A stretch of 63,769 nt of DNA, taken from an uncultured Gammaproteobacteria bacterium. GTDB lineage: Bacteria; Patescibacteriota; Microgenomatia; PFEM01; CAYPPS01. Both the position numbers and the translations under genes were made by a program. The stretch is taken from NCBI GenBank assembly GCA_964655765.1, contig CAZZNI010000001.1, positions 1 through 63,769 on the forward strand, given 5' to 3'. The notes under the pieces are model-generated. The model was not told the origin of the DNA. It worked only from the letters and a program-made list of their open reading frames with translations, and made no database searches. This document shows positions 1 through 63,769 of the stretch, piece after piece (position 1 is the stretch's first letter; each line of letters starts with the position of its first letter).

Positions 1-1
1 G

Positions 2-382
2 TATCTCCAGATTCGCAATGTCACCAATAATGAAAATGAATGTAATGAACCGGAGACATTAGTTGACACCAGTTGTGGTACTGACGCAATTGGCGCCGGA
101 CTGGGCGAACTCGGTAGCAAGTTAAACTTCAGGGTTTATCTTGATGATGTTTTGGTTTCAACCAGCAACCTAACAGAAACCGATATTCCAACGGTTAGAA
201 CCGCCTGGAACAACTTAACCCCTGTCGTTATCGAAGCAGGGCAAAGCGGTATCGTTCGGGTTGAATATTCAGCCGGGGAAAATGATTACGGTAATGAGAT
301 TCAGAGCGACAGCACTGAATTTGACATTAGATTTGATTTAGTTCAAGTAACTCAAGCTGCCCCGACACCTGGAACCGAGTAG
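2..382 (+). CDS. 3' part of a secreted protein, possibly TasA/camelysin-like (SipW-cognate). The reading frame is open to the left window edge.
   Basis: Frame 2 has no stop from nt 2 to the TAG at 380-382. It lies directly upstream of a SipW-type signal peptidase and a second similar ORF. The product call rests on context only. Confidence 0.35.
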   Translation, partial: YLQIRNVTNNENECNEPETLVDTSCGTDAIGAGLGELGSKLNFRVYLDDVLVSTSNLTETDIPTVRTAWNNLTPVVIEAGQSGIVRVEYSAGENDYGNEIQSDSTEFDIRFDLVQVTQAAPTPGTE

Positions 383-440
383 TGTTGATGTTTCAAAACA
401 GGGGGATCAAACCCCCTGTTTTGATTGTCTGAATTGAAAA

Positions 441-962
441 ATGGAAAATAAAAAAAATACCTTTCAGCTTTTTTTGAGCTTTTTTTCCTGGATATTTCTG
501 GGCGGTTTTGTAGTGGTTTTGTTATTTACCGCCACCAGCAATCTCAACTTCTTTGGCGGTTATAAATCTTTGATCGTTCAATCCGGCTCGATGGAACCGG
601 CAATTAAAACCGGCGATATCATCTTAATTAACAATGCCAATTACTACCAAATTAACGATGTTGTCACCTACACTGACGCTGAAAGCAACATCAATACCCA
701 CCGGATTATTGAAAATAAAAATGGTTTGGGGGGTGAGTTTATCACTAAAGGCGACGCCAACCGAGTCGAAGACAGTGAAAGCGTTTTTATCGACCAAATA
801 ATGGGGAAAGTAGTTTTAATTATTCCTAAACTGGGCTATTTTATTACTTTTGTTCGATCCCGAAATGGGCTAATAATCTTTGTTTACATCCCGGCGCTGT
901 TAATCATCGCCGATGAGGTTATAAAAATCGTCAATGCCAGCCGAAAAAAGAATATGCCGTGA
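441..962 (+). CDS. Signal peptidase I, SipW/archaeal type (S26B)
   Basis: N-terminal TM segment, then GSMEPAIKTGD (catalytic Ser box), THRII (His box) and KGDAN. Its TGA stop overlaps the GTG start of the next ORF (GTGA). Confidence 0.8.
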   Translation: MENKKNTFQLFLSFFSWIFLGGFVVVLLFTATSNLNFFGGYKSLIVQSGSMEPAIKTGDIILINNANYYQINDVVTYTDAESNINTHRIIENKNGLGGEFITKGDANRVEDSESVFIDQIMGKVVLIIPKLGYFITFVRSRNGLIIFVYIPALLIIADEVIKIVNASRKKNMP

Positions 963-1549
963 AAGTTGAAATCAAGACACTATTCAAGGCCATTTTTTTA
1001 ATAATTTTGGTTTTGACAATTGTTACTCAAACAACTTCCGCCGACCTTTTTGTAACTCAAATCGCCAGCGGCAATAAATTAACAACCACTACCTTGGATT
1101 TTTCCAACCGAGATTCGGCCACTAACAATTTAAACTCAATTCTTTTTAATGTTTCCGGTTTTGTTGCCGGCGGCTTTGAAGTAAAAGGAGTCAGGTTAAA
1201 AAAAGACGGACAAATGATTTTTAAATATCAAGCCACTGCCATTAAAACGGCCGGAGATGATTTGCTTTGCAATGCTTTAGTTTTAACCGTATTGAAAAAT
1301 TGGCAAATAAAATATCAGGGCAGTCTACTTGGCTTAGCTCTCGAATCTGAAATTAGCAATGGCAATTTTGATGATTGGGTCTTTCATCTTGGTCTGGAAA
1401 ATAACGATAGCAGTTTGACCAATAAAACTTGTGATTTTAATTTTGTCTTTAAAACTTACCGTGACAGCGCCGGTGAAGAACCAAGCGGTTTTTGGGACGA
1501 AGAGATACTTGGCAATCACATCTTAAGTGGAATTTGGCCATCAACTTAA
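959..1549 (+). CDS. TasA/camelysin-like secreted protein with an N-terminal signal anchor
   Basis: Signal-like N-terminus (LIILVLTIVTQTTSA). It is translationally coupled to the SipW-type peptidase. The family call is by operon context. Confidence 0.4.
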   Translation: MKVEIKTLFKAIFLIILVLTIVTQTTSADLFVTQIASGNKLTTTTLDFSNRDSATNNLNSILFNVSGFVAGGFEVKGVRLKKDGQMIFKYQATAIKTAGDDLLCNALVLTVLKNWQIKYQGSLLGLALESEISNGNFDDWVFHLGLENNDSSLTNKTCDFNFVFKTYRDSAGEEPSGFWDEEILGNHILSGIWPST

Positions 1550-1553
1550 ATTT

Positions 1554-3293
1554 TTATGAGAAAGTTAACGGTTCTTTTTCCTGCGGCGCTTTGGGTTTAA
1601 TTAATTCCAGTTTCTTGATTTTAAGCAATAATTTAGTTAACAAAGATAATTCTTCAACTTTTAATAAATAAGCCAGTAGCAAATAAAAACCCAAGCCAAC
1701 GCTGCCGACAAACAAGGTTAACAAAATTAAATTAAAGGTATAACGGGTATCCAAAACAAAATGGACAAAATCGGTCGGTAATCTTAAACCAACAAAATGC
1801 AGGAAGGAGAGTTGCTTACTCCACACCGAACGGTCCATAACTTTAAGCAAAAAAAACATCAAGCCACCGGCAAGACCGGAAATAATAAACAATCGGCTGA
1901 ATTTAAAAAACAATTGTTTTAACTTTAAATAAGCCAATTTTCTGCTTAATAACACCAACAGCAACAGGAATTGGAAAATTGAACTTAAAGAAAAAGCCAA
2001 ACTCAAACTCCAAACCGGTAAATGCAAACCCAAAACAAAACCAGCGGCTAACAAAATATTAATAAAGACTGTCAGGATAGAAATTTTAACCGGGGTTAGC
2101 GTGTCTTGCAGGGCGTAAAAGGTTCGAGTGATTAAATAGGTCAAGCCCTGGGAAAACAAGCCCAGACAAAAAGCGGTTAAGGCGTAACCGGTTTGAACCG
2201 TCGCCTGCCAGTCAAATTGGCTAGCACCAAAAACTAAACGAATAACCGGAATTCTTAAAACGGCCAGAAAAAAAGAAAAGGGCAGAAGAAAAAAGAGCAT
2301 TTGGCCGAAAAGACTGGTAAAAGTTTGTACTAATTGCTGTTCTTTTTTCTCGGCAAATTGAGCCGACAAAGTCGGTAAAGAAGCTTTAGCAACAGAAATT
2401 CCAAAAAGACCGAGCGGTAATAATTGCAACGAATTGGCAAAAGTAAAATAAGTGAAAGCGGCAGTTGAGATTAATGAGGCCAAAAACAGTTCGGCACTTT
2501 TACTCAATTGCGTCAAAGATAGTTCCAAAACTCGCGGCGCCGCCAATTTGGCAATTTTTCTTACTCCCGGATCTCGATAATTAAACTGTCGCTGCCAGGA
2601 AAAACCTAAAGAAATTGCCGCTGGCAGCTGAATCAACAGGTGCATTAAGGCCCCCAAAACAGCGCCAATCACTGGGGCGTAAATACCAAACCACGGAGCA
2701 AATAAAATTGTTCCCAAAATAATTCCTAAATTATAAAAAAGCGGCGCCAGCGCCGGGGCGACAAAGCGGCGCAACGATTCCAAAACAGCCGTTATAAAAT
2801 AACTAATAACAAAAAAGCCTTGAACTAAAAGTAATACTCTCGCCAAAGAAGTAATTAATGCCAACTGGTCAGCCGAATAACCAGGAGCAATCAAGCCGTA
2901 AATCGGCCGGGCAAAAATAAAAATTAAGCCGCCAAAAAAAAGAAAAAACAGCAAAGCAAAGTTAAGACAAACACTCGCCACATACCAGGCTTGACGCAAA
3001 TTTTTCCTGGCAATATAAGTGGTAAAAACCGGAATAAAAGCAGAAGAAAGCGCTCCAAAAATCAAAACCTCGAAAATAATATCCGGCAACCTAAAAGCGG
3101 CAAAATACACCGATAATGTTTCTGCGTCAAAGAAATGAGCCAAAACCCGGTTGCGAACTAAACCTAAAACTCTTGAAGCCGCTACCATCACCATGATAAT
3201 GGTGGCGGCGGAGAAAATTGATGTTTGACGGCGGGTCAAAATCGCCGAATGATGATTCAGTTTTTCAATTAATTTTAAAAACATAAAGATCAA
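1554..3293 (-). CDS. murJ: Lipid II flippase MurJ/MviN
   Basis: 579 aa, polytopic. The N-terminal signature is AATIIMVMVAASRVLGLVRNRVLAHFFDAETLSVYFAAFRLPDIIFEVLIFGALSSAFIPVF. Confidence 0.9.
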   Translation of the reverse strand: MIFMFLKLIEKLNHHSAILTRRQTSIFSAATIIMVMVAASRVLGLVRNRVLAHFFDAETLSVYFAAFRLPDIIFEVLIFGALSSAFIPVFTTYIARKNLRQAWYVASVCLNFALLFFLFFGGLIFIFARPIYGLIAPGYSADQLALITSLARVLLLVQGFFVISYFITAVLESLRRFVAPALAPLFYNLGIILGTILFAPWFGIYAPVIGAVLGALMHLLIQLPAAISLGFSWQRQFNYRDPGVRKIAKLAAPRVLELSLTQLSKSAELFLASLISTAAFTYFTFANSLQLLPLGLFGISVAKASLPTLSAQFAEKKEQQLVQTFTSLFGQMLFFLLPFSFFLAVLRIPVIRLVFGASQFDWQATVQTGYALTAFCLGLFSQGLTYLITRTFYALQDTLTPVKISILTVFINILLAAGFVLGLHLPVWSLSLAFSLSSIFQFLLLLVLLSRKLAYLKLKQLFFKFSRLFIISGLAGGLMFFLLKVMDRSVWSKQLSFLHFVGLRLPTDFVHFVLDTRYTFNLILLTLFVGSVGLGFYLLLAYLLKVEELSLLTKLLLKIKKLELIKPKAPQEKEPLTFS

Positions 3294-3298
3294 AAGAC

Positions 3299-3327
3299 TT
3301 GATTAACCAATTATAGCCTGATAGAAT
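3299..3327 (+). promoter_or_regulatory. Sigma70-like promoter for rpsT
   Basis: TTGATT (3299-3304), a 17-nt spacer, then TAGAAT (3322-3327), about 39 nt upstream of the rpsT ATG. Confidence 0.5.
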
Positions 3328-3365
3328 CACTTTACCAACAACAATTTATCTGAAATTAATTTAAA

Positions 3366-3674
3366 ATGCCAGTCACAAAATCAGCCAAAAAAGCTCTGTC
3401 CAGAGATCGAAGACGAACGGTAATCAATTTGAGGATTAAAAGAAAATTGAAAGCCAGCGTTAAAAAAATGCGCACCAGTCCTTCGGCCGATAACTTAAAA
3501 GAGGTTTACCAGGGTTTGGACCGAGCCGCCAAGAAAAAATATATCCACCGCAAAAAAGCCGACCGGTTGAAATCAAGACTGGCTAGGTTATTAGCCAATC
3601 ACAATAAAGAAAAACAGCCAGTTAAAAAGACGGCCAAACTTAAACCAAAAACTAGTAAAAAAACTAGTAAATAA
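3366..3674 (+). CDS. rpsT: 30S ribosomal protein S20
   Basis: MPVTKSAKKALSRDRRRTVINLRIKRKLKASVKK is a typical S20 N-terminus. The protein is small and highly basic. Confidence 0.85.
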   Translation: MPVTKSAKKALSRDRRRTVINLRIKRKLKASVKKMRTSPSADNLKEVYQGLDRAAKKKYIHRKKADRLKSRLARLLANHNKEKQPVKKTAKLKPKTSKKTSK

Positions 3675-3740
3675 TCTTCAACCTAAGCAAATCAACTTTA
3701 CAAATCCAGCTAGCCTGCCTATACTATTTTTAAGTAAGCA

Positions 3741-4286
3741 ATGGCTGCCCGAAAAAAAACAATCGAGTTTCTACCGCAAGAAGACTGGGAAAAATCGGCT
3801 CTTGGTAAAATTTTAAAATGGGCCTTAAAAACCGGCCGTTATGTGGTTATTTTCACTGAATTAATCGTCGTTATGGCACTGCTGTCCCGTTTTAAGCTTG
3901 ATCGCGATTTAACTGATCTTAACGAAAAGATCGCTCAATACCAGGCGATGATTGATGCTAGCGGCGAGTTTGAAAACCAATTTCGCTTTTTACAAGCTAA
4001 AACTGACCAGATTAATAAATTAGAACAGCAACGCGGTGTTCTTAACCAGTTATTAGTTACTCTAAGCCAAATTACCCCAATTAATGTCAGTCTAAATATT
4101 CTCAATATTGAAGGCGGCAAAATCAGCTTGCAAGCTCAAGCCCTGCAAAGCAATGGAGTAGAAACTTTCATCACCAATCTGGAACAAAATCCAAATTTTA
4201 GTCAAATCCGCTTATCTGAACTTGGCAGTGACGAAAAGAGTCAATTAATTAATTTCCGGCTGGACTGGCAAACCGGCAGTAAGTAA
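3741..4286 (+). CDS. PilN-like type IV pilus assembly protein (tentative)
   Basis: Short cytoplasmic N-terminus with an EFLPQE motif (compare the INLLP motif of PilN), a single TM, then a coiled-coil periplasmic part. Followed by a PilO-like ORF. Confidence 0.35.
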   Translation: MAARKKTIEFLPQEDWEKSALGKILKWALKTGRYVVIFTELIVVMALLSRFKLDRDLTDLNEKIAQYQAMIDASGEFENQFRFLQAKTDQINKLEQQRGVLNQLLVTLSQITPINVSLNILNIEGGKISLQAQALQSNGVETFITNLEQNPNFSQIRLSELGSDEKSQLINFRLDWQTGSK

Positions 4287-4290
4287 AATT

Positions 4291-4920
4291 ATGGCCCAGA
4301 TCGGCAAAGGCGATTATTCTCGCTACCAACATTATTTTGTCAATAACTTAAGCCGTTTTTACAAAGGTAAAAAGAGCCGTGTTTACAGCGGGGCAATTTT
4401 AACCTTAATCACGATATCTTTTTTTGCCTTTTTCGCCTTAAAGCCAACCGCCAGTACGATTGCCGGTTTACTAAAAAAAATTGACGATCAAAAAAAAGTT
4501 GCCGACAGCTTGGAGACTAAAATTAACGCTCTTTCCCAGGCTCAAGAACAATACAACGCCATTAGCAGCAAAATTTATCTACTTGACCAAGCCTTACCCC
4601 CGGACAGTCAGTTTGACCAACTGACCCAACAAATCGAACTGGCCCATCGACAAACAAAAGTTAAAATGGTTGACTTAAAATTCAGCAAAATAGAACTGTG
4701 GGGACAGGAAAATGATCAACTCGGTCAGGTTGAATTTTCACTGGTTACCCAAGGTGAATATCATCAATTAAAACAACTGCTCGAACTACTGCCAAAATTA
4801 AGACGAATTATTCAAGTTAATAAATTTGCTTTCCAAAAAAGCCGTGATCAAGACCAGCAAGATATTTTAACCCTAGCAGTTTCCGGCCAAGCTTTTTATT
4901 TAAACAGTTTAAAAAAATAA
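4291..4920 (+). CDS. PilO-like pilus assembly protein (tentative)
   Basis: Single TM (ILTLITISFFAFFAL) followed by a coiled coil. Adjacent to the PilN-like ORF. Confidence 0.35.
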   Translation: MAQIGKGDYSRYQHYFVNNLSRFYKGKKSRVYSGAILTLITISFFAFFALKPTASTIAGLLKKIDDQKKVADSLETKINALSQAQEQYNAISSKIYLLDQALPPDSQFDQLTQQIELAHRQTKVKMVDLKFSKIELWGQENDQLGQVEFSLVTQGEYHQLKQLLELLPKLRRIIQVNKFAFQKSRDQDQQDILTLAVSGQAFYLNSLKK

Positions 4921-4923
4921 CAA

Positions 4924-5250
4924 ATGGCAATTAAGACCGCTTCTAGTTTTAGTAAAAATTTATTTCTAATCGCCCTGATCACAATGGTAACTGTCTTTTT
5001 GTGGATTGGGCTGGAAGTTGTAAGAACCAGTAAAAAGACCACCATCCCCCAACCAACTCAAAATCAAATGCGGCCGCTGAACAGTAAAATTGATCCGGCT
5101 GTTTTTTCTCTGCTTGAGGAAAAAATTGCTCCTTCAAAAGAAGAATTATCAATCCTTCTTCAAAGCCAACCAGCTGCCAACCAACCGTCAACTGACTCTA
5201 GTAAGATAAGCACAGAAAGTGGTAGTTTAGATAGTAGACAAGAAGAATGA
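4924..5250 (+). CDS. Small single-pass membrane protein, unknown function
   Basis: N-terminal TM (LFLIALITMVTVFLWIGL). The 4-nt ATGA overlap with the next ORF suggests co-translation in the same operon. Confidence 0.4.
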   Translation: MAIKTASSFSKNLFLIALITMVTVFLWIGLEVVRTSKKTTIPQPTQNQMRPLNSKIDPAVFSLLEEKIAPSKEELSILLQSQPAANQPSTDSSKISTESGSLDSRQEE

Positions 5251-6620
5251 AAATAAAATTTAAGCAGGTAAAAATACCTACTTTAGTGGGTTTAATTGTG
5301 TTGTTGGCCGGTATCGCCGCCGGAGTTTATTTTATTCAACAAAGCCCTAACTGGTTACTGCGCGCCTCACCAGAAAGCAAGCCAAAACAAGTTAAAATAA
5401 CCAATATAACTGATGGTAGCTTTGCGGTTTCCTGGGTTACTGACGAAGCCACCAGCGGTTTTGTTAAATATTCCACTGACAGCAGCTTTGATTTAGTTGC
5501 CAAAGATGACCGCGACCAGTTAAGCGGTAAAACTAATAATTACAAAACCCATCATGTTACCGTTAAGGGTTTAACCCCGCAAAGCCGTTACCAGTTTAAA
5601 ATCGGCAGTGGTCGAAGTATTTTTGACAACAACGGCCAACCATTCGACACCACCACCGCCCCCAAACTGTCCCAAGCTGAACCGGCCAGTGATGTCGCCT
5701 ATGGTAATGTTGTTAACCAAAACGACCAACCAGTGGAAGGGGCAATTGTTTACTTGTCACTAAACGGGGCCACACCCCTTTCAACCATTAGTAAATCATC
5801 TGGTAACTGGGTGATCCCCCTAAACACTGCCCGCTCAGAAGACTTAAATAATTTTGCCACTTACGATAAAAGCGCTTCAATTGAAGATATTTTTGTCCAA
5901 GCGGCCGACAGCGGTTTTGCCACCGCGATTGCCACCACTGGTAACGATAACCCATTGCCAACAATCAAACTAGGCAATAACCACGATTTTAGAACCACCG
6001 GCGGCAGTAATAACACGGAAAATCCAATTGGCCAAATGCTAGAAGAGCAAAACCCGCCCGATATTGAACTCGATGGTTTAACCAGTAATGATAGCCAAGA
6101 AACAAATTTTGACAATCAACAACTAACTATTATCAATCCCAGCCAAGATGAAAACCTAAATACACAACGACCAGAATTTTTAGGCACCGCACCAGCCAAA
6201 CAAACATTAACCATCACCGTTGAATCAGAACCGGTTTATACCGGCACTGTTCAAGTCGACGAAAACGGCAACTGGTCGTGGGAGCCGCCGGCTGATCTTG
6301 AACCGGGCGACCACACAATTACCGTTTCAATGGCTGACGGTACAACCGAAAGTAAAACTTTTACTGTCTTAGCCCAGGGAGACAGCTCGCTACCAGCTTT
6401 AACCGCAACCCCATCGGCTCAAATCAGCCCAACGCCAACTATTATGCCAACCAGCTCACCAACCCCAACTCCAACCGCAATTGCCAGCCGATCCTCAATG
6501 CCAGCCACTACTAGCGGTGTCCCAACCAGTGGCATTCTAACCCCAACCTTAACCCTTATTGTTATCGGGCTAGGCTTAATTAGTTTTTCTGTAGTTGGCA
6601 AAAGGATATTTCTACTTTAA
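5247..6620 (+). CDS. Cell-surface protein with FN3-like and Ig-like domains, a Pro/Thr linker and a C-terminal PxTG-type sorting signal
   Basis: The FN3/PAP-N-like segment is ITNITDGSFAVSWVTDEATSGFVKYSTDSS...HHVTVKGLTPQSRYQFKIGSG. The TPTPT linker is followed by a VPTSG + hydrophobic + KR tail. Confidence 0.6.
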   Translation: MKIKFKQVKIPTLVGLIVLLAGIAAGVYFIQQSPNWLLRASPESKPKQVKITNITDGSFAVSWVTDEATSGFVKYSTDSSFDLVAKDDRDQLSGKTNNYKTHHVTVKGLTPQSRYQFKIGSGRSIFDNNGQPFDTTTAPKLSQAEPASDVAYGNVVNQNDQPVEGAIVYLSLNGATPLSTISKSSGNWVIPLNTARSEDLNNFATYDKSASIEDIFVQAADSGFATAIATTGNDNPLPTIKLGNNHDFRTTGGSNNTENPIGQMLEEQNPPDIELDGLTSNDSQETNFDNQQLTIINPSQDENLNTQRPEFLGTAPAKQTLTITVESEPVYTGTVQVDENGNWSWEPPADLEPGDHTITVSMADGTTESKTFTVLAQGDSSLPALTATPSAQISPTPTIMPTSSPTPTPTAIASRSSMPATTSGVPTSGILTPTLTLIVIGLGLISFSVVGKRIFLL

Positions 6621-6638
6621 AGTAAGGTAAGACTGAAA

Positions 6639-7424
6639 ATGGAAGAAAAAATTGAAATCGGCAGTCTAAGACAAACAAACCCGGCGGCGGCCAGTAACGA
6701 AACACCGCCTTCACCGCCTATTAATCCCCAACCAAAGGCACCTCAAACTCCGATTGCACCAATGTTGATTGCCGGTTTGGCCTGTTTGTCATTACTAACC
6801 TTAACCTTTTTTGCCGGTAGACAGTTTTTAGGACCGCTGATAAAACCGGTCCCTACAGAAAAATCAGAAAAAATTGAACCTGAACAACCCGAATCGTTGC
6901 CAGAGATTTACTCTGTTGAAGAAAATGACCAACCCTGCAGTCTTGAATTTACTGTCACCGGCTTACCTACCCCGACCGACACACCAACGGTAACGCCAAC
7001 ACCAATCCCCTCTAATAGCCCAACACCAACTCCAACACCACCAGTGATAGTTAACTGTTGGGAGCCTTGCCAGAGCAATAGCGACTGTCCTGACGATTTA
7101 CTTTGTCTTTATGTTGACAGCCAAGAAGACTACCTTTGCGCCAACAGCGATTGCCCAAACGAAGAAAGCTGTACTTGCCCAGGCCCAACTAACAGCCCAA
7201 CGCCGACTAATTCACCAACGCCGATACCAACCAGCTCACCAACCCCAACCCCAACCACACCGCCAAGCGCCAGTGCTACACCAATACCGACCACCCCTCC
7301 GGTTGGCCAAGGCCCAACGCCGACTCCAATTACGCTGGAACAGGCCGGCTTAAGTTTACCGACTATCGGTGTCGCCGGTGGCGGCCTGCTGTTGCTATTA
7401 ACCTCGCTACTGTTCTTGCTCTAG
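6639..7424 (+). CDS. Pro/Thr-rich, Cys-rich surface protein with a C-terminal hydrophobic anchor
   Basis: TM near the N-terminus, PTPTP linkers, and a Cys-rich block (CWEPCQSNSDCPDDLLCLY...CANSDCPNEESCTC). The C-terminus is LPTIG plus a hydrophobic tail. Confidence 0.5.
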   Translation: MEEKIEIGSLRQTNPAAASNETPPSPPINPQPKAPQTPIAPMLIAGLACLSLLTLTFFAGRQFLGPLIKPVPTEKSEKIEPEQPESLPEIYSVEENDQPCSLEFTVTGLPTPTDTPTVTPTPIPSNSPTPTPTPPVIVNCWEPCQSNSDCPDDLLCLYVDSQEDYLCANSDCPNEESCTCPGPTNSPTPTNSPTPIPTSSPTPTPTTPPSASATPIPTTPPVGQGPTPTPITLEQAGLSLPTIGVAGGGLLLLLTSLLFLL

Positions 7425-7448
7425 AAAACAACATGCTAGAATCAAGCA

Positions 7449-8666
7449 ATGAGAAACAAAAAAATCGCTGTCATTGGCGGTGGCTTAACCGGCTTAACTG
7501 CAGCTTACTGTTTAACTAAAAGAAATTTTGATGTCACTATTTTTGAAAAAGAAGACCACCTAGGCGGCCTGGCGGCAACTTTTAAAGACAAAAACTGGAA
7601 GTGGCCATTGGAAATTTTCTTTCACCATCTTTTTACTTCAGACCACCAAGCTAAAAATTTAATCAATGAGTTAGGACTAGGAAACAAGCTTTTTTTTAAA
7701 AAATCGCCATCATCGATTTTTTACGGTAATCGGATTTATCGCTTTGATTCAGCCATGTCGGTTTTAAAATTTTCTCCGTTAACTTTTTTTAACCGCCTAA
7801 GAACCGGGCTGGCAACAGTATCGATAAAGACTTTTTTACCTTGGCAGATAATAGAAAATAAACCAGCCAATATCTTTTCAAAACAATTCTTCGGCCAACA
7901 AGTCAGTCAGATCTTGTGGCAGCCATTATTAAAAGGGAAATTCGGTTCTCATCAGCAAACAATTTCCGCTGCCTGGTTTTGGGCTAGGATAAAAAAAAGA
8001 AGCTCCAAGCTTGGCTATCTTGAAGGTAGTTTTCAGGTCTTAATTGACAAGCTGGAAAAAGAAATTAAACGCAATAAAGGCCAAATTAAACTTAATCAGG
8101 AAATTAAATCATTAAACCAATTAAAAAACTTTGACAACATTATTATTACCACCGCCGGCCAGTTGTTTGACAAAAAACAATCTTGGCCAAAAATGATCGG
8201 AGCGATTAATCTGGTCTTGTCGTTAAAAAAACCATTTTTTAACGACGGCACTTATTGGCTGAACATCAACGACAACGATTTCCCTTTTATTGCCGTTGTT
8301 GAACAGACTAATTTTGTTGATCAAAAAAACTATAATCAAAACAGCCTGCTTTATCTGGGCGGTTATTACCCTTCTGGCCACCCTTTTTTCAAGTACAACC
8401 AACAGCAACTATTAAAAAAATTCCTGCCGTTTCTCAAAAGAATCAACCCTGAGTTTAAGCTCAACAATAATCTTAATGAAGTTTTTATTTTTAAAAAACC
8501 TTATGCCCAGCCAATTATGCCGACCGGCTACAGTCGGATTTTGAATCAATTGCAAAAACAAAATGGCAAATCGGTCATTGCCAACATGCAGTTAATTTAC
8601 CCTTATGACCGAGGGATTAATTATGCGATTAAAATTGGCCAAGAAGCGGCCGGAAAAATTAATTAA
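7449..8666 (+). CDS. FAD/NAD(P)-binding oxidoreductase (amine oxidase / protoporphyrinogen oxidase-like fold)
   Basis: The N-terminal dinucleotide-binding motif is KIAVIGGGLTGLTAAYCL...FEKEDHLGGLA. Confidence 0.7.
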   Translation: MRNKKIAVIGGGLTGLTAAYCLTKRNFDVTIFEKEDHLGGLAATFKDKNWKWPLEIFFHHLFTSDHQAKNLINELGLGNKLFFKKSPSSIFYGNRIYRFDSAMSVLKFSPLTFFNRLRTGLATVSIKTFLPWQIIENKPANIFSKQFFGQQVSQILWQPLLKGKFGSHQQTISAAWFWARIKKRSSKLGYLEGSFQVLIDKLEKEIKRNKGQIKLNQEIKSLNQLKNFDNIIITTAGQLFDKKQSWPKMIGAINLVLSLKKPFFNDGTYWLNINDNDFPFIAVVEQTNFVDQKNYNQNSLLYLGGYYPSGHPFFKYNQQQLLKKFLPFLKRINPEFKLNNNLNEVFIFKKPYAQPIMPTGYSRILNQLQKQNGKSVIANMQLIYPYDRGINYAIKIGQEAAGKIN

Positions 8667-10287
8667 AATTAAAACCATCGGTTGTTTTGGCCTGATAACC
8701 GCCCCGTTCATCCTGGCTTATTTGCTAATGCGCCACACCTTTGCTTATTCCAACGGTTATTTTTTAATCGCCAGTAAGGTTTGGAGTGATTTTGCCGCCC
8801 ATTTACCGTTAATCCGCTCTTTCTCGCTCGGTAGCAACTTGAGTCATCCTCAATATCCGATTTTCGCCAATGAGCCAATTCGTTATCATTTTCTTTTTTA
8901 CACACTAGTCGGCTGGCTGGAGAAAATTGGCTTGCCGATTGATCTGGCGCTTAATTTACCCAGCGCCTTCGGCTTAGGCGGTCTGATTGTAATTATTTTT
9001 CTTTTGGCTAAAACCGTTTTTATTAAAAAAGAGATTGGACTGTTGGCGGTATTACTGTTTCTTTTTAACAGCTCACTTAGTTTCATTTATTTTTTCCAAA
9101 AAAATGGTCTGGCTCTAAAAACTCTTGTTTCCAGCAGGGAATTTGCCAGTTTTGGCCCTTACGACAACGGACCGGTCAGTGCTTTTTGGAATTTAAATAT
9201 CTATACCAACCAGCGCCACCTGGCCTTAAGTTTTTTCTTGGTACTTTTGGTAATTTATCTAATTTTCAAAAAATTAGAAAGCAAAAAAAACTTCACCACC
9301 AAAGATTATTTGTTGGTTGTTTTAATCTTGGCCGTTTTACCTAATTTACACCAGGTCGGCTTTGTTTCACTCGGTTTAATTTTAAATTGTTTTTTTGTTT
9401 TTTACCCGAGTTTAAGAAAACCGCTATTTAAAATTACCGTTTTTAGCCTGCCGCTTATCCTCTTTCAGCTGTTGCCAAAAATAGTCACCAATAATACCCC
9501 GGCCACCGTTATTAATCTAAGAATCGGTTTTTTAAGCCCAACAGTTAGTTTTTGGCCAATCGTAAAATATTGGCTGATTAACCTGGGCCTGTCGGCAATT
9601 ACCATCCCAGTTGGCTTTTTAATTGCCAAGAGTAGACAAAAAAAACTACTACTTTCGATCCTGCCGCTCTTTATTATTGGTAATTTGTTTCAATTTTCAC
9701 CGGAAATTGCCGCCAACCATAAGTTTTTTAATCTCTTTTTAATTATAGGTAACTTCTTCAGTGCTTTTTTAATTTTTACACTCTGGCATCGAAAACTGCT
9801 CGGTAAAGGAGCGGCGGTATTGGTCACTTTTTTTCTAATTTTATCCGGCATAATCGATTTACCGCCGATTCTCAATGACCGTAAAATAAGCCTAGCTGAT
9901 CTACCGCACAACCAAGCTGCTCGATGGATTGCCGTCAACACCGACCCAGATAGCACTTTTTTAAATTCAAACTATCTTTATCACCCCGCCAACTTGGCGG
10001 GGCGAAAAATTTATTTAGGCTGGCCCTATTTTGCCTGGTCAGCCGGTTATAATACCAAAGCTAGAGACCAAAAACGGCAAGCAATGTTACTGGCCGAAAA
10101 CTTCAACCAGGAAGAACTTTGTCAAGCTTTACAAACGGAACAGATCGATTATGTCTTTCTTGATTCCAAAACAATCGATTCTGATTTTAATTTTCGTTTT
10201 TGGCAAGACAACTTTCAATTGGTCTTTGAAAATGACAGTCACAATAATTTCATCTTTGCGGTAAAATCAAGTTGTGATTTTAATTGA
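8605..10287 (+). CDS. Polytopic membrane protein, GT-C-like glycosyltransferase (tentative)
   Basis: More than 10 predicted TM segments with a soluble C-terminal domain. The true start may be downstream, because the listed start overlaps the previous gene by 62 nt. Confidence 0.4.
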   Translation: MTEGLIMRLKLAKKRPEKLIKIKTIGCFGLITAPFILAYLLMRHTFAYSNGYFLIASKVWSDFAAHLPLIRSFSLGSNLSHPQYPIFANEPIRYHFLFYTLVGWLEKIGLPIDLALNLPSAFGLGGLIVIIFLLAKTVFIKKEIGLLAVLLFLFNSSLSFIYFFQKNGLALKTLVSSREFASFGPYDNGPVSAFWNLNIYTNQRHLALSFFLVLLVIYLIFKKLESKKNFTTKDYLLVVLILAVLPNLHQVGFVSLGLILNCFFVFYPSLRKPLFKITVFSLPLILFQLLPKIVTNNTPATVINLRIGFLSPTVSFWPIVKYWLINLGLSAITIPVGFLIAKSRQKKLLLSILPLFIIGNLFQFSPEIAANHKFFNLFLIIGNFFSAFLIFTLWHRKLLGKGAAVLVTFFLILSGIIDLPPILNDRKISLADLPHNQAARWIAVNTDPDSTFLNSNYLYHPANLAGRKIYLGWPYFAWSAGYNTKARDQKRQAMLLAENFNQEELCQALQTEQIDYVFLDSKTIDSDFNFRFWQDNFQLVFENDSHNNFIFAVKSSCDFN

Positions 10288-13252
10288 CATTGGTTTTGTG
10301 ATCCGCTGGTGGTTCAATCTATTTATCTTGGGGATAATTTTTTTACCGCTGGCATTAAAATTAACTCCAAAGTTAAAAGACCTGGGCTATGTTGTTGGTA
10401 AAATACTCAGTCCGGTTTTAATTGCTTTTATCTGTTTTGTTGGTGGCAGTTTCAAGATTTTTCCTTTCACTAATTTAACGGTTTTTTTAACCGGCTTTTT
10501 TATCTTACTAGTAAACCTGATTATCTTTTTAAAAAATAAAAATGAATTCTTGTGCCAATTAAAGACAGCCCTGCCTTTAATTGCCCTGGAAGAGTTGTTG
10601 TTTTTTCTAACACTGGTTTTTTGGGCTCTGATTAGAGGCTTTAACCCGGAAATTCAAGGTTTAGAAAAATATATGGACTTTGGTTTCGTAAATGCGATTT
10701 TAAAAACCAGATTCTTCCCGCCGGCAGATATGTGGTTGGCCGGAGAGACAATTAATTATTACTATTTTGGCCACTTAATAACGGCGGTTTTAATTAAATT
10801 AAGCCAAATCAAACCGTTAATCGCTTACAACCTGATGGTCGCCAGTCTTTTTGCTTTCAGCTTTATTGGTAGTTTTTCTTTTGGGCTCAACGCCGGTTTA
10901 TTTTTACAGCTAAAAGGGAAGGGGCGGACAATTCTACTGGGGTTATTAACCGCCGGCTTGTTAACTCTAAGCGGCAATCTTCATCCGCTCTTTTTTGCCG
11001 TTAAAAATATTGGCCTTAAACACTATTGGTATCCCGATGCGACTCGTTTTATTGTTGAAAAATTTGGTGCCGCCGACAACACTATTCACGAATTTCCTAT
11101 TTACAGCTTTGTTGTCGCTGATTTACACGGCCATTTACTTAATTTGCCGATGGTACTTGTTTTTTTACTAATCATGGTTAACATTACTCTCGGATTCAAT
11201 CAAGCTAAACGATTGGAGGTCACTCTCTTGGCCAAGACCGGTTTGGCTTTTTTACTAGCAGTGTTTTTTATCACTAATACCTGGGATTTTGCCATCTACG
11301 CAATTGTTTTTTCCAGCCTAATTTTCTTTTTACTAACACAAACCCAGCAACAATTAATTAATAATCTTTTTAAAACTGCTGTTTTTGTCCTACCGATTGT
11401 TGCCGCCAGTTTATTATTAACCATTCCCTTTCAACTTCATTTTCAAAACATTGCTGGTGGAATAAGCTTGGTTGACCATCGCTCACCGCCGTGGATGTTA
11501 TTGGTTCTCTGGGGACTGCCACTTTGGTTGAGCCTGTTTTTTTTAAAAAATCTGGTAGCCAAAAAGAGGTTTAACTTAATTGATTTTTTTATTGTCGGCT
11601 TAATTATACCGGCTTGGTTTTTTATTCTTCTGCCGGAAGTAATTTATGTAAAAGATATTTATATCCAATCTTACCAACGAGCCAATACCGTCTTTAAATT
11701 TACCTATCAATCGTTTGTCCTTTTCAGCTTAACCATACCGTTATTAATCGGCCGAATCCTGCACCTAATTAACCGATTAACCTTTCGAAAATTGTTTTTA
11801 ACCATAACCGCCGTCTTAATGTTTTTTATCTTTCTTTATCCGGTTTTGGCAATAAAGAGTTTTTATCAATTGACGGAATACCGACAATTGGCGGGCGACA
11901 ATTATTTACAACAATATTATCCTGATAATTTACAAATAATTAACTTTTTAAATCGGCATCAACATCTTCCGGTCAACATTGTCGAAGCCGTTGGGGAGAG
12001 TTACACCGATTACAATCAAATCTCCAGTTTCACTGGCAACCCAACTATTCTAGGCTGGCGGGTTCATGAATGGCTTTGGCGGGGCGGCTTTGATATTCCC
12101 GCTCAAAGAACCGCTGAAGTTGAGAAAATTTACCAATCAACCGATGTGGCAGAAACTAAAAAATTGCTTGACCGCTATCAGGTTAAATATGTTGTGGTTG
12201 GTAAATTAGAATACCAAAAATATCCTAACCTAACTGAAGATAAATTCACCAAGCTCGGTAAAATTGTTTTTGAAACAAAACAAGCTCGGCTATATCAAAT
12301 TGAAACAGTAGTCTTGCCAAGCCAGCAAACAAATAATAGCCCAATTGACTGCCAACAGTTATTCCAAGACGACAACAATAATCCGACCGGATTGTCGTTA
12401 TTATTAGTTGGTGACATTATGCTGGCAAGATCAGTTAACGCTAAAACACTCCAATCAAATAATTTTAACTGGCCTTTTGAAAAAATCGCCGATTTTCTTG
12501 ATTCAGCCGACATAACTTTTGCCAATCTTGAAAGTCCGTTTTTTGATAACTGCCCGGTAACCAACAGCGGCACCAGATTTTGCGCCGAACCTAAAATGGC
12601 TAACAGCCTCGCCTTAAATGGTGTCGATATCGTCAGTCTCGCCAACAATCATGCCGGCGACTTCGGCCAAGAAGCGATTAAACAAACCAAAGAATTATTG
12701 CAACAAAAAAAAATTCTTTTTACTGGCAGCAGTGAAGCCGCCAATTTTAACCTGAAAGATCGCCGGATTATTTTTCTTGGCTATAATGATATCTACCCAT
12801 CGGTTAGTGGGATTAATTGGGCCGATCAAGCAACAATCGAAACGGAAATCAGCCAGGCCGATAAAGACAATGACCTGGTAATTGTTTCTTTTCATTGGGG
12901 CGAAGAATATACATTCACACCCACAAATCGACAACGACAATTGGCCCGACTGGCTATTGATGCCGGCGCTGATTTAATTATCGGCCATCACCCGCACTGG
13001 GTCCAACCGGTTGAAATTTATAACAACAAACTGATTTTTTATTCACTGGGGAATTTCATTTTTGACCAAATGTGGTCACAGCCGACCAGGCAAGGACTAG
13101 CCGCACTAATAATTTTTAACCAAAACAACCAGCCACAAGTCAAATTTTACCCGATATTAATTGAAAACTTTGGCCAACCAAACCTGTTGTCAAGCCAAGC
13201 CAAACAAACAATTATTGATAAATTAGAACAAAACTGCCGGCAAATCAATTAG
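10274..13252 (+). CDS. Fusion protein with an N-terminal DUF2298 (YYY-motif) membrane domain and a C-terminal CapA/PGA-synthesis metallophosphatase-like domain
   Basis: The polytopic N-terminal ~700 aa carry GETINYYYFGH. The C-terminal part has the CapA-family blocks LLLVGDIMLARSV, ANLESP, SLANNHAGDFG, FHWGEEY, GHHPHW and SLGNFIFDQ. Confidence 0.7.
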   Translation: MILIDIGFVIRWWFNLFILGIIFLPLALKLTPKLKDLGYVVGKILSPVLIAFICFVGGSFKIFPFTNLTVFLTGFFILLVNLIIFLKNKNEFLCQLKTALPLIALEELLFFLTLVFWALIRGFNPEIQGLEKYMDFGFVNAILKTRFFPPADMWLAGETINYYYFGHLITAVLIKLSQIKPLIAYNLMVASLFAFSFIGSFSFGLNAGLFLQLKGKGRTILLGLLTAGLLTLSGNLHPLFFAVKNIGLKHYWYPDATRFIVEKFGAADNTIHEFPIYSFVVADLHGHLLNLPMVLVFLLIMVNITLGFNQAKRLEVTLLAKTGLAFLLAVFFITNTWDFAIYAIVFSSLIFFLLTQTQQQLINNLFKTAVFVLPIVAASLLLTIPFQLHFQNIAGGISLVDHRSPPWMLLVLWGLPLWLSLFFLKNLVAKKRFNLIDFFIVGLIIPAWFFILLPEVIYVKDIYIQSYQRANTVFKFTYQSFVLFSLTIPLLIGRILHLINRLTFRKLFLTITAVLMFFIFLYPVLAIKSFYQLTEYRQLAGDNYLQQYYPDNLQIINFLNRHQHLPVNIVEAVGESYTDYNQISSFTGNPTILGWRVHEWLWRGGFDIPAQRTAEVEKIYQSTDVAETKKLLDRYQVKYVVVGKLEYQKYPNLTEDKFTKLGKIVFETKQARLYQIETVVLPSQQTNNSPIDCQQLFQDDNNNPTGLSLLLVGDIMLARSVNAKTLQSNNFNWPFEKIADFLDSADITFANLESPFFDNCPVTNSGTRFCAEPKMANSLALNGVDIVSLANNHAGDFGQEAIKQTKELLQQKKILFTGSSEAANFNLKDRRIIFLGYNDIYPSVSGINWADQATIETEISQADKDNDLVIVSFHWGEEYTFTPTNRQRQLARLAIDAGADLIIGHHPHWVQPVEIYNNKLIFYSLGNFIFDQMWSQPTRQGLAALIIFNQNNQPQVKFYPILIENFGQPNLLSSQAKQTIIDKLEQNCRQIN

Positions 13253-13874
13253 TGTTTTTTTGATAAAGCCAAAACGAATATATTATCGGTAATATCACCG
13301 CCAAAATTAAACTACCAAGAACAATAACTGATGACTGAAAAACGAAAAATGCTTCCAGTAAGCTAATCAAGCCAGCAACAACGAAACACCAGGCGGCAAA
13401 ACGATGAGTTTTATTCCAATTGTCTTCATTATTTAAAGTCCAAGGCAACTTAACACCAATGAAATAATTTTGCCTGATTTTAGATAAAAAATTGCCGATG
13501 ACCATAAACAATACACCTAAGCCGGTAAACATAAACGGCTCAATCCGAACGGCTGGATTTAACGAAAGATGAAAAATAACTACTTGTAAATAAACAAAAA
13601 AGGCAATAATGCTAGTTTTAATTATTCGCCATTCTTTATCAAACAATTTATACTGCTTCTTCTTGGGGTCAAATTGAGGCAAAAAGGAAAACAAAACAAA
13701 AATTGCCAACATTAACACAGGTGTTAACCAGACCACGACAGTTTTTGGCGCTTGATTATCGACCTGACCATAGACATTCCAATGAATCGGCAATTGTGCT
13801 GGTAAGTGCGGGTAGGCAAAAAAGCTAATCAAAAATGACAATAAAACTAGCAAAAATGCGGCTTGTTTAAACAT
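13245..13874 (-). CDS. SdpI/YhfL-family membrane protein (DUF1648 + SdpI)
   Basis: The start of the protein reads PIHWNVYGQVDN (DUF1648-like). It has multiple TM segments and sits immediately downstream of, and abutting, an SdpR-type ArsR regulator. Confidence 0.65.
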   Translation of the reverse strand: MFKQAAFLLVLLSFLISFFAYPHLPAQLPIHWNVYGQVDNQAPKTVVVWLTPVLMLAIFVLFSFLPQFDPKKKQYKLFDKEWRIIKTSIIAFFVYLQVVIFHLSLNPAVRIEPFMFTGLGVLFMVIGNFLSKIRQNYFIGVKLPWTLNNEDNWNKTHRFAAWCFVVAGLISLLEAFFVFQSSVIVLGSLILAVILPIIYSFWLYQKNTN

Positions 13875-14132
13875 TTATTTTTTAAGTAAATCAAATAATA
13901 TTTTAGCGCTCTCTTCAAAAACCGAAACATTCAACGAATAACGCAAATATTGACCTTGCCTTTGACTAATCACTAATCGAGCATTTTTTAACACATTTAA
14001 ATGATGAGACAAAGAAGCGCCAGTAATATCAAAGTATTGACTGATTTCAGTCACCGTCATATCTTTCTTTTTTAAAATTTGTAAAATTTGCCGGCGATTT
14101 TTGTCTGACAAAGCTTTGAATATCACATCCAT
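13875..14132 (-). CDS. ArsR/SdpR-family winged-helix transcriptional repressor
   Basis: ALSDKNRRQILQILKKKDMTVTEISQYFDITGASLSHHLNVLKNARLV is a canonical ArsR HTH. Confidence 0.85.
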   Translation of the reverse strand: MDVIFKALSDKNRRQILQILKKKDMTVTEISQYFDITGASLSHHLNVLKNARLVISQRQGQYLRYSLNVSVFEESAKILFDLLKK

Positions 14133-14224
14133 AAACTATTAGATATTTAGATATGCGTCTAATTATATATTGCGACCGGCAAGTTGTCAAATAAATATTA
14201 ACGATCAATATTACGCTTTGATGC

Positions 14225-14659
14225 TTATCTAGCTATAACTTCGGCCGTCTGGCGATCATAACACTCCGGAATCAATTCAACTGGAAAATCCGGATAATCC
14301 GTCAAGTCATCACAAAAAATACTACCGTTGCCATCCCAAACTATCTGCCAAACACCGTCAATTTTAGCCGCAAAAAAGCCACCACCACCTAGTTCACCTT
14401 CAGCCGGAGCAATTCCGCCAGCAGCATATTGGCCATCATTGGCAGTAACTGTAACAACAATATCTGTCGGATCCCAACCATGTTTAGCAACTAGAGCATC
14501 TTCAATCAATTGTTCGTCAGATTTTGGCTGTTGAGTGACTTCCGCTATCGTTTCCGGCAAATCAGAAACCGATGATGATGATTCCTGATTATTCACAAAC
14601 CAAAAACCGCCTACGCCAACAATCAAGATTAATAATAAAAATGGTAAAAGTTTATTCAC
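14225..14659 (-). CDS. Secreted or anchored hypothetical protein
   Basis: N-terminal signal anchor (LLPFLLLILIVGVGGFWF). No recognisable family. Confidence 0.4.
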   Translation of the reverse strand: MNKLLPFLLLILIVGVGGFWFVNNQESSSSVSDLPETIAEVTQQPKSDEQLIEDALVAKHGWDPTDIVVTVTANDGQYAAGGIAPAEGELGGGGFFAAKIDGVWQIVWDGNGSIFCDDLTDYPDFPVELIPECYDRQTAEVIAR

Positions 14660-14696
14660 TGGTTAAATATCACCTCCTTTCCGTCAAAAAAACCTT

Positions 14697-15203
14697 TTAA
14701 ATTTTTCGGCTATCATAAGCCCAGTGGAGCAAGGCTTGGCGTTGAACCCGCCGACAGGAAAGATCCCCTTTCGGGCAATTTTTTTCCAGCTGAACTAAGT
14801 GACGGCGCATCGCCCGCCATCGTTTAATTTGCCGGCCGTCTTCACCGTTTAATCGACGGCCAGAAAAATAACGACAGTACCACTGAAACCAGCCACGAGG
14901 GTCATCTTTATAAAGCCAGCCTTTTTTGCGCCACACCAATAAAGATTGACTGGCGTTAACTTTAAAACAGTTAAGTTTAGGATTGGCAAACAATGAGCAA
15001 AGCTTGGCATTTTTAAACCAATCTTTAGGAAATTCGTTCTGGCAATCAGTCAAATACTTACCGCCAAAAACACCCAAGGTCAACATTTGCTTTGGAGTTA
15101 AATCAGGAGTAAACCGAGAATCAAAATTTTTCCCTTCCGGTTCAACTAACTCGTAAACATAACCTGTCTGCATTTTGTCATTAACCGTCACCTTTTTACT
15201 CAT
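14697..15203 (-). CDS. Conserved hypothetical cytoplasmic protein
   Basis: Clean 168-aa ORF with Trp/Arg-rich motifs (DPRGWFQWYCRYFSGRR, RQIKRWRAMRRH). I cannot name the family. Confidence 0.45.
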   Translation of the reverse strand: MSKKVTVNDKMQTGYVYELVEPEGKNFDSRFTPDLTPKQMLTLGVFGGKYLTDCQNEFPKDWFKNAKLCSLFANPKLNCFKVNASQSLLVWRKKGWLYKDDPRGWFQWYCRYFSGRRLNGEDGRQIKRWRAMRRHLVQLEKNCPKGDLSCRRVQRQALLHWAYDSRKI

Positions 15204-15251
15204 ACCAATTAATCTATTATAGCAGGAAAGGAATGATTACTTTTTAAGCTT

Positions 15252-16181
15252 TTAAAAGCTGATTGTTTGGATTAATTGCTTTTGGAATTCTTCCAAACCG
15301 TTAGGCTTAAAAAGCAAGACCCACTGATTATTAAATGTCGGACCGGCGGCGGGCGCATAAAGATAGTTGTCATCTAGAACAATTGTTTCTATTGGTGGTT
15401 TTTGTTTCAAGGCAACTAAAAAAGTTTTAAAAAGATCTGAATATTTATCTGTCGGCAAATTGGTTTCAACGGCCGACCAAATAATGTCATAAATTTCTTT
15501 GGCTTGTCCTGGATGAGTTAACCAGTAAGGACTAAGGGCTTTTTGTCGCAGGGCAGTAATTAAATTCTGTTGCCGCTTACTTCTGGCAAAATCAGTTCCT
15601 TCATCACCCTGGGCATAACGAGAACGAATATACTTCAAAGCAGTAATTCCATCCATTGTTTGTAATCCGGAATCAAAATGAACATGTTCATAACGACAAT
15701 CATAGTCAGGATCACCGTTGCAAAGATCGTTTTCTTTGCCAGCAACAGGGAAACGGTAATCGTCAAAAGTCCTTTCGACATTTACCTCAACCCCGCCAAG
15801 AGTATCAATCACTTTAACCACTCCGCTAAAATCGATTAAAAAATAATAGTCAATCTTTTGACCAGTTATTGCCTCGGCCTGGGTTTTAACCCCTTCAATC
15901 CCTTGATAATGATAAACACTATTCAGTTTAGTTTTCAGGTCGTTAATCCAAATATCCCTGGGCAACGACACCAGTGTTACTCCACCGGTTGATTGGTTTA
16001 AAGATACAAACATCATTGTGTCAGTTAAATCAGCACCGGCATGATTTTCTCCCCCTATGCCTAAAATCAGAAAATTAATTTGACCCCGAGGAGGACGCAA
16101 GAAATCAACCGACCAGGCAAAAAGGCTACTGAAAAAAGCCAGAATAAAAAAAAGACTCAAAAAAAAGATAATTTTTTTCAT
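15252..16181 (-). CDS. LytR-CpsA-Psr (LCP) family cell-envelope phosphotransferase
   Basis: INFLILGIGGE...DTMMFVSLN...VTLVSLPRDIWI...KLNSVY is the LCP core. I chose the internal start MKKIIFF (ATG at 16181), which is followed by a TM. The ORF-track start at 16244 adds a non-hydrophobic extension. Confidence 0.8.
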   Translation of the reverse strand: MKKIIFFLSLFFILAFFSSLFAWSVDFLRPPRGQINFLILGIGGENHAGADLTDTMMFVSLNQSTGGVTLVSLPRDIWINDLKTKLNSVYHYQGIEGVKTQAEAITGQKIDYYFLIDFSGVVKVIDTLGGVEVNVERTFDDYRFPVAGKENDLCNGDPDYDCRYEHVHFDSGLQTMDGITALKYIRSRYAQGDEGTDFARSKRQQNLITALRQKALSPYWLTHPGQAKEIYDIIWSAVETNLPTDKYSDLFKTFLVALKQKPPIETIVLDDNYLYAPAAGPTFNNQWVLLFKPNGLEEFQKQLIQTISF

Positions 16182-18024
16182 GGCAACAAATGCTACAATG
16201 ATTCGCGTGAACAGTACTGCCTCTATTTTAGACCAGCTAAACAAGCAGCAGCAAGCGGCAGTCGGTTTTGGACACGGGCCGCTACTGGTTTTAGCCGGAG
16301 CAGGCAGCGGTAAAACCAGAGTTTTAACCTACCGGGCCGCTTTTTTAATCAAAGAAAAAAACATCGATCCTAAAAATATCTTACTGCTGACTTTCACCAA
16401 TAAAGCCGCCCAGGAAATGCGGCAAAGAATTGAAAAAATATCAACCAACAAAATCGCTCCTTTTGCCGGTACTTTCCATTCTTTTTGTGCCCGCCTACTG
16501 CGTCAGGAAGCCGGTCGGCTTAATTTATCAACCAACTTTGCTATTTACGACCGCCAAGATCAAACCGAAGCCGTTAAGCAGGCTTTAAAATCACTTAGCC
16601 TTGATCCGGTTATTCACAAGCCAGGCCCGATTATTAACCTAATCTCTCAGGCCAAAAATGAACTGATTTCTGCTTCTGAATACGGTCAATACAGTCAAAC
16701 TTCACAACAAGAAATCGCCAGCAAAGTTTACATTGTTTACGAGCAAATTTTAAAAAAAGCCCAAGCACTGGATTTTGATGACTTACTATTAAAAACGCTT
16801 TATCTTTTTGAGCAAAACCGCGACAGCTTGCAAAAATATCAACAACAATACCAGTGGGTCTTGGTTGACGAATATCAAGACACCAACCGCATTCAATACC
16901 AGTTAACACAGCTTTTAACCAAACCGCAACTTAATTTAACCGTTGTCGGGGACGCTTGCCAGTCAATTTATTCTTGGCGGGGAGCTGATTTCCGCAATTT
17001 AACTAATCTTAAGAAGGACCTACCGCAACTAACTATTATCAATTTGGAGCAAAATTACCGCTCTTGCCAAACCATTCTCAAGGCGGCCAACGAAGTAATC
17101 GCCAAAAACACCTCACATCCAGTTTTAAATCTCTGGTCACAAAAACGCGCCGGCGACAAAATCGTTGTCTATCAAGCCGAAAGTGAACTGGATGAAGCTT
17201 TTTTTATTATTAATCAAATTAAGCAATTGTGTTTAAACCAGCAATTTAAATACAAAGATATTGCTGTTTTATACCGGACTAACGCTCAGTCCCGGGTTTT
17301 TGAAGAGGCATTACTGCATCAAGGTATTCCTTATTCAATTGTCGGCGGCCTTAAGTTTTACGAGCGCAAAGAAGTAAAAGACTGTTTGGCTTACTTAAGA
17401 TTACTGGCCAACCCGGCCGACAGTGTTTCTCTAATACGAGCACAAAAAATCGGCAAACGCCGGTTGGAAAAATTCAATCAACTGAAAGACAAGGAAAAAA
17501 ATCTAGCCGATGCACCAACCGGGGAAATTATAACCAAAACCCTAACCGCCACCAGCTACTTGGATAAATTTAACCACAATGACCCCCAGGACCTGGCCAG
17601 GATTGAAAATATCAAAGAATTGTCATCAGTAGCCAAAAATTTCCCCAATTTAAACGACTTTTTAGAAAATGTTGCCTTAGTCCAAATGGAATACTCGCCA
17701 GAACAAACAGCCAGCCGGCAGGAAGAAGGGGTTACCTTGATGACCATCCATGCCGCCAAAGGCAGTGAATATCCAATTGTTTTTCTGGCCGGGTTGGAAG
17801 AAGGTTTGTTCCCTCATTCCAGAACACTACTTGACCGCCAAGAACTGGAAGAAGAACGACGGCTCTGTTATGTTGGCTTAACCCGAGCAATGGAAAAATT
17901 ATTTTTAACTTTTTCACAAAAGCGGCTTTTTTTTGGCTCAATTTCTTCTAACCCGCCATCCAGGTTTATTGAAGAGATCCCCTCCTCGTTGGTTCTCTTC
18001 CTTAAAGATCATCATCAATGTTAA
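16180..18024 (+). CDS. pcrA: UvrD/PcrA-type superfamily 1 DNA helicase
   Basis: LNKQQQAAVGFGHGPLLVLAGAGSGKT (Walker A), VDEYQDTN, QNYRS and a TIHAAKGSEYPIVFLAG...LCYVGLTRA motif set. The start may instead be the Met at 16198. Confidence 0.9.
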   Translation: MATNATMIRVNSTASILDQLNKQQQAAVGFGHGPLLVLAGAGSGKTRVLTYRAAFLIKEKNIDPKNILLLTFTNKAAQEMRQRIEKISTNKIAPFAGTFHSFCARLLRQEAGRLNLSTNFAIYDRQDQTEAVKQALKSLSLDPVIHKPGPIINLISQAKNELISASEYGQYSQTSQQEIASKVYIVYEQILKKAQALDFDDLLLKTLYLFEQNRDSLQKYQQQYQWVLVDEYQDTNRIQYQLTQLLTKPQLNLTVVGDACQSIYSWRGADFRNLTNLKKDLPQLTIINLEQNYRSCQTILKAANEVIAKNTSHPVLNLWSQKRAGDKIVVYQAESELDEAFFIINQIKQLCLNQQFKYKDIAVLYRTNAQSRVFEEALLHQGIPYSIVGGLKFYERKEVKDCLAYLRLLANPADSVSLIRAQKIGKRRLEKFNQLKDKEKNLADAPTGEIITKTLTATSYLDKFNHNDPQDLARIENIKELSSVAKNFPNLNDFLENVALVQMEYSPEQTASRQEEGVTLMTIHAAKGSEYPIVFLAGLEEGLFPHSRTLLDRQELEEERRLCYVGLTRAMEKLFLTFSQKRLFFGSISSNPPSRFIEEIPSSLVLFLKDHHQC

Positions 18025-18037
18025 AATCAGTTAAACT

Positions 18038-19084
18038 ATGATTGTCCGCGAAATTTTACCTGAAGAAGAAAAAGATTTTAATGATATTGTTAACCACCCG
18101 CTACAAAGCTGGCAATGGGGTCAGTTTAGACAAAAAACTAATCTGGAAGTAATTCGCTTGGGTGTTTTTGACCCAAAACAACAACACCGACTTATCCAAG
18201 GTTACAGCCTAACAAGCCACCCGCTACCGATTATCGGTGGCACTTCGCTTTATTTTCCTCGCGGCCCAATGCCCGATAAAACCATGATCGAAGCATTAAC
18301 AAAATTAGCCCAAGAACGAAAAGCAGTTTTTGTTAAATTAGAACCAAATGTTCACCAGGCTTACAGCCAACAAAAAACCTCTAGTTTTACATCAATAAAA
18401 AAATTTCTTAAACAACATGATTGCCTACCAGGAAAACCAATGTTTACTAAATACAATTTTATTCTCGATATCAGTAATACTGAAGAAGAAATTTTGAAGC
18501 AAATGAAACCTAAAACCCGTTACAATATCCGACTGTCGCAACGCCACCAGGTTGAAGTGGTTGAAGACAATTCACCTCAAGCCTTAAAAATTTTTTGGCA
18601 GTTAATGGAAGAAACGACCCACAGACAAAAATTTTACGCCCGTAACTTTGCTTATTACCAAAAAATGAGAGAAGTTTTATTGCCGGCAGACATGTTTCAC
18701 TTACTTTTGGCTAAATATCAAAACGAAATCATCGGCGCTTACATCTTCTTTACCTTTAACGACACACTTTACTACCCCTACGGAGCCTCATCAAGAAAAC
18801 ACCGCGATAAAATGGCTCTTTATAATTTAATGTGGCGGGCAATCGAACTCGGTAAAGCCAAAGGACTGACCAAATTTGACATGTGGGGCTCACCCGGACC
18901 AAATCCGTCACCGAAAGACCCTTGGGCCGGTTTCCACCGCTTTAAGGAAGGCTTTGGCGCCACTTTGGAGGAATATTTAGGTACTTTTGATTTAATTATT
19001 GACCAGCCAAAATATAAACTGTTTACCTTAGCCGACAATTGGCGCTGGAAATATTTACGACTTAGAAAACTACTCCCTTTTTAG
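18038..19084 (+). CDS. FemAB-family peptidoglycan interpeptide-bridge aminoacyltransferase
   Basis: The layout is typical of FemX/FemAB: HPLQSWQWGQFR, KPKTRYNIRLSQRH, YYPYGASS and FDMWG. Confidence 0.8.
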   Translation: MIVREILPEEEKDFNDIVNHPLQSWQWGQFRQKTNLEVIRLGVFDPKQQHRLIQGYSLTSHPLPIIGGTSLYFPRGPMPDKTMIEALTKLAQERKAVFVKLEPNVHQAYSQQKTSSFTSIKKFLKQHDCLPGKPMFTKYNFILDISNTEEEILKQMKPKTRYNIRLSQRHQVEVVEDNSPQALKIFWQLMEETTHRQKFYARNFAYYQKMREVLLPADMFHLLLAKYQNEIIGAYIFFTFNDTLYYPYGASSRKHRDKMALYNLMWRAIELGKAKGLTKFDMWGSPGPNPSPKDPWAGFHRFKEGFGATLEEYLGTFDLIIDQPKYKLFTLADNWRWKYLRLRKLLPF

Positions 19085-19134
19085 CTTGACAATTAACTGC
19101 CTTTAAGGAAAAATAAAATCAGATTAAAAACCAA

Positions 19135-19467
19135 ATGGACCCGTTTTTTTATTCAATCGCTTTCAAAGCCTCTTACCTGTTGGCCATCATTCCAACTTTG
19201 CTGGTAATCACCTCGGCAGTAATGTCAATTAAGCACATGGGTGGCACACTAGGCCAGGGCTTGAAAAAAATTGCTACCGGCTCAGTTATCCACACCATTA
19301 TCATCGCCACCTATCTACTACTGGAACAAGGCAACCGAGGTATTTTAGACGAACAGATGATCTGGATCTTTTTTTTGACCAGCGCTGTTTTCGGTTCAAC
19401 TTTACTTATTTCCGGCTACATTCAAATTTATAAAATTGCCAGAAAATTAAAACTGTTCACTCCGTAA
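19135..19467 (+). CDS. Small membrane protein, unknown function
   Basis: 110 aa with 3-4 hydrophobic segments. Confidence 0.4.
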   Translation: MDPFFYSIAFKASYLLAIIPTLLVITSAVMSIKHMGGTLGQGLKKIATGSVIHTIIIATYLLLEQGNRGILDEQMIWIFFLTSAVFGSTLLISGYIQIYKIARKLKLFTP

Positions 19468-19473
19468 ACTGGT

Positions 19474-22359
19474 CTATTTCCACGCCTGACACAAAAGCCG
19501 GTAATCACAAAAATCGCACCACCTTCCCGGGCTAGGAACAAAATCACTACGGCTAATTTCTGCCGCCACTTGTTCAATCTCTTTTTTGGCCTTATTTAAT
19601 TGGGAAACCGTTCTGGTGGTCGAAATTTTAACTCCCTCATTTAAAAAATGGAAGGTAAAACGCATCTTTGCCGGGTCAGTGTTATAAAGTCCGGGGTCAA
19701 CTGCCGCCAATCCATAAACGGTCATCTGCAGTGAATCATCAACTTCTTTTTGTGGCCAAACCCGGCCAGTTTTGTAATCAATAATCTCCAACCCTTCTTT
19801 GGTCTTATCGAGCCGGTCGATTTTGCCGCCAATTTTAAGTTGTGGATTTAAGCGAATTGCAAAAGGTGTTTCCAGCGCCTCTACTCTGACCGTTGGATCA
19901 AAACTTTTCAAAAAATTAGCCAAAATTTTAACCGCCTCTTTTTTCATTTTTTCCTCTTGAGTTTTATTGGCAAAACCAGCACTGTACCACCTACTGGCAA
20001 GAATTTCTTTGGCTTTTTTTAAACTAACTTTTTTACCTTCCTTAAACAAACCGCCAACTTCTTGTAAAACTTTGTGAATAATATCACCAAAACTTAATGC
20101 CACTGACGGCGGGGTTGGGATGCGTTGGATATAACGATAACAGTACTGCAGTGGACAAGTCTGAAAGGTGCTTATCTGTGAGAAAGAAAGAAAATTAACC
20201 GGCCAATAGTTCGTTTTCTCCTGCTTTTCCTCCTCCGGTTGTTTCTGCCAGTCTAAAATACTTAACTGGGTTGTCTTTTCTTCCTCTTGCTTGACTGCTA
20301 TTTTCTTTTTAACCTCTTTTTCCCCTAAGGCCTCGATTACAAAGGGAGAAATTTTGCAGGCTCTTTTCCCTTCACCATAAAAACGGCTGGCAGAAAAATA
20401 AAGCTGTCGTCTGGCTCTGGTCATACCGACATAAAAAAGCCGTCTTTCTTCCTGCAAATGAGAATCTCCCTCAGGCAGAATCTCTTTAATTAGTTTATCG
20501 GCGATGGGGATCTGTTCCGATCGTTGGCAAGGAGGGAAGCGGCCAACACCCAGATTAACCATAAAAACATTGTCAAATTCTAAACCCTTGCTAGAATGAA
20601 CCGTTAACAAATTAACCTTGTCTTCCTGATTCCAACCAGTTTGCGCCGCCAAGGGTGACTCGCCTAACTCCAAAGAAAGGTTGAGCCAATCAAGAACAGC
20701 ACCCACTGTCGCCTCGTCATTTTCCGCTTCAAAACTTTTCAGACGGTCAAAAAATTTGGCGATGTTTTGCGCTTGTTTTTCTTCCGCCAGCGAATCGATT
20801 ACCGCCAACTTTTGCAGCAAGCCTGAATCCTGTAAAAAATAATAGAGAATTTGGCCGGCAGTTTCTTTGTGAATCAAATCCATGTGACGATGAACCATTG
20901 CAACAAATTGCTTAATCTTTTCTTTTGTCTCTTGGGCAACATAAACTTCATCAATTTGTTCAGCTGCTTCAAAAAAGGATAAATTTTGTCTTTTGGCAAA
21001 ACTGGCAACAGCAACTAAATCACGGCCAGAAACAGCAAAAGAAGGCATCGAGAGCAAGCGATAAAGAGCAACATTGTCAGTAAAGTCGTTTAGCAAACTC
21101 AAATAGGCGATTAGGTCTTTGACTTCACTTTGGCGCAATAGTTGCCCAGGGCCCAAAAACTGGTGAGCAATCCCCAGCCTACTTAAGGCTCGAACAAAAT
21201 TTTCAGCGTGGTTATTGGCCCGAACCAAGATAGCGACCTGCTTCTTTTCAACCCCTTGATCAATCAATTTTTTAATTTCCCGAGCTACTGCCTGAGCTTC
21301 ATCCTCTTGGGTGTGACAGTAAATAAGTTCTGGTTCAATTTTTTTTCTTGCTACTACTGAACGCAAATTTTTGTCGATCCCTAATTTACTTTCTAAAGTA
21401 TCGGGGTCATTGTTTTTAATCAGCCGGTAGGCTGAATCAAGAATTGCCTGCGAAGAACGGTAATTTTTAATCAAAGTTACCAACTTGGCTTTAGGGTAAT
21501 CTTTTTTAAACTGCAAGACATTAGAAATTGCCGCTCCTCTAAATCTGTAGACCGACTGAGAATCATCGGCAACAACCGTCAAATTAGGATTAGTTTTAGG
21601 CGGACAAAGCAGTTTTAGCAAAACATACTGAGAATAATTAGTATCCTGAAACTCATCGACCAAAACAAACTTAAACTGTTTCTGGTATTGAGCTAAAATA
21701 TTTTTTCTTTGACGAAACAAGTTAATAGTTTTATCGATTAAATCGGCAAAACCAAGCTTGCCGCTTTTATCCTTTAAGCTCTGGTAGTATCGATAAACAT
21801 TAGCCAGTTCGAGAGTTTTAAGCCTCTCCTCTTTTTCTTCGTCGTTGCCGGCAGGCAAACTATTGGCAAAAATAAGATAACTTTCCGGTGAAACATCTTC
21901 GTCTTTAAGCCGGGAAAAATGTTGTAAAAGCCCGTTAACAAATTTGGTCGGGTTGCCAAGGGGGCGAAAATAATCAAGCTTAAAATCAAAGAGGTGATCG
22001 GTAAAAAATTTAATTTCCTGGGCAGTTGTTAATAATCTGAAATCGGGCGACAGACCTATGTTTAACGCTTGAGCACGCAAAACTCGATCGCAAAAGGAAT
22101 GAAAAGTGGAAATCCACAGCTGTGAATAACCAAACGGCAAGGCAATATCTACCCGCTCTTCCATTTCCTGAGCCGCTTTTTCGGTAAAAGTCAGTGCTAA
22201 AATTTCTTCCGCTTTAACTTTATCCTGAACAATTAATTTTTTTATCCGTTCAGTGATAACGGTTGTTTTACCGCTCCCCGCACCAGCAATAATCAACAAA
22301 GGGCCACTACCAGACTCAACCGCTTCTCTTTGTTCTTGGTTTAAAACTTTGTCAGCCAC
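19474..22359 (-). CDS. UvrD-like helicase fused to a PD-(D/E)XK, Cas4/AddB-type Fe-S nuclease domain (AddA/helicase-nuclease family)
   Basis: The N-terminal part has GPLLIIAGAGSGKT, VDEFQDTN, KNYRS and VHSSKGLEFDNVF...FYVGMTRA. The C-terminal part has CPLQYCYRY ... IDYKTG ... CDFCDYRLLC, a four-Cys cluster flanking the nuclease core. Confidence 0.85.
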   Translation of the reverse strand: MADKVLNQEQREAVESGSGPLLIIAGAGSGKTTVITERIKKLIVQDKVKAEEILALTFTEKAAQEMEERVDIALPFGYSQLWISTFHSFCDRVLRAQALNIGLSPDFRLLTTAQEIKFFTDHLFDFKLDYFRPLGNPTKFVNGLLQHFSRLKDEDVSPESYLIFANSLPAGNDEEKEERLKTLELANVYRYYQSLKDKSGKLGFADLIDKTINLFRQRKNILAQYQKQFKFVLVDEFQDTNYSQYVLLKLLCPPKTNPNLTVVADDSQSVYRFRGAAISNVLQFKKDYPKAKLVTLIKNYRSSQAILDSAYRLIKNNDPDTLESKLGIDKNLRSVVARKKIEPELIYCHTQEDEAQAVAREIKKLIDQGVEKKQVAILVRANNHAENFVRALSRLGIAHQFLGPGQLLRQSEVKDLIAYLSLLNDFTDNVALYRLLSMPSFAVSGRDLVAVASFAKRQNLSFFEAAEQIDEVYVAQETKEKIKQFVAMVHRHMDLIHKETAGQILYYFLQDSGLLQKLAVIDSLAEEKQAQNIAKFFDRLKSFEAENDEATVGAVLDWLNLSLELGESPLAAQTGWNQEDKVNLLTVHSSKGLEFDNVFMVNLGVGRFPPCQRSEQIPIADKLIKEILPEGDSHLQEERRLFYVGMTRARRQLYFSASRFYGEGKRACKISPFVIEALGEKEVKKKIAVKQEEEKTTQLSILDWQKQPEEEKQEKTNYWPVNFLSFSQISTFQTCPLQYCYRYIQRIPTPPSVALSFGDIIHKVLQEVGGLFKEGKKVSLKKAKEILASRWYSAGFANKTQEEKMKKEAVKILANFLKSFDPTVRVEALETPFAIRLNPQLKIGGKIDRLDKTKEGLEIIDYKTGRVWPQKEVDDSLQMTVYGLAAVDPGLYNTDPAKMRFTFHFLNEGVKISTTRTVSQLNKAKKEIEQVAAEISRSDFVPSPGRWCDFCDYRLLCQAWK

Positions 22360-22396
22360 AAAATAATTCTAGCTCAAAGGTAAACAAAAAGGAAAG

Positions 22397-23398
22397 TTAG
22401 CTCTTTATTTGTTTTTCTTCTTTCCCCGGCGAAAGACTATTGGCGGAGGAAAGTTTCTGGCCCAATTGAGTAAAACCGCCGACGACCTGGTTCATCTGGC
22501 TGTAAGCATTGTGCAGGTGTTTACCAAGCAAACTCATTGATTCTTCGGTTTTTTGATAATCTTTTTGCAATGCCCGTAGTAGAATAAAAACCTCTTTCGA
22601 TTTAGTTTCCATTTTTTTACCTTCAAAAGACAGCAAAATTGTCTGCAAGTGAGCATAAAGAGTGCTGGGAGAAACAGGATAGACTCGTAAGCTCCTGGCA
22701 TAATCAGCCACTTCGGTTAGGTTAATCAATTCATAAAAAACCGCCTCCGAGGGGATGTACATCAGGGCAAAATCCATTGTTCCTTCCTGCGGTAAAATAT
22801 ATTTTTGCGAAATAGTTTTAATGTGTTTTTTAACATCCGCAGTGAAAGCTCGCCTAGCCCGGTTTTCTTCTTCCTTGTTGCCGGCTTTAACAATCCGTTG
22901 GAAGTTTTCCAGCGGAAACTTAGAATCAATCGGCAACAAACCAGCATCAGTCTTCAACGCCGCATCAACTTTTTCACCTGACTTGAAAGAGTGTTGAAGA
23001 AAAAATGAATTTTTAGGAAACATTTGATTAATTAAATCCTTTAGGACTTCTTCACCAATATTACCGCGCAGTTTGGGACTTTTAAGAAAATGTTCCAGTT
23101 CCTTCATCGAACGGCCGATTTCACTAAACTGACCAGCTTCTTTTTGTAAATCGGCAATTACTTGAGCCGCCCGGTCCAGTCTTTGTGAAATCGCTTCGGT
23201 ATTACCGCGTAAGGTCCGGTTAATATCGGCGTTACTTTGTTGTAATAATTGCTGGTTGTTTTTTAACCAGGCAATCAGGCTGTCATCTAACTGACTATCC
23301 TTTTTGAGAGAATCAAGTTTTTTTAAGATAATATAAATACCGACCAATAAAACAGAAACAACAATAATAGTTAAGAACAATAAGGACTGGCTCGGCAT
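22397..23398 (-). CDS. rmuC: DNA recombination protein RmuC
   Basis: N-terminal TM and coiled coil, then the RmuC core (LPIDSKFPLENF, FALMYIPSEAVFYE, YPVSPSTLYAHL). Confidence 0.85.
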   Translation of the reverse strand: MPSQSLLFLTIIVVSVLLVGIYIILKKLDSLKKDSQLDDSLIAWLKNNQQLLQQSNADINRTLRGNTEAISQRLDRAAQVIADLQKEAGQFSEIGRSMKELEHFLKSPKLRGNIGEEVLKDLINQMFPKNSFFLQHSFKSGEKVDAALKTDAGLLPIDSKFPLENFQRIVKAGNKEEENRARRAFTADVKKHIKTISQKYILPQEGTMDFALMYIPSEAVFYELINLTEVADYARSLRVYPVSPSTLYAHLQTILLSFEGKKMETKSKEVFILLRALQKDYQKTEESMSLLGKHLHNAYSQMNQVVGGFTQLGQKLSSANSLSPGKEEKQIKS

Positions 23399-23429
23399 GT
23401 TAAAAACCTTGTAGAATCATTGTAGCAAA

Positions 23430-23777
23430 ATGAACAATAATCTAGAGTTTGCCAATACTGTTAAAAAAAGACGAGGACGGAAAATAACTATTCTTAAAAT
23501 AATACTGCCGGTGGTTTTTTGGTCTTTCGTCGGCGCAATCGTTTATTTTGCTGCCCCGGAAAGCCATTTTGTCATCGCTGGCTTTTTTGTTTTGTTGGCT
23601 ATTGCTCTTTTTACCACCACCAGACTTTTTACCATTAGTTTAACTTTTAATTTATCAGCAACCTTGTTGGTTATCCTGGCATTAATTTTGCGCTACTTAA
23701 AATTAGGCAGCCCGTTCAACTTAACCTTAATCGGACTAATACTTATTTTGCTATTTCTCTATCTTAGGGCAAAATAA
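23430..23777 (+). CDS. Small membrane protein, unknown function
   Basis: 115 aa with 3 hydrophobic segments. Confidence 0.4.
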   Translation: MNNNLEFANTVKKRRGRKITILKIILPVVFWSFVGAIVYFAAPESHFVIAGFFVLLAIALFTTTRLFTISLTFNLSATLLVILALILRYLKLGSPFNLTLIGLILILLFLYLRAK

Positions 23778-23805
23778 GCCAGGCTCTGGTAAAATATCCT
23801 ACAGG

Positions 23806-25218
23806 ATGAAGAAAAAGTTTTACCTCACCACCGCTATTCCTTATGTTAATGCCGCTCCTCACATCGGTTTTGCTTTAGAAGTGGTTCAAGCTGACTGTCT
23901 GGCCAGATTTAAAAGACTCACCGGTTCTGATGTTTATTTCCTTACCGGTTCCGATGATAATGCTTTAAAAAATGTCCAGGCCGCCGAAAAAGAGGGAATA
24001 AAAGTCGAGGAATTGGTGGCTAAAAATGCCAATCGTTTTTTTGACCTTAAAAAGGCTTTAAATTTAAGTTCAAACGACTTTATTCGTACCAGCAGCTTAA
24101 AACACGCCGCCGGTGCCCAAGCCCTTTGGCGAGCTTGCCGCAAAGAAGATATTTACAAGAAAAAGTATCGCGGTCTTTACTGTGTTGGCTGTGAGAGTTT
24201 TGTCACTAAAAAAGAGCTTGTTAACGGTAAATGTCCGGAGCACAACAAAAAACCGGAACTGGTTGAGGAAGAAAATTATTTTTTCAGACTGTCAGCTTAC
24301 CAAGATTGGCTTTATCAACTAATTGAAACTGATCAGCTTAAAATTACCCCCACAGAAAGAAAAAACGAAATTTTAAGTTTTATTAAAACCGGCTTGCAAG
24401 ATTTTAGTATTTCCCGAAGTAAAAAACGAGCTCACGGCTGGGGGATTGAGGTTCCCGACGACCCAAGCCAAATTATTTATGTGTGGTTTGACGCCTTAAC
24501 CAACTACATTACCGCTCTTGACTGGCAAAAAAAAGGCAAGCTTTACAAGAAGTACTGGCCGGCTGATGCCCACTTAATCGGCAAGGGAATCATCCGCTTT
24601 CACGCTGTTTACTGGCCGGCGATGCTTAAAAGTGCGAACCTGGCTCTACCGAAACAAGAATTTGTTCACGGCTATATCACCATTAATAAGCAAAAAATCA
24701 GCAAGTCGACAGGAAACACCATTGATCCGTTTGAGCTGGTTGAACAATACGGTACCGACCCAATCCGCTATTATCTGTTATCGGAAATTCCCGAATTTGC
24801 TGATGGTGATTTTTCTTTAAACCGCTTTAAGGAAGTCTATAATGCTGATCTGGCTAACGGACTGGGGAATTTGGTTGCCAGAGTTGCTAAGCTGGCAGAA
24901 AAAAACGGCGCTAGTTTTAAAAATAATCATCCGGTTCTTTGTAAAAAATACCAACACTATCTTGATAATTTCCGCTTTAACCAAGCAATAAAAAGAGTCC
25001 GGCAATTTATCACCCAAGCGGACAAATATGTTAACGAGCACCAAGTTTGGCAGCAAGAAGATAAAGCCCAACAAGCCAGTTTGCAAAAATTGATTGATCA
25101 AATCAGGCGGATTGCTCTCCACTTAGAACCGTTTTTACCGCAAACTGCAGAAATTATTGAAAAACAATTTAAAGGACCAAAGATTAAAGCTGAAAAGCCA
25201 CTTTTCCCCAGACTTTAA
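23806..25218 (+). CDS. metG: Methionine--tRNA ligase (short form)
   Basis: YLTTAIPYVNAAPHIGFALE (HIGH region), a CxxC...CPEH zinc knuckle, and KISKSTGN (KMSKS region). Confidence 0.9.
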   Translation: MKKKFYLTTAIPYVNAAPHIGFALEVVQADCLARFKRLTGSDVYFLTGSDDNALKNVQAAEKEGIKVEELVAKNANRFFDLKKALNLSSNDFIRTSSLKHAAGAQALWRACRKEDIYKKKYRGLYCVGCESFVTKKELVNGKCPEHNKKPELVEEENYFFRLSAYQDWLYQLIETDQLKITPTERKNEILSFIKTGLQDFSISRSKKRAHGWGIEVPDDPSQIIYVWFDALTNYITALDWQKKGKLYKKYWPADAHLIGKGIIRFHAVYWPAMLKSANLALPKQEFVHGYITINKQKISKSTGNTIDPFELVEQYGTDPIRYYLLSEIPEFADGDFSLNRFKEVYNADLANGLGNLVARVAKLAEKNGASFKNNHPVLCKKYQHYLDNFRFNQAIKRVRQFITQADKYVNEHQVWQQEDKAQQASLQKLIDQIRRIALHLEPFLPQTAEIIEKQFKGPKIKAEKPLFPRL

Positions 25219-25228
25219 AAACACATAT

Positions 25229-25999
25229 ATGTTAATTGACAGCCACGCACACCTTCAATTTGAAGATTTTAAAGCCGATTTAATCCAAACCCTCCAACGG
25301 GCACAACAAAACGGAGTTGGCAAAATAATTCTTCCCGGCAGTAGCTTTTCTTCAAGTTTGGCTGGATTAAAACTAGCGGAAGGAAACGATAATTTATACG
25401 CCGCAATCGGTATTCATCCTCATCATCTTAACGAGTTTGATAATCAACTAAAAAGAAAATTAACCCAGTTAATCAAACAATACCAGCCAATCGCTATCGG
25501 TGAAACCGGTTTTGATTTTTACCAGATTGACGAAAAAGATTTGCCACTGGTAAATAAAAAACAGCAAGCACTTTTTAAGCTGCAAATTGAACTGGCAATT
25601 AATTTTGACCTGCCACTGATTATCCACTCTCGCCAAGCAGCCAAAGAAACAATGGCAACCTTAAACACCTATAAAAAACAGGTTCGAGGTGTTTTTCATT
25701 GCTACGCTAACGGTAAAAAGCAAATCAACGCAGTTTGTGAACTAGAGTTTTACTTTGGCTTGGACGGCAACTTAACTTATGATGAAGGACTGCAAAATGT
25801 CGCTAAGGCTATTCCCTTGGAAAGAATCCTACTGGAAACTGACAGCCCAGAACTGACGCCCTTACCATTCCGCCAGTTGAGAAATGAACCTAAAAATGTT
25901 AAACTGGTGGCTGAAAAATTAGCCGAAATAAAGGGCTTATCTTTTGAAAAAATCGCCGAAGTAACCAGCAATAACGCCAAAAAACTGTTTAATCTTTAA
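25229..25999 (+). CDS. tatD: TatD-family metal-dependent hydrolase/DNase
   Basis: MLIDSHAHLQ start, AIGIHPHH, AIGETGFDFY, LIIHSR, FHCY and LLETDSP. I chose the ATG at 25229. The ORF-track start at 25157 overlaps metG. Confidence 0.85.
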   Translation: MLIDSHAHLQFEDFKADLIQTLQRAQQNGVGKIILPGSSFSSSLAGLKLAEGNDNLYAAIGIHPHHLNEFDNQLKRKLTQLIKQYQPIAIGETGFDFYQIDEKDLPLVNKKQQALFKLQIELAINFDLPLIIHSRQAAKETMATLNTYKKQVRGVFHCYANGKKQINAVCELEFYFGLDGNLTYDEGLQNVAKAIPLERILLETDSPELTPLPFRQLRNEPKNVKLVAEKLAEIKGLSFEKIAEVTSNNAKKLFNL

Positions 26000-26010
26000 T
26001 AAAAAAAGTC

Positions 26011-27510
26011 ATGAGAGACAAAATTAACCAATTTATTATCAATAATGACAAAAAAATTCACCGGGCACTGGAAATAATTCCCGGCGCTTTTTCCTGGTCA
26101 ACGATACTGCTTTTTTTTGTCGGCTCATTTTTTTTCCCGCTCTATATCGCTTATATCGTAGTTGTTTTTGATGTTTTTTGGTTCTATAAATCAATTAGTT
26201 TTGCTATCACGGCGACCATTTCTTACTACAAAATTAACCAAGCTAAAAAAATTAATTGGTTAAACAAATTAAAAAGCCAACCCGATTGGCAAAAAGTTCA
26301 CCATTTTGTCATTATTCCTCAATACAAAGAACCGATTCACATCCTTAAAAGAACGCTCGAATCATTAAAACAACAAACGCTGCCAACCAAACAAATTACT
26401 GTTATCATGGCAACAGAAGGTCGAGACGATAACGGCGAAAAACAAGCTCTGGAACTTAAAAAACAATACGGCCGGTTTTTTGCTAACTTTTTAATTACCG
26501 TTCATATCCTTAAACCAAACGAAACCGCCGGTAAACATTCCAACGAAAACTTTGCCGCCAGGGCGGCTAAAAAACAAATTGTTGACCGGGAAAAGAGCAT
26601 TGATTTTAACTACTGCCTGGTAACCTCAGCCGATGCTGACCACTGTTTTCATCCCAAACACTTCGCTTATTTGAGCCACAGTTTTTTAACTAACCAAAAT
26701 CGCTTCTTGAGATTTTGGCAACCGGCTGTCTTTTTTTACAACAACTACTGGCGTCTACCAGCTCTAACCAGGGTCACCAACACCTTCAACACTATTTGGA
26801 ACGGGGCGGTGCTGTCCCGTCGTGACCGGTTAATTAGCTGTCAATCTTACGCTCTATCTTTCAAATTATTAGATGAAACCGGCTATTGGAATCCGGAAGT
26901 AATCCCCGAAGACTATCACTTATTTTTCAAAGCTTATTACGAAAAAAAAGGCCATGTTGAAGTCGAGCCGCTATTTATCCCATTGTGGGCCGACGCCGCT
27001 GAATCAACCACAACTTGGAAAACGATCAAAAACAACTATTTACAATTTATGAGATGGAATTGGGGTATTTCTGACGATCCAAATGTCATTAAAAATTACC
27101 TGACCGTACCAACCGCCAATTTCTGGGATAAAACCATCCGGCTGTTAAAACTACTCGAAGACCACATGTTGATGCCGTTAAACTGGCTATTGGTTACCTT
27201 GGGAATCACTATTCCGGCTCTCTTCATCCCTGATTTTTCCCGGACCGCTCTCGGTTACACCTTGCCGAAAATCTCCGGTTTTATTTTGTCACTTTGTCTT
27301 GGATTCTTGGTTATTATCATTTATATCAACTCCAAACAAAGGCCACCGCGACCGAAAGATGTTTCGCTATTACGCAGCCTTTTAATCCCGTTGGAATTTC
27401 TCCTAATGCCACTGGCAGGACTATTATTTTCTGCCCTGCCGGCACTAGAAGCCCACACCAGGTTAATGCTGGGCAAATATATTGAATATCGGGTAACAGA
27501 AAAAGTATAA
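26011..27510 (+). CDS. Membrane-embedded processive family-2 glycosyltransferase (cellulose/chitin-synthase-like)
   Basis: VIIPQYKEPIHILKRTLESLKQQT (GT2 N-terminal block), SADADH, a QFMRW (QxxRW) motif, and flanking TM segments. Confidence 0.6.
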   Translation: MRDKINQFIINNDKKIHRALEIIPGAFSWSTILLFFVGSFFFPLYIAYIVVVFDVFWFYKSISFAITATISYYKINQAKKINWLNKLKSQPDWQKVHHFVIIPQYKEPIHILKRTLESLKQQTLPTKQITVIMATEGRDDNGEKQALELKKQYGRFFANFLITVHILKPNETAGKHSNENFAARAAKKQIVDREKSIDFNYCLVTSADADHCFHPKHFAYLSHSFLTNQNRFLRFWQPAVFFYNNYWRLPALTRVTNTFNTIWNGAVLSRRDRLISCQSYALSFKLLDETGYWNPEVIPEDYHLFFKAYYEKKGHVEVEPLFIPLWADAAESTTTWKTIKNNYLQFMRWNWGISDDPNVIKNYLTVPTANFWDKTIRLLKLLEDHMLMPLNWLLVTLGITIPALFIPDFSRTALGYTLPKISGFILSLCLGFLVIIIYINSKQRPPRPKDVSLLRSLLIPLEFLLMPLAGLLFSALPALEAHTRLMLGKYIEYRVTEKV

Positions 27511-27519
27511 TAGCTTTTA

Positions 27520-29025
27520 ATGCCAAGACTGAGTATTAAAAAAAGCGCTTCCTGTCTTAATAATCCTTTTTTGCTAGTCTTAATCCTGCTAACGATTATT
27601 TTACGGATCCCTTCTTTGTTTGAACCATACTGGTATGGTGATGAAGGGATTTACTTAACCCTGGGCCAGGCAATCAACAAGGGGCTATTGCTTTACCGAG
27701 ACATTCACGACAACAAGCCGCCAGTTCTTTATTTACTGGCTGCTTTGGCCGGCAATGTGGCTTGGTTTCGTGAACTGCTTTTGGTCTGGTCAATTTTCAC
27801 CTTGTCTGCCTTTTCAGTTCTGGTAAAAAAGCTCTTTCCTAAAAATAACCGGCTTTATTATTTAACCCTAAGTCTTTTTGCCATCGGCTATACCCTGCCT
27901 TGGCTGGAAGGCAATATTGCCAATGCCGAAGTTTTTATGCTGTTGCCAACTTTCCTGGCAATACTACTGGCTTTCCCTGAAAAAAAACAAGAATTGAATT
28001 TTCTCACTCTGGGTAAATTCTTGCTGTCGGGCTTGCTTTTTTCTGTTAGTTTTCACCTCAAAGCTCCCGGTCTTTTTGACTTGGCAGCGCTAGGTTTATT
28101 AACAGTGTTTTATTTAACTAAAAAAGATTTCTTTAACCAGTTTATTAAATTATTAGTTTTAATGGCCGGTTTTTTATTGCCAATGATTGTTTTTTCAATC
28201 TATTTTGCCCAAAACGGTGCCCTGGCTTATTATCTCCAGGCCGCTTTATTACAAAATTTCACCTATCTGGGCTCGTGGCGGGCTGGTGGGATGAACCAAG
28301 GTGACTTGGGGCAAAACAGTGCTTTAATGGTTCGCGCAGTGGGCCTGGTTGCAAGTTCCTTGCTGCTTTTCATTTTTAAAAAATACTTTAACAAACAAAC
28401 TCTGTTTGTCCTGCTCTGGTTTTTGTTCGCTTTTTTCGCCGCCCTTCTTTCTGAACGACCTTACGCCCATTATCTTATCCAGCTTCTACCGCCGACAGTA
28501 TTGCTGATAGGGCTATTTTTTTACCAATCAAATAAAAAAACTAAATGGGTAATCGTCGCTTTGTTGCTGTTTTTGGTTTCTAACTTAAAAAGCATCAGTT
28601 TCTGGTATTATCCAGTTCCCGATTATTATCGAAATTTTATTAACTTCACCACCGGCCAGGTTTCAAGAGAACAATACTTTGACTGGTTTGATAAAAAAGT
28701 CAGCTCGACTTATACACTGGCCAATTATCTGGTTAAAAGAACCGCCTCCAATGATCGGGTCTTTATTTGGTCAGACGCCTCTTTTGCTTACGCTCTGTCA
28801 AAAAGACTACCGCCGGGCCGTTTTACCACTGCCTACCATATCGCTGATTTCAATGGCTGGCAGGAAACTATCAAAGCAATCGAAACAGTCAAACCCGGTT
28901 TCATCGTTATTGACCTGAATGAAAAACGGCCTTTCCCACAGTTAAGCGATCACTTAAAACAACACTGCCGACTGGAAAAAGAACTGCCAAACTATCTTAT
29001 TTTTCGCTGCCACTCTTCATTTTAG
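27520..29025 (+). CDS. GT-C fold membrane glycosyltransferase (ArnT/PMT-like)
   Basis: The first loop is YWYGDEGIY...YRDIHDNKPP. There are more than 10 TM segments and a soluble C-terminal domain. Confidence 0.5.
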   Translation: MPRLSIKKSASCLNNPFLLVLILLTIILRIPSLFEPYWYGDEGIYLTLGQAINKGLLLYRDIHDNKPPVLYLLAALAGNVAWFRELLLVWSIFTLSAFSVLVKKLFPKNNRLYYLTLSLFAIGYTLPWLEGNIANAEVFMLLPTFLAILLAFPEKKQELNFLTLGKFLLSGLLFSVSFHLKAPGLFDLAALGLLTVFYLTKKDFFNQFIKLLVLMAGFLLPMIVFSIYFAQNGALAYYLQAALLQNFTYLGSWRAGGMNQGDLGQNSALMVRAVGLVASSLLLFIFKKYFNKQTLFVLLWFLFAFFAALLSERPYAHYLIQLLPPTVLLIGLFFYQSNKKTKWVIVALLLFLVSNLKSISFWYYPVPDYYRNFINFTTGQVSREQYFDWFDKKVSSTYTLANYLVKRTASNDRVFIWSDASFAYALSKRLPPGRFTTAYHIADFNGWQETIKAIETVKPGFIVIDLNEKRPFPQLSDHLKQHCRLEKELPNYLIFRCHSSF

Positions 29026-29044
29026 TAAATACAAAAAGACAAAA

Positions 29045-29380
29045 ATGACTTTTGAAAAACTTAGCCCCAGCTTGCTTTTTTCTCTTAGTTTACTGATGGC
29101 CTTGGGCCAAATTTTAATTCTTTTTTCGGTCTTTTCTTTATTACCTCCGCAAGTACCGTTATTTTATTCCTTGCCTTGGGGAGCCAGCCAGTTAGTTAAC
29201 CCTTTTTACCTAATCTTGTTACCGGTAATTTCTTTAGGGTTACTGGTTATTAATCTTTTTTTGAGTTTAACTTTTTTTGCCAGGGAATCGCTTAATCGCT
29301 TTCTTTTTGCCAGCATCAGTGTTATTGCCAGCTTGGTAAACTTAATTGGCTTAATTCAAATTATCAGACTGGTAATATAA
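29045..29380 (+). CDS. Small membrane protein, unknown function
   Basis: 111 aa with 3 hydrophobic segments. The gene abuts the following transferase gene. Confidence 0.35.
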   Translation: MTFEKLSPSLLFSLSLLMALGQILILFSVFSLLPPQVPLFYSLPWGASQLVNPFYLILLPVISLGLLVINLFLSLTFFARESLNRFLFASISVIASLVNLIGLIQIIRLVI

Positions 29381-30448
29381 ATGATTAGTAACGATATTGT
29401 TCAACTTCTACTAAAACCGCTTTTGCTTAGTTTCTTTTTAGCTTTATTAACCACCCCGTTAATAATTAAACTCTATCGCTCTTGGGGCTGGATTGAGGAC
29501 CCGAAAAAAACCAAACGGCTCAAAGACACTCACACTTCGCCTGTTCCCCGCGGCGGCGGCATCCCGATTTTTCTTGGCTTTGCTGTAACGGCAGTGGTAT
29601 TTCTACCATTAAATTTGCCCCTGATCGGCATTCTTTTAGGTGGATTATTAATAGTTATTATGGGCACCGCTGATGACCGCCTTGATATTAATCCATACTT
29701 AAGACTGATTGGCTGTTTGATCGCCGCCGGTTTAGTTGTTTTTAGCGGTAATTACATCAGTTTTTTAACCAATCCCTTTAATGGCCTACTAAATTTATCT
29801 TTTTTGCCTGGAAGCTTGTTGTCAATTTTTTGGATTGTCTTTTTAACCAATGCTTTAAACTGGGTTAAGGGTTTTGACGGTCAACAACCGGGGATTGTTG
29901 TTATTGCTGCCTTAACAATTGCCTTACTAGCCTGGCGTTTTTTACCCGATCAACAAATTCTACCGGTAATTATCCTTTCTTCAATTACCGCCGGCGCTTA
30001 TCTTGGGTTCCTGCCGTTCAATTTCTACCCTCAAAAAATAATGCCTGGTTATGGTGCTGGTGCTCTGGCCGGCTTTTTACTGGCCAGCTTATCGATTCTT
30101 TCCACTACTAAATTAGGAACGGCCCTAGTTGTCCTCGGCCTACCTATCGCTGACGCGTTTATTGCCATTACCAGAAGACTACTGTCCGGTAAATCACCTT
30201 TCTGGGGCGACCGGCAACACCTCCACCACCATCTTTTAGACAAATGGCGCTGGAGTAAAACCAAAACCGCCTTTTTTTATTGGGGGGTTACCGCTTTGCT
30301 CGGCTTGCTGGCGCTTAATTTGAAAGCCGAGGCAAAATTCTATACAATAATCATGCTGGTTCTAGTCGTCGGACTATTGTTTTTATGGTTCAAATACTTT
30401 TCTATCTGGCTCGGTCAATCCGGCCAAGACAAGCCCTCAAAAACTTAA
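29381..30448 (+). CDS. Polyprenyl-phosphate N-acetylhexosamine-1-phosphate transferase (MraY/WecA family)
   Basis: Polytopic, with GTADDRLDINPYLRL, NALNWVKGFDGQ and DRQHLHHHL, which are the glycosyltransferase family 4 signatures. Confidence 0.8.
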   Translation: MISNDIVQLLLKPLLLSFFLALLTTPLIIKLYRSWGWIEDPKKTKRLKDTHTSPVPRGGGIPIFLGFAVTAVVFLPLNLPLIGILLGGLLIVIMGTADDRLDINPYLRLIGCLIAAGLVVFSGNYISFLTNPFNGLLNLSFLPGSLLSIFWIVFLTNALNWVKGFDGQQPGIVVIAALTIALLAWRFLPDQQILPVIILSSITAGAYLGFLPFNFYPQKIMPGYGAGALAGFLLASLSILSTTKLGTALVVLGLPIADAFIAITRRLLSGKSPFWGDRQHLHHHLLDKWRWSKTKTAFFYWGVTALLGLLALNLKAEAKFYTIIMLVLVVGLLFLWFKYFSIWLGQSGQDKPSKT

Positions 30449-31329
30449 GTTTACTGGCGCCGTTAATTTTCACTGGCCAACTGTTCGTAACAGGCAAATT
30501 TTCCACTGTCATTTGGGCAATTATTCTTTTTACCTTGCTAACTTCAGCAGTTTATTTACTGAACGACATCGCCGATTTAAGCCGTGATCGACTTCACCCG
30601 ATTAAGAAAAACCGACCGATCGCCGCCGGTAAACTACCAGTTCCGATTGCTCTCTTTGCCGCCATTATTAGCGTTGTCATCTCACTGGCTTTTGGTTACT
30701 CGCTCGGTTTTTTCTTCTTTTTAATCCAGCTAGCCTATTTAACCTTGCAAATTTCCTACACTTTAAGCTTAAAAAAATTAATCATTGTTGATATTTTGTC
30801 AATCGCCGCCGGTTTTATACTGCGAGTTTACGCCGGTTCACTGGTAATCAACGCCCATATGAGCGTTTGGTTTCTGCTTTGTACTGTATCACTGGCACTT
30901 TTTTTGGCAGTTGGTAAACGACGGGCCGAACTAACTATCGTTGGCCCAGAAAAAACCACTAGAAAAACATTGGACAGCTATAACCTTAATTTACTTGATT
31001 CCTACTTGGCGATCTTTGCTACTTCAGCTTGGCTGTCTTATGCCTTATTCACCTTTTTTAATCCACCGCCGGTGGCTAATTATTCAATTCCTTTTTTAGC
31101 TAAATTGCCGGCAACGCTGGCGGGGATTAACAAGTGGCTAATGATTACTATCCCATTGGTTTTATATGGATTGATGCGCTACATCAATATTGTCTACACA
31201 GCAGGAATCAAGGCTGAAGCGCCGGAACGGGTTCTCTTAAACGACAAACCACTGCTAATTACCGTTATTTTGTGGGGCGGTTTAGTGGTACTAATTCTTT
31301 ACGGTCTTTCTCCGGCCGTCCTCAATTAA
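30385..31329 (+). CDS. UbiA-family prenyltransferase, decaprenyl-phosphate phosphoribosyltransferase-like
   Basis: SIRPRQALKNLSLLAPLIF and LNDIADLSRDRLHPIKKNRPIAAG motifs with 8-9 TM segments. It overlaps the upstream gene by 64 nt. Confidence 0.8.
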   Translation: MVQILFYLARSIRPRQALKNLSLLAPLIFTGQLFVTGKFSTVIWAIILFTLLTSAVYLLNDIADLSRDRLHPIKKNRPIAAGKLPVPIALFAAIISVVISLAFGYSLGFFFFLIQLAYLTLQISYTLSLKKLIIVDILSIAAGFILRVYAGSLVINAHMSVWFLLCTVSLALFLAVGKRRAELTIVGPEKTTRKTLDSYNLNLLDSYLAIFATSAWLSYALFTFFNPPPVANYSIPFLAKLPATLAGINKWLMITIPLVLYGLMRYINIVYTAGIKAEAPERVLLNDKPLLITVILWGGLVVLILYGLSPAVLN

Positions 31330-32236
31330 CCAAAGTTGCCCAATCGCCGCTGATCCAACCCGACTCACCGTTAAAATCAATTTTGTACCAACCATTTTCT
31401 TCTTCACTTAGATAGGGGTAAGTTTCCCCTGGTTTGGCCCGGCCTGATTCAGACGCAGTCGTTGACGGCTCACTCCTAACTCGCAGCCAACCGGTTGGTG
31501 TTTCCTTAATCTCCACATACGGCTTTTGTTTAGTTTGGCTCGAATCAACCGGCTCATCCGAATTGGTTTTTGTGTCAGCTGATTGACTGGCCTGGCTTTC
31601 TTGCCCTAATACTTCCTCCTCATCCAAGCTGGATTGCTCGACAAAACCGTCTAATTCCTGAGCCAGCTTCACTTCAATCATTAGTTTATATCCAGCAAGA
31701 AGCTTAGCATCGCCAATCACTCGTTCTTCATAACCTGGACTGCTGACCACAATCTCATAAGTTGCCGGAGTTAGGTTATCGAGCGTTAACGGAGTAAAGC
31801 CGCGAGGTTCATTGTTAATCTTAACGACCGCCTGATCGGGGGTAGAAATAACTGACAAGGCAGCTGTTTCCCGGCTGGCAATCTTTTCCAGAGAAACCAC
31901 CTGACCTGATTCACGACTGGGATCCTTAGCAAAACGATGATTAATCATTGTCCGTGCCAATGAAGTTAGATTGATTCTTTTTTCCCAAACAACAAAGTCG
32001 CTCTCGCTTCCTTCGGGAACAATTTTAATAACATGCTCACCAGCTTGAAGGTTGTCTTTAACAAAAGGGGTAACACCAACCTGACTACCATCAATGAAAA
32101 CGGTCGCTCTCGGTTCAGTCTCTATTTTTAAAGCCGCTGCGGCCGGGCCGGAAAAAAACTTTTGCTTGACAACTAGCCCAACTAAACCCAAGGACAACAA
32201 CACAATCAATCCCAATAACCAATTTCTTTTAATCAT
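31322..32236 (-). CDS. PEGA-domain / SH3-like-domain envelope protein
   Basis: TM anchor, two PEGA-like repeats (VFIDGSQVGVTPF..., VKINNEPRGFTPL...GYE), and a C-terminal SH3b-like WLRVRSEPS...GWYKI. I chose the start MIKRNW (ATG 32236), because the longer ORF runs through the tRNA. Confidence 0.65.
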   Translation of the reverse strand: MIKRNWLLGLIVLLSLGLVGLVVKQKFFSGPAAAALKIETEPRATVFIDGSQVGVTPFVKDNLQAGEHVIKIVPEGSESDFVVWEKRINLTSLARTMINHRFAKDPSRESGQVVSLEKIASRETAALSVISTPDQAVVKINNEPRGFTPLTLDNLTPATYEIVVSSPGYEERVIGDAKLLAGYKLMIEVKLAQELDGFVEQSSLDEEEVLGQESQASQSADTKTNSDEPVDSSQTKQKPYVEIKETPTGWLRVRSEPSTTASESGRAKPGETYPYLSEEENGWYKIDFNGESGWISGDWATLVN

Positions 32237-32310
32237 GGAGGTCCAGGCGGGAGTCGAACCCGCGTATAACGGTTTTGCAGACCGTCGCCTTACCACTTGG
32301 CTACTGGACC
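32236..32310 (-). tRNA. tRNA-Cys (GCA), with the CCA end encoded
   Basis: The reverse complement is GGTCCAGTAGCCAAGTGGTAAGGCGACGGTCTGCAAAACCGTTATACGCGGGTTCGACTCCCGCCTGGACCTCCA. It has a 7-bp acceptor stem, anticodon loop CT-GCA-AA, a GGTTCGA T-loop and a 3' CCA. Confidence 0.9.
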
Positions 32311-32413
32311 GATTGCCTTAATAAGCAGTTTTGTATTATCTCATGGCCAAATTTAATTGTAAAGAAAAAATAGCTTAAAAGTTGCCTTTTTATGCTATAA
32401 TACTAGTAGTTGT

Positions 32414-32438
32414 AATCCTCCTATTGGGAGGATTTTTT
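32414..32438 (+). promoter_or_regulatory. Terminator-like hairpin plus T-run in the leader of the M23 peptidase gene
   Basis: AATCCTCC (32414-21), loop TATTG, GGAGGATT (32427-34), then TTTT. It is preceded by an extended -10 TGCTATAAT (32393-32401). Confidence 0.35.
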
Positions 32439-32461
32439 GTGGCCTAAAAACCACTAAAAAG

Positions 32462-33058
32462 ATGTTTAAGAAACTGAAACAACAACTGACAGACAAACGA
32501 TTCCGGGGCCACCCGGTAAGTCGATTTTTGCGGCCCTTGTTTGAAAAAAGAGGCTTACGAGTTTTTTTGGGCTTAAAACTAGCCATTATTATCGCCTTAA
32601 CCGCTTTTAGCCTACCGGCCTACCAGGTTTTCGGTTATAACCAGGAAGAAGAGTTAACAATTTTACGAACCAAGTTAACTAAAATTGCCACCGAAGTTTC
32701 GGTTCGACTACCATTGGAAAGCCAAGTCGTTTCCCAAGGTTACCACGCTTTTCATCGAGCAGTCGACTTTAACGGCCAAACAGGTGACAGTATTTACCCG
32801 ATTATGAACGGTACCGTTGAAAGTATCGATTACAGCCGATTTTCTTACGGTAACCATGTTGTTATTAATCACGGCTCAGGTATTCGTTCACTTTATGCTC
32901 ACTTGAGCAAAATAAATGTCGAAGTCGGCCAGACAGTGGATAAAAATACAATTATCGGCCTAGTTGGCTCAACTGGCTTTTCTACCGGTTCCCATCTTCA
33001 CTTGGAAGTTTCCGATCACAACCGGAATTTCAATCCGTTCTCAATTTTGCCGCTTTAA
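32462..33058 (+). CDS. M23-family (LytM-type) metallopeptidase
   Basis: HRAVDF and GSTGFSTGSHLHLEV zinc-ligand motifs, plus an N-terminal TM. Confidence 0.85.
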   Translation: MFKKLKQQLTDKRFRGHPVSRFLRPLFEKRGLRVFLGLKLAIIIALTAFSLPAYQVFGYNQEEELTILRTKLTKIATEVSVRLPLESQVVSQGYHAFHRAVDFNGQTGDSIYPIMNGTVESIDYSRFSYGNHVVINHGSGIRSLYAHLSKINVEVGQTVDKNTIIGLVGSTGFSTGSHLHLEVSDHNRNFNPFSILPL

Positions 33059-33090
33059 AAAGCTTGCAATTTATTTTCCTTTAGTTAATA

Positions 33091-33738
33091 ATGATTAGAG
33101 TTATGAGCAGAATTCTGCCGCGAGCTTTAATTGTTGCAACCGTTTTTTTATTGATCAGCTCCAGCCAAGCGCTGGCAGCTTCTTTGAGTTTGTCACCAGC
33201 GAGCAAGTCGGTAGAAAACGGCGATAGTTTTGCTGTCAATGTTGTTCTGGACACTGATGCCGATAGTGTTGACGCAGTGGACATCATTCTCAATTTTGAC
33301 AGTGACAAATTAGAATACAGTTCCGCCAGCTATAGTACTCTTTTTACCAACACCATCACTCCGTCAGTCAGCGGCGAACAGATCATTTTACGAGCAACTT
33401 CACCAACTGCCGTTACTCAAGGCGGCACCTTTGCCACCATAACCTTTCAAGCTACTGGTACCGGAACGGCCCCGGTTAACTTTGATTTTACCAGCGGCGA
33501 CACCACCGACAGCAATGTCGCCTATCAGGGTGAGGATTTACTCGCCTCTACCAGCAACGGCAGTTATACTATTATTGCCTTAGGGCTAGGCAGTGATGCT
33601 TCCAGTAGTCCAACCCCAACTCCAACGACAGTTAGCGAAGCAATGCCGGAAACTGGTGTGTTAACACCAACCTTGATTGTTTTGCTGGTCGGGGTTAGCC
33701 TGATCGGCCTGCCGCTAGTCTGGACAATAAGAAGATAA
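33091..33738 (+). CDS. Cohesin-like-domain surface protein with an MPETG sortase-type sorting signal
   Basis: Signal peptide, then a cohesin-type block (LSLSPASKSVENGDSFAVNVVLDTDADSVDAVDIILNFDSDKLEY), a PTPTP linker, and MPETG + hydrophobic + RR. Confidence 0.6.
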   Translation: MIRVMSRILPRALIVATVFLLISSSQALAASLSLSPASKSVENGDSFAVNVVLDTDADSVDAVDIILNFDSDKLEYSSASYSTLFTNTITPSVSGEQIILRATSPTAVTQGGTFATITFQATGTGTAPVNFDFTSGDTTDSNVAYQGEDLLASTSNGSYTIIALGLGSDASSSPTPTPTTVSEAMPETGVLTPTLIVLLVGVSLIGLPLVWTIRR

Positions 33739-33751
33739 GCTTTTTATTGTT

Positions 33752-34315
33752 ATGGAAGAAATCAGTATCAGTAGTCATCAATATGATTCTCGTCGGGCGC
33801 TAACTAAGCTTGGCTTGGTTGTCATCATTGTTATAACCCTGGGACTGGGAGTCTATTTTGCCATTTCGCAAATCACCTTGCAAAACAAGTTAGCCGAAAT
33901 AAACAACCAGCAACTATTACTTTCAATTCCTTTAACTTCAGCCCAATGGAGCGGTCTAGGTTCCGTTCCTGAGCCAAAAGTAAAGCTAGACTTAAGAGTT
34001 GATACCGGTTACCAACCAATCACCTTCCTGCTCGACTCGGGCGCCGTCGTTTCTTCACTACCACGGGAACTGGCCGAACCAATGGGCAAAGACCTGGCTT
34101 TCTTAAAACGAACCACTTTTAAAGGTTTTGGCAATCAGACTAGTTTCGCTTATCATTCAGAAATGACCCTTAAAGTTGGTGAGGCAGAAATGATTTTACC
34201 GGTAGTTTTTACTGAAAACGCCCAAACCCAGGCTTTACTGGGGAGACAAGGGTTTTTTGATAATTATTCAATTACTTTTAATCATATTTTAAAAACAATT
34301 GAGATTCGAAAATAA
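33752..34315 (+). CDS. Membrane-anchored retropepsin-like aspartic protease
   Basis: N-terminal TM and an FLLDSGAVVSSLP (D-S/T-G-A) active-site motif. Confidence 0.6.
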   Translation: MEEISISSHQYDSRRALTKLGLVVIIVITLGLGVYFAISQITLQNKLAEINNQQLLLSIPLTSAQWSGLGSVPEPKVKLDLRVDTGYQPITFLLDSGAVVSSLPRELAEPMGKDLAFLKRTTFKGFGNQTSFAYHSEMTLKVGEAEMILPVVFTENAQTQALLGRQGFFDNYSITFNHILKTIEIRK

Positions 34316-34339
34316 ATTAAAAACGGTTAAAATAAAAAT

Positions 34340-35038
34340 ATGTCACTTTTAAAAACTCTGGACAAATTATCTTTTAAAAAAATTCTCTCTTTTGCCGTTA
34401 TTTTCGGCATCACTCTTTCTATTCCCACCACTTTGTTGTTATTAGACCAACAAACACGGTTATCATCACAAGCAAAGATTGAAAAACCACCGGTGGTAAT
34501 GATTGAAAAGCAAGATTACGGTCCACCACCGCTGGCACCCATTGAGGTGGAACGAGTTTATCCCTTCTTGGGTAAAGCTGGTGATGAAGTGGTTTTGTTG
34601 GGAAAAAACTTTGGTCTTAACCCTAAAGACAAATTTCTTTCTCTAAACGATATCGCTATTGAGGAGGAAAAAATTGATGTCTGGCAAGATAACATGATCA
34701 CCTTTTTTCTACCGGAAGGAGCAGTTTCAGGACTGATCAATATTAGAGCCGGTAGTTTTTCTTGGACTTCTCCTCGGCCTTTTGTTGTCTATAATCAAAA
34801 AACCGTTACCAAGGTGCAAAAAAATGGCCAAACACTGGCGATTGTTTCACCTGTTGATATTGCCAGCGTCGAATACAAATTAGTTGGCCAAAATGAAACG
34901 AAAACCGTCAAGGTTGAAATGGAAAGTCAAATTTTTAGCTTTGTCACTGAAACAGGGGAAATCGACTATCTGCTACTTTTTAACAGCAACCAACAGCTTG
35001 TGCCTTTTTATGTCAACCCGATTGAATTTGATTTTTAA
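34340..35038 (+). CDS. IPT/TIG-domain surface protein
   Basis: TM anchor, then VYPFLGKAGDEVVLLGKNFG, which is typical of an IPT/TIG Ig-like fold. Confidence 0.45.
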   Translation: MSLLKTLDKLSFKKILSFAVIFGITLSIPTTLLLLDQQTRLSSQAKIEKPPVVMIEKQDYGPPPLAPIEVERVYPFLGKAGDEVVLLGKNFGLNPKDKFLSLNDIAIEEEKIDVWQDNMITFFLPEGAVSGLINIRAGSFSWTSPRPFVVYNQKTVTKVQKNGQTLAIVSPVDIASVEYKLVGQNETKTVKVEMESQIFSFVTETGEIDYLLLFNSNQQLVPFYVNPIEFDF

Positions 35039-35165
35039 GAAATGAATATTAACAGAGTTCCATTAAACACCAAAAGGCAGTTTTTTGTTCCCAAATCTGG
35101 TCCCGGCAAGAAACCGTGGGAAAAAATCAATTGGCCAAAAATGAATAAACAAACGAAAGCCGGTT

Positions 35166-35618
35166 TTACGACCGGGGTTCAGTCATCGCCTGCCAAAACT
35201 CAGACAAAGAACCGGGCATAATTGAAGATTGCCTTAATTGCCGCTTTAGTCCGCCAAAAATTTCCCCCAAGTCTGCTATTTCTGCTTGCCTTTTTTCCTT
35301 CGATTGCTCGTAGTTCCTGCTGATAAGAACTGCCCAGCCATTAAAAAGCCGTTGATTCAACTCGTCAACAAAGGCACCTTTTTCAATTGCACCGGTAGTA
35401 TGGGCAAGAGTCAAGCGTAAAAACTGCATTAAACCCCGAGCGCGGGTTAATCCCGGCTGATTTGCCAAGATCGGCGCCTGCTCTCTACCGCTCAAAAAAA
35501 TCGCCGAATACAAAAGTGCTCTGTAACGTTCATTGCCGATCATTGCCGCCACTGCCGGGCCGGCGCCTTGATGCTGCGAGCGAATCTGTGACAAAGCCAA
35601 AGCTTGCCGAACAGACAT
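35166..35618 (-). CDS. Hypothetical protein, with a weak lytic-transglycosylase-like motif
   Basis: 150-aa ORF in a locally GC-richer patch. ARGLMQF resembles the SLT GLMQ motif, but no clear catalytic ES pair is present. Coding status is uncertain. Confidence 0.3.
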   Translation of the reverse strand: MSVRQALALSQIRSQHQGAGPAVAAMIGNERYRALLYSAIFLSGREQAPILANQPGLTRARGLMQFLRLTLAHTTGAIEKGAFVDELNQRLFNGWAVLISRNYEQSKEKRQAEIADLGEIFGGLKRQLRQSSIMPGSLSEFWQAMTEPRS

Positions 35619-35665
35619 CTCCAGATTCCGCGGCGCTTCACCGCTGTTGTCAACTGTTTGAATAT

Positions 35666-35722
35666 TGAAGGGGCTGGCTGATTCTTTTCTTCTTGGGGCA
35701 AATCAGCCACTAGACACTCAGT
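35666..35722 (-). pseudogene. Diverged orphan copy of the groEL 3' end (encodes TECLVADLPQEEKNQPAPS)
   Basis: The sense strand is actgagtgtctagtggctgatttgccccaagaagaaaagaatcagccagccccttca. It matches groEL 41299-41355 at 43/57 nt (hand count) and 16/19 aa. No GroEL homology is visible on either flank. Confidence 0.7.
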
Positions 35723-35832
35723 TTTATTCCCAAGACAAATAAAAATTTCTGGCTGCAAAGAGAAAAGCAAGCGAAAAAAACGGAGTTAAAAGTAGCCAGG
35801 GAAAACAAAAACTAAACGAAAACGGTAATTCT

Positions 35833-36405
35833 TCACCGCACACTTCTGATAATATCTAAAAAAATTCCCTCGTATCCCGATTCCGGTTTTAGATCGTATT
35901 TAGTAAAAAACATCTGGAAAATGTACAGCTTTTCATTTTTAACCGCATAGACGAAATTGCCCCGCCGCTGCCATTTTATATTCCCCGCACTTATCGTTTC
36001 TCCCTGTTTTTGACCGAAAGCATTTTGAGCTATAAACTGATCAAAAGAATATTGCCGAGCATCGTAACACAAAAACGAAAAAATTGAACTTTTAGGCGGG
36101 GAATTACCCTTAGCCGGCTCATTAAAAGTAGTTTGCGATAACGGCGGTTGAGGCAGAGTCAATTTAACATCCGACACTTGCCAATTTTGGGGATAGTCAA
36201 AAGAAATACTACAAACCTTATCAGCGTACTTTCCTTTTGAGGCAAATTTCTGGCTAGAGTCCAAGCCGTCGCTCAAAAGAGCATTTACATCTTCTCGTTC
36301 TTTTGCGGGTTGTTTTATTAAAAGCAGAACAATAGGGAACAATAGGACAGCAACTATTGTCCCGACAACTATCATTGATCGGTTTTCGCCAGACTTTTTT
36401 GCCAT
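35833..36405 (-). CDS. Membrane-anchored hypothetical protein
   Basis: 190 aa with an N-terminal TM (IVVGTIVAVLLFPIVLLLI). No recognisable family. Confidence 0.45.
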   Translation of the reverse strand: MAKKSGENRSMIVVGTIVAVLLFPIVLLLIKQPAKEREDVNALLSDGLDSSQKFASKGKYADKVCSISFDYPQNWQVSDVKLTLPQPPLSQTTFNEPAKGNSPPKSSIFSFLCYDARQYSFDQFIAQNAFGQKQGETISAGNIKWQRRGNFVYAVKNEKLYIFQMFFTKYDLKPESGYEGIFLDIIRSVR

Positions 36406-36459
36406 CGGTTTATTCTAGCATTTTTTACCAAGCAGTCTGTTACACTAGAACTGTGTTTT

Positions 36460-36600
36460 AAACTTACGCCTTTCTACGGGGCGCCAATTGGAATAACAGT
36501 TCCAATGCCGGGGTCTTCGCTCTCAATTTGAACAATGCTCCGAGCAACTCAGGGAACAACAATATTGGCTTCCGGTGCGCCGTTGCCCCGTAAGTAATTA
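36460..36600 (+). repeat. DGR template repeat (TR)
   Basis: 141 nt, matching the reverse complement of 38327-38466. In frame it reads TYAFLRGANWNNSSNAGVFALNLNNAPSNSGNNNIGFRCAVAP* with 11 AAY codons. It lies 184 nt upstream of the RT ATG on the same strand and is not part of any long ORF. Confidence 0.92.
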
Positions 36601-36783
36601 GCCTGGCAAGGTGAGATTTGCAATAAAATGTTTCTCGCATTTTTGCAACGGGACCGTAAACAAATTAATTACAGGTTTAAAACATATCTCGCCGGCGCTT
36701 TGCCGATGGATAAAGAAAGCGGAGAGGGCGGTTGTTGAACTGGTTTGGGCCAAAAGAACCGCCTTCTTTGCAATTACCACAAA

Positions 36784-37914
36784 ATGTATGCTCGAATAAT
36801 TTCTTTTAAAAACCTGCTTGAGTCTTACTACCGGGCGCGAAGAAATAAAAGATCAAAAAGAAAATTACAAAAGATTGAAGTCAATTTTGAAAACCGACTA
36901 ATCGACATCAAAAAACAACTAGAAAAGGGCTCTTATCAACCAAAACCATACCATCAATTTTTAGTCCATGAGCCCAAAGCCAGGCAAATCAGCGCTCCGG
37001 CGTTGATCGACCGCATTGTCCAACACGCTGTTGTTAATATAATCGAGCCCGTTTTTGATTGCCAGTTTCTGCCAAACACCTTTGCCTGCCGGAAAGGCAA
37101 GGGCCCTCATCTGTGTCTGCGCCAAGTTTCAGCCGTTTACAAAAAAATCAGCCGGACACACACCGTCTTTTACGCTTTAAAATGCGACATAAAAAATTAT
37201 TTTGCCAGTATTAACCATGCGATACTGGCGAAATTTTTGCTTCAATCAATTTCGTGCCCTAAAACGATCGCCCTATTAAAAACAATCATCAATTCTTATG
37301 AAAATTCGCCCGGGAAAGGTATCCCTATCGGTAACCTAACCTCACAGCTTTTTGCCAATATCTACCTTCACCCACTGGACATTTTCATAACCCAAAAACT
37401 TAAGGAGAAAAGCTATTTCCGTTACATGGATGATTTTGTCATTCTTTCGTTTAATAAAAAATATTTAATAGACTTACGCGGTAGGATCAAAGGCTTTCTT
37501 GAAGAAAACCTTAAACTTCAGCTTCACCCCCGTAAGTCAAATATTTTTCGGGCCGACCGGGGTCTGGACTTTGTCGGCTATATAATAAAGCCAAATGTTA
37601 CGCTGATGCGCAAAAAAACTCTGCGACGCTATAAAAAAAGACAAAAAAAGCGTCTAAAACGGCTCAAAAAATATAAAAAACAACTTAAAGATATCCGAGT
37701 ATCAACACAGCTTTCTTTGCTTGAAAATTATCAAAAAAACGGCCCAAAAGAGGAGCCTCTGAAAGAAAAAATTGAGGCTCTCAAAACAAAGTTAAGAACC
37801 TCCAGAAATTCTTTCAAAGGGTTCTTGCGGTTCTCAAAATACGAAAGATTAAAAACCGGCGGGGTAAAAGTGAACGGTATCATCATTCCCCAAATCTTCC
37901 CCAAAAAGAAATAA
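36784..37914 (+). CDS. DGR-type reverse transcriptase
   Basis: RT motifs are PKARQISAPALIDRIVQHAV, DIKNYFASINH, IPIGNLTSQLFANIYL (the DGR-typical xGxxxSQ), FRYMDDFVIL (YMDD) and LDFVGYII, plus a Lys/Arg-rich C-terminal tail. I chose the ATG at 36784 (MYARIISFKNLL). The ORF-track TTG at 36745 is an alternative. Confidence 0.92.
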   Translation: MYARIISFKNLLESYYRARRNKRSKRKLQKIEVNFENRLIDIKKQLEKGSYQPKPYHQFLVHEPKARQISAPALIDRIVQHAVVNIIEPVFDCQFLPNTFACRKGKGPHLCLRQVSAVYKKISRTHTVFYALKCDIKNYFASINHAILAKFLLQSISCPKTIALLKTIINSYENSPGKGIPIGNLTSQLFANIYLHPLDIFITQKLKEKSYFRYMDDFVILSFNKKYLIDLRGRIKGFLEENLKLQLHPRKSNIFRADRGLDFVGYIIKPNVTLMRKKTLRRYKKRQKKRLKRLKKYKKQLKDIRVSTQLSLLENYQKNGPKEEPLKEKIEALKTKLRTSRNSFKGFLRFSKYERLKTGGVKVNGIIIPQIFPKKK

Positions 37915-37916
37915 AA

Positions 37917-38255
37917 TTAATTTTTGTTTGACCTGGTCCAAGCTGTCAACAATTTACCAATTTCATTAATTTTTTCCGCCACGATTGCGTATTTTTTAAT
38001 CGATAAAAAATTAGTGTCTTTGGCAATGCGGACATAAATCCGAAATAAATCTAGGTTGACTGAAATTTGTTTTTGTTCTTGAGCTCGGTCGGGTTTGCTA
38101 TTAGCGATAATGGCTAGCTTAATCATCTCTATATTGGTTTGCAAAAGATAGTTGGACAACAAAAACCGCTGGCTTTTGGGAAACCCGGCAACCATACGGT
38201 GGGTATATAAATACAAATCGTAAAGCTTTTGGAAAATAATCAACTGGTCAATCAT
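37917..38255 (-). CDS. avd: Avd-like accessory variability determinant (four-helix-bundle / 23S rRNA IVS protein family)
   Basis: 112 aa, all-helical. IFQKLYDLYLYTHRMVAGFPKSQRFLLSNYLLQTNIEMIKLAII matches the four-helix-bundle family consensus (FPK..r..L...l). It lies between the VR and the RT. Confidence 0.8.
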   Translation of the reverse strand: MIDQLIIFQKLYDLYLYTHRMVAGFPKSQRFLLSNYLLQTNIEMIKLAIIANSKPDRAQEQKQISVNLDLFRIYVRIAKDTNFLSIKKYAIVAEKINEIGKLLTAWTRSNKN

Positions 38256-38275
38256 TTTTTTAAGACTTGCCGCCG

Positions 38276-38295
38276 GCCCCGAAGGACTTCGGGGC
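38276..38295 (-). other. GC-rich hairpin/cruciform downstream of the VR (candidate DGR target-recognition structure)
   Basis: gccccgaag-ga-cttcggggc is a perfect 9-bp inverted repeat (effectively an 8-bp stem with a 4-nt loop). It lies 31 nt beyond the VR 3' end. Neither strand has a flanking U-run, and the element is absent downstream of the TR. Confidence 0.55.
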
Positions 38296-38326
38296 AGATA
38301 TCTTAAGATAATTCGATAGCTACATA

Positions 38327-38466
38327 AAATTACTTACGGGGCAACGCCGCACCGGAAGCCAAGCGGGCGCCCCCTGAGGAGCTCGGAGCAAAGTGCAAAA
38401 GGAGAGCGAAGACCCCGGCACCGGAACTGCTACCCCAATAGGCGCCCCGTAGAAAGGCGTAAGGGC
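38327..38466 (-). repeat. DGR variable repeat (VR), forming the 3' end of the target gene
   Basis: 140 nt. The reverse complement aligns with the TR with differences at 19-20 TR adenines, one C->G (TR 36580) and a 1-nt deletion (TR 36563/36564). Confidence 0.92.
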
Positions 38467-40699
38467 CGCCCGAAGCCGACCCCTGATAATACTGACCAAC
38501 TCTTTGACTGGAGCTCCAAGCGCTATTGGAGGCCTTTAGTTGGTCAAAGCTTAAAGTGCCGTAAGAGGAAACGGCAGTCCATTCCACCCAAGCACTGGGG
38601 TTGCCGACCGGTTTGTCGGCACCATAAATCGTATTGTCAGTCCATCCCCAGAGGTTGCCGGCCAAATCCCAGATAACTTCACCGTTGCTAAGATAATGAG
38701 TTCGTCTTTGGGTGGCGCCAGTACCGCAAGTAGGGTCAACATCTTTGGTGACCGTGCCGTAACAGCCTTTAGTATCATCAGTTGAAGCTTGGAGCCCCAA
38801 AGCCGGGCCATTATCATTGTGGCCGGCAACCAAATATTGACTACCCGGGCTGTTGCCGCAACCAGTGCCGTTTAGGGCGCACCAATTAGATCCCTGCCGT
38901 TCGACATTTCTGGCAATGGTCATCCACTCGTTGTTAGTGATCAGGTGGCCACCGATTGACTGGCAGTAGGTAATGGCGTCAACTCCACTACCGTCAGCGT
39001 CTTGAGCTATTCTGGCGATGGGAGCACCAGCCGCAGAGGAGACAATTTGGCCACCTTTGTCCTCGACACACCGGCACCCGGATAGAATATTTCCCCAAGT
39101 ATCATAGGCAGTGTTGCATGAAGCATGAGCTCCGTCAGCAGTTTCTCCTATTCCATCGCCATCAACATCACATTTGGCTTCGTATTTCATGACACAAAAG
39201 TCACCGGTACCGTAGAGCGGATCGCCAGGGATATGGATAAAGCCGGTGGGGCAAGCGGTTTGAGCATTAGCCGGTGACAACACTTGGGACTCACCGAATT
39301 TGACCGCCCCGCCAAGCAGGTCAACATAAATTTCAAAAAGAGTCCGGTGGTAAGGATAAAGTAAAAGATCATCCATTTTGCCGGCAAAGTAGTTTGGGGT
39401 GGATCCCGCCCGGCCGATAAAAACAGCACCGTCCGTTACCGTCCAAAGTGCCAGCGCCGGGGAAGAAACCAGCCTGCCGTCGACATAAAAACTGGCATTG
39501 TCACCATCGTAGGAAACAGCCACATGTGTCCACTCATCGGTAGAAATACCAGCGCCAGATGAGGTGACGGTGCTGCCGCCAAGAGGCCCAAAAATGAGCT
39601 CGCCGCCGCTGGTCAGCTGAAAGGTGTAACCGTTGGTGTGGGGTTGGGAAACCAGGGCGTAATTGCCAAGCGAAGAAACATAAATCCAAACGGAAATGGT
39701 AATGGCGCCGCCCAGTTGAAAACGGTCATGATTACCCAGATCAACATAATCATCCGAGCCATCGAACAACAGAGCGTAATTGTTGTTGCCCGTCGCCCAT
39801 TGGCTGTTATCGGCAGGAAAATTGACCAAAGCCGCCCGGCTGTAATTGGGAGAATTATTCATTGTTTGTGCCCCCGAACCGTCATCAAAATTCATTTCCG
39901 CTACCGGTTTACCCCTTTCCATTGAATAGGCCAGCGAACCTTCGCTGCGACTGCCGGACAACAACCTAACCTCGTCGACAGACCCGTCTAAAAAATCAGC
40001 GTAAGTGGAAGCACCGGTTTTGGTTGATCCCAGATAAAAATTAGCGGCCGTGTCGGCAATTGAAGTCCCCACCGAAGTGGCAGTCCCCTCCCGAACACCG
40101 TTGATATAGATGTAAATGTTTCCCGGGCTGTCGACGTTATAATAACCCTGAAAAAGATACCATTGGTTAGCTAAAATTTGGGTTTTGCCGGTAGCGGTTT
40201 TAATGGCCGCGGCAGTACCGTCAGGGGAAACTTGGAACTTAGGCCAGGCCCGGCCATCGGCGTCAGTTTGTGTAATCAACCGATAGCTTCTAATATCGGT
40301 CGTTTCATCCCACTTGGCTAGCACTGTTTGAATGTTGTTTTCGGTAGACGAAACGGTATCAAATTTCACCCAAGCTTCAACCGAAAAACTACCGGTTTGA
40401 GAAAAATCGGCCGAATCATCGGCAACCCCATAATCGGTACTGCCGTTAAATTCAGCCCGACGGCCATATTTCCCCACTGTCTTAATACCGGCAGGTGAAC
40501 CCGACACCGCCGTCAAAGACAAATCATTTAATCCAACCCTGTCTTTAATGTTGACACCGCCGCCGGTTCCTTCAAAGTCATAATAAACCGTTGGCGTTTC
40601 CCAAACACTCCAGTCAGCTTCAACCGGACTAACGAAAAAAAATATCGGAACCAAAAATAATAGAAGTTTAAAACCAATGCTTTTTATGAAAGGTAACAT
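38330..40699 (-). CDS. DGR target protein: secreted, two LamG/concanavalin-A-like lectin domains plus a C-terminal FGE-sulfatase/C-type-lectin-fold domain carrying the VR
   Basis: Signal peptide (LLLFLVPIFFFVSPVEA|DW). LamG-type blocks are FNGSTDYG...FSVEAWVKF...IYINGV...DEVRLL and FDGSDDYVDLGN...WTHVAVSYDG...FYVDGRLV...GKMDDLLLY. The FGE/CLec block is AGNLWGWTDN...YAFLRGAYWGSSS. The gene is markedly GC-richer than its neighbours. Confidence 0.88.
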   Translation of the reverse strand: MLPFIKSIGFKLLLFLVPIFFFVSPVEADWSVWETPTVYYDFEGTGGGVNIKDRVGLNDLSLTAVSGSPAGIKTVGKYGRRAEFNGSTDYGVADDSADFSQTGSFSVEAWVKFDTVSSTENNIQTVLAKWDETTDIRSYRLITQTDADGRAWPKFQVSPDGTAAAIKTATGKTQILANQWYLFQGYYNVDSPGNIYIYINGVREGTATSVGTSIADTAANFYLGSTKTGASTYADFLDGSVDEVRLLSGSRSEGSLAYSMERGKPVAEMNFDDGSGAQTMNNSPNYSRAALVNFPADNSQWATGNNNYALLFDGSDDYVDLGNHDRFQLGGAITISVWIYVSSLGNYALVSQPHTNGYTFQLTSGGELIFGPLGGSTVTSSGAGISTDEWTHVAVSYDGDNASFYVDGRLVSSPALALWTVTDGAVFIGRAGSTPNYFAGKMDDLLLYPYHRTLFEIYVDLLGGAVKFGESQVLSPANAQTACPTGFIHIPGDPLYGTGDFCVMKYEAKCDVDGDGIGETADGAHASCNTAYDTWGNILSGCRCVEDKGGQIVSSAAGAPIARIAQDADGSGVDAITYCQSIGGHLITNNEWMTIARNVERQGSNWCALNGTGCGNSPGSQYLVAGHNDNGPALGLQASTDDTKGCYGTVTKDVDPTCGTGATQRRTHYLSNGEVIWDLAGNLWGWTDNTIYGADKPVGNPSAWVEWTAVSSYGTLSFDQLKASNSAWSSSQRVGQYYQGSASGGPYAFLRGAYWGSSSGAGVFALLLHFAPSSSGGARLASGAALPRK

Positions 40700-40723
40700 A
40701 ACTGATTAAGAATATATCTCATC

Positions 40724-40885
40724 TTGGGTCTTGGGGCAAGAAGTGAAGCTGAGGAAGAAAATTATTATTCTAAGATACCAAAAAAGACAAAAGGCTCTTG
40801 GGCCGGTGATAACTGGCCAGAAATTGAAAAACAAAGAGAAAAAACAGAACAAAAAGCGGCTCAAAAAAGAAAAGAGGCATGGTAG
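40724..40885 (+). CDS. Possible short antitoxin partner of the PIN toxin (tentative; non-ATG start)
   Basis: An open frame from TTG 40724 to TAG 40883-40885 ends ...KGSWAGDNWPEIEKQREKTEQKAAQKRKEAW*. It overlaps the PIN start by 7 nt (40879-40885; toxin ATG at 40879-40881, antitoxin TAG stop at 40883-40885). There is no ATG and no recognisable DNA-binding fold. Confidence 0.25.
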   Translation: MGLGARSEAEEENYYSKIPKKTKGSWAGDNWPEIEKQREKTEQKAAQKRKEAW

Positions 40886-41268
40886 TCTTAGACACAAATA
40901 TCATTATTGACCACCTGCGTCAAAATCAAAACAAAGAAACCACTTTGGCCAGTCTGGCCAAAAAACATGGTCAAGAAACACTTGCTCTTTCAATTATAAG
41001 TGTTCAAGAACTTTATAGTGGTAAAAGTACTGAAATTAAAGAAAAAGAAAAGGATTTACTAACAACAATCGGTCCGCTAAAGATCCTTCCCTTCGATTTT
41101 GAAATCGCTCAACTCGGCGGGAAAATCACTCGAAACAAAAAGGGTTATCTTATTGGTTTAGCTGATGCTGCTATCGCCGCTACCACGATTGTTAATAAAG
41201 CTCAACTATTAACCTTAAACAAAAAGCATTTTCAAGGAATAAAAGGGCTTAAACTTCTGAAAATCTAA
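40879..41268 (+). CDS. vapC: PIN-domain ribonuclease toxin (VapC family)
   Basis: The MVVLDTNIIIDHL N-terminal acidic motif, an internal SVQELYSG, and GLADAAIAATTIVN...LLTLNKKHF are typical of VapC. Confidence 0.8.
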   Translation: MVVLDTNIIIDHLRQNQNKETTLASLAKKHGQETLALSIISVQELYSGKSTEIKEKEKDLLTTIGPLKILPFDFEIAQLGGKITRNKKGYLIGLADAAIAATTIVNKAQLLTLNKKHFQGIKGLKLLKI

Positions 41269-41277
41269 AAGACGGTG

Positions 41278-42912
41278 TTACATCTGAGGCATGCCGCCCA
41301 TACCGCCCATCGACGGGGCTGGGTTGTTCTTTTCTTCTTCCGGGTGATCTGCGACCAAACACTCAGTTGTCAATATCATCGTCGCCGCCGAAACCGCATT
41401 TTGAAGCGCACTTCGAGTAACTTTGGCCGGATCAATAATACCGGCTTCAATCATGTCAACATACTTTTGGCTTAACACATCAAAGCCAATATTTTTACCT
41501 TTATTGCTCCTAATCCCAGCAATTACGACACCACCGTCTGCACCAGCGTTTTGAGCCAGTAATCTTGATGGTGCTTCCAGTGCTTTTTTCAATAACAACG
41601 CCCCGGTCAACTGGTCGCCTTCTAGCTCTTTTGTCTCGATTTGATCGGCCGCTTTAAGCAAAGTTGTTCCTCCGCCAGGGACAATGCCTTCTTCAATTGC
41701 CGCTTTGGTGGCCGCCACTGCATCCTTAACCCTCTCCTGGGTTTCTTTCATTTCCGTTTCGGTTGCCGCTCCGACTTCGATCACCGCTACGCCACCGGTT
41801 AATTTAGCCAGTCTTTCTTCCAATTTCTCGCGGTCAAACTCAGAATCAGTTTTTTCCAATTCATGGCGGATCTGTTTAATGCGGGCTTCAATTGCTGTCT
41901 TATCACCCTTACCCCCAACAATAATGGTTTTATCTTTATCAGCAACTACCCGGCCTGCTTGGCCCAAATCGTTAACTGTCACTTCTTCCAATTTTCTACC
42001 TAAATCCTGGGAAATAACCGTTCCACCGGTTAAAGCGGCAATGTCGGCCAAGCTCTCTTTGCGCCGGTCGCCAAAACCGGGGGCTTCTACCGCCAAAACA
42101 TTAAAAGTACCTCGCAATTTATTAACCACTAAAGTTGCCAATGCCTCACCCTCAATTTCTTCGCCAATAATAACTAGATTCTTGGAAACTTTAACCAGAT
42201 TCTCCAAAAACGGTAGCATTTCCTGAATTGAAGAAATCTTTTTGTCGGTTAACAAAATATAGGCATCTTCAATTACCGCTTCCATGGTATCGGGATTAGT
42301 CACAAAATAGGGGGAAGAATAACCCTTGTCAAACTCCATCCCTTCACGATAATCAATCACCAGCTCCAAGCCCTTGCCTTCTTCAACAGTGACAACTCCG
42401 TCAGTGCCAACTTTCCTTAACGCCTCGGCAATCTTACTGCCGATATTGGCATTTTGTGCCGACACGGTAGCAACTTGAACAATTTTATCTGAATCTTCTT
42501 TTATCACTTTGGCCTGACTCTTAATCGAGGCTAAGGCCTGCTTGCTGGCAATCTCGATTCCTTTGTTTAAGATCATCGGATTAGCACCAGCGGTAATGTT
42601 CTTTATCCCTTCCTCAACAATAGCCTGAGCCAGCACAGTTGCAGTAGTGGTACCGTCGCCAGTAACATCATTAGTTTTTTCCGCTGCTTCTTTGATTAAT
42701 TGCGCCCCCATATTTTCAAACGGATCTTTAAGCTCAATTTCTTTAGCAACAGAAACGCCATCATGAACAACCGTCGGCGCTCCCCATTTTTTATCAAGAG
42801 CAACATTTCGCCCCTTGGGACCCAAAGTTGTTCCAACGGCCTTAGCCACCGCGTCTAAACCCTTCTTGAGTTTTTTTCTGGCGTCTTCAGCGTAGATAAT
42901 GTCTTTGGCCAT
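41278..42912 (-). CDS. groEL: Chaperonin GroEL (Cpn60)
   Basis: [15 protein letters not shown]...GPKGRNV...[12 protein letters not shown]... with a C-terminal GGMGGM tail. Full length, 544 aa. Confidence 0.97.
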
Positions 42913-42918
42913 ATTGTT

Positions 42919-43227
42919 TTAACTTAAAACTGCTAATATATCTTCAAATTTAACAAAAATAAATTCTTTACCTAAAGAATCAAGCTTGATTTCGTCGCCG
43001 CCCCATTTTTTATAAATAACCATGTCACCAATTTTAACCTCTGGTTCAATTATTTTGCCTGATTTATCTTTTAAAGCCTTGCCAAGAGCAACAACTTTAC
43101 CTTTTTGTGATTTTTCATCATGATTGTCGGGAAGAACAATGCCGGAAGCGGTTTGTTTTTCTAATTCAACCGGTTCGATAAGGGCGTAACCACTTGTTGG
43201 TCTAATGTTTAGCTTACTGGCTGTCAT
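42919..43227 (-). CDS. groES: Co-chaperonin GroES (Cpn10)
   Basis: LNIRPTSGYALIEPVELEKQTASGIVLPD...GDMVIYKKWGG. I chose the start MTASK (43227), which gives a typical ~102-aa GroES. Confidence 0.9.
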   Translation of the reverse strand: MTASKLNIRPTSGYALIEPVELEKQTASGIVLPDNHDEKSQKGKVVALGKALKDKSGKIIEPEVKIGDMVIYKKWGGDEIKLDSLGKEFIFVKFEDILAVLS

Positions 43228-43253
43228 TTTTGATACACTACTTCGATAAAAAA

Positions 43254-43309
43254 AGTTATCACTCAAAGATAACTATTGCTAGTATACCCATCACTTTTTT
43301 GCTTGTCAA
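43254..43309 (-). promoter_or_regulatory. Near-consensus sigma70 promoter of groESL, followed by a 7-bp inverted repeat
   Basis: On the minus strand: TTGACA (43309-43304), a 17-nt spacer, TATACT (43286-43281), then AGTTATC-N7-GATAACT (43274-43254). Confidence 0.55.
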
Positions 43310-43360
43310 GAGGAAGACAAGAAACTTTTTAATTTGGCAAGCTACCAATAATGTCTTGGC

Positions 43361-44881
43361 TTATTCAAACAAATCAGGATTATCCCAGTGGGCAATCGGT
43401 GTTCGCCCGAAATCTAAAATCCGCATCTGTCGCTCTTTAAATACCTTAGAATGTTGTCTTAATCGGCGTTTAGCCTCTTGAGGGTTTTGAACATTTTGCT
43501 GAACTAACCATTCAGCCACATGGGCAGCGGCGAAACTGCTCATGTTAATATCAATTGGTTGAAGGTAATAAAGCTGATCCGGGTTACCATAAAATAAATG
43601 AGCCGGAATGGGCCGGCCGTCTGGCTGGCCATAAATTCCGTTAACGGGTTCCAGTGCTGCCACCATGACACAATTAGCGGGGAATTCAAAATCTGCTGGA
43701 GTAATCTTTGCCAAATCTGCCTGACTATTACCAGCAGCCGTCACAAAAGTAACTCCTTCGGGCAATAAATCACAAAACTCCTTTAATGCCGTCAGCGTTT
43801 GTGGATCAGTATAGCCTGTCTCCAAGGCAACGGCTGGATAGGAGCGAATTGCCAAGCCGTCCTCACCAACACTGTCTGGTCTACTTTGGTAGGCATCTTG
43901 AACCCAACCTTCTGCCCGGCGAACAAAAGTTTCCGGCTGGTTAGGATCTTCCAAGTAATTTTCCGGCAGACGATAACCCAAACGAAGCCTGGCTCGAAAA
44001 TTGCCGCTAAAATTAACCACTTTTTGCTCTGGGTTTTGGGCAAGTTTTTCACCAAGATCGACAGCCAGTTGCTGATGGTCAAACACAATGTCGTAATAAG
44101 GATTGCCGAATTCATCTGTTCGGTCTGATTTTGTAATTGAGGCAACATAATCTTGAAGCGGAAAAATTTCGTATGGTTGGAGAGGAAATTTAGCCTCAAT
44201 CCCAGGGTCAGGCGTTGGCGTCGGAAACTTAGCCGCAAACTGTCCATAAGTTAAGCCGTATTTCTCCAGATATTGAGGCAAAGACAAGCCTTCCAGTTTT
44301 TCCTCCCAGTCAACCACTGGTGTTGCCGCCTCTTTATTGATCCTATTCCGGTACATTTGGGCATAATTACCAACCATTAGTCCATGTTCCGACCACTGTT
44401 TGGCCAGGCCCAAGATAACCGCCTCTCTCTCTTTACCATGTCTCAACAAAACTTTAGTCAAACCTTGTTGGCCTTCACCGGGAAAATCCTTTTCTGCCTC
44501 CAGTCCATAAACGGCATTTAATTGCTTAAGGGAAGCTCCCGTGTGTTTTTCTAAAAATGAATCAAGATCAAAGGGGGTAGTTTCCTTGTCAATGCGATTC
44601 CCTTCTTGACGCTGTTTTAAATCATCAGCCAAAGGTGGAACATCAATAACTAGCGCTGGCTGGTACGCCAGTGTTTCCTTTTCCAGGCTCGGTTGGACTT
44701 CATTGGTAACTGACAAGTCAGCCGCCGCCTCAAGTGGGCTGCCCTTCAAAGCCAATAAGGCCGCTCCTGCTCCAAGGGCCTTAAGAAAACTTCTTCTGGT
44801 CATACCTTCTTCTTTCTGAGTCACCAAGGAGTTATTTGCATCCACGGCTTGAGCTGAAGAAATTTCACTTGTTTCTGCCAT
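43361..44881 (-). CDS. Tat-signal secreted protein with degenerate subtilase-like motifs
   Basis: Twin-arginine signal MTRRSFLKALGAGAALLAL (so the start is probably at 44803). FVTAAGNSQ and NMSSFAAAHVAEW resemble the S8 oxyanion and Ser boxes, but I could not find the Asp/His boxes. Confidence 0.5.
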   Translation of the reverse strand: MAETSEISSAQAVDANNSLVTQKEEGMTRRSFLKALGAGAALLALKGSPLEAAADLSVTNEVQPSLEKETLAYQPALVIDVPPLADDLKQRQEGNRIDKETTPFDLDSFLEKHTGASLKQLNAVYGLEAEKDFPGEGQQGLTKVLLRHGKEREAVILGLAKQWSEHGLMVGNYAQMYRNRINKEAATPVVDWEEKLEGLSLPQYLEKYGLTYGQFAAKFPTPTPDPGIEAKFPLQPYEIFPLQDYVASITKSDRTDEFGNPYYDIVFDHQQLAVDLGEKLAQNPEQKVVNFSGNFRARLRLGYRLPENYLEDPNQPETFVRRAEGWVQDAYQSRPDSVGEDGLAIRSYPAVALETGYTDPQTLTALKEFCDLLPEGVTFVTAAGNSQADLAKITPADFEFPANCVMVAALEPVNGIYGQPDGRPIPAHLFYGNPDQLYYLQPIDINMSSFAAAHVAEWLVQQNVQNPQEAKRRLRQHSKVFKERQMRILDFGRTPIAHWDNPDLFE

Positions 44882-44899
44882 TAATAAAATTTTCTTGTT

Positions 44900-45802
44900 T
44901 TAAGAATAGCACAAACACTTTTCTAGCTTCCGACCATAATCAGCAAGTATTTTTTTGCTCATATCCTTGGGGTGAAAAAAGGCAAAATTAGGTCCAACTG
45001 CTTCATTTTTTCGCCGTTTTCTCATATAAACAAGTTGAAGCCAAAAAACTACCCGTTCTAGCCAGTTAAAAAAAGCCCAACCTTCAATCGGTTTCACTTT
45101 TTTTAAAGCCACCATTCGCCGATGGGGCGGAAAAACATTGGGTAAATATTTTTTAACCCAAAGATTGGCTTTCAAAAAATGAGCATGAGTATTTCCTTTT
45201 TGAATCAAAACTTCCATTTGACCCAATTCATGGGCAGTAAACAAGTTGCGCCTTTGTTTTGGCAGGGCTAAATTATCTTGACTTAAAAACAAATTTAAAC
45301 AAATTTTATCTTGATTGTTTTTATTTTTTAAATTGGCTGGCCGGCGGCGTTTACCCCAAACTTCCAGAATAACCACTATTAACAAACGCGTCAGCCACAA
45401 CCTTTTTGGGGTAGTCACAATCAATAAGTCAATATCGTCTTTAACTTTGGCGTTATTAAAAGCAACCGAACCGGTTAAGCCGATTAATTTAACAAAGGTA
45501 ATTTTACCTAGTAACCGGGCAACTTGTTTGGCTTTTTTCCTCTTACTGTTGGCTAGTCCCGATCTTTTGGTCCGCTGGTCAACTAGTTTTTTAGCCGATC
45601 TTAAGGCAAAATAATTTTTGTGACCAAAAACTATCTTAGCCCGCTTCATCTTTGCTAATTCTTCGACAACAGTAACCAATCGAGGCGACAATCGCCTATC
45701 ACCAACAATCAATTGCTGAAAAACTTCTTCGACTTTTAACGGATAATCGAAAAGATCAGCATAAATAAGCGTTTTGAAAATTGCCTGTCTAAGGGCTTTC
45801 AT
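44900..45802 (-). CDS. Nucleotidyltransferase-domain protein (Pol-beta superfamily)
   Basis: The LIGLTGSVAFNNAKVKDDIDLLIVT (GS...DxD) motif. Confidence 0.55.
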   Translation of the reverse strand: MKALRQAIFKTLIYADLFDYPLKVEEVFQQLIVGDRRLSPRLVTVVEELAKMKRAKIVFGHKNYFALRSAKKLVDQRTKRSGLANSKRKKAKQVARLLGKITFVKLIGLTGSVAFNNAKVKDDIDLLIVTTPKRLWLTRLLIVVILEVWGKRRRPANLKNKNNQDKICLNLFLSQDNLALPKQRRNLFTAHELGQMEVLIQKGNTHAHFLKANLWVKKYLPNVFPPHRRMVALKKVKPIEGWAFFNWLERVVFWLQLVYMRKRRKNEAVGPNFAFFHPKDMSKKILADYGRKLEKCLCYS

Positions 45803-45810
45803 TTAAAAAA

Positions 45811-47688
45811 TTAAAACGAGGCTGGTACTTGGTAGCGGGACAATTGCTGACTAACACCAGCCGATACCGTTTTCAAAGCATCGCTGGCTGATTTGTTTTG
45901 CAAGGAAACCGCATTAACTGCGTCTTCAAAATAACGAATCATCCGATCATTGAGGCCGTTATCGAAAGTCCGCGAACAAAGATACCACGTTTGCGCCTGA
46001 CTGGCTTGCGCCACAAAAGGAGCAACCAATGGATTAGTACTAATTTCGGCGGCCATATCTTTTCTGGCATACGGTTCACCAAAAAGACGGAACTGGCCTT
46101 GCTGTTGATAAAGCTTTCTTAACACTTCCGGCTGTGACAAATATTGCAAAAAGGCCCAGGCTTCAGGTTTATTTTTACTTTTTAGTGAAACGCCCTCAAC
46201 CCAAAAAGAGGCCCAATTAACTTGATTCTCCGTTAACTGCGGCACTGGCATAACCCGAAAATTAAGCTTTGGATTAATTTCTTTAATTTCAAACACATCC
46301 CAGGAAAAACCAAAATACATCGCCAATTTACCGGAGGCAAAAGCAATGGTTGATGACGGCAACGACTGATCCCAAATTCGGTTAGTCCCAAACTTAGCAA
46401 AATAGTCTAAAACCGACTCAGCCTGAGCAGTATTGGGCTGGCTTAAATCAACCCCACTTTGCAACATCAGTAAGCCTAAAACATCAGACCAATGTTCGAC
46501 ATTGCCCGTTAAACCCAGGGCGGCACCGGCCTGCCTTATCTGGCCACCATCCATAACCGTCAACTGTTTGGCCGCCTCATAAAAATCATTCCAGTCCCGT
46601 GGCGGAGTGATGGACGCTTTTTGAAACAAGTCTTCGTTGTAAAAAAGCGCTAAAGTATCAATCCCTAAGGGAATGCCCATAAACTTACCCTGATAACGCA
46701 GGTTATCAACTACCACCGGATAAAAAACAGTCTCAAATTGCTCGGCGCTAACAATCTCTGCCGGCACTGAATCCAGATCGGCTGCCAACATCGGCACCCA
46801 AGTAACATGGTAGCGAAAAATATCCGGCCCATCCCCCTTGGCTAAACGAGACTGCAGCCGCTCACGATAGTCAATCTTGGAAACTTGTTCATAATTAATC
46901 TTAATTCCCGGGTTGGCATTTTCAAAATCAGCAATTACTGGTTTCATTATTTCCGATGATTCCCATAACCCCCAATAAGTTAAAGTGGTCACCTTGCCGC
47001 CACCGGTAGCCGAATCGTCGCTGCGCAAAGTTGGTAAAACAAACTTCAAAAAACCGTAACCAGCGGCAATTAGAAACAAAACTAAAATTAAAGCCAGGCC
47101 GAGCGTTTTAAAACGGCTTAAAAAAGACGGGCCAGTGTCGTTAGTCGCTCCGTTAACAGGCTGATTGTCAACCAACGGTGGTGAGGATAGCGGCGGTAAA
47201 GGCGGTGGCGGCTGCGACGATTCCAGTGACGGGGTCGACACAGGTGAAGACTGAGAAAAAGCCGGATCCGGTTCCGGTAAGGGTGGCGGTGAATCTTCTG
47301 GTGTTGACGGAATCTCTGGGTCAACGGCTGGCGGTGGCGGCTGCGACGATTCCAATGATGGAAGCGGAGCGAACTGATCCCCTATTGGCGGTTTATTAGT
47401 AAAAACTGAATCCGGTTTTGGTGCATCTACCGGCGGGTCTTCTGGTGTTGTTGTTGGTATTGGTGGTGGTGACGAAGGCAAGTCGGGATCCGGTTTGATC
47501 TCACCGGGAAGGTCATCAGGATAAGACGGTAAGCCGGTATCAATAGCTGGATCAAATGATTCAACTACCGGTTTTTGATCATCATTTTCAACCGGTTGGT
47601 CATCATTTTTAACGGTTAAATCTTTCTTCCAAATCGGCGCGGAAAAACTTTTACTCTCATCAATTGGTTGATTGGGGTCATCAGGCAT
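45811..47688 (-). CDS. ABC transporter extracellular solute-binding protein (family 1) with a long Pro-rich N-terminal extension
   Basis: About 200 aa of Pro-rich low complexity with a repeated PSLESSQPPPP, then a TM, then an SBP fold (TLTYWGLWE...PGIKINYEQ...PDIFRYH...GIPLGIDTLALFYN). Confidence 0.7.
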   Translation of the reverse strand: MPDDPNQPIDESKSFSAPIWKKDLTVKNDDQPVENDDQKPVVESFDPAIDTGLPSYPDDLPGEIKPDPDLPSSPPPIPTTTPEDPPVDAPKPDSVFTNKPPIGDQFAPLPSLESSQPPPPAVDPEIPSTPEDSPPPLPEPDPAFSQSSPVSTPSLESSQPPPPLPPLSSPPLVDNQPVNGATNDTGPSFLSRFKTLGLALILVLFLIAAGYGFLKFVLPTLRSDDSATGGGKVTTLTYWGLWESSEIMKPVIADFENANPGIKINYEQVSKIDYRERLQSRLAKGDGPDIFRYHVTWVPMLAADLDSVPAEIVSAEQFETVFYPVVVDNLRYQGKFMGIPLGIDTLALFYNEDLFQKASITPPRDWNDFYEAAKQLTVMDGGQIRQAGAALGLTGNVEHWSDVLGLLMLQSGVDLSQPNTAQAESVLDYFAKFGTNRIWDQSLPSSTIAFASGKLAMYFGFSWDVFEIKEINPKLNFRVMPVPQLTENQVNWASFWVEGVSLKSKNKPEAWAFLQYLSQPEVLRKLYQQQGQFRLFGEPYARKDMAAEISTNPLVAPFVAQASQAQTWYLCSRTFDNGLNDRMIRYFEDAVNAVSLQNKSASDALKTVSAGVSQQLSRYQVPASF

Positions 47689-47711
47689 AAATTAATGTTA
47701 TCATAAAGACA

Positions 47712-49514
47712 ATGGAAAAAAGAAATCAATCAAGTTTTGTTACTTGGTTAAAACAAATCAAACTAAAAATAAACATTAAAAAAATTGCCTTGCTCTCTTG
47801 CCTGCTTTTAATGGTAATTTTTTTATCTTACCAGGCGGCTTATGTTGACAAAATATATCCCGGTGTCTCGTTACCAGATGGCACATCATTGGCCAATTTA
47901 ACCAACTCCCAAGCTCAATCGAAAATTAAACAATGGCTAAATGACAGACAAACCACTTTTTTGAATTTAACCGACAACGACAACGACAACGACTATCGCC
48001 TTGATTTAACTGCAATCGAATTTAACTACCAAATTGAACAAACCGCCAGTCAGGCTTTTAATTTAGGTAGGAATCAAACTTTACCGCAAAATTTGGCCAG
48101 TCAATTTGAATTACTATTTAAGCCGACTAAGTTAACATTTGACTACCAACTTAACAACAGCAAATTATCAGAACAAATTGCCAGCCTGGCCGGACAACTA
48201 AACCAGCCGCTAATCGAACCGTCAATCAGCTTAAGAAAGGATAATGGTTCAAAAGAACTGCTCTACCAGCCTGGCCAAACTGGCCGCAACCTGAAAGAAG
48301 CTGCTCTAATTAATATTATTAAACAGAAACTTGCCCTGGCTGATTTTAACCCAATCGAACTTCAATTTAATCGTAGGGAAAACAGTATCAGCCAGGAACA
48401 GATTGACAATACTATTGAAAAGGCCCAAGTCTTAATCGACAAAGAACTTGTTTTAACTGCCGACGGCAATGATTTTCTTTTGACTGATGAAGACTTAATT
48501 TCTTTTCTTAATTTTAGTGACAGCTGGCAAAAAGATAAAATAACTGATTGGCTCAACGAACTAGGTAAAACCGTTAACCGGCCGGCACAAAACGCCGCTT
48601 TTAAATTTGAAAACGGCCGAGTGGTTGAATTCAAACCGGCAAAAAAGGGCCGGGAATTACAACTTGACCCAAGTTTTGAGTTGCTGGAAAACAAACTTAA
48701 CCAACTTTTGCAAACCTTGGAAAGACAGCTGGTGGTTAAACTTGTTTTAACAGAAACCAGTCCGACGGTAGAGACCGGTTCGGTGAATGATTTGGGAATC
48801 GAAGAACAAGTCAGTCAGGGAATATCTTTCTTTAAAGGCTCAATCATTAACCGAGTGCACAATGTCGCCTTGGCGGCAGAAAAAATAAACGGCGTTTTAA
48901 TCAAGCCGGGGGAAACTTTTTCTTTCAACCAAACTGTCGGCGATATTTCCGCCGCCACCGGTTTCAAGCAAGCTTATATTATTAAAGACGGTAAAACCAT
49001 TCTCGGTGACGGCGGCGGTGTCTGCCAAGTATCAACCACTCTCTTCCGAGCGGCCCTAAATGCCGGGCTAGAAATAATCGAGAGGCGAGCGCATGCGTAC
49101 CGTGTCAGTTATTATGAGCAGAATTCCGAACCCGGCTTTGACGCTACTGTTTTTTCTCCCAGCACCGATTTGAAATTTAAAAACAATACTCCGGCGCACT
49201 TACTGATACAAACACAAACTAACACCGCCGAAAAAAGCCTGGTTATCGAACTTTATGGCCGGAAAGACAACCGGGTAATTACTCTTTCCAAGGCAAAAAC
49301 ATGGGATCAAACACCGCCACCGCCTGATTTGATCCAAGATGACCCAACCCTGCCTGTCGGCACAGTTAAGCAAATCGATTGGAAGTCCTGGGGAGCCAAA
49401 GTTTCTTTTGATTACCAGGTCGAAAAAGATGGCCAAATCTTGCAGCAAAAAACTTTTTACTCCAACTACCGTCCCTGGCAAGCCATCTTTCTTAAAGGTA
49501 CTAAGGAAAATTAA
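47712..49514 (+). CDS. VanW-family protein
   Basis: TM anchor and the VanW core (FSFNQTVGDISAATGFKQAYII...GGGVCQVSTTLFRAALNAGL...RRAHAY). Confidence 0.85.
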   Translation: MEKRNQSSFVTWLKQIKLKINIKKIALLSCLLLMVIFLSYQAAYVDKIYPGVSLPDGTSLANLTNSQAQSKIKQWLNDRQTTFLNLTDNDNDNDYRLDLTAIEFNYQIEQTASQAFNLGRNQTLPQNLASQFELLFKPTKLTFDYQLNNSKLSEQIASLAGQLNQPLIEPSISLRKDNGSKELLYQPGQTGRNLKEAALINIIKQKLALADFNPIELQFNRRENSISQEQIDNTIEKAQVLIDKELVLTADGNDFLLTDEDLISFLNFSDSWQKDKITDWLNELGKTVNRPAQNAAFKFENGRVVEFKPAKKGRELQLDPSFELLENKLNQLLQTLERQLVVKLVLTETSPTVETGSVNDLGIEEQVSQGISFFKGSIINRVHNVALAAEKINGVLIKPGETFSFNQTVGDISAATGFKQAYIIKDGKTILGDGGGVCQVSTTLFRAALNAGLEIIERRAHAYRVSYYEQNSEPGFDATVFSPSTDLKFKNNTPAHLLIQTQTNTAEKSLVIELYGRKDNRVITLSKAKTWDQTPPPPDLIQDDPTLPVGTVKQIDWKSWGAKVSFDYQVEKDGQILQQKTFYSNYRPWQAIFLKGTKEN

Positions 49515-49544
49515 AATCAAATGTTAAAATAGGTCAAGTTAAAG

Positions 49545-51806
49545 ATGGATAAAACTTACCAACCGGAAAAAAGTGAAGCAAAAATCTACCAAGCCTGGGA
49601 AAAAGGTGGTTTCTTTACGCCTAAAATTGACCCGAAAAAACAACCTTTTTCTATTTTACTCCCCTTACCGAACGCCAATGACCCACTACACATGGGCCAC
49701 GCTTTATATGTCGTTGGTGATATTTTAATCCGCTATCAACGAATGCTTGGCAAAGCAACACTCTGGTTGCCCGGCGGCGATCATGCCGGCATCGAAACTC
49801 AGTATGTTTTCGAAAAAAAACTGGCCAAACAAGGCCAAAGCCGGTTTGATTTTGACCGCAAAAGCCTTTATGCCAAAATTGCCGAGTATGTTGAAACCAA
49901 TAAAGATATCAATAAAGATCAACTAAAAAAACTCGGGTTTTCACTCGACTGGAATCGTTATCACTATAGTCTGGAGCCGGAAATACTTAAAACTGTTTTT
50001 GATACTTTTAAAAAACTTCATCAAGATAAATTGGTTTATCGGGCTGAACGATTAGTTAACTTCTGCCCTCACTGCGGCACCGCTTTTTCCGAACTGGAAG
50101 TTAACTACCAAGAAGACCAAGGAACGCTCTACTACCTTGATTATAAAACCATTAAAATTGCCACTACCCGACCGGAAACTATTTTTGCCGATACGGCAAT
50201 CGCTGTTAACCCAAAATCAAAAAAATACCAAAAATTAATCGGTAAAAAGGCCACCATTCCCCTAACCGACCGACAAATTCCAATTATTAAAGATAGTCGA
50301 ATCGACCCAAACTTTGGCACCGGAGCTTTAAAAGTAACTCCGGCTCATGACCAAACTGACTATGATATTGGCCAAGAACATCGGTTGCCGATAATTAAAT
50401 CAATTGATACTTTCGGCCGGATGATCAATGTTCCGGAAAAATATCTGGGGCTGAAAACCGCTGCCGCCAGAGAAAGTATTGTTGCTGATTTGAAAAAAGC
50501 CAACCTTTTAATAAAAGAAGAGCCGATCAGCCACAATGTTGCCCATTGTTATCGCTGTAACCGAATAATTGAACCAACTCTAATGCCGCAATGGTTTGTT
50601 AAAACCAAATCACTGGCACAAAAAGCAATTCAAGCAGTTAAAACCAAAGAGACAAGGATTGTCCCTCAAAAAAGATTTGAGAAAATGTACTTCGACTGGC
50701 TTAACAATATTTTAGACTGGAATATTAGCCGTCAAATTGTCTGGGGACCACAAATACCGGCTTTTTATTGCCTCGACTGTAATCCTGAAATTACGATAAC
50801 TTTTATTGACAACAAAAAACAAAGGATCACCGACAACTGGCAAAACTTAAAAACACAATATACCCTTAAGGAAATTAGCCAGGGACTGCAGAGTTTAACC
50901 GCTCCGGTTAAGGCTAGTTATCAACTAGCAGACAAACTTTGCCGAACATGCCAAGGCAATAATTTAATCCAAGAAACTGACACCTTTGACACTTGGTTTC
51001 TATCCGGCCAATGGCCTTTAACCACGCTAGGTTTCCCCAACTCTAAAGATTTTAAATACTTTTACCCGACATCAGTTTTAGACACCATGTGGGATATTTT
51101 GTTTTTCTGGGTAGCAAGAATGATGATGCTGGGAATTTATCGAACTGGCCAAGCACCTTTTAAGGTAATTCACCTTCACTGCCGGGTAGTCGACAAACAC
51201 GGCCAAAAAATGAGTAAAAGCAAAAACAATGTCATTAACCCGCTGGATATGAGCCAAAAGTATGGCGCCGATGCCTTGCGGATGGCGTTAATTTTTGGCG
51301 CCTCACCTGGTTCTGATATTGCCCTGTCCGAAGACAAGGTTCGAGCAATGCGCAATTTTGCCAACAAAGTTTGGAATATTGGCCGTTTTTTACTTTCAAG
51401 ACCAGAGATTAAAACAACTGATCTCCAAAAACTACCGCATAAAAAAACCAAATTGAGCCAATTGGAAAAACAATTGATCAAAGAAACAAACTTATTAACT
51501 AAAAACACAACTAAATTAATCAACCATTACCGTTTTGACCTGGCACTTGAGGGAGTTTATCATTTTACCTGGCACCGTTTGGCTGATCATTTTCTTGAAC
51601 AGGCTAAAGAAAAACTCAACGACGGCAATCAAACAACTTTATCGAGCCTGTTTTTCGCTTATACAACAGTCCTAAAACTGCTACATCCTTTTGCACCGTT
51701 TGTAACCGAAGAAATATGGCAGAAAATCCCCCACCAGAACAAAGAAATGTTAATCATTAGTCCATGGCCAAAAATAAAAAAACAAAACAAAAAGAACAAC
51801 GATTAA
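49545..51806 (+). CDS. valS: Valine--tRNA ligase (short form, no long C-terminal coiled coil)
   Basis: LPLPNANDPLHMGHAL (HIGH), TTRPETIFADTAIAVNP, DWNISRQIVWGPQIPAFYC and KMSKSKNNVINP (KMSKS). Confidence 0.85.
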   Translation: MDKTYQPEKSEAKIYQAWEKGGFFTPKIDPKKQPFSILLPLPNANDPLHMGHALYVVGDILIRYQRMLGKATLWLPGGDHAGIETQYVFEKKLAKQGQSRFDFDRKSLYAKIAEYVETNKDINKDQLKKLGFSLDWNRYHYSLEPEILKTVFDTFKKLHQDKLVYRAERLVNFCPHCGTAFSELEVNYQEDQGTLYYLDYKTIKIATTRPETIFADTAIAVNPKSKKYQKLIGKKATIPLTDRQIPIIKDSRIDPNFGTGALKVTPAHDQTDYDIGQEHRLPIIKSIDTFGRMINVPEKYLGLKTAAARESIVADLKKANLLIKEEPISHNVAHCYRCNRIIEPTLMPQWFVKTKSLAQKAIQAVKTKETRIVPQKRFEKMYFDWLNNILDWNISRQIVWGPQIPAFYCLDCNPEITITFIDNKKQRITDNWQNLKTQYTLKEISQGLQSLTAPVKASYQLADKLCRTCQGNNLIQETDTFDTWFLSGQWPLTTLGFPNSKDFKYFYPTSVLDTMWDILFFWVARMMMLGIYRTGQAPFKVIHLHCRVVDKHGQKMSKSKNNVINPLDMSQKYGADALRMALIFGASPGSDIALSEDKVRAMRNFANKVWNIGRFLLSRPEIKTTDLQKLPHKKTKLSQLEKQLIKETNLLTKNTTKLINHYRFDLALEGVYHFTWHRLADHFLEQAKEKLNDGNQTTLSSLFFAYTTVLKLLHPFAPFVTEEIWQKIPHQNKEMLIISPWPKIKKQNKKNND

Positions 51807-52282
51807 GTCTAGCCAAGAGAGCTTTACCAGCCCTAATTGGAGTACTATTTTTAATTGTCACCGCTGCCTTTGTTTTAAAACCAAAAACAACAGAACAGCA
51901 ATTACGAGAAAACTTGATTAAACAACCGGATAACCAAAAACTTTTTTTAGAATTAACTGACCGATTAATTAAACAAGGGGAAATCGAACACGCCGACAGA
52001 GCCTTGTTGATCGCTAAGCAAAAATTCCCGGAAAGCGATCAATGGCGAATATTACTCCAAGAGAAAAAATACCAGGACCCGGTAGAACTAAAAAAATTAA
52101 TTGATAACTGGGAAAAAATCGTTGAACAAAAACCTGACTACCGTGACGGCTTTCTGAAACTGGCCTTCTTTTACCATCAATTAAGCGACCAATCAAAAGC
52201 GAAGGAAAATCTTAAAAAAGCCGAAATGCTTGATCCAAATTACCCGGCCCTCGAACAACTAGAACAATTAATCAACCAATAA
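51764..52282 (+). CDS. TPR-repeat protein with an N-terminal TM anchor
   Basis: TM (LPALIGVLFLIVTAAFVL), then TPR-like helices (YRDGFLKLAFFYHQLSDQSKAKENLKKAEMLDPNY). Confidence 0.5.
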   Translation: MAKNKKTKQKEQRLSLAKRALPALIGVLFLIVTAAFVLKPKTTEQQLRENLIKQPDNQKLFLELTDRLIKQGEIEHADRALLIAKQKFPESDQWRILLQEKKYQDPVELKKLIDNWEKIVEQKPDYRDGFLKLAFFYHQLSDQSKAKENLKKAEMLDPNYPALEQLEQLINQ

Positions 52283-52332
52283 CAAAGCCCCCTTGCCAAT
52301 CAGTTAATAATTGATTATTCTTTCAATTAAGA

Positions 52333-53415
52333 ATGATCACTGACCCACTGCCCACCATCGATCAATCGCCGATTGAAAAAACTGAAAACAAGAAATGGTT
52401 ATTGGTTGTTGTGCTGATTGTTCTCGCCCTAACAATCGGCAGCGGAGCCTTTTTGCTTAGTTCAACCAACCAGTTGCCGTCACCGACCTCAACCGACCAG
52501 TCTAATCAAACCACTCCGCCTCAACCTCAACCGACAGTAAAATTACCATCAGAGCAATTAATTTGGAGTGGGCCCAATGATATTTTGTCAATCGATATTT
52601 CACCCGATGGTCAACAAATTTTGCTGGGAATACACGAACAAGGCAGTTATATTATTGACACCAAGAGCAAGAAAACCGTCGCTGTTATCCCAGATTTGAT
52701 TGGCGGCAGTTGGTCACCGGACGGCCAGCAGTTGGCTTTTAACGGCCCCTGGATATCGGAAAATGACGGCCAGCAATTACGGCAACTGGATCAGGGCGGC
52801 TATGATGTTAGCTGGTCAACAGACGGACAGAAATTGGCTTATATTAAATATGAATCAAATTCATTAATGATAATGGATATTCCAACCGGTAAAACCGAAG
52901 AAGTCATCACCGCTGAGGGCTTAAACGCAAAGCCGGTTTGGTCGCCAGATGGAAAAGAATTGCTTTACAGTATCGGTTATATTGGCGGCAGATGGTTTGC
53001 GGCTGATTTGACAAAGAAAACCCAAGTTGAATTAACAAGCGACGAAGACATTGCCTCTTATGTCGCCGCTTGGTCCCCGGACGGACAATGGGTTGCCTAT
53101 GATCAAAATAATGGAATTAATCTCGTCGACCACAAGGGTGGTAATCGGCGAGTTTTGACAAAAGATGGTTTTACCCCCAAATGGTCACTGGATAATCAGT
53201 CGATTTATTATCAAACAAAGGACTTAGACAAAGAAGGATTGCCAACATTTTTATGGCAAATTGATATTGATGGTCAAAATAAAAAACAAATTGGCCCGAT
53301 AGAAGGTATTAATCTTGCTAATCAAATTTTGTGGTCGCCAAATGATAATCAAGTTTTTGTTTCATCAAAAACTAAAACTGACTACACGATTAAATTATAT
53401 TCTTGGGTAAACTAA
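52333..53415 (+). CDS. TolB-like beta-propeller (PD40 repeat) protein
   Basis: Repeated WSPDGQ / WSTDGQ / WSPDGK PD40 signatures, plus an N-terminal TM. Confidence 0.75.
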   Translation: MITDPLPTIDQSPIEKTENKKWLLVVVLIVLALTIGSGAFLLSSTNQLPSPTSTDQSNQTTPPQPQPTVKLPSEQLIWSGPNDILSIDISPDGQQILLGIHEQGSYIIDTKSKKTVAVIPDLIGGSWSPDGQQLAFNGPWISENDGQQLRQLDQGGYDVSWSTDGQKLAYIKYESNSLMIMDIPTGKTEEVITAEGLNAKPVWSPDGKELLYSIGYIGGRWFAADLTKKTQVELTSDEDIASYVAAWSPDGQWVAYDQNNGINLVDHKGGNRRVLTKDGFTPKWSLDNQSIYYQTKDLDKEGLPTFLWQIDIDGQNKKQIGPIEGINLANQILWSPNDNQVFVSSKTKTDYTIKLYSWVN

Positions 53416-53422
53416 CAGCCGC

Positions 53423-54139
53423 TTATTCCTGGGGCTTATCTTTATTTTCTTCCTGACCTGAAGCCGGCTTGGCTTCACCTTCAGCTGAAGCCTTCTCATC
53501 GGACGGGCTTTCCGTTTCAGCGGCGCCACCTTCCTCAGCAGCTTCAACCTCCGCTTCAACCGGTTCTTCCTCTTTTGGAGCTTCTATTTTGGCAATAATT
53601 TCTTCTTTTTCAGCCAGCAGGTTAATCTCCCCTGATACTTTAATATCACCAACAGCCAGTTGATCACCAACAGTTTTTAGGCCACCGATATCCAGGGTCA
53701 ACTTTTCCGGCAAATCAGTCGGTAGAGCTTCAACTTCAACTTCGTTAATTAAATGAATTAAAATTCCAGCCTTTTCTTTAACCGCCGGCGATTCACCAAT
53801 CAGTTCAACCGGAACCGTTGCTGTCACTTTTTCTTTCAAATCAACCTGGTGGAAATCAACATGAAGAAAATCACCGTTAAGAGGATGTGTCTGTAAATTG
53901 CTAATTAAAACTGGTCTTTTCTTGGTTTCACCTTTAACAGTTAACTCAATGACCTTAGTTTCACCGGCTTGTTGAAAAACCGTCTTTAAATCTTTACTGT
54001 TCAGTTGAATTGATAAAGATTTAATCTTCTTACCGAAAACATTGGCCGGCACCACGCCTTTCGAGCGCAGCTGTTTAACCTTACGCCCCAAGACATTTCT
54101 TTTTTCGGACTTCAATTCAATTTGTTTTTTGTCTGCCAT
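53423..54139 (-). CDS. rplY: 50S ribosomal protein L25 / general stress protein Ctc, with an acidic C-terminal tail
   Basis: ELKSEKRNVLGRKVKQLRSKGVVPANVFGKK...HPLNGDFLHVDFHQV. I chose the start MADKKQ (54139). Confidence 0.85.
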   Translation of the reverse strand: MADKKQIELKSEKRNVLGRKVKQLRSKGVVPANVFGKKIKSLSIQLNSKDLKTVFQQAGETKVIELTVKGETKKRPVLISNLQTHPLNGDFLHVDFHQVDLKEKVTATVPVELIGESPAVKEKAGILIHLINEVEVEALPTDLPEKLTLDIGGLKTVGDQLAVGDIKVSGEINLLAEKEEIIAKIEAPKEEEPVEAEVEAAEEGGAAETESPSDEKASAEGEAKPASGQEENKDKPQE

Positions 54140-54201
54140 CTTACGGATCGTATGATAACATAGAGTTGAATTCAAAAACAAGCCTCTAATTCGCAAATTA
54201 A

Positions 54202-54687
54202 ATGAAATTTAAAATTGTTAAAAGCAAAAGACGAATCAGTACCGCTAGTGTCCAGCAAAAAGAAAATTACTTCCTGTTGACGGTTCCTGATTTTTTAAGC
54301 CAAAAGCACATCGAAAAAATTAAAAATGCTTTCAAAAAAAAGATAGACCGTTCGCAAAAAAGAAAAAATAATCTGGAAAAATTAGCTGACAAACTTAACC
54401 AGCAATACTTTAAGGGTAAATTAAAATACCGGTCGATCAACTGGTCAAGACGGCAAAAAAGAATCCTCGGCTCTTGTTCTGTTTATAGCCGCGATATCCG
54501 GCTGTCGGATAAACTTAAAAGGGCGCCGCTATGGGTTATTAAGGCGGTTTTACTCCACGAGATGACTCACATTATTTATCCCGATCACGGCAGAAAATTT
54601 AACCAAAAGATGGCTGAATACCGACTGCTCGAAAGAGCCAAAGGCTATCTTTATGCGCTAAGCCAGCTTGAGAAAGAACGATCTTAA
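54202..54687 (+). CDS. DUF45/YgjP (SprT-like) zinc metallopeptidase-fold protein
   Basis: The motif is an HExxH followed by His (LLHEMTHIIYPDHGRKF). Confidence 0.6.
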   Translation: MKFKIVKSKRRISTASVQQKENYFLLTVPDFLSQKHIEKIKNAFKKKIDRSQKRKNNLEKLADKLNQQYFKGKLKYRSINWSRRQKRILGSCSVYSRDIRLSDKLKRAPLWVIKAVLLHEMTHIIYPDHGRKFNQKMAEYRLLERAKGYLYALSQLEKERS

Positions 54688-54701
54688 CCAATTTAACAAA
54701 A

Positions 54702-57374
54702 TTATTTTTCCAGTAAAATTGAAAAATATAGATCCTGATCAAACACCGGATTAAAATTAACCTGACTCCCCCGACTAGCTGTCAACAACGGCTCAGTTTC
54801 AATAATTTTTAAAGACGGGTTGCTAACAAAAGAAAACTGGAATTGCTGATCTTGTTGGCCGGGTTGTTTTTGAACCAGTAAAAAATAATGGTTAACATCA
54901 TAGCTTAAAGTTAACGGTAATCGATAATCAATTTCGACAATCCGGCTGTCGGAATAAGGAATTTCAACCAAAAAGCCAACTGATAATAAATCGTGGTTAA
55001 CTAATAAATTTAACTCCTCTTTACTCAACTTCTCCAGTAAACGATCCTGGTTGTTTTTAATTCGCACTTGCTCAATTTCAACCTGAAGCGGCAATAATAA
55101 GCGCAAATAATTGCGATAGGTTCCGGCCGGAAACTTTTCACTTGGACTGTCATTTTGATAGACCAACCGAGTAGTTATTTCCAGTTGATTTTTCCTATCA
55201 ACTACAACTTGATGATACAAACTTCTTTTAACAAAATAGTTGGCTTTATTAACACCGACATTGGCATCAACTACCATTAAAAAATCAGTGATGCATTTGG
55301 CTTTTTGATTTCCACTGGTTGACTCGCCCGTCGCCGGGCAAAGAGGTTTTCTGATTTGCCCACCCCAATTTAAACTTAAAAATTTTTCCTCTAATTCCTG
55401 GTCAGAAAAATAAAATAATAAATCCTTGGACTTAATTGACTCGAACAAGGAGAGACCGGTTTTAGCCAATAACTGCGGGTCGGCTTTTTTAAATTCTTCA
55501 AACAAAGTAAAAACTAAGCCGCCTAAAAAATCCTGCTTTTGAGTTGAGCCGGGGAAAAAATTAACTTCACTGTGGTATTCGGCTTTTTCAAATAAATTCT
55601 GAGCGTTAATTGTCTCGTTGAAATCAGGCAAAACAACTTCCCCTATTTGTTGCAAAATATCCTCAACCACATTTAAATTCAAAGCGATAACACCATCGAC
55701 ATGTCGACCGGTTTCTTTTTCAAGAAACCAGACAGCTCGAGCCGCCGAAGTGGGAAAGTCGGGATCCCAATTTGAATCCCGCAAATACCAACCACCCTCC
55801 CCTAAATAATCTTTTAGCTCACTTGGCGGCTCAACATGACCTTTAAGTTGGCCATCAGCCCAATAAACATCCTGTACTTCAAAGTCAATCAATTCTCCTT
55901 GACTCAAAGTTGCCAAGGCAAAAGAACCGATAAAGCCGCCGGTTGGCCGAAGCTCAGCATTGTTTTGCAGTAAAATTAAATAAGTTTTTTTACCGTTTAA
56001 AGCCAGCAATTCCGGCAAGACCGGCCAAAAAAACTCACCTTTTTCTAAAGCTTGCGTTACCAACGGCAAAAAAAACAATTGTTTTTCAAAACGGGTTTTA
56101 CTAGTTAAGGTTTGCAACCAACTTAACTGGCGATCAGTATCAGTGACTAAAAAATGGTTCTCGTCAATCAGCTGAGAAATTTCCTGACCAGTTAAAGTTT
56201 TTTGGGCCAGAAAAAAATTGGCAAAAACCTGCCAGCTCCGATCTCCTAATAAACTACCAGACGATAACCCCTGGGAAGCAGTGATTCCTAAATCAATTAA
56301 TTTTTCTCCCCGGATAATTAAATTTTCCGCCGGCAATAAATTAATTAACGGCAAAAAAAGATTGAATGACTGCTTGCCATAAACAAAACTTTTTTTAGCC
56401 AGATTGGCGTTCTCATGAGCTGACAAAAATTTCCCTGCCGTTAAATCCTCTTGGCAACGATCTAAGAAAAATTTACCCAAAACGACCGAACCGCCAATTG
56501 ATGTTAACGGCAAAGACAGTAAAATAAAAAACAGAAATAATAAAATTAAAGGTGGTATTTTGCTTAAAAAACTTTTTTTCTTTTCCACTTGAACTTCTGT
56601 CGACGGTTTTTTAAAACGATCAAGAAGAGTTGGCTTTTCCTGATCGATTTGGTTATCCGTTTCCAGTGGCTCAGTCGATGGCGGTAAAAAACTTTTAATT
56701 AATTTTTCCGGCGGTTTAGTTTCTAATTCCTGTTTAGGTGGCTCCGATTCAGTTGAACAAAAAAAACTTTTAGTTTTTTCTAAGCCTTCTTCAAAACTAA
56801 CAATCGGCTGCCAGCCAATTAATCTCTCTTCTTCTCTGGACAACACTTCCTGTTTTTTTTCCGACAAAAGATAGAAAATTTTTTCATTGGTGCCATGAGT
56901 AAAAATTGCCTTAGAAAGTCCGTAAACAATATCACTGACAAAAACATAATCGTTTTTTTCATAAACTCCAGCACTAATTAATTGACGGAAATCGGCCGGT
57001 TCCATTCTTGGTCCAAAAACTTTTCCTAAAAAAACAATCCGGAAATTAACTTTTAAAGAATAACCAAGGCGAAAAACATAATCGCTGTTTTGTGATAAAC
57101 GAGTCGGAAAAGCCAGTAATAATTTGGCTTTGTTTTTTTGCGCCAATTCAAAAATATCTTTCAAATCCTCATTGTCGTTTTGAGAAAGAAAAAAAATATA
57201 ATCAATTTTTTGTGTCGGTGATGGTTCAAATAAAACCTGGCAATTTTGTCGTTGCAAAAATTGACCCAAAAAAAAGCCGGTAAATTTTTTGTCACCAATT
57301 ATCTGCACAATCGGTTTTTCTGCTTCAGTTTGTGGAATATAAAATGTTCTATCAGACATGTGAAAGATGATCAA
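54702..57374 (-). CDS. DUF4012-domain envelope protein with a degenerate N-terminal Rossmann/epimerase-like domain
   Basis: The DUF4012 signature is LLQNNAELRPTGGFIGSFA, with a central TM. The N-terminal ~200 aa resemble an SDR/epimerase fold, but the glycine motif is degraded (IIGDKKFTGFFLG). Confidence 0.7.
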   Translation of the reverse strand: MIIFHMSDRTFYIPQTEAEKPIVQIIGDKKFTGFFLGQFLQRQNCQVLFEPSPTQKIDYIFFLSQNDNEDLKDIFELAQKNKAKLLLAFPTRLSQNSDYVFRLGYSLKVNFRIVFLGKVFGPRMEPADFRQLISAGVYEKNDYVFVSDIVYGLSKAIFTHGTNEKIFYLLSEKKQEVLSREEERLIGWQPIVSFEEGLEKTKSFFCSTESEPPKQELETKPPEKLIKSFLPPSTEPLETDNQIDQEKPTLLDRFKKPSTEVQVEKKKSFLSKIPPLILLFLFFILLSLPLTSIGGSVVLGKFFLDRCQEDLTAGKFLSAHENANLAKKSFVYGKQSFNLFLPLINLLPAENLIIRGEKLIDLGITASQGLSSGSLLGDRSWQVFANFFLAQKTLTGQEISQLIDENHFLVTDTDRQLSWLQTLTSKTRFEKQLFFLPLVTQALEKGEFFWPVLPELLALNGKKTYLILLQNNAELRPTGGFIGSFALATLSQGELIDFEVQDVYWADGQLKGHVEPPSELKDYLGEGGWYLRDSNWDPDFPTSAARAVWFLEKETGRHVDGVIALNLNVVEDILQQIGEVVLPDFNETINAQNLFEKAEYHSEVNFFPGSTQKQDFLGGLVFTLFEEFKKADPQLLAKTGLSLFESIKSKDLLFYFSDQELEEKFLSLNWGGQIRKPLCPATGESTSGNQKAKCITDFLMVVDANVGVNKANYFVKRSLYHQVVVDRKNQLEITTRLVYQNDSPSEKFPAGTYRNYLRLLLPLQVEIEQVRIKNNQDRLLEKLSKEELNLLVNHDLLSVGFLVEIPYSDSRIVEIDYRLPLTLSYDVNHYFLLVQKQPGQQDQQFQFSFVSNPSLKIIETEPLLTASRGSQVNFNPVFDQDLYFSILLEK

Positions 57375-57459
57375 TCAATATCATAATGATAAAAAAAGAA
57401 TGTAAATGTATCAACTAAAAAATTTTAAAATCACTGACAGTGACTGCCGGTAAAAATTT

Positions 57460-57897
57460 TCAATAGTCGGACCGCTTATTGTCCAAGGCTTGATTGACCA
57501 TTAGGTCAGCGATTTTATTTTTTTCGCGAGGGACAAATTGATAACTGAAAGTGCCGTTGATGTCTTTTTCTAAACCATGAATCTTGTTTGCCAAGATGGC
57601 AAGGTTTTCATTTTTAATTTTAAACTTGCCGATTAACTGATTAACCACTAAAAGTGAATCAAGGAAAAAGTGAACAATTATTTTTTTACCAATAAAGCAG
57701 TCTGTTTTGTTTAAAAATTCAAGGGCGGCAATTACCGCTTGATATTCAGCAACATTGTTGGTGGCAATACCAATACATTGTCCTTGTCTGATTATTTCTT
57801 TGTCTTGATGGTCAAAGATAACAAAACCAGTCGCGGCCTGACCCGGATTACCCCGCGCCCCGCCGTCAGTAAAAATATTTAAAATTTGTTCATTCAT
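57460..57897 (-). CDS. rnhA: Ribonuclease HI-type (RNase H fold) protein
   Basis: IFTDGGARGNPGQAATGFVI...ATNNVAEYQAVIAALE...N..AD are the DEDD-type RNase H motifs. Confidence 0.85.
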   Translation of the reverse strand: MNEQILNIFTDGGARGNPGQAATGFVIFDHQDKEIIRQGQCIGIATNNVAEYQAVIAALEFLNKTDCFIGKKIIVHFFLDSLLVVNQLIGKFKIKNENLAILANKIHGLEKDINGTFSYQFVPREKNKIADLMVNQALDNKRSDY

Positions 57898-57959
57898 TTT
57901 GCGGTCTTATATTACAACTCTTGTGCTTGTCTAGATAATGGGTATTATACTTTTCAAAA

Positions 57960-59276
57960 TCATTTTCTTAAAGAGTGGAATTGCCTTTTTACCAAGTCGA
58001 TTAAAACCATCGGCCCTTTTCTCGGATAAAGATTTAATTGCTTTTTTAATAACCAGAAGGTTGAAAACAAGACGATTAACTCAGTAAACACAGTAACCCA
58101 GGCGGCGCCAAAAAAAGAATAAAAACTAATCGCCCAAAGATTGGCCAGCAAATTAAAAATTAATGCACCAACAGCAACATAAAGATAGGATCGTTGTTTA
58201 CCAAAAGCGATTAAAGTAAAACCGGCCAAATGGTTAAAATAGGCAAAAAATAAACTTAAAGAAAAAATTCTTAATACTAAAATTGAACTGGTAAAATCGG
58301 CAAAACTTTTTTGAGTCAAGGTTTTAATCATCAGGGGCGAAAAAAGGAAAACAAAAAGACCGGCGATTAAACCAAGTAAAAACATTGACCAGAAAACCTG
58401 ATTAAAAATTTCTTTTATCCGACGATTTTCTTTTTTAGTCCGCGACAAAACCGGCAACAAAGCGTTCATTAAAAAAGCTGCTCCCAAAACAACGACATCG
58501 TTAATTTTGCCAGACAAACCATAAATGCCAACCGGACCACTACCCTTAAGAGCCGCCAGAATTAATGTATCGATTTGCCGATCGAGAGTAAAAAAAAGCA
58601 GAATTAATCCCATCGGCAATGACTCCGATAAAAGAGTTTTTAAAATTTGCCGATCGATTTTAAGGATAACTTTTTCCTGTTTAAAAAAAAGACAACCGGC
58701 GACAAAAACGGTTGAAAAAGACGCCAGCACTAAAGATAAGATTAACCACCAAAAACTAAAATTTAATTTGATAAAAATAAAAGTAAAAACAAAAACCAGG
58801 AAAGCAGCTGATGTCTGCACCAGCGCCTGCTTTTCCATTTTTAAATTTGATTGGAAAGCAACCGCAAACGAACTTTTTAAATTATTGGAAAGCAGCATCA
58901 ATCCGCCGGTTGCTAGCGCTAGCCGGACCAAAAAAAGATTGTCGGTTTTCAAAGGAAAGATGAGAGCAAAAATAACAAAAAGCAAAAGCGACGCCAACGC
59001 CAGTAGAAATCTTAAAATTATTAAGTTGCCCAAAAAAACCGGCCGCTTGCCAGTTAACCTGGTTGACAGTTCGCGAACACCAATCGTCGCTGTTCCCCAG
59101 TCAGCAAAGCCACCGAAAATTATTACCGCCGAGGTAATAAACATATAGTCGCCATAACCGGCTGGGCCAAGATAACCGGTTAACAGCAAGACTGTTAATA
59201 AACTAAAACCGGTGCTAAAAACTTTAGCTAAAACTTGCCAGAAAGTATTTAAAGCAACAGTTTTCCCTAAGCTCAT
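57960..59276 (-). CDS. MOP-superfamily polysaccharide/oligosaccharide flippase (Wzx-like)
   Basis: 438 aa with ~12-14 TM segments, next to an O-antigen-ligase-like gene. Confidence 0.65.
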   Translation of the reverse strand: MSLGKTVALNTFWQVLAKVFSTGFSLLTVLLLTGYLGPAGYGDYMFITSAVIIFGGFADWGTATIGVRELSTRLTGKRPVFLGNLIILRFLLALASLLLFVIFALIFPLKTDNLFLVRLALATGGLMLLSNNLKSSFAVAFQSNLKMEKQALVQTSAAFLVFVFTFIFIKLNFSFWWLILSLVLASFSTVFVAGCLFFKQEKVILKIDRQILKTLLSESLPMGLILLFFTLDRQIDTLILAALKGSGPVGIYGLSGKINDVVVLGAAFLMNALLPVLSRTKKENRRIKEIFNQVFWSMFLLGLIAGLFVFLFSPLMIKTLTQKSFADFTSSILVLRIFSLSLFFAYFNHLAGFTLIAFGKQRSYLYVAVGALIFNLLANLWAISFYSFFGAAWVTVFTELIVLFSTFWLLKKQLNLYPRKGPMVLIDLVKRQFHSLRK

Positions 59277-59278
59277 TT

Positions 59279-60532
59279 TTAAATTTTAACATTTTCCTGG
59301 TTATTTAAACCGATGCCGAAAATTAGCGCCAGTAACAACAGGTTTTGCGGCAAGGTCAACCAATAGTGATCCAAAAAACCACTGATTAAAATTACTAACA
59401 AGGATAATAAAAGAAAAAATCTTTTTCCAATGATTACTTTTTTTAACACCACCCAAAACAGACTTAAAAAAAACAGTCCGCCAAAAATCCCGCTTTCAGA
59501 CAAAACTAATAAATAAATATTATGAACCGGCTGGATTAAAAAAACTTTGCCGGTCGGGAAAAATGGTAAAAGTTTTAAAAAATTATTAAAACCAACACCA
59601 AAGAAAAAATTCTGCTTAAAAAGCTCGATGGCGGTTTTGTTCAATTCCAAGCGCTGACTTAAAGAAAGTGCTGTCGAAAAAGGAAGTTCTTTTAAAAAAT
59701 AAATTCCCGCCACTGGAACTAATAACAACGGAATTAAATAAAAAAACCTTGACCCTTTTTGCCGCCGATGATAATAAAAAAGTCCCAAAGGAAAAAGTAG
59801 TAAAAAAATTAACCAGCAAACCCGGGAAAAAGTTAAAAATAAAACCATAATGATTAAACTTAATACCAACTGGTAAATTTGCCGTTTTGAAGTTGTTTTA
59901 GTTTTTTTAAGCGCTTCTAAGATTAAAAATAAAGCCGCCAATAAAAAACCGGCCAAAGAATTCGGGTGAGAAAAACTACCATACGGACGGAAAAAAAGCC
60001 GACCGTCAACAACCGCCTTGGCAACACCGGCTGTTGACAAGCTCAAGCTCCGTTCCCCTAAAAACCACAAAGGACCATTTAATGACGATTGGACTAATAC
60101 TTGAACCAACGCCAACAAACTGGAATAAAAACAAGCCGCAGTGAGGGCAATAATAATCCAGCGGGTTTTAAAAAAATTGTTTTTTAAAATTAAGGCAAAA
60201 ATAATCAGAAAAAGAAACCGAACGGTTTTAATTAATGATAACAAGGGGAAAAGTGCCAGCGAAGTTGTTGTCGCCGCAATTAGGATAAACAGTAAAAAAA
60301 AGATTTTATCAGAAACGGTAGTAAATACTTTTATTTTCTTCCGATATATTTTCCTTTCGACGATAAAACTGGTCAAGAAAAAAAGCAGTAATAAGTCGGT
60401 TAAAAATATTGTTGGCGAAAGATAGTCAATTTTAACGCCGTAAACAAAAGTAAAATCAGGCCAAAAATGATAACCCAACTGAACCGGCAGTAAAAATGTT
60501 AACAGTAGTAAAAGAAGGTAAGAAAGCTTCAC
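59279..60532 (-). CDS. O-antigen ligase/polymerase-like (Wzy_C) membrane protein
   Basis: Polytopic, with a large loop containing GSFSHPNSLAGFL and FSRVCW blocks typical of the Wzy_C/O-antigen ligase family. Confidence 0.55.
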   Translation of the reverse strand: MKLSYLLLLLLTFLLPVQLGYHFWPDFTFVYGVKIDYLSPTIFLTDLLLLFFLTSFIVERKIYRKKIKVFTTVSDKIFFLLFILIAATTTSLALFPLLSLIKTVRFLFLIIFALILKNNFFKTRWIIIALTAACFYSSLLALVQVLVQSSLNGPLWFLGERSLSLSTAGVAKAVVDGRLFFRPYGSFSHPNSLAGFLLAALFLILEALKKTKTTSKRQIYQLVLSLIIMVLFLTFSRVCWLIFLLLFPLGLFYYHRRQKGSRFFYLIPLLLVPVAGIYFLKELPFSTALSLSQRLELNKTAIELFKQNFFFGVGFNNFLKLLPFFPTGKVFLIQPVHNIYLLVLSESGIFGGLFFLSLFWVVLKKVIIGKRFFLLLSLLVILISGFLDHYWLTLPQNLLLLALIFGIGLNNQENVKI

Positions 60533-60545
60533 TGCTTTCTTTTTA

Positions 60546-61022
60546 TCAGGATTTAGGCCGAACTACCACTCGTCTTTCTTCTTCCCCCTCAGAGATTGTT
60601 TCAATTTCTTTATCATCACTTAAGGCCAGGTGAACCAATCTTCTTTCAAAAGCCGACATTGGCGGCAAAGTCTCAGCTTGACCGGAAAATTTGACCTTTT
60701 GGGCAACATTACGGGCCATTTGTTCAAGCAAATCTTTTCTTTTTTCCCGATAGCCATCAACATCCAAAACAACACTCTGCCAATCACCAGTTTTCCGCCA
60801 AAGCATCAAATTAACCAGTAGTTGCATTGAGTTTAGCGTTTCACCATGATAGCCGATTAAACCGGCTGGCTGGTCGCTGCTTAAGCCAACCTTAATCACC
60901 TCGTCTTCTTTTTTAACCTCAAGCTGGCTTTTAACCTCCATCAATTTAAGCATTTGAGCCATCAAGGTTTTAACTTCTTTCAATGGTGAAACTTTCGTTG
61001 TTTTTGTTTTAACCTTGGTCAT
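60546..61022 (-). CDS. jag: Jag/SpoIIIJ-associated RNA-binding protein (KH + R3H)
   Basis: GLIGYHGETLNSMQLLV (KH GxxG) and ERRLVHLALSDDKEIETISEGEEERRVVV (R3H). It overlaps yidC by 4 nt. Confidence 0.8.
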   Translation of the reverse strand: MTKVKTKTTKVSPLKEVKTLMAQMLKLMEVKSQLEVKKEDEVIKVGLSSDQPAGLIGYHGETLNSMQLLVNLMLWRKTGDWQSVVLDVDGYREKRKDLLEQMARNVAQKVKFSGQAETLPPMSAFERRLVHLALSDDKEIETISEGEEERRVVVRPKS

Positions 61023-61795
61023 TTCTTTGTTATTTTACCACTAAAAAAATATTGCTGGGCTAACATCGTTAAAGAGAAAATAAACCAATACAAAACCAGT
61101 CCCGAAGGAAAAGAAAAACCGATTATTAAAGTCATTAACGGAAACAAGTAAAGCATCTGTGTCTGCATCGCGGCGGCAAAATCATCGCTTTTTTCGGCTG
61201 TTTTTTTAGCTTGTTTTTCTTCTTTTTTAGCTGCCGGCAAAGAAATTTTGCTTGACAAAAATTGAGTAACAATCGCACCGATTAACAAAAACCCAGGCAA
61301 GGGGATCGGTAATCCGGGTAAATTAAAAACATCAGGCTTACTTAAATCAAGATACAAAAAACCAGTATTAATTGTTGTTCCCTCGTTTAGTTTAAAAAAG
61401 GAATAAAGGATGTCATTAAGCTGATCAAGGTTATCACCGGTTAAAACGGTTAAAAAGGCCCGATAAAGGGCAATCAGGACAATCAATTGAACAATCTGCG
61501 GCAAACAACCAGCGGCCGGATTAGCACCGTTCTTTTTATAAAGCTCTAGCTGTGCCTTGGATAGGGCTTGTTTATCATCTTTATAACGCAGTTTTAACTT
61601 GGCTATTTCTGGCGCCAGTTCTTTCATTTTAGCAGCCGCTTTTAAAGAGGGGATTGTCAGCGGCAATAAAACCAAGCGGATAAAAACAGTTAAGCTGATA
61701 ATTGCCAATCCTAAATTATGAAAGCCAACTTGATAAAAGAAAATTAAAATATTTACTAACGGCTGAAAGAGAAGAGTGTTCCACAAAGCGATCAT
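61019..61795 (-). CDS. yidC: Membrane protein insertase YidC (short, Gram-positive type)
   Basis: GLAIISLTVFIRLVLLPLT...ELYKKNGANPAAGCLPQIVQLIVLIALY...PSGLVLYW. Confidence 0.9.
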   Translation of the reverse strand: MIALWNTLLFQPLVNILIFFYQVGFHNLGLAIISLTVFIRLVLLPLTIPSLKAAAKMKELAPEIAKLKLRYKDDKQALSKAQLELYKKNGANPAAGCLPQIVQLIVLIALYRAFLTVLTGDNLDQLNDILYSFFKLNEGTTINTGFLYLDLSKPDVFNLPGLPIPLPGFLLIGAIVTQFLSSKISLPAAKKEEKQAKKTAEKSDDFAAAMQTQMLYLFPLMTLIIGFSFPSGLVLYWFIFSLTMLAQQYFFSGKITKK

Positions 61796-61816
61796 TTTTT
61801 TTAGTTTTAATTTATA

Positions 61817-62044
61817 TTATCGAACCGGATCCCAACCACCTGGGTTAAACGGGTGACAGGAGGCAATTCTTTTTAAAGCTTTAATGCCTCCCCGGATTAT
61901 ACCATGCTTATTGACAGACTGGTAAGCGTAAATTGAGCAACTGGGCTCAAACCGGCAAGCCGTTGGCGCAATCGAAAAAAAAGATAGTACAAAGAGGCGG
62001 ACTTTTTGATAAATCAAAATGAATGATAAAACAATTTTTTTCAT
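61817..62044 (-). CDS. yidD: Membrane protein insertion efficiency factor YidD
   Basis: [45 protein letters not shown] is canonical. Confidence 0.9.
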
Positions 62045-62388
62045 TTCGTTGTAATTTTTGCCTTTAATAAAGCCTGGTCCACCGCCTGTCTTAAATCAGC
62101 TCGGCTAGCATCAACCGCCCTTCCTTTAACCAAAAACACCGCTTTAGTGCCGGATTTTGCCAAAGGTAATTTTTCTTCGACAAAAGCGCTTAGGCGTCTT
62201 TTAAGTTGGTTACGCACAACCGCTTTTTTACTAACCTTAGTTGAAATCAAGAAAGCAAAACGAGGCTTATCCTTTAAAGCACTGATAGAAAACAACAAAC
62301 CAAAAAAAGGCGAAGAAACCATCACACCTTTTTCTTTCAAAAAAACAAAATCTTTTTTAAGATCTAAACGATTTTGTCGGCCAAGCAT
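62041..62388 (-). CDS. rnpA: Ribonuclease P protein component
   Basis: Basic 115-aa protein with [13 protein letters not shown] (the RNR motif), in the conserved rpmH-rnpA-yidD-yidC order. Confidence 0.85.
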
Positions 62389-62398
62389 AAGAATTCAC

Positions 62399-62536
62399 TT
62401 AATGGGAAATTTTTTTTCGCCCCTTTTTCCGTCTTTTCTTGATCACTAAACGCCCGGCGTAAGAAGCCATGCGGGTCAAAAAACCGTGCTTGTTTTTGCG
62501 TTTTCTTTTTTTTGGTTGCCAAGTTCGCTTCGACAT
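62399..62536 (-). CDS. rpmH: 50S ribosomal protein L34 (absent from the ORF track because it is under 60 aa)
   Basis: My minus-strand translation is [45 protein letters not shown], which is a canonical L34. Confidence 0.9.
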
Positions 62537-62634
62537 AATAATGAATTATACTTGGAAAAGAAAAACAAGGCAAGACACACACTTGTCCTTTTTTACACCA
62601 AAGGAAAATTAGCAATTTTCTTATCTTGACAACT

Positions 62635-62643
62635 TGTGGATAA
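62635..62643. promoter_or_regulatory. Perfect DnaA box (TGTGGATAA = reverse complement of TTATCCACA) within the rpmH-dnaA intergenic oriC/dnaA-promoter region
   Basis: Exact 9-mer consensus, embedded in the palindrome ACAACTT-GTGGAT-AAGTTGT (62629-62648). A weaker box-like TTATCTTGA lies at 62621-62629. Confidence 0.7.
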
Positions 62644-62760
62644 GTTGTTTAAATGAATTTTGGAAGAGAATTTTTTCCTTTTTTGTGAATCTGCCTGTAG
62701 GGCGGGCAAGATCTGTCCTTTTTTTAAAAACTTTTACTGCCATTTTAGGACTGTGTTTTT

Positions 62761-63769
62761 ATGGACCCAAAAAAAATTTGGAACATTACACTTGATAATT
62801 TAAAACTAAACCTATCGGCGGCGAATTTTTCAACTTGGTTTACCCACACTTTCATTATCCAGATAAAACTGATTGATGAAAACCGGCAAATTTGTGAAAT
62901 CGGCTGTCCGTCTTCTTTTGTTGCCAACACAATTGAAAACCGCTATTACGGATTAATTAAAGACAGCCTCGACTCATTAACTAATAAAAAAAATGATTTA
63001 GTTTTTTTAGTTAAACAGTTGCCCAAAAGAGAAGGGGAGGAAAAAGCCCCCTCGCCGCTTTTTGACCAACCAAGAGAGAGCCAAAGCGATAAACAAAGCC
63101 GAATAAACGAAGCTATCCTTGCCGCTCGTTTGCGACCCGACTTCACTTTTGATAATTTTGCTGTTTCATCAAGTAACCAAATGGCCTATGCCGCCGCTCA
63201 AGCGGTTGGTGACAATATCGGCAAAGCCTATAATCCTCTTTTTCTATACGGCGGGGTAGGAGTAGGTAAGACCCATTTAATGCAGGCAATCGCTCACCAG
63301 GTAATTTTAAAAAAACCGAAAACAAAAATTGTTTACTGCACCAGCGAGGAGTTTACTAATGATATTATCAACGCTATCCGACGGAAAAACACTGAGGATT
63401 TTAAAAAACAATATCGCAGCGCTAAATTGTTGATGGTCGACGATATCCAATTTATTGCCGGCAAAGAAACCGCCCAGGAAGAATTTTTCCACACTTTCAA
63501 TTCACTCTGGGGAATGGGCGGCCAAATAGTTTTAACTTCCGACCGACCGCCAGAAGAAATTAAAAAACTGGAGGATCGGCTGCGCTCCCGTTTCGAAGGT
63601 GGCTTAATTATTGATATTCAAAACCCAAACTTTGAACTGCGAACGGCGATTTTACAAATAAAGGCTCAACAAGCAGGAATTAACCTGCCAATGGATGTGG
63701 CTCAAATTGTTGCCAGCCATGTCACTTCAACTAGAAAACTGGAAGGTTTTTTAACCCGGTTACTAAGCG
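62761..63769 (+). CDS. dnaA: Chromosomal replication initiator DnaA (5' part; runs off the right window edge)
   Basis: My translation from ATG 62761 is MDPKKIWNITLDNLKLNLSAANFSTWF...FTFDNFAVSSSNQMAYAAAQAV...NPLFLYGGVGVGKTHLMQAIAHQ... (Walker A), then LMVDDIQFIAGKE (Walker B). No stop occurs before the window ends. Confidence 0.95.
   Translation, partial: MDPKKIWNITLDNLKLNLSAANFSTWFTHTFIIQIKLIDENRQICEIGCPSSFVANTIENRYYGLIKDSLDSLTNKKNDLVFLVKQLPKREGEEKAPSPLFDQPRESQSDKQSRINEAILAARLRPDFTFDNFAVSSSNQMAYAAAQAVGDNIGKAYNPLFLYGGVGVGKTHLMQAIAHQVILKKPKTKIVYCTSEEFTNDIINAIRRKNTEDFKKQYRSAKLLMVDDIQFIAGKETAQEEFFHTFNSLWGMGGQIVLTSDRPPEEIKKLEDRLRSRFEGGLIIDIQNPNFELRTAILQIKAQQAGINLPMDVAQIVASHVTSTRKLEGFLTRLLS

Follow-up and report, generated by a model that had tools for sequence, protein, structure and literature searches.

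The window analysed here, a 63,769-nt (63.8-kb) stretch of DNA, contains a diversity-generating retroelement (DGR). A template repeat (TR), a reverse transcriptase (RT) gene, an avd gene and a target gene ending in a variable repeat (VR) occur together with a structured RNA, a hairpin, a short box found only beside the VR, and a gene for a membrane protein of ~190 aa (Table 1). The four DGR parts that a preliminary description had placed within 4.2 kb are all present, within a few bases of where it put them, and the CPR-like host that it proposed proves to be a Microgenomates-type Patescibacterium. It had also called the element complete. Every part is indeed there, although the VR carries a frame-shifting 1-nt deletion. 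That deletion, the ~190-aa gene, the structured RNA, and the box and hairpin beyond the VR did not figure in the preliminary description.

Table 1. Features of the cassette, numbered by position in the window
Feature	Position	Strand	Details
~190-aa gene, PsbP/DcrB-like	35833-36405	-	N-terminal TM helix, two invariant Cys; divergent from TR-RT; candidate fifth cassette gene
Template repeat (TR)	36463-36599	+	137 nt, non-coding, 32 A, 11 AAY codons in VR frame
IMH*-like TR 3' end	36565-36599	+	GC-rich; differs from VR copy at C36580 only
Structured spacer RNA	36608-36772	+	Between TR and RT start; four helices around invariant single-stranded GGAUAAAGAAAGC (36708-36720)
DGR reverse transcriptase	36784-37914	+	376 aa; ATG start; IGNLTSQ, YMDD; basic thumb; ~36-aa clade-specific insertion
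avd accessory gene	37917-38255	-	112 aa; Pfam bAvd, NCBIfam DivGenRetAVD
GC-rich hairpin	38276-38295	-	8-bp stem, 4-nt loop; ~33 nt downstream of VR
VR-specific conserved box TGTAGCTATC	38315-38324	-	Directly 3' of VR; absent after TR
Variable repeat (VR)	38328-38463	-	136 nt, target gene 3' end
1-nt deficit site of VR	38363-38371	-	Opposite TR 36555-36564 (AAC-AAC-AAT); shifts last ~11 codons
Target gene	38330-40699	-	789 aa; signal-peptide-like N-terminus, two Laminin_G_3, C-terminal lectin/FGE-fold domain with VR

Protein components and layout of the cassette

The RT open reading frame, which has an upstream TTG at 36745, carries GIPIGNLTSQLFANIYL and YMDD; its IPIGNLTSQ motif fits the DGR-type [I/L]GxxxSQ, and YMDD fits the YxDD catalytic box. 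The protein matches Pfam RVT_1 at 4e-23. Its best match among solved structures is the 328-aa RT of PDB 8ub7 (9e-52, 180 bits), which we take to be the Bordetella phage bRT and which leads the PDB matches by 100 bits (group II, 79 bits; retron, 69 bits). By sequence, the enzyme belongs to the DGR clade, as had been proposed. The Lys/Arg-rich C-terminal tail that had been thought unusual is mostly a normal basic thumb that aligns with those of ordinary DGR RTs, with the clade-specific insertion in addition. The product of the neighbouring gene, previously judged Avd-like, was matched by Pfam bAvd (2e-21, 76.7 bits; cut-off 40) and by NCBIfam DivGenRetAVD (83 bits; cut-off 80). An Avd accessory protein is found in most DGRs, though not in all.

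The target had been described as a secreted protein, and by eye its N-terminus does resemble a Sec signal peptide. The protein matches Pfam Laminin_G_3 at 4.7e-42, and its C-terminal domain, located at about 38330-39289 and carrying the VR, has homologues with PF03781. In an AF2 model of the VR domain (pLDDT 92.5) the top Foldseek matches were TaqVP (5vf4), FGEs, Mtd (1yu1) and TvpA (2y3c), and the modelled domain thus has the lectin/FGE fold that variable proteins of known DGRs adopt.

The cassette runs TR-RT-(avd)-(target), with avd downstream of the RT gene, and only 2 nt separate the RT stop codon from that of avd, as originally noted (ORF ends at 37914 on the plus and 37917 on the minus strand). 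Because DGR cDNA acts in trans, as is known from work on Bordetella, this convergent arrangement poses no mechanistic problem. The inverted TR-RT module had been singled out as special, a view that does not hold once relatives are compared. At least three strand layouts occur among close relatives of the window RT, a fourth (L020) being tentative, and the target is carried either way round, so that its orientation relative to TR-RT is irrelevant. Wu et al. 2018 (PMC5758913) describe 48 DGR architectures, some with reverse-strand components and even with TR and RT on different strands. A mixed-strand layout is ordinary for this clade.

Template and variable repeats and their variation between samples

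Upon realignment, the inverted repeat previously placed at 36460-36600 and 38327-38466 was refined to 36463-36599 (+) and 38463-38328 (-). The VR, earlier given as the last ~140 nt of the target gene, consists of the last 134 nt of the ORF and 2 nt past its stop; no additional VR copy was found within the 63.8-kb window. Translated in frame, the TR reads YAFLRGANWNNSSNAGVFALNLNNAPSNSGNNNIGFRCAVAP*, its 11 AAY codons all being Asn codons, and it is identical in other samples. The two repeats differ at 21 positions over 136 aligned columns. TR adenines hold 19 of the 21 differences, or 20 with the gap at T36563 (hypergeometric P~3e-13), and the mismatch bias is thus adenine-specific.

Comparison at the contig level with another sample (L001/L007) revealed no differences from the window outside the VR across 7.66 kb, whereas 16 substitutions and a 1-nt gap were found inside it, all within 38347-38434. 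All 11 differences in the 77 ungapped VR columns compared are at TR-adenine positions, the gapped AAC-repeat stretch having positions without confident assignment. In sister lineages, one identical RT is accompanied by three or four different VRs across samples. Several assemblies break within the VR, where contigs L001, L003 and L004 end, and from these breaks and the between-sample alleles we infer that the VR is probably heterogeneous within samples as well. The presence of two VR alleles in otherwise identical 7.66-kb backgrounds points to very recent homing. We assign a probability of roughly 0.92 to the reading that this is a chromosomal DGR of a Microgenomates-type Patescibacterium that is active now or was so very recently.

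The VR, at 136 nt, falls one nucleotide short of the 137-nt TR, and the deficit lies within GGG-AAC-AAC-AAT-ATT. The annotated target ORF therefore ends ...GGARLASGAALPRK in place of the canonical ...LGFRCGVAP, which remains readable in the adjacent frame. This -1 allele is also present in L002 (ERZ27252305) and L003 (ERZ27252301), separate assemblies of different samples. Other alleles of the AAC-repeat stretch are -2 (L001) and -3 (L104 and L105). The L013 VR has two single-base insertions (+2 in total), one of them inside that stretch, the L016 VR is +2 at a site farther upstream, and both targets are likewise truncated within the VR. Indels between TR and VR affected 7% of the DGRs studied by Wu et al. 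2018 (PMC5758913), and 74% of these indels adjoined AAC; the authors held slippage responsible and considered frameshifting indels a by-product of DGR mutagenesis. Slippage by the RT is the most likely origin of the 1-nt deletion in the window.

It could be argued that sequencing or assembly went wrong in this hypervariable region and produced the deficit, the true target ending ...GFRCGVAP*. Assemblers do struggle in the VR, as the three contigs that end inside it attest, and the site falls in a stretch rich in G/C runs (GGGGGCGCCCGC). Yet the same allele was recovered in the separate L002 and L003 assemblies, and the -2, -3 and -3 variants, along with one of the L013 insertions, fit a biological slippage hotspot; we consider an error improbable. 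Marginally less so, but still unlikely, is that the DGR was recently inactivated, the frameshift having damaged the lectin fold at its conserved GFRC end, with the allele now fixed and the cassette decaying. Such an account would accommodate the shortened VR with its ...LGFRCGVAP* out of frame, the sharing of the -1 allele by L002 and L003, the L001 -2 allele that is likewise out of frame, and the truncated targets of L013 and L016. It sits poorly with an RT, an avd, a TR (11 AAY codons) and a spacer RNA that are all intact, with the very recent homing noted above, and with the recurrence of out-of-frame alleles in lineages that are plainly still diversifying, such indels being the by-product of mutagenesis described by Wu et al. 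(PMC5758913). That the frameshifted allele was assembled from at least two further samples (L002, L003) could nevertheless mean that the element is now little active or that this strain has a damaged target.

An alternative in which an unrelated RT of retron or group II intron type lies by coincidence near a TR that is no more than a decayed, paralogous piece of the target 3' end has, in our estimation, almost no chance of being right. Speaking for it are the bare presence of a repeat near an RT and the top NCBIfam match of the RT, group_II_RT_mat, which comes first because NCBIfam has no DGR-RT model. The group II intron model TIGR04416 reaches only 154.6 bits against a cut-off of 300 and retron_St85_RT 62 bits against 235, Rfam matches neither a group II intron nor a retron RNA in the window, and the lead of 8ub7 among solved structures and the conservation of the five-part cassette across genomes also argue against it. 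Together with the confinement of the differences to TR adenines, these results refute the alternative.

Spacer RNA, VR-side elements and a linked membrane protein

The spacer RNA is the positional counterpart of the Bordetella 'Sp' region. Covariation supports its fold, which comprises 28 pairs with a paired fraction of 96.9% of cells and with changes on both sides in 16 of the pairs; none of 500 shuffles matched this, and slid controls were 42-63% paired. A covariance model of the spacer found that of the distant L021/L022 cassette at the expected place (E~7e-4). An RNA so supported could guide biochemistry on priming.

The GC-rich 35-nt ends of TR and VR, which resemble IMH* and IMH, differ at a single position, TR C36580, which is G (G38347) in the window VR and C in the L001 VR and is thus a polymorphic non-adenine difference. 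Identity of IMH and IMH* in some DGRs was reported by Wu et al. 2018 (PMC5758913). Downstream of the VR are the TGTAGCTATC box and the hairpin. The box is kept after the VR in the window, L010, L013, L016 and L020, is degenerate in L021, and persists in L016 although the VR there is far from avd. As a lone fold the hairpin is not significant (z = -1.5), and hairpins of other sequence occupy the same position in L010, L013, L016 and L021. With IMH-like ends so nearly alike in TR and VR, it is probably the VR-only box and the downstream hairpin that mark the recipient, and the box may explain how recipients are recognized where IMH and IMH* are the same.

Homologues of the ~190-aa protein (41-54% identity) are encoded at the RT/TR end of every related cassette despite differing neighbour genes. 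The family is tiny, with 66 proteins, or 42 cluster representatives among 1.84 billion. No Pfam or NCBIfam match was obtained for the protein; the top Foldseek match of its AF2 model (pLDDT 83) is CyanoP/PsbP (E 1.4e-4). We tentatively suggest that this DGR lineage may have in it an unrecognized fifth component. It might serve as a membrane dock or chaperone through which the CPR cell displays its secreted hypervariable lectin at the surface, and its tight linkage offers a testable lead on how CPR bacteria use variable proteins. The roles proposed for this protein, the spacer and the box are drawn from their conservation. A separate and equally tentative idea concerns the RT-avd module: TR and VR are inverted repeats that flank it, so occasional recombination between them is possible. 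Such an event would turn the module around and exchange the donor and recipient contexts; the junction contig L005/L006 hints at this.

It is hypothesized that a plus-strand transcript runs through the TR and the structured spacer, probably continuing into the RT gene, and that reverse transcription of the TR by the RT and Avd then yields cDNA with misincorporations opposite template adenines. The cDNA would replace the VR at the target 3' end on the opposite strand, the VR being recognized as recipient through the TGTAGCTATC box and the hairpin. Up to 11 Asn (AAY) positions may thereby be recoded on the ligand-binding face of the C-type-lectin/FGE-fold domain. The -1 allele alters the last ~11 residues, which a later round of homing could restore. 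Constantly linked to the cassette, the PsbP-like protein, which is specific to this clade and membrane-anchored, may act in concert with the secreted target.

Comparison with known systems

The element shares with the BPP-1 DGR (mtd-VR / avd / TR / brt) a DGR-clade RT, Avd, a TR with AAY codons, and a lectin-fold target that ends in the VR. In both there is also a GC-rich IMH-like end, the VR is followed by a hairpin, and a spacer separates the TR from the RT. The window element differs in being chromosomal in a CPR bacterium rather than in a phage, in having TR-RT on one strand and avd and target on the other, and in its almost identical IMH and IMH* equivalents. Where BPP-1 varies a tail-fibre tip, the window cassette has a 789-aa target in which a signal-peptide-like N-terminus is combined with two LamG domains. 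The ~36-aa insertion in the RT thumb and the conserved 190-aa membrane protein gene are further departures.

Closer in host are the DGRs of CPR/Patescibacteria (the 'CPR set' of Wu 2018, PMC5758913; 'DGR clade 2' of Roux 2021, PMC8144416), which belong to the same host group, are likewise cellular and not viral, place avd on the strand opposite the RT, and frequently have non-canonical differences and indels. The B3 order TR-(avd)-RT, with a reverse-strand avd between TR and RT, makes up 90% of the CPR set of Wu et al. but does not occur in the window cassette, whose order is TR-RT-(avd)-(target). Most CPR targets were unclassifiable, in contrast to the recognisable LamG and FGE/CLec domains found here.

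The structures best matched by the predicted VR domain are those of TaqVP (Thermus aquaticus), TvpA (Treponema) and Mtd (BPP-1). At its end the TR encodes ...NIGFRCA, a terminus familiar from CLec-type VRs. TM-scores are only 0.40-0.49 at ~15% sequence identity, the N-terminus of the window target, with its two LamG domains, is built differently, and the frameshift of the present allele falls at the GFRC strand. The window element is a genuine DGR, a well-known type of system, and what it rewrites is the tip of a lectin-like secreted protein. The abundance of DGRs in CPR bacteria was established before, so the element corroborates more than it adds. It is useful as a clean, well-resolved case, with direct between-sample evidence of VR-confined mutation and a target that combines two LamG domains with a CLec/FGE domain.

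Components of the cassette and the TR/VR pair

The element is a genuine DGR, recently active, and its host is a CPR bacterium. The cassette coordinates of the preliminary description agree with the ORF listing and with repeat finding, and the ORF listing likewise places the RT and avd stop codons 2 nt apart. No additional copy of the TR/VR repeat occurs anywhere in the 63.8-kb window. Other public contigs and genomes carrying the same or related cassettes are referred to below by L numbers.

Features of the cassette and its surroundings, in window positions
Feature	Position	Strand	Remarks
Run of secreted/cell-surface genes	~30800-35040		upstream of cassette
Retropepsin-like aspartyl protease gene	33752-34315		within this run
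150-aa ORF	35166-35618	-	between groEL-like fragment and surface-protein genes
Copy of groEL 3' end	35664-35723	-	60 nt; just beyond 190-aa gene
190-aa gene	35833-36405	-	at RT/TR end of every related cassette, 41-54% identity
TR	36463-36599	+	137 nt, non-coding; reverse complement of 38328-38463 at 84% identity (repeat finding)
Structured spacer RNA	36608-36772	+	between TR and RT; four helices surrounding invariant GGAUAAAGAAAGC
RT ORF	36784-37914	+	376 aa; between TR and VR
avd ORF	37917-38255	-	112 aa; between TR and VR
VR	38328-38463	-	3' end of 789-aa target ORF
Target ORF	38330-40699	-	789 aa (ORF listing)
Small ORFs	40724-40910	+	upstream of VapC gene
VapC toxin gene	40879-41268	+	between DGR target and groEL
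Intact groEL 3' end	41309-41368	-

Base-by-base alignment of TR and VR gave 21 differences in 136 columns, 19 of which fall at + strand adenines; with the single gap placed at T36563 the count becomes 20 of 21 (hypergeometric P~3e-13). This bias toward adenines speaks against the alternative of unbiased mismatches. Translated in the target frame, the TR reads YAFLRGANWNNSSNAGVFALNLNNAPSNSGNNNIGFRCAVAP* and contains 11 AAY Asn codons, which is textbook DGR template design.

The RT carries the IPIGNLTSQ and YMDD motifs and matches Pfam RVT_1. Its best match among solved structures is the 328-aa RT of 8ub7 (9e-52, 180 bits), labeled only "Reverse transcriptase" in the PDB table, which we take to be the Bordetella DGR RT; in the same comparison group II intron RTs reached 79 bits and retron-type RTs about 69 bits, in keeping with its earlier assignment to the DGR type. 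NCBIfam, which is without a DGR-RT model, has group II and retron models that score this RT far under their cut-offs. The Lys/Arg-rich C-terminal tail, described as unusual, was dropped as a special feature, since in alignment it falls on the basic thumb that ordinary DGR RTs also have; the clade-specific part is confined to an insertion of about 36 aa. The 112-aa protein proposed as Avd exceeds the NCBIfam DivGenRetAVD cut-off (83 vs 80) and also passes Pfam bAvd.

The target has an N-terminus that resembles a signal peptide by eye, two Laminin_G_3 domains and a C-terminal domain of ~320 aa. The latter gave only a sub-threshold FGE-sulfatase match in Pfam (E 6e-4, 20 bits vs cut-off 23.3) and no match in a PDB sequence search, and its fold was assigned through homologues, which carry PF03781, an AF2 model (pLDDT 92.5) and Foldseek, in which the best matches were the DGR variable protein TaqVP, formylglycine-generating enzymes, Mtd and TvpA (TM-scores 0.40-0.49). 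Many homologues of the domain encoded at 38330-39289 (40-46% identity) are fused to a prepilin-type N-terminal methylation domain (PF07963); the few that are named by organism are from Patescibacteria, Doudnabacteria and Bellilinea. By domain content, other genomes may present the VR-bearing lectin/FGE module on pilin-like proteins.

Activity and length changes in the VR

Evidence of activity was drawn from contigs, compared between samples. Several public assemblies encode Avd and RT proteins identical to those of the window. Contigs L001 and L007, from another sample (ERZ27252302), show zero differences from the window outside the VR over 7.66 kb, and inside it 16 substitutions and a 1-nt gap, all at 38347-38434. 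Across the 77 ungapped VR columns that were compared, every difference lies at a TR-adenine position: 15/15 for the window against TR, 12/12 for L001 against TR and 11/11 for VR against VR. Contigs L001, L003 and L004 terminate within the VR, as expected of a hypervariable site. In sister lineages (L010-12, L016-19, L103-107), one RT protein is accompanied by three or four different VRs across samples. A metagenome scan for the exact VR flank gave no match, and a degenerate scan recovered a sister lineage only, with no additional alleles of the exact window lineage.

Relative to the TR, the VR lacks 1 nt, a deficit within GGG-AAC-AAC-AAT-ATT that the preliminary description overlooked. The annotated target consequently ends in ...SSSGGARLASGAALPRK*, and the canonical ...RPLGFRCGVAP* is found in the adjacent frame. 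An assembly error is unlikely, since independent assemblies of two further samples (L002, ERZ27252305; L003, ERZ27252301) contain the same -1 allele. The frameshift may mean that the target is damaged in this strain. We read it instead as a by-product of DGR mutagenesis, repairable by a later homing event, because the allele is found elsewhere, because length changes recur and because slippage has been invoked for such changes in DGRs. The same stretch has lost 2 nt in L001 and 3 nt in both L104 and L105; the L013 VR has two single-base insertions (+2 in total), one of them in the AAC-repeat stretch, and the L016 VR has +2 further upstream, with truncation of the L013 and L016 targets as a result. 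TR/VR length differences affect 7% of DGRs and in 74% of these cases adjoin AAC; they have been attributed to slippage (Wu et al. 2018, PMC5758913).

In contigs L005 and L006, the segment 35952-36599, made up of the TR with its upstream flank, is fused to 38327-37813, which spans the downstream flank of the VR, avd and the end of the RT; both sides of the junction are 100% identical to the window. Either the RT-avd segment was inverted when the inverted TR and VR recombined, for which this is the expected junction, or the contigs are assembly graph chimeras, as passage through the shared 19-37 nt would yield the same junction.

Strand layout and linked elements

The inverted TR-RT module is present as first described, but it is not unusual. 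In Bordetella the cDNA acts in trans, so the layout poses no mechanistic difficulty. With components on the strand opposite RT in brackets, the window, L010-13 and L104-106 are arranged TR-RT-(avd)-(target), L015-19 are TR-RT-(avd)-target, and L021/22 are TR-RT-avd-(target). L020 appears co-linear (target-avd-TR-RT), tentatively, since its RT is called as two fragments and orientation comes from precomputed gene calls. Wu et al. (2018, PMC5758913) catalogued 48 architectures and noted that components, even TR and RT, can occupy different strands, and a 2024 survey lists 38 DGR patterns, mixed-strand ones among them. Given four layouts in the clade (one tentative) and mixed-strand patterns in both surveys, the inverted module is ordinary for DGRs.

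The L020 cassette (GCA_000398025.1, 4495-5516) appears to continue from RT into the 190-aa gene; its RT fragments are 143 and 178 aa, and the RT is either decayed or hit by sequencing errors. A more distant DGR (L051, MAG contig CAYHFH010000021.1, ~3400-5900; RT 45% identical) lies directly downstream of groEL. Its TR/VR mismatches are located at T on the RT's strand, and its TR therefore appears to be on the strand opposite RT.

In the spacer RNA, paired cells make up 96.9% of the total, and of the 28 pairs 16 show changes on both sides; none of 500 shuffles reached this pairing, and slid controls dropped to 42-63% paired. Its covariance model recovered the L021/22 spacer at the expected place and did not detect the spacers of L020 and L051. 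The RNA corresponds in position to the Bordetella Sp region, which primes cDNA synthesis, and by analogy may prime cDNA synthesis here.

The GC-rich, IMH-like 3' ends of TR and VR have one difference only, at a polymorphic base. A box, TGTAGCTATC, with the consensus (T/C)GTAG(C/A)TATC, is present after each VR, in degenerate form in L021, and after none of the TRs. Next comes a hairpin, its sequence variable, in the window, L010, L013, L016 and L021; in L020 no one hairpin could be settled on. Both are retained in L016, whose VR is distant from avd, and they likely mark the recipient. Promoter and terminator consensus scans were no richer than in shuffled sequence and were not used.

Genes flanking the cassette differ between relatives, though the 190-aa gene stays at the RT/TR end. 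Its family is small: one search returned 66 proteins, and an exhaustive one picked out 42 cluster representatives among 1.84 billion. In at least 13 cases the size of the longest contig coincides between matches to this family and to the RT. The modeled protein (pLDDT 83) has a TM helix and a PsbP/DcrB-like domain (Foldseek E 1.4e-4, with a modest TM-score of ~0.44-0.49), a profile search of the family against PDB sequences returned nothing meaningful, and a literature search found no paper tying such a gene to DGRs. We regard it as a putative membrane partner of the secreted target.

Host, neighborhood and comparison with known systems

The MAGs closest to the GroEL encoded beside the cassette bear the names Gottesman-, Levy-, Davies- and Woesebacteria or Patescibacteria; RT and 190-aa protein relatives go under Levybacteria, Roizmanbacteria or Patescibacteria. 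These names uphold the proposal of a CPR-like host. The top GroEL match (78%), like many others, is a co-assembly MAG with the title "uncultured Gammaproteobacteria", presumably a placeholder label. A phage origin was rejected, as viral contigs held no close RT relatives (best 44% identity).

Cassette neighborhoods in different genomes comprise housekeeping genes, a T4SS/relaxase region, or a region with AbiEii and ATPases; because these are unrelated, the cassette moves as a unit. In L010-L012 (RT 71% identical), the same five-part cassette lies within a conjugation-type region (TrbL, TrbC, a relaxase-like protein and a VirD4/TraG-like ATPase), which points to a conjugative element as its carrier in a CPR bacterium.

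The short copy of the groEL 3' end matches GroEL 516-535 at 16 of 20 aa (77% nt identity). This diverged copy and the intact end bracket the interval 35724-41277, which contains the DGR cassette and the VapC gene, an arrangement that looks like the footprint left by an island on insertion into the 3' end of groEL. When insertion downstream of groEL was examined in the closest genome (L023), groES and groEL alone were held in common with the window, with no synteny beyond.

The VapC gene encodes a PIN domain (Pfam PIN 1.9e-15; 62.5 bits with the NCBIfam VapCLeptosp model, under its cut-off of 140) and has a short basic candidate antitoxin ORF upstream. The secreted and cell-surface run encodes a PEGA/SH3 protein, an M23 peptidase, a cohesin-domain protein and an unannotated 232-aa protein besides the protease. 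The 150-aa ORF is called as a gene in public assemblies and has no match in Pfam or NCBIfam.

For specialists, the useful details are the frameshifted VR allele, the linked gene for a PsbP-like membrane protein, the VR-only box and the spacer RNA. None of them turns the element into a new kind of system: its kind is well known, and the layout first remarked on is commonplace.

Follow-up and report, generated by a model that had tools for sequence, protein, structure and literature searches.

A chromosomal DGR of a Patescibacteria bacterium with adenine-specific repeat variation and a frameshifted variable repeat

Genes and cis elements of the cassette

The DNA analysed here, referred to as the window, is 63,769 nucleotides long and represents the whole of a 63.8-kb NCBI contig. 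It contains a diversity-generating retroelement (DGR), a system already known for altering the tip of a surface protein through error-prone reverse transcription. Its cassette has the gene order TR-RT-(avd)-(target), in which a template repeat (TR) precedes a reverse transcriptase (RT) gene and the variable repeat (VR) lies next to the gene for the accessory variability determinant (Avd). Because avd and the target gene are on the strand opposite to TR-RT, the TR and the VR flank RT-avd as inverted repeats. The window also carries genes for GroEL, Met- and Leu/Ile/Val-type tRNA synthetases, UvrD-type helicases, glycosyltransferases and tRNA-Cys. A phage origin was considered and ruled out, given that GroEL, the tRNA synthetases, the UvrD-type helicases and the glycosyltransferases are found around the cassette, which is a chromosomal DGR of a CPR (Patescibacteria, Microgenomates-like) bacterium. 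The coordinates of its features are collected in Table 1.

Table 1. Features of the cassette, with positions in the window
Feature	Position	Strand	Remarks
Conserved membrane-anchored protein	35833..36405	-	190 aa; PsbP/Mog1-like predicted fold
Template repeat (TR)	36463..36599	+	137 nt; non-coding here; identical in contigs of seven other samples
TR variable core	36486..36564	+	26 adenines, 11 AAY codons; 20 adenines substituted in the window VR
3' block common to TR and VR (IMH*-like)	36565..36599	+	TTGGCTTCCGGTGCGCCGTTGCCCCGTAAGTAATT; GC-rich start
TR-RT spacer	36600..36783	+	184 nt; three hairpins; conserved 3' module 36668-36772
DGR reverse transcriptase	36784..37914	+	376 aa from ATG; ORF open from TTG 36745
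Accessory variability determinant (Avd)	37917..38255	-	112 aa; convergent with RT
GC-rich hairpin	38276..38295	-	8-bp stem GCCCCGAA/TTCGGGGC, loop GTCC; 32 nt past VR end
AT-rich conserved stretch, VR to hairpin	38296..38327	-	32 nt, repeated TATC(T): TTTATGTAGCTATCGAATTATCTTAAGATATCT
Variable repeat (VR)	38328..38463	-	136 nt; forms 3' end of target gene
Target gene	38330..40699	-	789 aa; LamG and FGE/C-type-lectin-fold

The RT has the motifs IGNLTSQLFANIYL (IGNLTSQ) and YMDD, its translation containing IPIGNLTSQLFANIYL and RYMDDF, and a Lys/Arg-rich C-terminal extension. The replacement of the group II intron motif QGxxxSP by [LIV]GxxxSQ is a hallmark of DGR RTs, and YxDD is the catalytic site. 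The protein matches Pfam RVT_1 (4e-23), is 37% identical to brt of Bordetella phage BPP-1 (E 7e-47), and does not reach the cut-offs of the models for group II introns, retrons and DRT. Those of its close relatives that carry a source name are assigned to Patescibacteria, Levybacteria or Roizmanbacteria. In a search of genome contigs with an RT alignment, the matches listed are mostly distant DGR RTs (35-56% identity) and not members of the close clade. Avd matches both Pfam bAvd (2.3e-21) and the NCBIfam equivalog DivGenRetAVD (83 bits, cut-off 80).

[quoted passage not shown] The C-terminal domain is predicted by AlphaFold2 with a pLDDT of 91 and a pTM of 0.91, and the top Foldseek matches of the resulting model are TaqVP (5vf4; E 6.5e-5, TM 0.49), followed by FGE (5nyy) and Mtd (1yu1); a PDB sequence search with the same domain returned no match. 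Unlike the window target, most homologues of this domain have a prepilin-type N-terminal methylation motif.

On the other side of the TR, the gene at 35833..36405 belongs to a small family (22 clusters, without Pfam matches), and an alignment with seven relatives gives 40-54% identity and an invariant QMFFTKYD. Its AlphaFold2 model has a mean pLDDT of 80, with PsbP, CyanoP and Mog1 as the top Foldseek matches at TM-scores of about 0.4-0.48. The gene is divergent beside the TR in every relative of the cassette, and it adjoins TR-RT in contigs L011, L121, L015, L017, L108 and L118 despite their different outer flanks. It may be a cassette-linked gene, and its product is probably not an enzymatic DGR component.

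The spacer between TR and RT contains the conserved motifs GGCGNGATT, ACNGGNCC, ATTACA, GATAAAGAAAGC and TTTGCA, and an RNAalifold consensus from seven relatives comprises 32 pairs, 18 of them with compensatory changes. Rfam holds no family matching the spacer and none for any DGR RNA, and a covariance model of the 3' module of the spacer finds matches in the close clade only. The spacer probably corresponds to the Sp segment of the DGR RNA. In BPP-1 the spacer is needed for the priming of cDNA synthesis (PMC6182149), and by analogy the TR and spacer of the window would together constitute the template RNA. A scan for the sigma-70 consensus upstream of the TR yielded no promoter, and to regard the conserved TAYACT about 17 nt upstream of the TR as a promoter is only a guess.

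Two further elements lie past the VR. The AT-rich stretch is kept in relatives, even in those with the target gene oppositely oriented, and the DNA fold of a 90-nt stretch with the GC-rich hairpin has an energy of -15.8 kcal/mol (z = -3.9). Hairpins occur in the same place in L011, L121, L015 and L108, with stems that differ, and in relatives a T-run comes after the equivalent hairpin, as in an ordinary terminator. The hairpins of phage DGRs have a stem of 7-10 bp and a 4-nt GRNA loop and lie 4-34 bp from the VR (PMC3240598); the window hairpin fits in stem length and distance, but its loop departs from the GRNA consensus. It is a candidate for the target-recognition hairpin or cruciform of the DGR, or for a terminator remnant, and may double as a terminator since a T-run follows it in relatives.

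Adenine-specific differences between the repeats

The TR/VR pair was proposed in a first-pass annotation of the window, and a repeat finder recovers it as two pairs of arms, one of 92 nt (36463-36554/38372-38463) and one of 35 nt (36565-36599/38328-38362). TR 36463-36599 (+) and VR 38463-38328 (-) form an inverted pair of 137/136 nt, and each is present in one copy in the window. A second VR or a remote target within the window was considered and rejected, as a single TR and a single VR were found. The VR lies inside a protein-coding gene, at the 3' end of ORF 38330-40699.

Relative to the TR, the VR has 20 substitutions at adenine sites, one 1-nt deletion and one C-to-G change. With a single gap set on T36563, substitutions affect 20 of the 32 adenines of the TR versus 1 of its 104 non-adenines (Fisher one-sided p = 9.6e-15), and a tabulation of the mismatches by TR base does not show them spread over all four bases. 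The adenine pattern of the pair is real and greatly exceeds what chance would give. All the substituted adenines that had been listed previously are recovered by local alignment, namely 36486, 36492, 36493, 36496, 36504, 36505, 36525, 36526, 36531, 36534, 36535, 36546, 36547, 36555, 36556, 36558, 36559, 36561, 36562 and 36564. In the window VR the adenines are changed to G nine times, to C six times and to T five times.

The in-frame reading of the TR is YAFLRGANWNNSSNAGVFALNLNNAPSNSGNNNIGFRCAVAP followed by a stop codon. Codon positions 1 or 2 hold 25 of the 26 adenines of the variable core, and the frame has exactly 11 AAY codons, all of which are recoded in the VR, as had been claimed (to Y, G, S, G, L, H, F, S, G, A and R). 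The accompanying claim concerning stop codons is also borne out, for none can be created by any adenine substitution in the TR frame.

The description of this pattern as textbook adenine mutagenesis is accurate with respect to adenine specificity and overstated otherwise, in view of the frameshifting 1-nt deletion and the one non-adenine substitution. The statement that no T, G or C differs is inexact, because any gap placement within AACAACAATATT demands one non-adenine event; it is further contradicted by C36580, which corresponds to G at VR position 38347, inside the 35-nt 3' block. The repeat had also been extended in the 5' direction to 36460 on the basis of 36460-36462 (aaa versus gcc). 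This start rests on three flanking adenines with no homology past them and was rejected, since no alignment continues further upstream. In sister species the same CT(A/T)ACGC marks the limit of TR/VR homology, and the base just before it is a G/C mismatch. Four alleles from one sister species have an identical VR-side flank, and a fifth allele, from a second sister species, departs from it at a single unrelated base. Judged from these alignments, the repeat starts at 36463.

The 35-nt 3' block follows the last variable adenine in both repeats, and its one difference, C36580/G38347, is polymorphic, the equivalent position being C in the VR of contig L001 and G in the window VR. Since this polymorphic difference is the only one in the block, a distinction between IMH and IMH* like that of BPP-1 is not evident. 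The directionality of the DGR may be set by the differing downstream flanks instead, and from the C/G polymorphism it would seem that transferred tracts end at different 3' positions in different events. A scan of viral contigs for the 35-nt block gave no match.

The frameshift in the variable repeat

At 136 nt against the 137 nt of the TR, the VR is one base short inside the TR sequence AACAACAATATT, for which the VR counterpart is GGCGCCCGCTT. Either T36563 is deleted, or T36563 is changed to C or G and one adenine is deleted.

The first-pass translation of the VR had stopped at '...GGAR'. The deletion shifts the frame, and ORF 38330-40699 (-) ends in ...GGARLASGAALPRK and a stop codon. The end of the target ORF reads ...APSSSGGARLASGAALPRK, with the second TAA of TAAGTAA used as the stop, whereas the TR-encoded end is ...GNNNIGFRCAVAP and the form conserved in the family is ...NIGFRCAVAP, each followed by a stop. 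As a consequence of the 1-nt deletion the target ORF is therefore without the TR-encoded GFRC end, and the last 13 codons of the target are read in a frame other than that of the family. Proteins homologous to the C-terminal domain have PF03781 and terminate in (I/V)GFRC(A/V)xx, and the closest of them (77% identity) in exactly IGFRCAVAP. With the TR-encoded end, the domain scores 29.4 bits against Pfam FGE-sulfatase (PF03781; cut-off 23.3) and the match extends to profile position 254 of 255; for the frameshifted VR as it stands, the score is 18.1 bits, under the 23.3 cut-off, and the match halts at residue 223. The target protein annotated in the window thus has no conserved end of the binding domain, and it is probably impaired because the conserved C-terminal IGFRCAVAP strand is missing. 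A new retrohoming event from the intact TR could restore the frame.

The deletion most likely arose when the error-prone RT slipped on successive mis-paired adenines. Alternatively, the missing base could be an error of sequencing or assembly in a hypervariable region, with an in-frame VR as the true dominant form. Assembly of VRs is difficult, breaks inside the TR or the VR are seen in contigs of six other assemblies, and the contig pair L008/L009, which would otherwise imply an inversion of RT-avd between the two inverted repeats, resembles a chimera joined via the common 35-nt block. Nevertheless, the deletion is common to the NCBI contig and two MEGAHIT assemblies, being exact in L005 (ERZ27252305) and present over the covered part in L002/L006 (ERZ27252301), although the independence of these assemblies is uncertain, as they may come from related samples or overlapping reads. 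It can also be reasoned that the mixing of alleles in a de Bruijn graph preserves register and introduces no indels into non-repetitive 21-141-mers. In addition, indels at AAY runs are seen repeatedly in independent relatives whose sequences come from other assemblers, and there are published cases in DGRs. An artefact is accordingly considered quite unlikely, and the -1 deletion is taken as a real allele.

The indels of relatives likewise lie in AAY runs (L015, L109 and L118). The L015 VR has two +1 insertions and a premature stop, the L109 VR a +2 insertion, and the L118 VR a -1 deletion together with a retained TAG, while the L120 VR has a retained TAG only; the TR of L118 and L120 itself has TAG at a conserved Trp codon. 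Frameshifting indels are present in 5 of 20 VR alleles among close relatives (the window, L001, L015, L109 and L118), and 6 of the 20 distinct alleles in the close clade break the ORF, a high proportion, though in a sample that is small and composed of alleles that are not independent. A homologous protein (P0004) has an apparent frameshift just ahead of GFRC, as seen in its protein sequence only.

Such events have precedents. TR/VR length differences were reported in 25 of 372 DGRs, 11 of them frameshifting, with 74% of the indels adjoining AAC and slippage of RT or template proposed as the cause (Wu et al., 2018; PMC5758913), and the RT-Avd of BPP-1 produces single-base indels at about 0.1% in vitro (PMC6182149). 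The DGRs with length differences in that survey (Figure 4C-E) resemble the window in that a frameshifting indel lies in or beside AAC/AAT repeats of the TR. Comparison of the 5 of 20 alleles found here with the 11 of 372 DGRs is rough, because the elements surveyed by Wu et al. (2018) were a curated selection of putatively functional ones. Frameshifting is a known minor behaviour of DGRs.

The ORF-breaking VR alleles of the clade might go beyond rare accidents and represent a regular, reversible output of the DGR, an ON/OFF switch of a surface protein that resembles phase variation and is superimposed on diversification, since an intact TR remains available to rewrite the VR at any moment. This proposal is tentative and on balance doubtful; one null allele (-1) is dominant in three assemblies of the window strain. 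If null alleles were indeed frequent and reversible in the clade, DGRs would join diversification with on/off switching of surface proteins.

Activity of the element and comparison with known systems

The RT, Avd and upstream gene of the window recur in contigs from several other public assemblies, and the TR is 100% identical in contigs of seven other samples. Contig L001 (ERZ27252302) equals the window over 7,563 nt up to position 38346 and then continues into a different VR, which differs from the TR by 13 substitutions and a 2-nt deletion, all at TR adenines. This second VR allele is found in L001/L004, and the window allele in L005 and L002/L006. The occurrence of two VR alleles on 7.5 kb of identical flanks implies that at least one retrohoming event was very recent, and the strain provides a natural example of two VR alleles on one background. 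A sister species with an RT 71% identical has one TR and four in-frame VR alleles, all different, in four samples. Many contigs of other assemblies stop inside the TR or the VR, which a hypervariable or repeated site would lead one to expect. Ongoing activity is inferred from these sequences, and the support for a putative RNA intermediate is the conserved, structured spacer beside the TR.

Searches for additional alleles had the following results. A scan of JGI metagenomes with a VR/TR pattern degenerate at the adenine sites found only the TR of the strain (L010) and no further VR alleles; the protein cluster of the target has a single member, and thus no protein-level VR variants; and contigs with the neighbouring PIN gene are too short to span the VR.

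The two VR alleles recovered for the window strain are both out of frame (-1 and -2), and the target may for this reason be under relaxed selection or decaying. The DGR as a whole could then be decaying or silenced, with its activity in the past, the target a pseudogene in the making, and the TR/VR differences historical. The distribution of the alleles, with -1 in the window, L005 and L002 and -2 in L001, is compatible with such a history, and the unchanged state of the -1 allele in three assemblies speaks against very rapid turnover. However, the RT and Avd ORFs are intact and retain their catalytic motifs, the TR is perfectly conserved, and the remainder of the 789-aa ORF is open, with a frame that is repairable from the intact TR. 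Together with the very recent retrohoming implied by the identical flanks of the two alleles, these features make decay an improbable explanation. That the pair is an ordinary diverged inverted repeat, generated by duplication of a gene fragment or by gene conversion and not by reverse transcription, draws on nothing beyond the existence of a repeat and can be dismissed as extremely improbable, since the substitutions are confined to the adenines of one copy (p about 1e-14), which adjoins RT and Avd and stays constant from sample to sample, whereas the other copy differs.

The interpretation of the pair as the TR and VR of a DGR, which had been made at the outset, is backed by a DGR-type RT, Avd, a target with an FGE/C-type-lectin fold, the invariant TR and the second VR allele. 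These components, the cis elements, the adenine-specific pattern and the two VR alleles on identical flanks are all direct observations. The preferred reading, to which a probability of roughly 0.9 is given, is that the cassette is a recently active chromosomal DGR of a Patescibacteria (CPR, Microgenomates-like) bacterium that would operate by a mechanism like that of BPP-1. By analogy with that system, a transcript with the TR and the structured spacer (36463-36783), continuous with the RT gene, would be copied to cDNA by RT-Avd with misincorporation opposite the adenines of the template. The cDNA would then replace the VR at the 3' end of the target gene, guided by the common 35-nt 3' block and probably also by the hairpin and the TATCT-rich stretch past the VR.

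Similarities to the BPP-1 DGR (mtd-avd-TR-brt) include an RT homologous to Brt (37%), an Avd homologue, a TR immediately ahead of the RT and separated from it by a spacer of about 180 nt, adenine-specific differences mostly in AAY codons, a VR at the 3' end of a gene for a C-type-lectin-fold protein, and a GC-rich hairpin a short way past the VR. Whereas the BPP-1 element resides in a phage, the DGR of the window is chromosomal in a CPR bacterium, with housekeeping genes on both sides. Its avd and target are oppositely stranded to TR-RT, its target is a LamG and FGE-type protein instead of a tail fibre, and the sequence and structure of its spacer RNA are lineage-specific. It also differs from BPP-1 in having no clear IMH/IMH* difference and a hairpin loop that is not GRNA. 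The element is a DGR in every testable respect except a clear IMH/IMH* pair and the consensus of the hairpin loop.

With Treponema denticola TvpA and Thermus aquaticus TaqVP (PDB 5VF4), of which the latter is the best structural match of the domain model ahead of FGE and Mtd, the window target shares a Pfam FGE-sulfatase match when taken with the TR-encoded C-terminus, a VR that forms the last ~40 codons, and the conserved GFRC end as encoded by the TR. It differs in its modest TM-scores (0.32-0.49), in the long Cys-rich insertions of the domain and the two N-terminal LamG domains, and in the frameshifted VR allele, in which the GFRC end is lost.

DGRs of CPR bacteria have been described previously, in the 'CPR set' of Wu et al. 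(2018; PMC5758913) and by Paul et al. (2017) as cited there, and frameshifting indels beside AAC repeats are likewise known from the former work. Added here is a well-resolved and, on the reading preferred above, recently active DGR of an uncultivated ultra-small bacterium, with its cis and trans parts mapped. Its dominant allele is frameshifted, and TR/VR pairs of textbook appearance should accordingly be checked for register.

CPR DGRs typically have a reverse-strand avd, in architecture B3, TR-(avd)-RT (PMC5758913). The DGR of the window agrees with the CPR set in host lineage and in an avd that is reverse to TR and RT, and differs in order, which is TR-RT-(avd)-(target) as opposed to TR-(avd)-RT. 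A further likeness to the CPR set is that non-adenine substitutions are more frequent in relatives.

Orientation of the target gene and the template–avd junction

Comparison of contigs L017, L108–L117 and L118–L120 with the window, L011–L015 and L121, the L contigs being those of other assemblies that carry the same cassette or a relative of it, reveals that both orientations of the target gene relative to TR-RT-(avd) occur inside a single RT clade (58–76% identity). In one orientation group the VR adjoins avd, so that TR and VR are inverted repeats; the other group has its VR at a distance of 2.4 kb, which makes TR and VR direct repeats. In both groups the VR is accompanied by the TATCT-rich stretch.

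In contigs L008 (Logan SRR10872663) and L009 (JGI 3300033172), compared against window positions 35952–36599 and 38327–37813, the upstream flank and the full, unmutated TR run straight into post-VR sequence, namely the TATCT stretch, the hairpin and avd. The normal TR–spacer junction is found in every other sample. An RT-avd inversion through recombination of the inverted TR and VR inside their shared 35-nt block would produce this arrangement, and chimeric assembly at k = 31–33 would produce it too.

A stop codon in sister-lineage templates and a frameshift-like end

The TRs of sister lineages carry TAG at the site of the window TR's TGG (36489–36491), which encodes a conserved Trp. The corresponding VR alleles mostly read TGG at this site, and otherwise TTG or CGG. 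TAG is kept in L118 and L120, with the target cut to 748 aa as compared with 782 aa in L119. DGR templates are usually stated to avoid stops, and a TR-templated stop codon in these lineages is contrary to that statement.

P0004 (ENA ERZ1426846, an 8.4-kb contig), a homologue from a different DGR cassette having 52% identity to the target's C-terminal domain, ends in ...SWHYWLSLRQWSSSNLSIFFI. Because WLSLRQ in this end resembles GFRC read out of frame, the protein appears, judging from its sequence, to represent another frameshift immediately upstream of the conserved GFRC end.

Coordinates of features in the window and in related contigs
Feature	Contig	Positions	Strand or remark
~190-aa protein gene	window	35833–36405	(-); divergent, adjoining TR
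~190-aa protein gene	L011	2444–3028	
~190-aa protein gene	L121	264–845	
~190-aa protein gene	L015	4030–4578	
~190-aa protein gene	L017	2083–2679	
~190-aa protein gene	L108	3082–3651	
~190-aa protein gene	L118	1158–1757	
TAG-bearing TR	L017	2738–2869	
TAG-bearing TR	L108	from 3716	
TAG-bearing TR	L118	start near 1815	printed stretch 1766–1935
Spacer RNA	window	36600–36783	conserved module 36668–36772
RT C-terminal extension	window	37609–37914	residues ~276–376
PIN-domain gene	window	40879–41268	(+)
GroEL gene	window	41278–42912	(-)

Spacer RNA, RT extension and the template neighbour

The spacer RNA is structured, with clear covariation, and comprises ATTACA, a hairpin, GATAAAGAAAGC, a long hairpin and TTTGCA. 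No Rfam family corresponds to it, and more distant DGRs gave no match. The RT ends in a Lys/Arg-rich extension of about 100 aa, which is conserved in CPR relatives and lies outside the matches to phage DGR RTs.

In all cassette relatives the TR is neighboured by a divergent gene for a ~190-aa protein, despite differing outer flanks. This protein combines a transmembrane helix at its N-terminus with a conserved C-terminal domain that contains an invariant QMFFTKYD, belongs to no Pfam family, and is represented by only 22 clusters among 5.8 billion proteins. A PsbP/Mog1-like fold is predicted (TM about 0.4–0.48), and the protein may act together with the variable protein at the cell surface.

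Other genes and repeats in the window

A PIN-domain gene, possibly the toxin of a toxin-antitoxin pair, separates the DGR target gene from GroEL. CCAAC/CCAACC-rich repeats (6435–7271 and 33586–33630) are low-complexity tracts coding for Pro, Thr and Asn within ORFs 5247–6620, 6639–7424 and 33091–33738, and resemble the linkers found in secreted proteins.
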